Source: Elsinoe ampelina | Taxonomy: Eukaryota | NCBI GenBank assembly: GCA_010093995.1 | Contig: ML992502.1 | Location: 177,042-197,041 of the forward strand | Direction of reading: 5' to 3' | Length of the DNA stretch: 20,000 nt | Shown: positions 1 through 20,000 of the stretch, in pieces | Layout of the letters: each line of letters starts with the position of its first letter | How positions within the stretch are numbered: position 1 is the stretch's first letter | Program-made: the position numbers and the translations under genes | Notes under the pieces: generated by a model | Told to the model about the DNA's origin: nothing | What the model saw: only the letters and a program-made list of their open reading frames with translations | Database searches by the model: none

Positions 1-184
1 CAAATGCAGGGATGCTTGCCAGAATGCTTCGAGCAGAGCAAAAGATGGCTGGCACCTGGTCATCAACCGGCGCCCTCGGTCAACCTCGGCTTCTCGTGAT
101 GCTTGGCATTGCGGAGGACCTGCTTCGTAGCTTAGGATAACGTGCACCGTACGTCGAAGCTCGGGCCCTGACAACCGTTTATCC

Positions 185-194
185 GTTTGTTTAC
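185..194 (-). promoter_or_regulatory. Possible forkhead-type site (GTAAACAAAC) upstream of NDC80
   Basis: GTTTGTTTAC on the + strand ~140 bp before the ATG matches the RTAAACA forkhead consensus. The motif is short and could be chance. Confidence 0.3.
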
Positions 195-331
195 TCGAGG
201 TTTGGCGCGCATACCGACTTTCATAAATCTTGAATAGTACAACTCGTCGGCGCATTCGACATTCGGCGTCGCATCATCGATATCGCACTTGAGCAAGGAT
301 AATCCGAGATAGCTTACCGTTCCTACTCATC

Positions 332-2647
332 ATGGCGCAAGACGCGCATCTCTTCTCGGTGCGTCGCCCGCGCGAGACACTCGGATCCATCAGCAACAAT
401 GTCTCCGCTATACCTATGCCACCCTCTGCCATGAAGCGCTCGAACTCGATAGGCCATATTCAGCAAGTGCCAGGAACAGCGCAACACAAGCGGTCAACAT
501 CAGGATCTAGAATGTCCCTTGCGCCAGGTCGACCAAACCAGCCAGTCTTTGGAAGGTCTTCATCGGGAAACAATCTGGCAGACTTTGGTCTTTCGACTGT
601 GCAGCGAGCGTCCTCTCAAAATTTGCTCGCAAGTACCGGTCGAAAGAGTCTGATGCCGGGAAGCTTCTCACTTGCGACGTCTACACCAGGACCATCACAG
701 CAGTCGTCACAAGACACGCAGCGGAGATCGTCAGTGTACAATTCGCGTCCTTCGGTCGGTCATGGCCCGACAGCACATCAGTCGTTCTTTGCGACTGCAC
801 CACCTCAGACTGGTATGCCCGTTGATCCGCGACGACTCAAGGACCCATCAACGCGCGCTCAAATGGGCCAGGAGATCATGGAGTTCCTCACACAGCGCAA
901 TTTTGAGTTGGATATGAAGCATACCCTCACGCACAAGACAATGACATCTCCAACACAGAAGGACTTCAACCTTGTCTTTCAGTTTCTTTACCATTGTATC
1001 GATCCAGCCTACCGGTTTCAGAAAAACATTGATGCTGAAGTCCCTCCACTACTCAAGCAAATGCGCTATCCGTTTGAAAAGAACATCTCAAAGTCGCAGC
1101 TTGCTGCTGTGGGTGGGAACAATTGGTCGACGTTTCTGGGACTGCTGCACTGGATGATGCAACTTGCAAAGATGATGGAGGCATACGCGGTTGGACAATT
1201 CGACGACGCTTGCGCAGAAGCAGGATTCGATGTTGCGGCAGATCGAATCACGTTCCAGTTCCTCAGCGATGCATATCGGACGTGGCTTTCCGTGGAGGAC
1301 GACGAAGAGGATGAGGAGGAAGCGCAGAAGCTCATACAGCCCCATGTCGAAGCCATGGCCGCAGCTTTCGAGGCCGCCAATAGTGCCAATCTGGAACAGC
1401 TCAAGCTACTGGAAGAGGAGGGACGAGAGCTACAGAAGCAGATCGATGATCTGGGCAAAAGTGCGCCACGATTAGCGAAGCTTGACGAGCAGATCAAAGT
1501 GTTGGAGGAAGATCGTGGCAAGTTTGAGAACTACAATATGAGCATGGAAGGAAAGGTGGAGAAGTATGAGCATCGTGCGAAGGTGCTGGACGAGGAAATT
1601 GCGAAGATCGAAGCAGAGCTCCAAGAAGCAGACGAGGAGCGAAGAGCACTCCAGGATGCTGTGGACAGGCAAGGGCTCTCTGTACAGGACATTGACCGCA
1701 TGAACACCGAAAGGAAGAGGCTACAGACGGGCGTCGAGACTGCTGCAGCCAGATTGGACGAGTGTAGGGAAGCTGTCGGGCAGCGAGAAGCAGAGACTGG
1801 CCAGAAGCTGGAAGAGCTCGAAGACGCCGTGTCAAAGTACAACTCACTGGGCTACCAGATCGGTATCATCCCGTCAGACGCGCCCAACGCAAAGGGCAAC
1901 CAATACGAGCTTCTTCTGACAGTAAACCGCGGGCCAGAGTTCGGTAGCTCTCAGATGGGCGGATCGCAGAGTCAAGAATCCGACAGACTGCTTGCTGATG
2001 CTGGCAACGGATACCAACCACATCACCTCCTGAACCTCGACCTCCGAGGATCTGTTAAGAGCAACATCCTCTCTCTTCGCAAGGAGGTCAGTGAGCGACG
2101 AACCAACGCTTTCGAGCAAGACATGAACAACCACGAGCTACTCGACAAGATCAAAGAAGCCATCGACGACAAGCAGGCTGAAGTCGAGACACTCGGTCAC
2201 CGCGTCCGCGCAGCCGAGCAAGAGTTCGAAAGCACCAAGGAGACCACAAATGCGCAAAAGATGAAGTCTGATGCTCAAATCGAGAAGATGGAGAAGGAGC
2301 TGCAACGCATGCGATCCGGTCTCACGGAAAGTGTCCAGCTCATGGAACAGCGCGAGATGAATACCAACCTCGAGTAAGCCCTCCCCTTCTCCCTCTGCCT
2401 CCTCCCAGCATCCTCCTAACAACCTCACAGATACGAACAACTCACGCTCAAATCCGCCACCCTGCGAGAAGAACTCCACACCGAGCTCGAGAAGATGCTC
2501 AACGACATTATCAAGTTCAAAGTCCACGTGCAGACTAGTCTCGAGGGCTACGAGGAATTTGTCGCGCAGGAGGTGGAGGCTGAGTGCGAGGAGCAAGAAG
2601 CTGCTGAGGCTGCCGAGATGGCAGGGGAAGAAGGGGGGGAGGCGTGA
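332..2647 (+). CDS. NDC80: Kinetochore protein Ndc80/Hec1; join(332..2373,2431..2647), ~752 aa
   Basis: S/R-rich N-terminal tail, then a CH-domain region ([65 protein letters not shown]), then a long coiled coil. Splicing continues the frame into [38 protein letters not shown] and ends at TGA 2645-2647. Confidence 0.95.
2374..2430 (+). other. 57-bp spliceosomal intron of NDC80
   Basis: GTAAGC donor at 2374, pyrimidine-rich body, CTAAC branch site at 2416-2420, CAG acceptor at 2428-2430. Removal bypasses the TAA at 2375 and restores the frame. Confidence 0.92.
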
Positions 2648-3432
2648 GGTGGTTCGTGGAGATGGATATGATTGATGATGAGCGATGGAATTTTTGTGAT
2701 TGGATCAAGGAGGAGCGATGATACCACTATCTTTTTTGTGTAATGACATATTGCTTGAGATGCATGTGGTGTTTTGGATCTACTGCTAGTGCACGGTGAT
2801 GGATAAGCAGTGTTGCGTGTGACCTCTTGTGCGTACATGTACGAAGATGCCATCCTGAGAGTAGCTGTGTGCTACATGCTAGCGAGCAAAGGCTTCCAAT
2901 CCGTCACTGGCTTCTCTTTGCGAGAGTCCGACGAACACAGGAGCGACTGCTTTGAAAGCATTGCTGAAGCGCTGCTTGTCCAGCCCTGGCTGAACCACGA
3001 TGGAGATGCGCTGGAGCCGCCGGGTGTGAGGTCGACTGTGATCATCTGGAGTGAAGAGGGGTTGTGGGGGTATAAAAGTGTGGCTGGATTTGGGCGTGTT
3101 CGTGGGAAGGGTTTGGTGTGTACAATACATACACAGGACACTGCAATGCTATGAGGGCATATTTCGCTAAGCCAATGCTTGGAAAAGTCCCAATCGCCCG
3201 ATCTATGCCTCAGGCAGTGGGGTGATATGCATGTATTGCAGACTTCACCTGCGCGACGACAGAGGGGTCCCGTCCAGCGATGCTGATGGAAGATGCACAG
3301 GACGGCAAAGGACGAAGTTGAGTTACTACCACATGCACTGCACGCTGGCACCCTACACATCCACCGACTCCAATCTCGAACGCACGCGGCGATCAACCAC
3401 TCAAGTCTGTATGGAAAACGCTCCACCACCCA

Positions 3433-5121
3433 TCACACCTTCCCCCCCTGCCTCTGACTCAACGGCCCCTGCGGAAAATCCAACACATCCGGCACCTCGA
3501 CCCTCCCCCCCTTCGCCTCCCTCATGGCCCTCACCTTCTCCCTCGGGGTAAACACCAAATCACACCTATCATGCCTAGAGCGATACCCATTCGCCTCAAA
3601 CGGAGCCATCTTGTCCGGCGTCGTCTCCGGCGCCAACGTGATGCGGAACTGCCTGAACGTCGCCACGAGAATCAACCGCATCTGGTACGTCGCCATGTTG
3701 CCCCCCGGACACCTGCGCGCGCCCACCCCGAACGGCACCAGCAGGCGTCGTTTCTCGGCCACGTTTTCGTCGTCCAGCCAGCGGCGTGGGTTGTAGCTGT
3801 CGAAATCCGGGAAGAGGTCCGGGCGCTGGCGGCTCATGGAGAGGGATTGGGTCGTGACGACGGTGCCGGCGGGGAGGTAGTGGCCTAGGATCTCGAGGCC
3901 GCCGGCGGGGACGAGGCGGCTGCCGGTGAGGGCGACGGGGGGCCGGAAGCGGAGGCCTTCTTTGATGCAGGCGTCGAGGAACTTGAGGGAGTCGAGGTCG
4001 GTGTAGCCGTCGTGGGAGGAGATTTCGTCGTAGAGGTCTTGTTGGAGGGATTGGTTCTTGGCGAGCTCGTAGTAGATGAAGGCGAGGGCCGAGGAGGTGG
4101 TTTCGGTGGCCGCGAGAACTGGATGTAAGGGTCAGTAAGATTATCTTCGTGATACCGCCGACGTGAACATACCCTGGCCGGCCATCTCGGCGCCAATCTC
4201 CGAGTCGGACCACTCCTGCGTGGGATATTTGGCATCGGTATCGGTGAAGAGCTTGTAAATGCTTGGATCTTCTTCAAAGGTGGAATTCCCTTGAGCCTTT
4301 GCCGCTTGTTTGCACAGATCATCGCCCAGTTGGAATAATTTGTCGCTAGAACGCACGCGGAAGCTAGCGTGGGAGAACGGACTCCATTGGAGCCAGGTGA
4401 AGAGCCATTCTGGCAGGCAAAGCCGCCAAACTACCAGAAAGTTGTATTCGCCAACGACGTGCGGGAACGTGGTGGCGTCCAGGTCGACTACTGAACCTCC
4501 CATGATGACTTGTGAGTTCTTCAGAGTACAGATACGAAGGTGCCAGACGATATCCTCGGACTTTTCTCCTTCGGATCGGCCGAGGTTGTGGACCATCTCC
4601 TCGATGTGCTTGACAAAGACGTCGTGTCGGAGCTTGAGATTCTTGGTGGTAGTGGCGATCATGACTGGATGGCGGCGTTGTCGGGCGATTGGGTGCTGTG
4701 GGTACGTCACTGTCCAGTCGTGGCCACCAACGCGGAGAGCGCGAATGGACGTTGGGGACGTATCAAGATCCTTCCTGATGAAGACCTTTTCTACAGCCTC
4801 TGGATCGTTGAGGATGACGAGGTTGGGAGCGATCCTGACGATTGGCCCGTATTTTGCCATGAGGGCATCTGCCTCGAAGGACAGTCTCCCGTGCCATCTC
4901 TGCCATCTGATCCAGAGGGAGGTCGCCGAGCTATGCCAGGGGCCAGGAATGGATCGAAGAGGGCCGAGATTGGCACGATAGATCATAGTACCAGCTCGGA
5001 ATAGTACCGAGGAGGCCAGGACAGCCCAAAGCAGTTCCCAGCGGAAGCCATCTCGGACATCGAGTTGTGTCTGCGGCGAGGGAACGCCGAAGAGGATCGA
5101 GCTTGAGTTGTCAAAATTCAT
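3433..5121 (-). CDS. Cytochrome P450 monooxygenase; complement(join(3433..4118,4173..5121)), ~544 aa
   Basis: N-terminal TM anchor followed by GPLRSIPGP; KYGPIVRIAPN; I-helix VLAATETT (formed across the splice junction); K-helix EGLR; YNPRRW meander; heme motif PFGVGARRCPG. The start at ATG 5121 is inferred; an upstream in-frame start at 5187 is also possible. Confidence 0.93.
4119..4172 (-). other. 54-bp intron of the P450 gene
   Basis: On the minus strand: GTATGT donor at 4172, CTGAC branch site, CAG acceptor ending at 4119. Splicing joins AEMAGQ to VLAATETT in frame. Confidence 0.92.
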
Positions 5122-6309
5122 GGTCGAGCAATGTCTTCCAAACGTCAACAACGCAGTGCATGCACAAGTGACGGGACAGAACACCATTTATGTCTGACGA
5201 GGGAAATCATGTCGTCGGGATCTGCGGTATTCAACCATCGGCGGTGTTGTCTAGGGCTGCATATGCCATCGCCTCCGGTAGTAAGAAATGTATCTTCAGC
5301 ACGTATCCCTCGTCGTATGTCGATGAGGAACGCATCACACCTACCAGACATTTTGATACGACGCATCCATTGCCTTGATAGCGAGACAGTAGCGTCGCCG
5401 ACATGTGGTTGTATGCCAAAGAGTGACTCCTCGCATGCCATCAAAGTCTTCGTGGGTAGGTGGAATGGGGTGCTAGGTCAGATTTGTCGAATTGATTGCA
5501 CTGGATTGGACGAGCGTGAAGTGCCCTAAACGGGACTTTCCTCTCATCGAAGACAGAGTCATGCCAAGGTGCTTGAAGGGACATCCACGTTGCGTGTGGC
5601 GTATGTGGTAGGATCAGGGCGTTATGATTCGCTCGTCCAGTCCGCAAGGTTACCTCCGGCCTCCTGTTCCATTGCAACATTTACTCTTGGATGAAGGGTC
5701 GTAGATAGACTGCTGCAAAAGGGCTGATAGTGCGTGCACAATACACGCAGGAGGGAATAGTCTGAAGTGATCTGTGACACGGGCCTGCTACAGTACAAGC
5801 GCAGCATCGACTCACTATCGTGCCGATGTGGTGTCACGATCGCGACTCGTATGACTGACCGCCGGTTGTGCCGGTGAGTTCCACTCACTGATACGGAGGT
5901 GTGCGAGGTCGTTTCGGCGTCTTCCTGAGTTGGGTGGATGGGAAAAATTGCGCCAGGAATGGAAAGCCCCCGAACTTGACACGCGAATTGTCACTACGTA
6001 AGCAGATTGGACATTCCAATTGGTCAGACTGCGGCTCTCTCGACGACTGCCCGATCGAGCTAGCGGCGGTCAGGGCCGCACTTCGCCTCGCTCGGGCACA
6101 GCCATTCCCTTGATTGGTCAGAATTGCTCCAAAACTTGAAGTTGACAAGCTGTGACGTTGTTGAGCTCGGCAACGTCTTTTCGGCTTCAAGTTCCGTTTG
6201 GCGTGTGACAGACGTTTTGCATGTGACAGACGCGCTTGACAACAGGTCGCGTCTCCTATCCATCACCACACAATGTAGTTGATCCTTGTACATCTCTTCG
6301 CCAGTCACA

Positions 6310-7814
6310 ATGGCACGAAGAGACGCAGACCAAGACAATGCGCAGTCGCAGAGACCGCTTGTGCGACTCTACCACACCATACTGGCACGTAAATGCACTC
6401 AACACGCTCAAAGCATGGCTAATCGGTGATACAGGACAAGCTCCTTCTACCCGTCCGGCTTCTCACCTCCAAATTCGCTCTTCGCGCATACCTGACCTCG
6501 ATCCTCTTCTTCATCACAGGCCTGCTGCTCTTTGCTTTCGCGGTGATCGCGTACGTCCTATTCTACTGGTCGTACGTCCCACGCATCGGCTTCTCAAGAG
6601 ATGTTCACCTTCAATATGATCCAATGCCTGTCGAGTGCCGCGCATATCTGGGAAGCGCGAATCCTTACTCGACCCCGTATCTGCCGCCATTGACAGGCGC
6701 TACACCTCCGCCACAGAGAAAGAGCGAGCTCACGGCGTCATTATCTACAAGATGCGCCGGGACACCTTCACCCTGGGGAACAGCGCCGGTTTCTCCAGAA
6801 GTCATCTCTCAGCAAGCTTATGATGTTGTCGTCGAGCTCACCATGCCACTCACTCCGCTCAACACTGAGGCTGGCAACTTCATGATTGACGCCCGCTTCC
6901 TCTCATCCCCAGCGCCCACCGAGTCTCTGCCCAAATACATCAACGACTACGACCCATTCTCTCCTCCGCCATCCACAGCCACCGACCTGGACGTTGAGCG
7001 TCCACTTGCTCACGCTCGCCGACCTGCGCTCATCCCCTATCACCCGCCTCTCATCTCCCTCTTCTCTTCATTCACTGCACTTCCACGATACGTCCTCGGC
7101 CTGCCGACCTCAACAACCACCCTCCGCGTGCCACTATTCACCCAAGTCTCCTTCCCACGCGGCCGCCGCGCCGTCCCTTCTTCCATTCACATCCAACTCC
7201 AAAACCCTTCCGGCGTCCAGCTCCAGGTCTACACCCTAAAAGTACATTTCCGCGCCCGCTTCTCCGGCCTGCGGTACCTGATGTACAACTTCCGCACCGC
7301 CTCCGGAATAGCTTTCATATTGTCATTCTTCTTCATGGAAGTTGTGACAGCTCTCGGCATCTACGGATTCCTGTCATTCGTTGTCTTCGGAGGAGATCGC
7401 CCCGAAGGTCAGAAGACAATCAAGGATGACCCTTCAGCCGACGACAGCGAGACGGCCATCAAAGACGAAGAGACCGAAACTGAGGGGATGAGTACCACTG
7501 AGCGGACATTCCCCTCATATGGAGGCGGGATGGCAATGAGATACTCCCAGCCTGCCGTCAAGCGGGAAGGGGAAGCAAGCAAGTCGGCAGTGATCGAGGG
7601 GCTGGGCGGGCTGACCAACATGACGCCCGGTCCAGGTGGAGAGGCCGACGATGAAGACGATGAGGATGCGGATTTTGTACTGGATGATACGGAGAGGTGG
7701 AGGGACAGTGGGCTCGGGACGAGTATGGAGAGTGGGAGGGAGAGGACCGCAGGGGTCAGGAGGCGGAAGAGTGGTCCCGGGAGTAGACCTGGGAGTAGAG
7801 GTGGTGGAAGATGA
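6310..7814 (+). CDS. SEI1: Seipin (BSCL2/Fld1 family lipid-droplet biogenesis protein); join(6310..6384,6435..7814), ~484 aa
   Basis: Two TM helices flank a lumenal domain with VHLQY, QQAYDVVVELTMPLTPLNTEAGNFMI, LQVYTLKVHFRARFSGLRYLMYNFR, followed by an acidic disordered tail with DSGLGTSMES. The supplied ORF starts at a GTG; the nearest ATG (6310) joins in frame via a short intron. Confidence 0.88.
6385..6434 (+). other. Putative 50-bp GC-AG intron of seipin
   Basis: GCACGT donor, GCTAAT branch site, CAG acceptor at 6432-6434. This is the only nearby donor giving an in-frame join (YHTIL|DKLLLP). Confidence 0.65.
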
Positions 7815-8548
7815 GGACAAATGGTGTGGTGTTGAGATTATGACCTGCATGAGGAACGATTGCTACTTTGCTGCGTTGTTGGGGACGGGTCACCAAAGCT
7901 GCTTGATAGAGCGTTACTCTCAACACTGCTGTTTACGATGCTCCTCCCGGTTCCATTCATCTTCTCGACCACGATATTTCGTGGTGTCAGGACATGTCCT
8001 TGTTCAGCCCAACAGACTGAAAGCAAGTGTCGGGCTGTACACCTCGCTCTGCAAACCTCGCCATCAGCGATGATCAATGGCAATCGTACTGCTGTTATTT
8101 ACCTTGTATCAATGACAGCTCGTGGACCTGCACCGCCCTCACCCGCGGCCAGGATAGCACCAACGACCACGAGATCGCACGTAATCAACAGGAGCACCCT
8201 GGTGAGCCCGATGTCGTCAAGGACCAAGATCAGCGGCCCATCCTTGCTACTCCTCACGAGCGACGGCCTCTGGCGCAAATGTACAATTCAAGAAGCCGTG
8301 CATCTAGTTGCAGGACACCAAGCGTCGAGGTCGTCGACGAGACTGCATGTCGGCCACCATCCAGCCAGCACCCGGTCAGGTGGGTCGACTTGGAGGCTCT
8401 CAATCACATTCGATCATAGACACAGCGACAGCGACAGCGACGGCTAGAGCCCCACGCAATGCAATTCCCATGACGCGACATCACTCGCACTCTGCTGGCC
8501 CAGATTCGACGACACAGGCATTACGGTACTCCAACGCAACACCTAGCA

Positions 8549-10960
8549 CTAGGACCCTTCGAACCCACCGGCTTTTGGTTTCCATTGCCCTGCCACCTCG
8601 CCTTTCTCGACCGTGATGTACCCTCCCTCCCCCGCCTTGCCCCTCAGAACCATCCCGGCCGACGAACCAAACACGACCTTCCCGACCAACGACCCCTGCT
8701 TCTCCCCCTCGACCTGCCCCTTCCTCACTTTGGCATTCTTCAAGTATGGCTGCTCCGGCGTACGCACTGGCCTGCTCGCCCTCTCCGCCCCGACCGATTT
8801 CTCCTGCACGGCCGGCCCGGGGTCAGCAGTGATTGCCACTGAAGCTTCATGTGGGAGGTAGAACGACACCCTCTTGAACACGGGCGTGCCGTCTTCGCGT
8901 TCGAGCATGCGGTAGGTGAACTTTTGATCTGGTAGGTCGGGGGCGGAGGTACTACCAGATAGGGCGGCTTGCTGGGCTGGAGTGGTGGGGGAAGCCGAGA
9001 AGAGAGGAGAGGACCATTGCGGGGCGTGACGGCCGGAGGAGGTGCGTTTGAGGATTGGGCCCGAGAGGGTACGCTTGGTAGGGGGTGAGGCATCACTTGG
9101 GGTTGGAGAAGTGGAGGCGGTGGGGAGGGGATGATCCGGGATGGATGGAGCGTGTGTCAGGGGCACTTTCTTGAAGATGGATGTGCCGTCGGGGCGGTCG
9201 ACCAGGCGGTAGGTGAATTGCTCTGCGACTGGTTGTTCAGCTGTCGGGCTTCGGTTGAAGACCGGGCCACCCCATTGTGGTGCGTGCCTACCGGATGAGA
9301 CACGCTTTCTGTTCTTGGGCCTGGTAGGCGTCGCTTGGGGACTGTCTGCAGGAGTCGCAGTGTCAGATCCTCTGGGTTCGAGAGGCACCTTCCTGAACAC
9401 AGATGTCCCGTCTGCACGATCGACAAGACGATAGGTGAATTTATGCTCTACTGGTTGCTCGGCTGCTTTTGTCTGAGCAAAGGCTGGAGTGCTCCACTGC
9501 GGTGCGTGCCTACCAGAAGACACTCGCTTAAAGACAGGCGTGCCGTCTGCTCGTTCGACCAGTCGATAGGTAGATGTCTCGTTCTCTGGGCTGACAACTT
9601 CGGTGCCAGAAGCTTCGTTGCTTGCAGCCGGTTTAGTCTTCTCCTCGGGCACTTTCTTGAAGAACGACGTCCCATCAGGCCGCTCCACGAGCCTGTATGT
9701 GAACTGCTGTTCTTCCGCGGCAGGCTCTGGAGCAGGCATCACCGGTTTCGTCTCCTGCACCGGCACCTTCTTGAACACAAACGTACCATCCTCCCGTTCA
9801 ACAAGTCGATACGTGAATTGCTCTTCCTCCTCTGCTTTCCCCGCTCTCGACTCCGCTTGCGCAAAGGCGGGAAAACTCCATTGCGGCACTGCCCTCCCAG
9901 ACGATACCCGCTTGAACACCGGCGATCCATTCCGTTGTACCAGCTTGTACGCTCCATCGTCGTCTGAAGCCTTCCGCTTAAGGACCGTGATCGGTGCGTT
10001 ATTATTGACAAGTGATGTTGGTGTCGGTGTCGGGCTCAACATTGGCTTGGCGAAATCGGGACTGCCCCATTGAGGCGCATGCCTCCCAGAGGACACGCGC
10101 TTGATACTACCAGGTCGTCCACGAGGAGTCAGATTGAATGAGGTGTCGGGTACGTCGATGCTCTCCTCTTCAGGAACAGAGGCCCCGACCACAGCTGGCG
10201 AAGTCACGCTCCTCGTAGCAAACACTGGGGCATTCCATTGTGGTGCATGCCGACCACTCGAGACCCGCTTCATGATCGACGGACGAGTGCGTCGTACAAG
10301 AACATCCTCCTGGCTTGCTTCGTCGCCATTTACGCTCCCAGACCCGTTCAGTCTTGCTATGCTCTCATCGAATTTGTTCCCGGTCGGCCACGTTGGTGTC
10401 CCCCAGTTCGGAGCATGTCTCCCGCTTGCTGTCCTTCTGAAGACGGGAGCTCCGTTGCGCTCGACAAGTGCACATGTAGAGTTGCCATTGTCTAGGGATC
10501 GTTCTTCGGGTACCTCACCTATGATGACCGAGCCGGCGTCCTCCTCTTTCGGCTGCCCGTACAGTGACTGTGTCCAGGTAGGCGTGCCCCAATTTGGCGC
10601 ATACCTCCCACAGCTTGTCCTCTTGAGGATTGGTACCCGTTCTCTGCTCACCAGTGTGTATGAGGCGCTCCTCGATCCCGAGACCGACTCTTGCTCCGTA
10701 GTGCCATTGGTATCGCGAGCAAGGTCCTGGTTGGATATTCCGTGTCTAGCTGGGAGAGGACCTTCTGCTACAACTGTGCCGATAAAGTCCCTGATGTTGG
10801 GGGTCGATTGGTCACCAGCTTCGCTCCCAATGGCGATGAGCTTGACCAGGAGTTCTCCAGGTTTCAATTGAGTCCCAAGAGGTAGCTGCGGAACATTCGC
10901 ATCCAGAGAAGTACCACCATCTCCGCGACGACCAATGGCCTCGGTCGTCAGGAATGGCAT
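8549..10960 (-). CDS. Uncharacterised 803-aa protein with interleaved KRxSSGRHAPQW and YRLVERxDGTxxFK repeats; termini resemble a split GroES-like (ADH_N) domain
   Basis: 2.4-kb uninterrupted ORF from an ATG. The repeats are conserved as amino acids while codons vary between copies, which indicates real coding constraint. Confidence 0.85.
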   Translation of the reverse strand: MPFLTTEAIGRRGDGGTSLDANVPQLPLGTQLKPGELLVKLIAIGSEAGDQSTPNIRDFIGTVVAEGPLPARHGISNQDLARDTNGTTEQESVSGSRSASYTLVSRERVPILKRTSCGRYAPNWGTPTWTQSLYGQPKEEDAGSVIIGEVPEERSLDNGNSTCALVERNGAPVFRRTASGRHAPNWGTPTWPTGNKFDESIARLNGSGSVNGDEASQEDVLVRRTRPSIMKRVSSGRHAPQWNAPVFATRSVTSPAVVGASVPEEESIDVPDTSFNLTPRGRPGSIKRVSSGRHAPQWGSPDFAKPMLSPTPTPTSLVNNNAPITVLKRKASDDDGAYKLVQRNGSPVFKRVSSGRAVPQWSFPAFAQAESRAGKAEEEEQFTYRLVEREDGTFVFKKVPVQETKPVMPAPEPAAEEQQFTYRLVERPDGTSFFKKVPEEKTKPAASNEASGTEVVSPENETSTYRLVERADGTPVFKRVSSGRHAPQWSTPAFAQTKAAEQPVEHKFTYRLVDRADGTSVFRKVPLEPRGSDTATPADSPQATPTRPKNRKRVSSGRHAPQWGGPVFNRSPTAEQPVAEQFTYRLVDRPDGTSIFKKVPLTHAPSIPDHPLPTASTSPTPSDASPPTKRTLSGPILKRTSSGRHAPQWSSPLFSASPTTPAQQAALSGSTSAPDLPDQKFTYRMLEREDGTPVFKRVSFYLPHEASVAITADPGPAVQEKSVGAERASRPVRTPEQPYLKNAKVRKGQVEGEKQGSLVGKVVFGSSAGMVLRGKAGEGGYITVEKGEVAGQWKPKAGGFEGS

Positions 10961-11386
10961 AGCCAGCGATGAGTGAGAGCAATAGCTTCCAGGACTTCAA
11001 AACGCGTACTGCGACAACATGCGACCCCGATCGCGTTCCCAGCAATCGCTAACGCAAGAATGGTGGAAGAAAAGACGAAAGGAAAACGGACAGAAGGGAC
11101 AGAAAATGCGACAGCCACCAGCGACGCCGGGTCTAAAAAGCTTGTGTCTCACCTATCTCTGTCATGAGGCGCCTGAAGGGTCAGCATGGTGGGCGGAGGT
11201 CTCTGTTCATGAGGCTGGTCTGGTAGGTGACTGTCGAATTGAATGAGGCCTGACTGCTCCATTGCTATCGTCAGACAGCCCAAGCATACTCTGGAATGTC
11301 CACGACCCTCGGACTTTTTTGTCTGGCACGAAACGGTGCGTGGCGCGGTTGGCGTTGAAAGAGCGATGGCGTGATTTGACGATTTG

Positions 11387-11528
11387 TGTTGTAATGGAAG
11401 GCTGGTACAGCTTCTCTGGTACTGAAGAACTGGCACTGATGAGTCAGCGCACGCACAGTAGATAAATTGGTTATTGTAACTCTCTAAATGAAACACACGT
11501 CTCTCGATCCGATTTGCCAGTTATAACA
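11387..11528 (+). repeat. Putative 142-bp 5' LTR of the Copia element
   Basis: Starts TGTTGTAA and ends TTATAACA (an 8-bp inverted repeat with one RIP-type mismatch), immediately followed by the PBS. The partner LTR lies outside the window, so the left edge is inferred. Confidence 0.65.
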
Positions 11529-11540
11529 GGTTATAAGCCC
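11529..11540 (+). promoter_or_regulatory. Copia primer-binding site (internal tRNA-iMet fragment type)
   Basis: GGTTATAAGCCC is GGTTATGAGCCC with one TG->TA change, the PBS type of copia/Ty5-like elements, and sits directly after the LTR-terminal CA. Confidence 0.8.
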
Positions 11541-11785
11541 GGCGCTTCTCTAAAAGCACTTAAAGCTATAGCAAATTAAGCGTGTCATTATTAAAAGGAT
11601 TACTAAGCCGCCTACACTAAATTCTGAACTAGCTACATTAAGATAAACACCTATAGTAGCCCGTATTAACCCTTTAATTAAACAGCTTAAACGGCTTAAA
11701 TAAGCTAATTACATTAATTAAATTAATAGGCCTTTAGCTAATTACTATTATTATATCTAGATTAGTAAAAATACTTAAGACTTAG

Positions 11786-12682
11786 ATTCTTAAGAGAGAA
11801 AGCAACTACAATACTTAGAGATTAACCCTTAAGGTAGCCCTCCTTAAAAAGGATATACTTAGATATACAATTTATAACATTAACTAGATACTAGTAGTTA
11901 TAAAGCCTAAAGAACTAGCCCTAGATACTAGTAAAGGCACTAAGGTAATCTATAAGGTTAGAAATAAGACCTAGTATAAGAATAATAGAATTACTTATAG
12001 TATTATTATAATAAGAATTTATAAATCTATTAGACCTTACTATAGTATAACTTAGAAGACTTTAAAGAAACTTCTAGATACTATTAAATCTATATTTAAA
12101 TCTATTATTTTATATAAGCTATATATAGCTATCTATAACCTTAATAAGGTAATTATAACAAGTTATAATACCTAAAAGTACTATAAAGATTTTATAAAGT
12201 ACTATTATTAATACACTATTACTATAGAGCAAAGAGTAAGCACTATTAGTACTAAACTAAATAAGTTTAGGCTCCCTCTATACTATATTAAAACTATATT
12301 TATTATAGGAATAGAGACTACTAAATAGTTAAGGAGCTAGAGATCTAGCCTTAACTATAAGAAGAGTCTTAAAGAGATAATAGACTCTCTTAGAATATAG
12401 AAGCTCCTATATAATAAAAGAACTAATCTAAACTCTATTTATAGAGTAGCTAGTTATATTAAGGATTAATACACTTAGTATACTTATTATATCTACTCTA
12501 ATATAGATTACTTTAAGTAGTACTCTAAGAAAGTACTAAAGAGTTAAAGTAAAAGAAATAATAAAGACAGGTTAAATAATAAAGATATAAAGGCTAAAGG
12601 TAAAAGTAATAAGTTAAAGACTAAGAAAGTTAGAGGTTAAGTAGCTATTAAAGAATCTAGAGAACCTACTAAGGTAGATAAA
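11786..12682 (+). pseudogene. Copia gag remnant (RIP-degraded; true start further upstream, not resolved)
   Basis: ILKRESNYNT*RLTLKVALLKKDILRY reverts to ILEGESNYNTWRSTLEAALLEKDMLGY. 12470-12511 (tac act tag tat act tat tat atc tac tct aat ata gat tac) reverts to C-x2-C-x4-H-x4-C in the same frame. Confidence 0.72.
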
Positions 12683-13145
12683 TGTTATAAACTAGTAGAA
12701 CAGCTAGAACATAGAGATGTTAGGACTAATTAAGCTACTAAGATTATTACGTAACCTAGCTCGACGTTTACTTAGTTCTCTATCTTCTCTAGTAGCTCTA
12801 CCTCTAAAACTATAGAGCGCGTAGGTTACTAGTAGACGTGTACTCTATATTACCTCTAACTCTCGCTACGAAGTATATAGAGTATATAAAGAATATAATA
12901 GAGAACATATATATATAGGAATAGTCCTTACCTTATATAAGTACTATAGTTAACCTTATCTAGATAGCGAACACTAGTATTGCTAAGGCTAGCCTTTATA
13001 ATACTATCTAATTGTACTTTATTATCTATAGGATATACTTTCTCTAACTCTTACCTTAGTGCTATACTACTATAGAAGTAGAACTCTCTTGTTCTTAGCT
13101 TAGCTTAGACTACTAGCGTAGACTATATTTAAACGGTTCGTGACA
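12683..13145 (+). repeat. Gypsy 5' LTR (463 bp)
   Basis: TGTTATAAAC...GTTCGTGACA. Aligns without gaps to 19238-19700. Confidence 0.96.
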
Positions 13146-13261
13146 TTTTAACTACTCTTACTATAGTATAGCACGCTACGAGGTTAATAAGTAACTCTTA
13201 CTCTAAGTTACTATTAGTATCTTCGATTACTAGTAAGCTAGAAAAGCTTACTATTAACGAC

Positions 13262-15247
13262 ATATCTACTACTAGTTTAACCTCGGGCGAATATAGAAGG
13301 TCTCTTAGTATAGAGGAAAAATAGAGTAAGCCTAAGTTAGAGGTAGAACTCTTCTATAGAGACTATGCTTACTTAAGGCGCTTCCTTGTTTAACTTAAAG
13401 CCTTCTTTACTCTAGAGAGAGATAAGTACGCTAATAACATAGTAAAGGTCCTCTATGCCGGGATACACCTTAAAGGCGCTATCTTTAGGTAGTTCGAGCC
13501 TTATATAAGTAGCTACCTAGATAGATAACTAGGCCTAGATATAAAGGCTATCTTTAAGAGCTTTAGTATCTTCTAGGCAAAGATTAAGTAAGTCTTTAAT
13601 GTATCTAATAAGGAATACGTCGCTACGACAAAGATTTAACAACTATAATAACGTAGGTCTATAGCCTAGTACTATTCCTAGTTCTAATAACTCGTAATAT
13701 ACCTAGACTAGAATAATAGTACTAAACATTTAGTATTCTACTAAGGACTAAGCGACTCGGTTAAAGACTAAATAATACCCGAGCCGCCTAATAGCCTCTA
13801 AGAACTAGTAGATACTACAATTACTATTAATAACTAACTTTACGAACGACATATAGAACATTATAGAGGATATAAAGTAAACACTAGATATACGCGTTCC
13901 TCTCGAAACTATAGAGACTCTATAGAACTTAACGCTATATATAAAGGTTGCCCCTTATAGGTATAAGGCTAAAGTCGTAGAGGAAAGTTCCTTAGTAGAA
14001 AAGAGAGAGAGAAGTATAGATAAGACAATCTATGTTTTAAGTGTAAAAGACCTAGGCATTAGGCTAGGGACTACCGATAAGGGGCGCTAGCCGATAGATT
14101 ATATATAATAGTTACTAGGCTAGTAGAGAAAAAGGCTAACACTACTATAGAAGACTTAACGACCTTTAGCATAGGTAAGAAAATATAGAAGGAGTCTATA
14201 ACGACTTAAGAGGTAATAGAATTCTCTCCGGATATTACACTTAATATTTCTATAATTAATAGCGAATAACAAAGCTAATACGTAACGCTATTATAGATAG
14301 TATATTACGATAACTCTTATTACATTTACTTGTTAGATAAGTAAGGATCTAGTTAGTCCCTATATAAGCTATCTAAGCGTAGGCAACTAACGAAATAGCT
14401 AGACTAGGAACCTAACTTAGAAAGGCTCTCTATAATTAGTAGTAATAGTAACTAACCTTAGAAGGTAGTTAGCAACAATTACTAATATACGATTATCGAG
14501 ACGAAGTATTAGGACGTAAGTGCTATACGACAATATAGTAGTCTTACCTTTAGCTCTTATAGTAAACTACAAGGAAAGGCATATTATATATCGCTCTAGA
14601 AATACATAAATCTAGATTACAAATAGTACTATACTATTTACTTATACGATGTACTTAGAGAAGAGGCTATTAGTCTTAAATACACTATAGACTTCTTAGT
14701 AATCGAAATAGGTAGTACTATTCCCTATAGCTAAGTACGGAAATACACTTAGTGTAGCCTTACTAACTATAACTATACTAGAGACAGTAGCGACGAAGAG
14801 AAATATAACAAAGAATATACCGAACAACTATAATATAATAATATAAATAACAATTTATCTAACAACGACAACGACGTACTACTACTAGGCGGACGACTTA
14901 AAGTATACCTTATAGGGATATAGAGAAACTATATAATAATATATACCTATTACTAGAACAAAACACGACAAGATAAATCTACTTAACCTACTTTCGTCTT
15001 TAATACTAATACCTAGCTACACCTAGAGGGAATAGTTATACTAATATAAGTGTATAATACTACTTAGTGTAACTAATAGAGGATTATTAAACTTTATAGT
15101 TATTAAGGAACTTAAGCACTAGAAGTCTACCTCGCTATATTAAACAATAATAAGACACGACTAGCCTAATAGGTATAATATTAATAATAGATACGTACGG
15201 GAAGGGATTAACTACTTATCTAAGGCGCTATAATAATAAAAAACTAG
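13262..15247 (+). pseudogene. Gypsy gag (RIP-degraded, ~660 codons; start inferred from ATA<-ATG at 13262)
   Basis: KPKLEVELFYRDYAYLRRFLV*LKAFF...KVLYAGIHLKGAIFR*FEPY is capsid-like; SIELN reverts to PMELD near 13918; knuckle CFKCKRPRH*ARDY at 14033-14074. The same frame ends at AAA AAC TAG. Confidence 0.85.
15238..15247 (+). promoter_or_regulatory. -1 ribosomal frameshift slippery site A AAA AAC followed by the gag stop TAG
   Basis: X XXY YYZ heptamer in the gag frame. All downstream pol motifs lie in the -1 frame. Confidence 0.75.
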
Positions 15248-18200
15248 CTAGTTGTTACCTAACGAGGTAAGATAATAACACTAGCTAAAGCCTTAATATA
15301 ATAAAGATCTATATATTAAATTACTTTATACTAGAAGTCGAAATATAAGAGAGTAAGGTAAGAGTAATAATAGATTTAGGAGCTAACTAAAGCTATATCT
15401 CTATAATAGTTACTAATTAGCTTAAACCTTATTAATACTAGAAGGAGTTACCTTACCTACTTACTATAGCAGATAGAACCTCTATAGAGAAGGACAGGAA
15501 AGTTACTTAGGAACTACGAAACGTTATAATCTAAATCGAAACATATATAGAAAAATAATTAATTAATATAGTTAATATATAGTACGATATAGTACTTAGT
15601 ATAGACTAGCTATAATAATACAACCTAGACGTAGACTAGATTAAAGGAACACTTGAATTCTCTAAGTGTAATTATAGAATATAGGGAGTATAATTAGCTC
15701 CGTAGATACTAACTATAAGAATAGTATAGGTACGACTAATAGTTAGAGCTATCGCTAGTGTAAGTAATTAAGTACTTCTACTAGAATATAAAGACTTTAA
15801 GGACTTATTTAAAGAAAGAGAAGGCATCGTAGCCTTACTCTAATATAAACTATAGAATTACAAAATACTCTTTAAAGAGAGTAAACCCCCGATACACTAT
15901 TAAGGTCTTATACTACTATCGAAATAAGAGAAGAACATCTTTAAGAACTACATCGATAAGTACTTACTTAAAGGATTTATACGACTATTAAAATTACCTA
16001 TTACGTACGGAGTGCTTTTTGCACCTAAAAAGAATAGAATATTATAAATATATATTAATTACTAGAAACTTAATACACTTACTAGGAAGAATCGCTATTC
16101 TCTACTAAGAATTAACAAACTTTAAGACTAACTTCTTAGAGCTAAATAGTTTACTATAATTAACATTAGAGACGCCTATTATTAAGTATAAATAAAGGAG
16201 AGCGAGGAGTAGAAAATAGCTTTTAGAACATAATAGAGTCTATATAAGTACCTCGTTATGCCCTTTAGGTTAACTAACGCTCCTACGACCTTCTAAGAGT
16301 TAATTAATAACACTTTATAAGAATACCTCAATAACTTTATCTTAGTATATTTAGATAATATTATTATCTTCTTAAAGATATATAATAAATACGTAGGACA
16401 TGTTTGTAAAGTGCTATAGAAACTAAAAGAAAAAGACCTACTAGTAAAACTCTCTAAGTGTAAGTTCTATAAATATAAGATACAATTTCTAGGCTATGTT
16501 ATATCTACTAATAGTATTAGACCTAATCTAAAGAAGATCGAGTTAGTAAATAACTAGCCGGAACCTACGATAGTTAAGAAGGTTTAAGCGCTACTAGAGT
16601 TCTTTAACTACTACTATAAGTTTATAGAAGGATTCTCTAAGGTAGCTACGCTAATATCTAACCTTACGAAAAAGAAAACTAGCTTTATCTTTAACAAGAG
16701 ATATAGGTAGGCCTTTAAGGAGCTAAAGCTTAGGCTTATAATAGTACCTGTCCTAGCACTATTCGACCTAGACTAATAAGTACTACTAGAAACGAATATC
16801 TCGGACTTTGCGATAGAAGTGTATCTAGCGTAGAAGGACGTAGAAGAACGACGCTACCTAATTATATACTACTTACGAAAAATAACTAGACCTAAACTTA
16901 ACTACGATATATACGACAAGGAATTACTTACAATTATAGAAGTATTCCGCAAATAGAGAGTATACCTAGAAGAGACAACCTTACTCGTATAAGTCTATAC
17001 TAACTATAAGAACCTTCTATATTAGACAACAACTAAGGTTCTTAATAGATAATAGGTTCGATAGTTAGAAACACTTATAAGCTATAACTTCTAGATCTAC
17101 TATATTAAGGGATTAGAGAATAGTAGAGTAGACGCTCTTAGCCGCTAGTTAGATTACTTAAAAAACATAATAATAATAGAGGCCTCTATACTAAAGTAGC
17201 AAGACGGTACTTTAGTCTATAAGCACTCGAAGGTAGAGTAGTTATATAGTCTTACCTAGGAGCTTACGTAAGAATAGAAAAAAGAAGTTATTTAAATACA
17301 CTATAATAACCTAACTATAGGACATAGCGGGATTAATAAGACTATTAAACTTATTATATAAAACTACCTCTAGAAAGGACTCTAAAATAATATTAAGATA
17401 TATATCGCTATATACGATATATACTATAAGTCTAAACACTCTCGATATAAACTATATAGCCTACTATAACCCTTGCTACTACTAGACAAACTATAGTAAT
17501 TAGTTACGATAGACTTTATAGGACCTCTACTACTATTAGAAGAACCTCTTATAGGTATAAAGTATAATAGTATTCTAGTCCTAGTAGATAGATTTACGAA
17601 GTATTACTACTTTATACTATATAAGACAATAGTAACTACTAAGGATATAGCCTTTACCTTCCTCTAAATAATTGTTTTATAATATAGAGTACTATAAGAC
17701 CTAATAACTAATAGGGATAAGCTATTTACGTTACAATTCTAGTAATTATTTATAGACCTACTAGGAGTTAAATATAAGCTATTAACCTCCTTTTACCTAC
17801 AAACGAATAGATAAACTAAACAGGTAAATTAAGTACTAGAGTAGTACCTACGATGCTACCTAAACTATAAGTAAGACTTATAGGCGACACTATTACTACT
17901 CGTAGAGCTTACTGTTAATAATAGAAAGTTAGCGAATAGAATTTTACTATTCTATATAAACTATAGAATATACCCGGATCTATACTACGACATACTTAGA
18001 ATTAAGCTAGTATCTAAGGATGCTAATATACTAGTAGCTAATATTAAGAAACTATATAACTAGCTATACTACAATATAGCATTTATATTACAAAGAATAG
18101 TAGAGTTTACTAACTAGAAGAGAATTACGGGACTAATTCTATAGGAGAGAGAGAAAGTTTACCTCCTTAGTAAAAACATTAAAACGAAACAACTAAGTAA

Positions 18201-18530
18201 GAAACTTAACTACACTAAACTAGGACTCTTTAAGATCCTAGAAAAGAAAAACAAGAACGTATATAAACTAGAACTACTAAGACATATAAGAATCTACCTA
18301 GTCTTTTATATATTACTACTAGAGAAAGTACTATAGAATACTATACCTAGACTTATCGAACTAGATAAAGAAACATAGGAGCTATAGTATAAGATCGAAA
18401 GAGTTTTACGTTATAAACTTATAAAAGGAAAACGCTACTATCTTATTTACTAGAAGAGACATTAGTATAGCGAAGTAATATAGAAACTAGAGAAGTACCT
18501 TACCTCGTAAGCAATTCTAGATTACTAGAT
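15244..18530 (+). pseudogene. Gypsy pol: protease, reverse transcriptase, RNase H, integrase, chromodomain (RIP-degraded; 3' end approximate)
   Basis: All in one frame: IDLGA (<-DSGA) 15370; YKYLVMPFRLTNAPTTF 16243; YLDNI (<-YLDDI) 16348; NYDIYDKELL 16900; VDALSR 17128; VDRFTK 17584; LQTNR*TKQVN (<-PQTDGQTE.VN) 17797; GLFKI 18223; chromodomain YKIERVL...YLIY*K...I*KLEKYL 18388-18502. Confidence 0.93.
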
Positions 18531-18614
18531 TAAGAACCTATCCTAAGTAAACTAACTAGATAGACCTAGCACTCTAAACACTAAACAAAAACAAGAACGC
18601 CTAAGGAAGACTAC

Positions 18615-19163
18615 TTAACTAATAGAAGTGCCCTAATTATTACTAAATAAGGAACCCTAATCGGAGTTAGGCATAAATAACTACTAATTCTATAGTAGGA
18701 CGGGATTTACTAACGATAGTATTTCCTCTTACTCTAGAACTTAAATACGAGTTTCCTCTAGAGAGATTACTTTCTCTACTTTATCCTCTAACTTTTATAT
18801 CTCTTTACGTAGGTAAAGCTTATCGCCTATAGCTCTTTAATAAGCCTCTTTTACCTTTTTATAAGCTTCTTTAGCTTCTCTTCTAGTAGCCTTAGCTATA
18901 ACTAATTCCTTTCGTAAATAAATATACTTAGACTAGAGACGCTACTATTCTAATTTTGTTACCTAAATATTATAACTCGAGTAGTTACTTATAATATACT
19001 AGCTATAGATACCCGACCGAATATAGACCTTATAGTCTAGCCCCTTCGATTTATAACAAGAATAAGTCTATAGTATATTAGTTCCGAATAGTTCGATAAA
19101 CTCTAAGAGATTCTTTCGTATAGATGTACTAGATTTACTATGCCTTTAATAACTAGGAGACAT
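18615..19163 (-). pseudogene. Antisense accessory ORF of the Gypsy element: Zn2Cys6-like motif plus coiled coil (RIP-degraded; 3' end uncertain)
   Basis: ATG at 19163. Six TAT codons (TGT before RIP) at codons 34, 37, 44, 53, 56 and 64, followed by an E/K/A/R-rich helix. All in-frame stops are TAA/TAG, consistent with RIP of CAA/CAG/TGG. Confidence 0.65.
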
Positions 19164-19222
19164 ATTTAGTATATAACGCATAAAGATAAGAAAGAATACT
19201 TACTCGTTAGGACAACTCGATT

Positions 19223-19234
19223 AAAGGAGAAGAG
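19223..19234 (+). promoter_or_regulatory. Polypurine tract of the Gypsy element
   Basis: AAAGGAGAAGAG ends 3 nt before the 3' LTR. Confidence 0.8.
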
Positions 19235-19237
19235 TAA

Positions 19238-19700
19238 TATTATAAACTAGTAGGACAGCTAGAACGTAGGGACGTTAGGACTAATTAAGCTACTAAGATT
19301 ATTACGTAACCTAGCCCGACGTTTACCTAGTTCTCTATCTTCTCTAGTAGCTTTACCTCTAAAACTATAGAGCATATAGGTTACTAGCGGACGTATACTC
19401 TATATTACCCCCGACTCTCGCTATAGAGTATATAAAGCACACGGAGAACGCAATAGAGAACATATATATATAGGAACAGTCCTTACCTTATATAAGTACT
19501 ATAGTTAACCTCGTCTAGATAGCGAATACTAGTATTGCTAAGGCTAGCCTTTATAATACTATCTAATCGTACTTTATTATCTATAGAATATACCTTCTCT
19601 AACTCTTACCTTAGTACTATACTACTATAGAAGTAGAACTCCCTCGTTCTTAGCTTAGCTTAGACTACTAGCGTAGACTATATTTAGACGGTTTATAACA
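19238..19700 (+). repeat. Gypsy 3' LTR (463 bp)
   Basis: TATTATAAAC...GTTTATAACA. About 43 differences from the 5' LTR by manual count, all transitions. Confidence 0.96.
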
Positions 19701-19705
19701 ATAAA

Positions 19706-20000
19706 TTAGATAAATACTCTAACACTAATATTAATATTATTATACTAGTCTATAAAGTAGTAGTAGTATCTATATTATTATTCTTAACCTATAGTAAGAA
19801 TAGAGTAATCTATAACTCTAGTGTATTAAGGCACTTTATTAAAGATAGATTATAGTTCTTAACAATTAAGGAACATAAAGATATTCTTAAATTTAAATAA
19901 GCTATTAGTATAAAGAAGCTACTTAATATAGAAATTAGTATAGTTAGGCTTATACTAACTAATAGCAAAGGTAAGAAGTTAATTATTAAGCTTTATAATT
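19706..20000 (+). pseudogene. Copia aspartic protease region (RIP-degraded, partial)
   Basis: 19805-19834 reads VIYNSSVLRH, which reverts by transitions only to VIYDSGASRH. It is in frame with the upstream gag once the 7023-bp insertion (element plus one TSD) is removed. Confidence 0.75.

What the first reader, a model, noticed from the sequence alone, without database searches (positions are those of the whole stretch)
8549..10960. 803-aa protein looks like a GroES-like (ADH_N/enoyl-reductase) domain split by a ~690-aa repeat insertion
Seen: residues ~1-68 (TEAIG...VPQLP...LKPGELLVKLIAIG...DFIGTVVAEG) and ~757-790 (LVGKVVFG...GEGGYITVEKGEVA) flank the repeat region. Established: MDR-family N-terminal domains read P.l.pgevLVkv.a.g...D/EfaGtVvavG......vGdrVfg....g..aeYv.v....v, normally with only a few residues between GtVvavG and vGdrV. 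Inference: both halves are present in the right order, with the whole repeat array inserted into that short loop. No Rossmann (GxGxxG) domain follows, suggesting a non-catalytic fold that clamps the ends of a giant disordered loop. I do not recognise this architecture.
Basis: partly seen in the sequence, partly recalled or inferred. Interest (0 to 1): 0.72.

Follow-up and report, generated by a model that had tools for sequence, protein, structure and literature searches.

The report
Dead fungal reductase turned repeat protein
In scab fungi of the genus Elsinoe, a metabolic enzyme gene has lost its catalytic parts and swollen into an expressed, mostly disordered repeat protein whose repeats are conserved, and those repeats may be amplified copies of the enzyme's own active-site loop.

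Summary
Confirmed, and explained by descent. The 803-aa ORF is unspliced in RNA contigs. Residues 24-67 match the GroES strands of a LovC-like enoyl-reductase family (HHalign 91.9%), and residues 759-789 match the next strands by way of relatives. A 7-residue loop now holds 691 residues (490-562 in other Elsinoe). The E. fawcettii orthologue still has the Rossmann domain and a fused SfnG monooxygenase, like intact MDR-SfnG fusions in other fungi. This species has lost both, along with the catalytic lysine. So it is a pseudoenzyme.

The insert holds eight KRxSSGRHAPQW motifs and six to nine hairpins. They are conserved (92-96% versus 69% for linkers) while their synonymous sites have diverged. 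Best reading: a cytosolic, phospho-regulated multivalent scaffold (inferred).

New lead: the repeat resembles the parent's own K..G.NP.DWK.P.F segment (p about 0.004-0.03), and in E. australis the last copy sits at the parent's commonest spacing. That suggests self-amplification rather than a foreign insert (about 45%).

The scan noted only this same stretch before.

The parts
8549..10960 (-). 803-aa ORF (P0001), uninterrupted coding sequence; no hydrophobic stretch that suggests a signal peptide or membrane segment
   Evidence: highest 19-residue hydropathy 1.01
10760..10891 (-). Residues 24-67: two GroES-domain strands of a LovC-like MDR (LLVKLIAIG and RDFIGTVVAEG). The NPxDWK catalytic loop between them is replaced and about 12 residues shorter
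   Evidence: modelled as strands 37-43 and 59-66 at pLDDT about 55
8687..10759 (-). 691-aa repeat region (residues 68-758) in place of a 7-aa loop; P/S/T-rich linkers predicted disordered
10574..10624 (-). A motif 1 (res 113-129), preceded by a degenerate hairpin
10388..10438 (-). A motif 2 (res 175-191), preceded by hairpin 161-178
10220..10270 (-). A motif 3 (res 231-247)
10052..10102 (-). A motif 4 (res 287-303)
9863..9913 (-). A motif 5 (res 350-366), preceded by hairpin 337-352
9764..9817 (-). B hairpin 1 (res 382-399), TYRLVERxDGTxxFK type
9650..9703 (-). B hairpin 2 (res 420-437)
9479..9574 (-). Complete B+A unit (res 463-494): hairpin 3 running into A motif 6; the likely ancestral repeat unit
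9386..9439 (-). B hairpin 4 (res 508-525)
9257..9307 (-). A motif 7 (res 552-568)
9164..9217 (-). B hairpin 5 (res 582-599)
8999..9049 (-). A motif 8 (res 638-654)
8861..8920 (-). B hairpin 6 (res 681-698), ending in an RVxF-type motif at 696-700 that is shared with E. batatas and E. fawcettii; candidate PP1/Glc7 docking site
   Evidence: RVxF consensus from PMC6506691 passages
8573..8686 (-). Residues 759-796: the following GroES strands (VGKVVFG, GYITV, EVAGQW.P). The protein ends a few residues later
8049..8102 (-). 54-nt GT..AG intron on the minus strand, about 450 nt past the stop; most likely in this gene's 3' UTR
   Evidence: joint 8048-8103 CT..AC in one contig of X1; splice ends read; assignment to this gene is inferred

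Best explanation
This is an Elsinoe-lineage pseudoenzyme. SHOWN: its ancestor was a zinc-free, LovC-like MDR of the fungal subfamily that is fused to an SfnG-type monooxygenase. A loop of the GroES domain expanded to 490-691 aa of repeats, and the K54-equivalent loop was lost. In this species the Rossmann domain and SfnG were deleted too; the annotated proteins of E. batatas and E. australis end at the same place. SHOWN: the gene is transcribed, and selection keeps the repeat motifs and the N-terminal strands at protein level. INFERRED: the product is a cytosolic, mostly disordered multivalent scaffold. Eight basic KRxS sites (PKA-type, recalled) sit directly in front of a conserved GRHAPQWxxPxF docking element, so phosphorylation would switch binding. 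The hairpins would bind partners by strand addition, and one RVxF-type site may recruit PP1/Glc7. INFERRED, about even odds: the repeat unit arose by tandem amplification of the enzyme's own strand-plus-NPxDWK segment.
For: Descent: P0003 aligns with an intact MDR at 33% over residues 533-811 (E 1e-31), and its N-half separately. P0003 carries PF00107 at E 1.5e-6 (below the cut-off) and SfnG at 559 bits against a cut-off of 383. The same fusion occurs in P0126 and P0199, and P0003's MDR part groups with them (83/92) on a branch about ten times longer. Its model matches LovC at Z 20.9, rmsd 3.3, 251 aligned. Loss of catalysis: NPxDWK is in 110 of 115 family members and absent from the N-halves of the four Elsinoe proteins printed; WGASTTxG is in 108 of 115 and is altered in P0003; the K aligns with LovC K54. 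No Rossmann or SfnG relic lies near the gene, and no SfnG is over the cut-off in the genome. Selection: against E. batatas, A motifs 110/119, B 86/90, N strands 26/27, linkers 273/396; against E. fawcettii, A 68/85 and linkers 75/199. Between copies, 165 of 268 (A) and 109 of 187 (B) codon pairs for identical residues differ synonymously. Expression. Hairpins reach pLDDT 63-77 while the rest is below 50. [KR][KR]x[ST] occurs 9 times, shuffle mean 2.3.
Against: No partner, localisation or phosphorylation data exist; the scaffold role rests on sequence anatomy alone. The kinase-site count is a by-product of the repeat itself. The strict RVxF pattern occurs in 54 of 1000 shuffles, was noticed post hoc, and is absent in E. 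australis, which has only a loose match. The tree support for the fusion clade is moderate and the P0003 branch is long. Truncation in E. batatas and E. australis rests on their annotated proteins, since their DNA could not be read. The absence of SfnG could reflect an incomplete assembly.
Confidence: 0.55

Rival explanations
1. Clamp model (first reader; compatible with the best explanation): the five retained strands co-fold into a small barrel that closes the repeat region into one giant loop.
For: All four truncated proteins stop within about 10-20 residues of the last retained strand. The 14-residue spacing from VVxG to the GY/EY strand is the same in P0001, P0003, P0005 and the family. 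The N strands are 26/27 identical to E. batatas, and the C-half keeps 13 of 31 identities to E. australis (read).
Against: The C-half as a whole is no better conserved than linkers against E. batatas (24/33 vs 273/396), and E. batatas has a 6-aa deletion in it. AlphaFold2 on 5 sequences leaves it at pLDDT 25-31 (shallow alignment, weak evidence). In the E. fawcettii model the N-terminal segment is helical and lies outside the MDR match (the alignment biased this). LovC's catalytic domain also needs residues after the Rossmann fold (cofactor domain 135-282, PMC11943018 passage), and these are gone here.
Confidence: 0.35
2. The repeats are foreign or arose from an unrelated linker peptide, and were inserted into a tolerant loop; the likeness to the NPxDWK segment is chance.
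For: HHalign gives only Prob 1.6 and P 0.032, and a local run found nothing. The nearest intact relative P0126 does not score best at that register. The stretch from the last repeat W to the next strand is no more family-like than its shuffles (83, 97 and 143 of 300). One luciferase window scored 20.6, above the family median. In P0001 and P0002 the spacing is 110-113, not 36.
Against: The repeat profile's best site is the NPxDWK register in 102 of 110 family members; 0.4% of 2300 shuffles reach the median score (relatives are not independent, so count it as one test). The top window of 46,940 from the genome's own loci is the same motif in another MDR. The spacing is 36 in E. australis and 34 in E. 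fawcettii, against a family mode of 36 (57 of 108). No protein outside Elsinoe carried the motifs among those fetched, and they occur nowhere else in the genome.
Confidence: 0.5
3. The GroES-like ends are unfolded vestiges, and only the repeats matter.
For: Low pLDDT at both ends, C-half conservation at linker level against E. batatas, and no Pfam hit.
Against: The N strands are as conserved as the repeat motifs (26/27, 19/27 and 12/25 against 69%, 38% and 31% for linkers), which is hard to explain without a structural role.
Confidence: 0.35
4. Artefact or pseudogene: a wrong gene model, a missed Rossmann exon, or a decaying ORF.
For: The gene lies about 430 bp from a RIP-damaged repeat block; the MDR part evolves very fast.
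Against: RNA contigs from three studies cross the stop unspliced. Open frames with conserved motifs exist in three other species. There is no downstream coding relic, and the ORF shows no RIP signature.
Confidence: 0.04
5. Secreted adhesin or effector with repeats.
For: It is a lineage-specific repeat protein in a plant-pathogenic genus.
Against: No hydrophobic N-terminal or C-terminal stretch (highest 19-residue hydropathy 1.01), 2 cysteines, and descent from a cytosolic enzyme.
Confidence: 0.05

Closest known systems
LovC-like zinc-free MDR enoyl/quinone reductases (PDB 3b70; PF08240 + PF00107), fungal subfamily of P0006/P0126
   Same: Homologous GroES strands in the same order. LovC is the best solved match of the parent family (E 4.6e-21) and of the E. 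fawcettii model (Z 20.9).
   Different: K54 loop gone, a 691-aa repeat array in a 7-aa loop, no Rossmann domain and no C-terminal part of the catalytic domain.
Fungal MDR-SfnG fusion proteins (Cryoendolithus, Rachicladosporium, Oleoguttula; P0126 cluster)
   Same: Likely ancestral gene: E. fawcettii keeps the fusion and the linker end.
   Different: Both enzymatic parts are intact there and there are no repeats. This genome has no SfnG over the cut-off.
Domain atrophy and nested domains (PMC4432964, passages read)
   Same: A domain that has lost core elements and hosts a large insert.
   Different: The cases I saw in the passages are folded remnants or host a foreign domain. Here the insert is a disordered repeat array that outgrows the host and may derive from it.
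Repeat proteins from amplified subdomain peptides (PMC5074805, abstract and outline only)
   Same: Repeats built by amplifying a fragment of a non-repetitive protein.
   Different: That work concerns an ancient origin of a folded solenoid tested by design. Here the event is genus-level, donor and repeats would lie in the same gene, and the product is mostly disordered.
PP1/Glc7 regulatory subunits with RVxF motifs (PMC6506691, passages read)
   Same: An RVxF-type site in a disordered protein, shared by three species.
   Different: No binding data; a single short motif that occurs by chance in about 5% of shuffles.

Membership tests
MDR superfamily, LovC-like enoyl reductases | GroES-like N-terminal strands homologous to the family | tested here: met
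   HHalign Prob 91.9, E 6.8e-7 for 24-67; C-half by way of relatives
MDR superfamily, LovC-like enoyl reductases | PF08240 (ADH_N) match over the curated cut-off | tested here: not met
   No hit at E up to 10 for the full protein or either end; the locus is absent from 48 genome matches
MDR superfamily, LovC-like enoyl reductases | Rossmann NAD(P)H-binding domain (PF00107) with glycine-rich loop | tested here: not met
   Absent from the protein, the 3' UTR and 50 kb; present but altered in E. fawcettii
MDR superfamily, LovC-like enoyl reductases | NPxDxK loop with the LovC K54-equivalent lysine | tested here: not met
   In 110 of 115 family members, absent from the Elsinoe N-halves; K54 position from wild type versus K54S chains
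MDR superfamily, LovC-like enoyl reductases | Folded GroES-like barrel | tested here: inconclusive
   Model at mean pLDDT 37.7 from 5 sequences; only the N-terminal pair of strands forms
MDR superfamily, LovC-like enoyl reductases | NAD(P)H-dependent reductase activity | not testable with these tools
   Needs an assay; excluded in practice by the missing cofactor domain
Fungal MDR-SfnG fusion | C-terminal SfnG (TIGR04021) domain | tested here: not met
   None in P0001; best in the genome 78.7 bits against a cut-off of 383; met in P0003
PP1/Glc7 regulatory subunit | RVxF docking motif in a disordered region | tested here: inconclusive
   Present at 696-700 and in two orthologues; 54 of 1000 shuffles match; patterns recalled
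PP1/Glc7 regulatory subunit | Physical binding to PP1 | not tested

The most novel reading that the evidence does not exclude
A new repeat protein was born inside a dying enzyme. The segment that carried the catalytic lysine was amplified in tandem up to eight times, and the copies were reworked into phospho-switchable binding motifs and hairpins. The remaining strands may close the array as a small barrel. Living Elsinoe species would preserve stages of the transition, from repeat plus Rossmann plus SfnG to repeats only.
Probability: 0.4. Interest if true: 0.8.

Novelty: new variant of a known kind. Interest (0 to 1): 0.6.

Why it matters
How repeat proteins and lineage-specific disordered proteins arise is mostly argued from ancient cases. 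Here a genus-level series shows an enzyme gene turning into a selected repeat protein. One species still carries the lost domains, and a candidate donor segment lies in the same gene, so sampling more Myriangiales genomes could test directly whether repeats are amplified from a host domain. It also shows how a protein that every family scan calls 'hypothetical' hides a traceable enzymatic ancestry. No literature hit described it: one search on Elsinoe + repeat + enoyl reductase gave 2 unrelated papers, one on Elsinoe + genome + orphan genes gave 1, and searches gave none. That library lacks most subscription journals.

Tried and rejected
- Complex prediction of residues 12-70 with 750-803 gave no answer (score 0.02, mark 0.34, alignments not used, controls not folded). 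It is no evidence either way.
- Foldseek with the full-length model found 0 matches at E <= 0.001; the model is low-confidence.
- The ESM Atlas gave no usable hit for the whole protein or for 378-570. A PDB sequence search with the N-terminal 70 aa found nothing meaningful.
- The profile search of 1.84 billion representatives was dominated by SfnG columns leaking from P0003: 260 hits, 150 listed, of which only P0002 and P0005 carry the repeats; 110 were not seen.
- An apparent 'VLVLG' in another frame after the stop was tested as a Rossmann relic and rejected (71, 107 and 219 of 300 shuffles do as well).
- An alignment of GYITV to the Rossmann loop was rejected, because the 14-residue spacing to the GroES strand is kept in orthologues and family.
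- A second copy of the 'GD.V' strand right after the E. australis N-half, seen, was not among the top three sites.
- The E. fawcettii model placed the last repeat's strand in the GroES domain, but the input alignment forced this, so it is not counted as support.
- The run listing named no holder on record as RNA; RNA was inferred from spliced joints. Contigs do not give transcript ends, strand or level.
- Supplementary files of papers were not read; none is known to bear on the claims.

Full report
Context. The window is fungal. It holds Ndc80, a P450 and seipin, and beyond about 11.5 kb an AT-rich block with RIP-type dinucleotide indices. The finding is the minus-strand ORF 10960..8549, 803 aa, single-copy in the genome. 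Strand labels below are my own, from recalled MDR topology.

The gene model. Four runs were laid on window 1-13500. X1 shows four spliced joints, three of them in or at the ends of the neighbouring genes, and has next to no cover on the RIP block, so it is RNA. Its record 3 runs from 8103 to 11371 with no gap and no other letter. X2 record 8 and X7 record 23 also cross the stop codon unspliced. A minus-strand GT..AG intron at 8049-8102 is most simply read as lying in the 3' UTR. Contigs give neither transcript ends nor levels.

Orthologues. Among 8000 scored candidates, four relatives were found: E. batatas (674 aa), E. fawcettii (1237 aa), E. australis (616 aa) and an unnamed 643-aa protein close to E. 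australis. The E. fawcettii protein settles the ancestry. After its insert it continues into a Rossmann domain (PF00107, E 1.5e-6, under the cut-off) and an SfnG monooxygenase (TIGR04021, 559 bits, cut-off 383). It aligns with an intact Penicillium MDR at 33% over residues 533-811, and separately through its N-half. Intact MDR-SfnG fusions occur in Cryoendolithus, Rachicladosporium, Oleoguttula and one unnamed record. In a 19-row tree the E. fawcettii MDR part groups with them (83/92) on a long branch, while this genome's intact C11 MDR is a separate paralogue. The family's closest solved structure is LovC (E 4.6e-21). A model of E. fawcettii 1-837 matches LovC at Z 20.9, rmsd 3.3, 251 aligned.

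The split domain. Residues 24-67 match the family at HHalign Prob 91.9. The C-half is too diverged for direct detection, but 759-789 is the best ungapped match to the same strands of P0003, P0005 and P0126 (0, 0 and 14 of 1000 shuffles). The loop between the halves is 7 aa in P0006 and P0126, and 691, 562, 507, 517 and 490 aa in the five Elsinoe proteins. Pfam PF08240 misses it.

Loss of catalysis. NPxDWK is present in 110 of 115 family members, and its lysine aligns with LovC K54 (K54 is named among activity residues in passages of PMC11943018). It is missing from the Elsinoe N-halves. The WGASTTxG loop (108 of 115) is altered even in E. fawcettii. No relic of the Rossmann or SfnG domain lies in the UTR, the window or 30 kb of flanks, and the genome has no SfnG over the cut-off.

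The repeats. There are eight A motifs (KRxSSGRHAPQWxxPxF) and six full plus three degenerate B hairpins; B often runs directly into A. AlphaFold2 builds B as isolated hairpins, best blocks at pLDDT 63-77, and leaves 672 of 803 residues under 50. Against E. batatas, A is 110/119, B 86/90 and the N strands 26/27 identical, while linkers are 273/396 and the C-half 24/33; the contrast holds against E. fawcettii and E. australis. Between copies within the gene, 165 of 268 (A) and 109 of 187 (B) codon pairs for the same residue differ synonymously. So the motifs are held by selection on the protein, not by recent copying. They were found in no fetched protein outside Elsinoe and nowhere else in the genome.

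Origin of the repeats. BLAST aligned the last E. fawcettii repeat to the parent's own K..G.NP.DWK.P.F segment, which prompted a post hoc test. For: a profile of 37 copies scores best at that register in 102 of 110 family members, and 0.4% of 2300 shuffles reach the median (effectively one test). The top window of 46,940 from own-genome loci is the same motif in another MDR (those loci were chosen as MDR hits, and the other paralogues did not reach the top 15). The distance from the last repeat W to the C-half is 36 in E. australis and 34 in E. fawcettii, against a family mode of 36 (57 of 108), and repeat periods are often 55-63 aa. Against: HHalign gives P 0.032 and Prob 1.6, and a local run gave nothing; P0126 does not rank at that register; the intervening stretch is not family-like; one of 22,884 luciferase windows scored above the family median; and the spacing is 110-113 in this species and E. 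batatas. I put self-amplification at about 45%.

Do the ends clamp the loop? Retention of the same five strands in all truncated forms, and the strong conservation of the N strands, argue for some structure. The full-length model does not co-fold them (shallow alignment). The C-half is only linker-level conserved against E. batatas, and the C-terminal part of the catalytic domain is gone. About 35%.

Mechanism. The most likely role is a cytosolic multivalent scaffold. There is no signal-like or membrane stretch. Nine [KR][KR]x[ST] sites, a PKA-type consensus (recalled), flank the conserved aromatic element. One RVxF-type site at 696-700 is shared by three species; it is matched by 54 of 1000 shuffles and only loosely in E. 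australis (consensus from passages of PMC6506691). All of this is inferred from sequence.

Comparison and verdict. It descends from, but is not a working member of, the LovC-like MDRs. Conceptually it joins domain atrophy and nested domains (passages of PMC4432964) and repeat birth by amplification (abstract and outline of PMC5074805). Fungal FMNH2-dependent monooxygenases are described as uncharacterised candidates for sulfur assimilation (passages of PMC5857272). The other papers were seen as search listings only. The searches returned no description of this protein. Verdict: real, a new variant of a known kind, interest 0.6; 0.8 if the repeats prove self-derived.

Noticed in passing
window 11387-11540: High-copy element (40 scored matches of 191 candidates, 96-97% identity to the other copies) that begins TG and has a TTATAACA end near 11529, LTR-like. 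It lies about 430 bp upstream of the ATG, and the RNA contig of the gene reaches 11371. It may affect this gene's transcription.
   Followed up: partly
window 10961-11371 (-): The covered leader holds six upstream ATGs; translational control is possible if they lie in the mRNA.
   Followed up: no
window 8049-8102 (-): An intron about 450 nt after the stop codon, unusual for a 3' UTR; it could be a relic of the lost coding part, but no coding remnant was found around it.
   Followed up: yes
P0126 cluster, P0199, P0003: Natural fusion of a LovC-like MDR with an SfnG-type monooxygenase in several fungi. The reductase partner is of interest because SfnG needs reduced flavin.
   Followed up: partly
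L035/L036 (G000:C11:1191135-1195700): An intact paralogous MDR sits head to head with a different luciferase-like monooxygenase, with a transporter-like ORF downstream; it looks like a small sulfur-scavenging cluster.
   Followed up: partly
window 6287-8548: Seipin (+) and this gene (-) converge, and one RNA contig spans both, so their 3' ends probably overlap.
   Followed up: no
window 2374-2430: RNA shows a 57-nt intron that removes the stop of the 681-aa Ndc80 ORF, so the real protein is longer.
   Followed up: no
P0005 versus P0004/P0281: Two E. australis records differ by one A motif (616 vs 643 aa), so copy number may vary within a species, or one gene model is wrong.
   Followed up: partly

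Follow-up and report, generated by a model that had tools for sequence, protein, structure and literature searches.

A RIP-inactivated antisense gene for a six-cysteine protein in a lineage of fungal Ty3/Gypsy elements

Extra antisense open reading frames are known from LTR retrotransposons, and passages of PMC7264820 describe their function as unknown. Among fungi, Botrytis cinerea and Sclerotinia have Boty-like Gypsy elements in which an antisense gene, brtn, separates pol from the 3′ LTR (Zhao et al. 2011, Virology 417:248, as cited in PMC8365987, PMC7264820 and PMC4227169); the passages on brtn in these three papers describe its function as unknown and mention no zinc cluster or coiled coil. 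The plant Gypsy elements Grande, RIRE2, Retand and PvRetro13 have antisense extra ORFs termed aORF-3R (PMC7264820, PMC11963269), whose function is given as unknown in passages of PMC7264820. In Zymoseptoria tritici, the DUF3716 (PF12511) proteins REP9-1 and REP9-2 belong to a class II transposon, according to passages of PMC8232023. Our literature search turned up no paper on a fungal LTR element whose antisense ORF encodes a zinc cluster, and the relevant passages of PMC3248453 mention none.

Here we analysed a 20,000-nucleotide stretch of the Elsinoe ampelina genome (contig ML992502.1, positions 177,042 to 197,041; hereafter the window) and found that positions 18615–19163 of its minus strand are a RIP-inactivated accessory gene of one fungal Ty3/Gypsy lineage, probably of chromodomain elements. 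An earlier note on the window had read this RIP-erased gene from codon-level mutation logic alone, and had cautioned that its novelty needed checking. The reading was correct, as was the caution: an antisense gene at this position has already been described for Boty of Botrytis.

The host element and its antisense frame

The window contains a RIP-degraded Ty3/Gypsy element (12683–19700) with two 463-bp LTRs and the target duplication ATAAA, which we read directly at 12678–12682 on the left and 19701–19705 on the right. BLAST of the element ends (91% identity) and reading of the ends placed the 5′ LTR, TGTTAT...GTGACA, at 12683–13145 and the 3′ LTR, the presumed source of an antisense promoter, at 19238–19700, both on the plus strand. 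Pol lies on the same strand (15301–18618) with 84 stops and, by Pfam and alignment to P0001, comprises RT, RNase H, integrase, SH3 and a chromodomain-like end. The Pfam matches were RVT_1 (2.4e-16), RT_RNaseH_2 (1.2e-17), Integrase_H2C2 and SH3_Tf2-1, and identity to P0001, which is named as an Elsinoe fawcettii Tf2-type polyprotein, was 59% over 1050 aa, the alignment stopping at about 18615. The Pfam chromo domain had no match in this RIP-degraded pol copy at E ≤ 0.01; P0001 carries PF00385 among its precomputed domains, and the pol alignment reaches through the P0001 C terminus. A plus-strand purine run at 19223–19237 aligned with the conserved tract that adjoins the LTR edge in relatives and constitutes the polypurine tract (PPT). 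The element thus has the RT–RNase H–integrase order, LTRs, PPT and target duplication of Ty3/Gypsy elements. It is heavily RIP-like: the LTRs differ at 43 of 463 bp, 43/43 differences are transitions, and the RIP indices are 1.98 (TpA/ApT) and 0.19 ((CpA+TpG)/(ApC+GpT)). We take the element to be present in many copies, because 4656 read contigs of the source organism match 18300–19700; two presumed-RNA runs yielded 0 contigs matching this interval.

Translation of the minus strand from ATG 19163 to 18615 (183 codons, 17 stops) reproduced the string first reported, apart from hyphens that the earlier note had put in, including six TAT codons (18972–19064; starts 19064, 19055, 19034, 19007, 18998 and 18974) spaced x2-x6-x8-x2-x7. 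By itself this spacing is not above chance. The 31-codon stretch contains eight Tyr codons (seven TAT, one TAC) and one TGT, so the six TAT codons are a choice from nine candidates. The [Y/C] spacing pattern occurred three times in the six frames of 11501–20000, the other two sites being 14849(−) and 19464(−), and at least once in 25% of 300 dinucleotide shuffles. The stop density of the antisense frame (17/183 codons, 0.093) is no lower than that of the other five frames there (0.088–0.126; pol, 0.076), and Pfam had no match in the six frames of the spacer.

Homology to intact relatives established that the observation is real. An exhaustive HMMER search (phmmer, with the window's antisense frame as query and stops as X) found 13 proteins of 71–211 aa at E ≤ 1e-3 (best E 1.2e-14), all with C-x2-C-x6-C-x8-C-x2-C-x6/7-C exactly at the six TAT positions of the window. 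The family was detected by the exhaustive search only; a word-index protein search with the RIP frame gave 115 candidates, none at E ≤ 10. BLASTP of the window frame against the ORF of the nearest intact relative, L004, gave 2e-25, and hhalign against the family profile gave 99.4% (E 2.4e-21). At 58 of 85 conserved columns the window is identical or reachable through C>T/G>A changes alone, compared with 14.7 ± 3.4 in permutations (maximum 26; 0/2000 reached 58). All six TAT codons align with six invariant Cys columns, at which L004 reads TGT, TGC, TGT, TGT, TGT and TGC, which bears out the proposed RIP conversion of TGT/TGC to TAT; the relatives speak against CAT, TAT or CGT as the less-mutated state of these sites. 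A further TAT at 19025 aligns with a near-invariant His column (CAT>TAT), TAG 18659 with a Trp column, and ATG 19163 with the start of the relatives, as had been supposed. In the source organism the second site reads TAC in most other copies (19053 A>G), and no middle base of the six TAT codons was among the 40 listed of 232 variant places in its read contigs. We are nearly certain that the antisense gene is real and ancestral; its suggested size of about 180 aa between the pol chromodomain end and the PPT agrees with that of the intact relatives (169–213 aa).

Intact relatives and their genomic setting

We found relatives encoded at 60 metagenome loci, 36 of which have intact ORFs. In pairwise comparisons, pN was lower than pS in 434 of 435 pairs, and dN/dS was 0.03–0.15 between the closest pairs and 0.03–0.12 in the first 130 codons, which have no overlap with pol. 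Judged by these codon comparisons, the protein is under strong purifying selection; both the search for intact relatives and the dN/dS test proposed in the earlier note came out in favour of a gene. It is antisense to, convergent with and adjacent to Gypsy pol in 44 of the 60 loci, or 44 of the 48 informative ones, the 12 others being too short to tell. Its start lies 42–113 nt inside the 3′ LTR edge (27 loci with the edge located), and its 3′ end overlaps that of pol in 25 of 29 intact loci. Even an LTR-bounded 2.4-kb deletion derivative (L005/L006) keeps the gene, together with a gag fragment. In this the gene resembles aORF-3R and brtn-type genes: it lies on the opposite strand, after the end of pol and before the PPT and 3′ LTR, and its coding sequence is conserved among copies. 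None of the 60 loci lay on poly(A)- or poly(T)-ended contigs, and Rfam had no match in five loci. Pairwise identities of the six-Cys protein and pol were only weakly correlated (rho 0.14), and this correlation is not significant (170/999 permutations as high). Close pairs were concordant (for example, 0.99/0.97 and 0.97/0.95), and L008/L051 were discordant, with 44% for the six-Cys protein versus 91% for pol.

The named relatives come from Dothideomycetes. In UniRef, two Aulographum relatives are named 'Zn(2)-C6 fungal-type domain-containing protein'; among the 40 cluster members listed, there were two zinc-cluster names and two 'multidrug efflux pump subunit AcrA', and the others were unnamed or 'hypothetical protein'. 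The closest clusters in the ESM Atlas, with 122, 62 and 99 members, likewise bear the name 'hypothetical protein', and the Atlas gave no Pfam family, also when restricted to named clusters. Because no Pfam family is matched at threshold by the relatives and zinc-cluster names are few, genome annotations probably miss or mislabel the family.

The six-Cys module, the long helix and the LTR

The relatives share one order of parts: an N-terminal helix, the six-Cys module, a heptad-periodic helix of about 100 residues and an acidic/aromatic tail with near-invariant P and W columns. Their six invariant Cys, periodic helix and conserved tail match the Zn2Cys6-like spacing, coiled coil and acidic-aromatic tail originally read in the window. 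The tail remnant occupies 18615–18725 of the minus strand by alignment to relatives, and its stop codon shares bases with that of pol on the opposite strand. All 47 sequences keep the six Cys, and 29 of 30 intact ORFs show the pattern; L051, which has an insertion, is the exception. Between Cys 3 and Cys 4, Ser is invariant, Val, His and Gly are nearly so, and no Pro is conserved.

The suggested relation to Zn_clus (PF00172; C-x2-C-x6-C-x5-12-C-x2-C-x6-8-C, gathering threshold 21 bits) held in part: the family has the defining six-Cys spacing, and every Pfam match fell below threshold. Zn_clus was among the commonest weak matches: 11 of 47 members had one at E ≤ 1, the strongest at E 0.0053, and the examples listed scored 12.1–12.9 bits; 0/47 reached 21 bits. 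DUF5651 (12/47 members) and DUF3716 (5/47, best E 9.7e-4) scored similarly, DUF3716 below its own gathering threshold of 22 bits (P0018, 17.2 bits). Structure prediction of the relatives, also proposed in the earlier note, pointed towards a Zn2Cys6 likeness. In AF2 models (pLDDT 86.7 and 87.7), a short helix begins at each CxxC, and in a Foldseek search with the domain model, ranks 1–13 were all Zn2Cys6 DNA-binding domains, although these hits were statistically weak; the full model gave the same picture, and nearly every predicted-fold hit was to a domain of this type. Searches of PDB sequences with full-length and domain profiles returned nothing significant, the best matches of the domain profile being the L37Ae zinc ribbon (E 0.083), LAC9 (0.87) and LEU3 (3.2). 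Spacing and models together suggest a divergent binuclear cluster of the Zn(II)2Cys6 type, with Pfam scores below threshold.

The long helix, a putative coiled coil, corresponds approximately to 18726–18956 of the minus strand, as judged from the AF2 model of L004, periodicity and the window alignment. In L004 it is modelled as a single helix (residues 70–169, pLDDT about 98), and hydrophobic periodicity in 29 relatives peaks at 3.5 residues. The modelled helix and its periodicity are consistent with a protein that dimerises along it.

In four loci the ATG lies 42–49 nt from the LTR edge, and because this distance is short we infer that the 3′ LTR is the source of an antisense promoter. Heptamer arrays, TATA boxes and CACGTG boxes occur in conserved order across the lineage's LTRs, and the window 3′ LTR contains RIP-decayed copies of all three. 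Of 21 LTRs, 15 contain 5–9 copies of a related 6-mer (TGAGCA, AGAGCA or TGATCA), lying in both orientations (P ≤ 0.01), and in 7 of 10 LTRs examined such copies are arranged as inverted repeats. The best candidate target, on these sequence patterns, would be the inverted GAGCA-core heptamer array between the TATA box and the CACGTG box in U3. The heptamer core is without CGG, and scans for CGG-Nx-CCG, CCG-Nx-CGG and CGG-Nx-CGG at any spacing found none enriched in 17 LTRs (best 3–4/17). L017 and L021 have near-identical residues from Cys 1 to Cys 3 and different heptamers; there is therefore no simple co-variation of protein and site.

Between the PPT and the ATG, alignment of relatives revealed the decayed remnant of a conserved hairpin with loop TCC/TCCT (19203–19219, minus strand). 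The window keeps 3–4 pairs, and stems have at least six pairs in 21 of 25 loci. The hairpin lies in the gene's own 5′ leader, its arms co-vary (16 distinct arms in 25 loci), and G·U pairs are tolerated only on the strand of the six-Cys mRNA (summed stems 163 versus 137). RNAalifold reported no structure for the hairpin alignment because differences in loop length shift the arms, and stems were counted per sequence in its place.

Proposed mechanism, alternative readings and known systems

The six-Cys protein looks, from sequence and models, like the element's own transcription factor, encoded by a widely conserved gene. An antisense transcript would initiate from a promoter in the 3′ LTR; its product, carrying a Zn(II)2Cys6-type cluster and dimerising through the long helix, would work in the nucleus, where, as a sequence-specific regulator encoded by the element, it would control the LTR of that same element. 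We lean slightly towards this mechanism as a whole. The regulator's target may be the inverted GAGCA-core heptamer array in U3, between the TATA and CACGTG boxes. That a widespread ascomycete Gypsy lineage encodes a miniature Zn2Cys6 dimer from a 3′ LTR antisense transcript, and that this dimer binds these arrays and so switches the element's transcription in the sense and the antisense direction, whether as a transactivator or as a governor of copy number, is a more tentative proposal that we consider rather doubtful. If true, the regulator would be comparable to retroviral accessory regulators, and the same factor could bring nearby host genes under element control, because LTRs and solo LTRs are scattered across genomes.

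An alternative is that the gene is real and its Cys module is instead a zinc module of ribbon-like or other type, binding RNA or protein and having a role in replication, packaging, targeting or counter-silencing; candidate partners would be the PPT-side hairpin, the genomic RNA of the element, integrase or a silencing factor of the host. The rank of L37Ae as best PDB sequence match, the Zn_clus threshold never reached, the co-varying hairpin in the 5′ leader, the lack of enriched CGG sites and the near-invariant His, a seventh possible ligand, all fit such a module. However, zinc ribbons have knuckles rather than short helices at their CxxC pairs, unlike Zn2Cys6 domains, and the AF2 models place short, Zn2Cys6-like helices at both pairs. 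The 13 top Foldseek hits include zero ribbons, and the family's predicted cluster–linker–coiled-coil–acidic-tail order matches that of GAL4-type factors. We regard an RNA- or protein-binding module as possible, if unlikely.

It is far less probable that the ORF was a host gene which the element captured and now carries along neutrally, or that the loci are host genes merely beside Gypsy insertions. Two relatives are annotated as ordinary genes of Aulographum hederae on contigs of 170–189 kb, and the poor correlation of divergences between the six-Cys protein and pol, with L008/L051 as the discordant pair, would also suit a host gene. This reading is already disfavoured by the constant position and orientation in the informative loci, the start held close to the LTR edge, the 3′ overlap with pol, the low dN/dS among element copies, retention in the deletion derivative and the concordance of close pairs. 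A chance origin, in which AT-rich RIP DNA produced the TAT spacing and the lysine/glutamate-rich stretch by accident, would accord with the recurrence of the pattern in the RIP block and in shuffles, the background stop density and the lack of a match in Pfam or the word-index search. The phmmer, BLASTP and hhalign E-values and the RIP-reachability permutations refute it, leaving it a negligible probability.

The window gene family has a recognisable biochemical identity (six-Cys module, predicted coiled coil and acidic tail). Dozens of its natural sequences are intact and strong selection acts on them, and the LTR itself contains a candidate cis-target. The plant aORF-3R genes resemble it in position, orientation and conservation among copies, as described in passages of PMC7264820, which report no zinc-cluster identity. 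They belong to another kingdom and to other element lineages. DUF3716 of the REP9 proteins is likewise a small, Cys-rich domain of fungi that a transposon carries; there the host is a DNA transposon and the protein architecture differs, and the family's matches to the domain are below threshold.

GAL4-type factors (the GAL4, PPR1, PUT3, HAP1, LEU3, LAC9 and Pho7 domains) share with the family the six-Cys spacing, the modelled short helix at each CxxC, a heptad helix after the cluster and an acidic/aromatic C terminus, and they fill the top Foldseek ranks. By contrast, all 47 family members score below the Pfam Zn_clus threshold, the family has no conserved Pro between Cys 3 and Cys 4, and an extra N-terminal helix lies ahead of the cluster. 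The family protein is only about 190 aa long, without the middle homology region that is a feature of GAL4-type factors, and it is encoded by a retrotransposon in whose LTR CGG sites are not enriched. Retroviruses also have antisense genes driven from the 3′ LTR, HTLV-1 HBZ (a bZIP protein) and HIV-1 ASP. Their likeness, an antisense gene beside the 3′ LTR for a small, dimerising, transcription-factor-like protein, would be one of analogy only, between unrelated proteins and hosts. The closest precedent is brtn of Botrytis Boty, likened by position and orientation. Boty hosts are Leotiomycetes, whereas the named relatives of the window gene come from Dothideomycetes; in both, as far as the cited passages on brtn go, a fungal Ty3/Gypsy element carries an extra antisense gene between pol and the 3′ LTR.

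Decay of an antisense gene in the spacer after pol

Positions 1–11400 of the window consist of genic DNA rich in GC. At about 11500 the GC content drops to about 30%, and the AT-rich block that begins there has extreme RIP indices (TpA/ApT 1.94; (CpA+TpG)/(ApC+GpT) 0.20). The block holds a complete LTR element (12683–19700) flanked on both sides by ATAAA, and its two 463-bp LTRs differ at 43 sites, 100% of them transitions. AT-rich, RIP-like DNA extends beyond the element in both directions (11500–12677 and 19706–20000), which places the element inside an older degraded repeat block. Although pol is decayed, it still matches Pfam models (RVT_1 at 2.4e-16, two RNase H models, an integrase zinc domain and a Tf2-type SH3), and it shares 59% identity over 1050 amino acids with an Elsinoe fawcettii protein named as a Tf2-type polyprotein. 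This protein ends at about 18615 in the alignment, so a spacer of about 620 bp separates pol from the 3' LTR, and the minus-strand frame 18615–19163 occupies it exactly. A polypurine tract (PPT) was read from the sequence at 19223–19237. The gag region (13202–15301) matched no Pfam family in any frame; its frame +2 contains a decayed CCHC knuckle (C-x2-C-x4-H, after which come a stop and, in place of the expected Cys, a Tyr). In the GC-rich part, an 803-aa minus-strand ORF (8549–10960) carries a short motif (...SSGRHAPQW...) many times, alternating with 'FTYRLV.R.DGT' units.

An earlier note had claimed that the minus-strand frame encodes a zinc cluster in which RIP turned TGT into TAT. Its translation from 19163 to 18615 was reproduced exactly, and the six TAT codons were located at 19064, 19055, 19034, 19007, 18998 and 18974 (minus strand). 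The 31-codon stretch around them contains eight Tyr codons and one TGT. Across all six frames of the AT-rich block, the same spacing turned up three times when Y or C was allowed; of 300 dinucleotide shuffles, 25% contained it one or more times. Stops account for 17 of 183 codons in the antisense frame, not below neighbouring frames, and for 84 of 1105 in the true pol frame. No frame of the spacer matched Pfam, and a word-index protein search with the antisense frame returned no match. Taken alone, the TAT pattern is not above chance.

A chance origin, which we had initially considered highly probable, was overturned by the relatives found in an exhaustive HMMER search of the frame, with stops as X, against 1.84 billion representatives. 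This search recovered 13 proteins of 71–211 aa at E ≤ 1e-3 (best 1.2e-14). Common to them are the pattern C-x2-C-x6-C-x8-C-x2-C-x6/7-C, conservation of the segment between Cys 3 and Cys 4, a long helical region and, as the earlier note had described, an aromatic/acidic tail, which is likewise conserved; two of them are also RIP-like, with several Cys replaced by Tyr. The window frame matched its nearest intact relative, the ORF of metagenome locus L004, at 2e-25 by BLASTP, and a family profile of 47 sequences with 99.4% (E 2.4e-21, 170 columns).

The effect of RIP was measured on unrepaired window codons at the 85 columns in which 60% or more of 30 intact relatives agree. A codon was counted as reachable if it encodes the consensus residue or derives from one of that residue's codons through C>T or G>A changes only. 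At these columns, 34 codons were identical and 58 reachable, compared with 14.7 ± 3.4 (maximum 26) for permuted window codons; none of 2000 permutations reached 58. All six columns with 100% Cys read TAT in the window, and the L004 codons at these sites are TGT, TGC, TGT, TGT, TGT and TGC, which bears out the proposed change. Elsewhere, a near-invariant His became TAT, a 90% Trp became TAG and a Met became ATA. At the second Cys site, TAC is found in most of the other copies that the source organism carries (19053 A>G, depth 13686/21517), the expected outcome of a TGC ancestor.

Selection on an element-borne gene

JGI metagenome contigs, scanned by pattern, yielded 60 loci encoding relatives. 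The ORF is uninterrupted at 36, giving 33 distinct proteins; among these intact ORFs, those of L029 and L036 are over-extended, and those of L035 and L051 do not have the strict Cys pattern. After duplicates (L006, L025, L026) and aberrant ORFs (L029, L035, L036) were dropped, 30 ORFs remained for dN/dS analysis. pN was lower than pS in 434 of 435 pairs, showing codon-level conservation on the antisense strand. For the 18 pairs with dS of 0.1–1.5, dN/dS was 0.03–0.74 (median 0.40), and for the eight closest pairs it was 0.03–0.15 in seven and 0.53 in L009/L010. In the first 130 codons only, which have zero overlap with pol, it was 0.03–0.12.

By tblastn, the C terminus of pol adjoins the end of the antisense ORF on the opposite strand at 44 of the 60 loci; at 12 others, less than 400 bp of downstream sequence is present. 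Of the remaining four, L005 and L006 represent one deletion derivative, L036 has a deletion inside pol, and L047 is both short and degraded. The deletion derivative (L005, 4673–7086; L006, 8551–10964) measures 2.4 kb and is bounded by 330-bp LTRs that are 95% identical to each other; it has lost pol and retains an intact 175-aa antisense ORF together with 155 aa of gag (Retrotrans_gag, E 9.6e-5). At 29 loci both the antisense ORF and pol are open, and in 25 of these they overlap at their 3' ends, by a median of 77 nt; frame run-on probably accounts for two values near 475 nt. The start codon lies 42–113 nt inside the LTR edge at the 27 loci where the edge was found by pattern (3 others were unmatched) and 74 nt inside it in the window. 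The proposed ancestral antisense gene is thus confirmed by intact ORFs convergent with pol: it is a conserved, selected gene carried by the element, and the window copy is dead.

The relatives that bear a name belong to Aulographum hederae and Friedmanniomyces endolithicus, and the nearest pol to E. fawcettii. These species are all Dothideomycetes, and the nearest Atlas clusters carry the label Ascomycota. Pairwise identities of the antisense-encoded protein and pol correlated weakly (rho 0.14; 170 of 999 permutations as high), which runs against simple co-inheritance. Divergence of the two was concordant in close pairs and discordant in L008/L051 (44% versus 91% in the integrase part of pol) and, the other way, in L018/L038 (73% versus 47%). 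The discordant pairs point to module exchange between elements or to bursts of fast evolution in the accessory gene. Nine contigs (L012, L014, L018, L019, L025, L026, L029, L032, L038) look circular, their ends repeating exactly over 123–174 nt; most simply, this is assembly collapse of two LTRs, and it may also reflect one-LTR circles or tandem arrays.

The encoded protein and its possible targets

No Pfam family reached threshold in 47 members. The commonest weak matches were DUF5651 (12 members, best 6e-4), Zn_clus (11, best 0.0053) and DUF3716 (5, best 9.7e-4), and UniRef automatically names two Aulographum relatives 'Zn(2)-C6 fungal-type domain-containing protein'. Profile searches against PDB sequences gave nothing significant, the best for the domain being the L37Ae zinc ribbon (E 0.083), LAC9 (0.87) and LEU3 (3.2). 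AlphaFold2 with the family alignment modelled both forms confidently, at pLDDT 86.7 for the full protein and 87.7 for the 70-aa domain; both models predict an N-terminal helix, a short helix starting at each CxxC and an unbroken helix over residues 70–169. Foldseek against PDB gave no E value below 0.27. Ranks 1–13 for the domain model and nearly the whole list for the full model were, at this weak statistical level, Zn2Cys6 DNA-binding domains; the matches include Pho7, HAP1, PUT3, PPR1, LEU3, LAC9, GAL4, Cep3 and AlcR, which we take all to be Zn2Cys6 proteins. The claimed Zn(II)2Cys6-like cluster therefore stands in Cys spacing and predicted fold, and with Pfam Zn_clus below threshold we withhold assignment to PF00172. 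The claimed coiled coil agrees with the predicted long helix, whose mean hydrophobic periodicity in 29 relatives has a sharp maximum at 3.5 residues (power 46 versus 18.5 at 3.6), the heptad signature of coiled coils.

Read in the gene's direction, every LTR of the lineage has a TATA-type block (without variation in all 10 LTRs aligned), a heptamer array and a TCACGTGA box, followed by the LTR edge about 100 nt on, the PPT complement, a hairpin and the ATG. The array consists of TG[C/A]TC[A/T]G units and then their reverse complements; in 7 of the 10 LTRs examined for this, the units form inverted repeats. The top-repeated 6-mer (TGAGCA, AGAGCA, TGATCA or a one-base shift) occurs 5–9 times in both orientations, at P ≤ 0.01 in 15 of 21 LTRs (mononucleotide-shuffle maximum 5). 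This U3 layout with 5–9 GAGCA-core heptamers is found in L002, L004, L007–L009, L012, L015, L017–L019, L021, L029, L032, L033, L038, L042 and L049. The heptamer differs by sublineage (CTGAGCA, CTGATCA, CAGAGCA, GAGAGCA), and L001 has a distinct unit (TTCCTGG/CCAGGAA). RIP-decayed versions of these motifs remain in the window LTRs (12683–13145 and 19238–19700). In a run from another organism, 232 contigs mapped here, with depth mostly at the outer LTR part (19475–19700); there seems to be a related LTR or repeat in that organism.

We lean towards a mechanism in which a putative antisense promoter in the 3' LTR would transcribe the gene, and its product would dimerise as a small zinc-cluster protein and act on the LTR of the very element that encodes it, where the heptamer arrays are candidate sites. 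Evidence on the other side is that the family scores are sub-threshold, CGG pairs were not enriched in the 17 LTRs scanned, and protein–site co-variation of a simple kind was not found. The main rival, possible although we hold it to be clearly less probable, is that the zinc module binds a protein partner or RNA, such as the co-varying hairpin in the gene's leader. This hairpin lies just inside the PPT (19203–19219 in the window; upstream of the ORF in L001–L051) and has a TCC or TCCT loop. Its stem has at least 6 pairs with G.U in 21 of 25 loci and is perfect over at least 6 in 14, with 16 distinct co-varying arm sequences. The wobbles pair only on the mRNA strand of the antisense gene (summed stems 163 versus 137). 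At the five loci searched, the hairpin had no match in Rfam.

Relation to known antisense genes

DUF3716, a weak match of the family, is reported, in the available text of PMC8232023, within a Zymoseptoria DNA transposon. A full-text literature search found no paper tying a zinc cluster to an antisense ORF in fungal LTR elements, and the available text of a review (PMC7264820) terms the function of all such antisense ORFs unknown. An antisense gene at this position is already known: brtn, carried by the Boty elements of Botrytis and Sclerotinia (cited in PMC8365987 and PMC7264820). By the description in these citing papers, brtn resembles the gene studied here in position and orientation.
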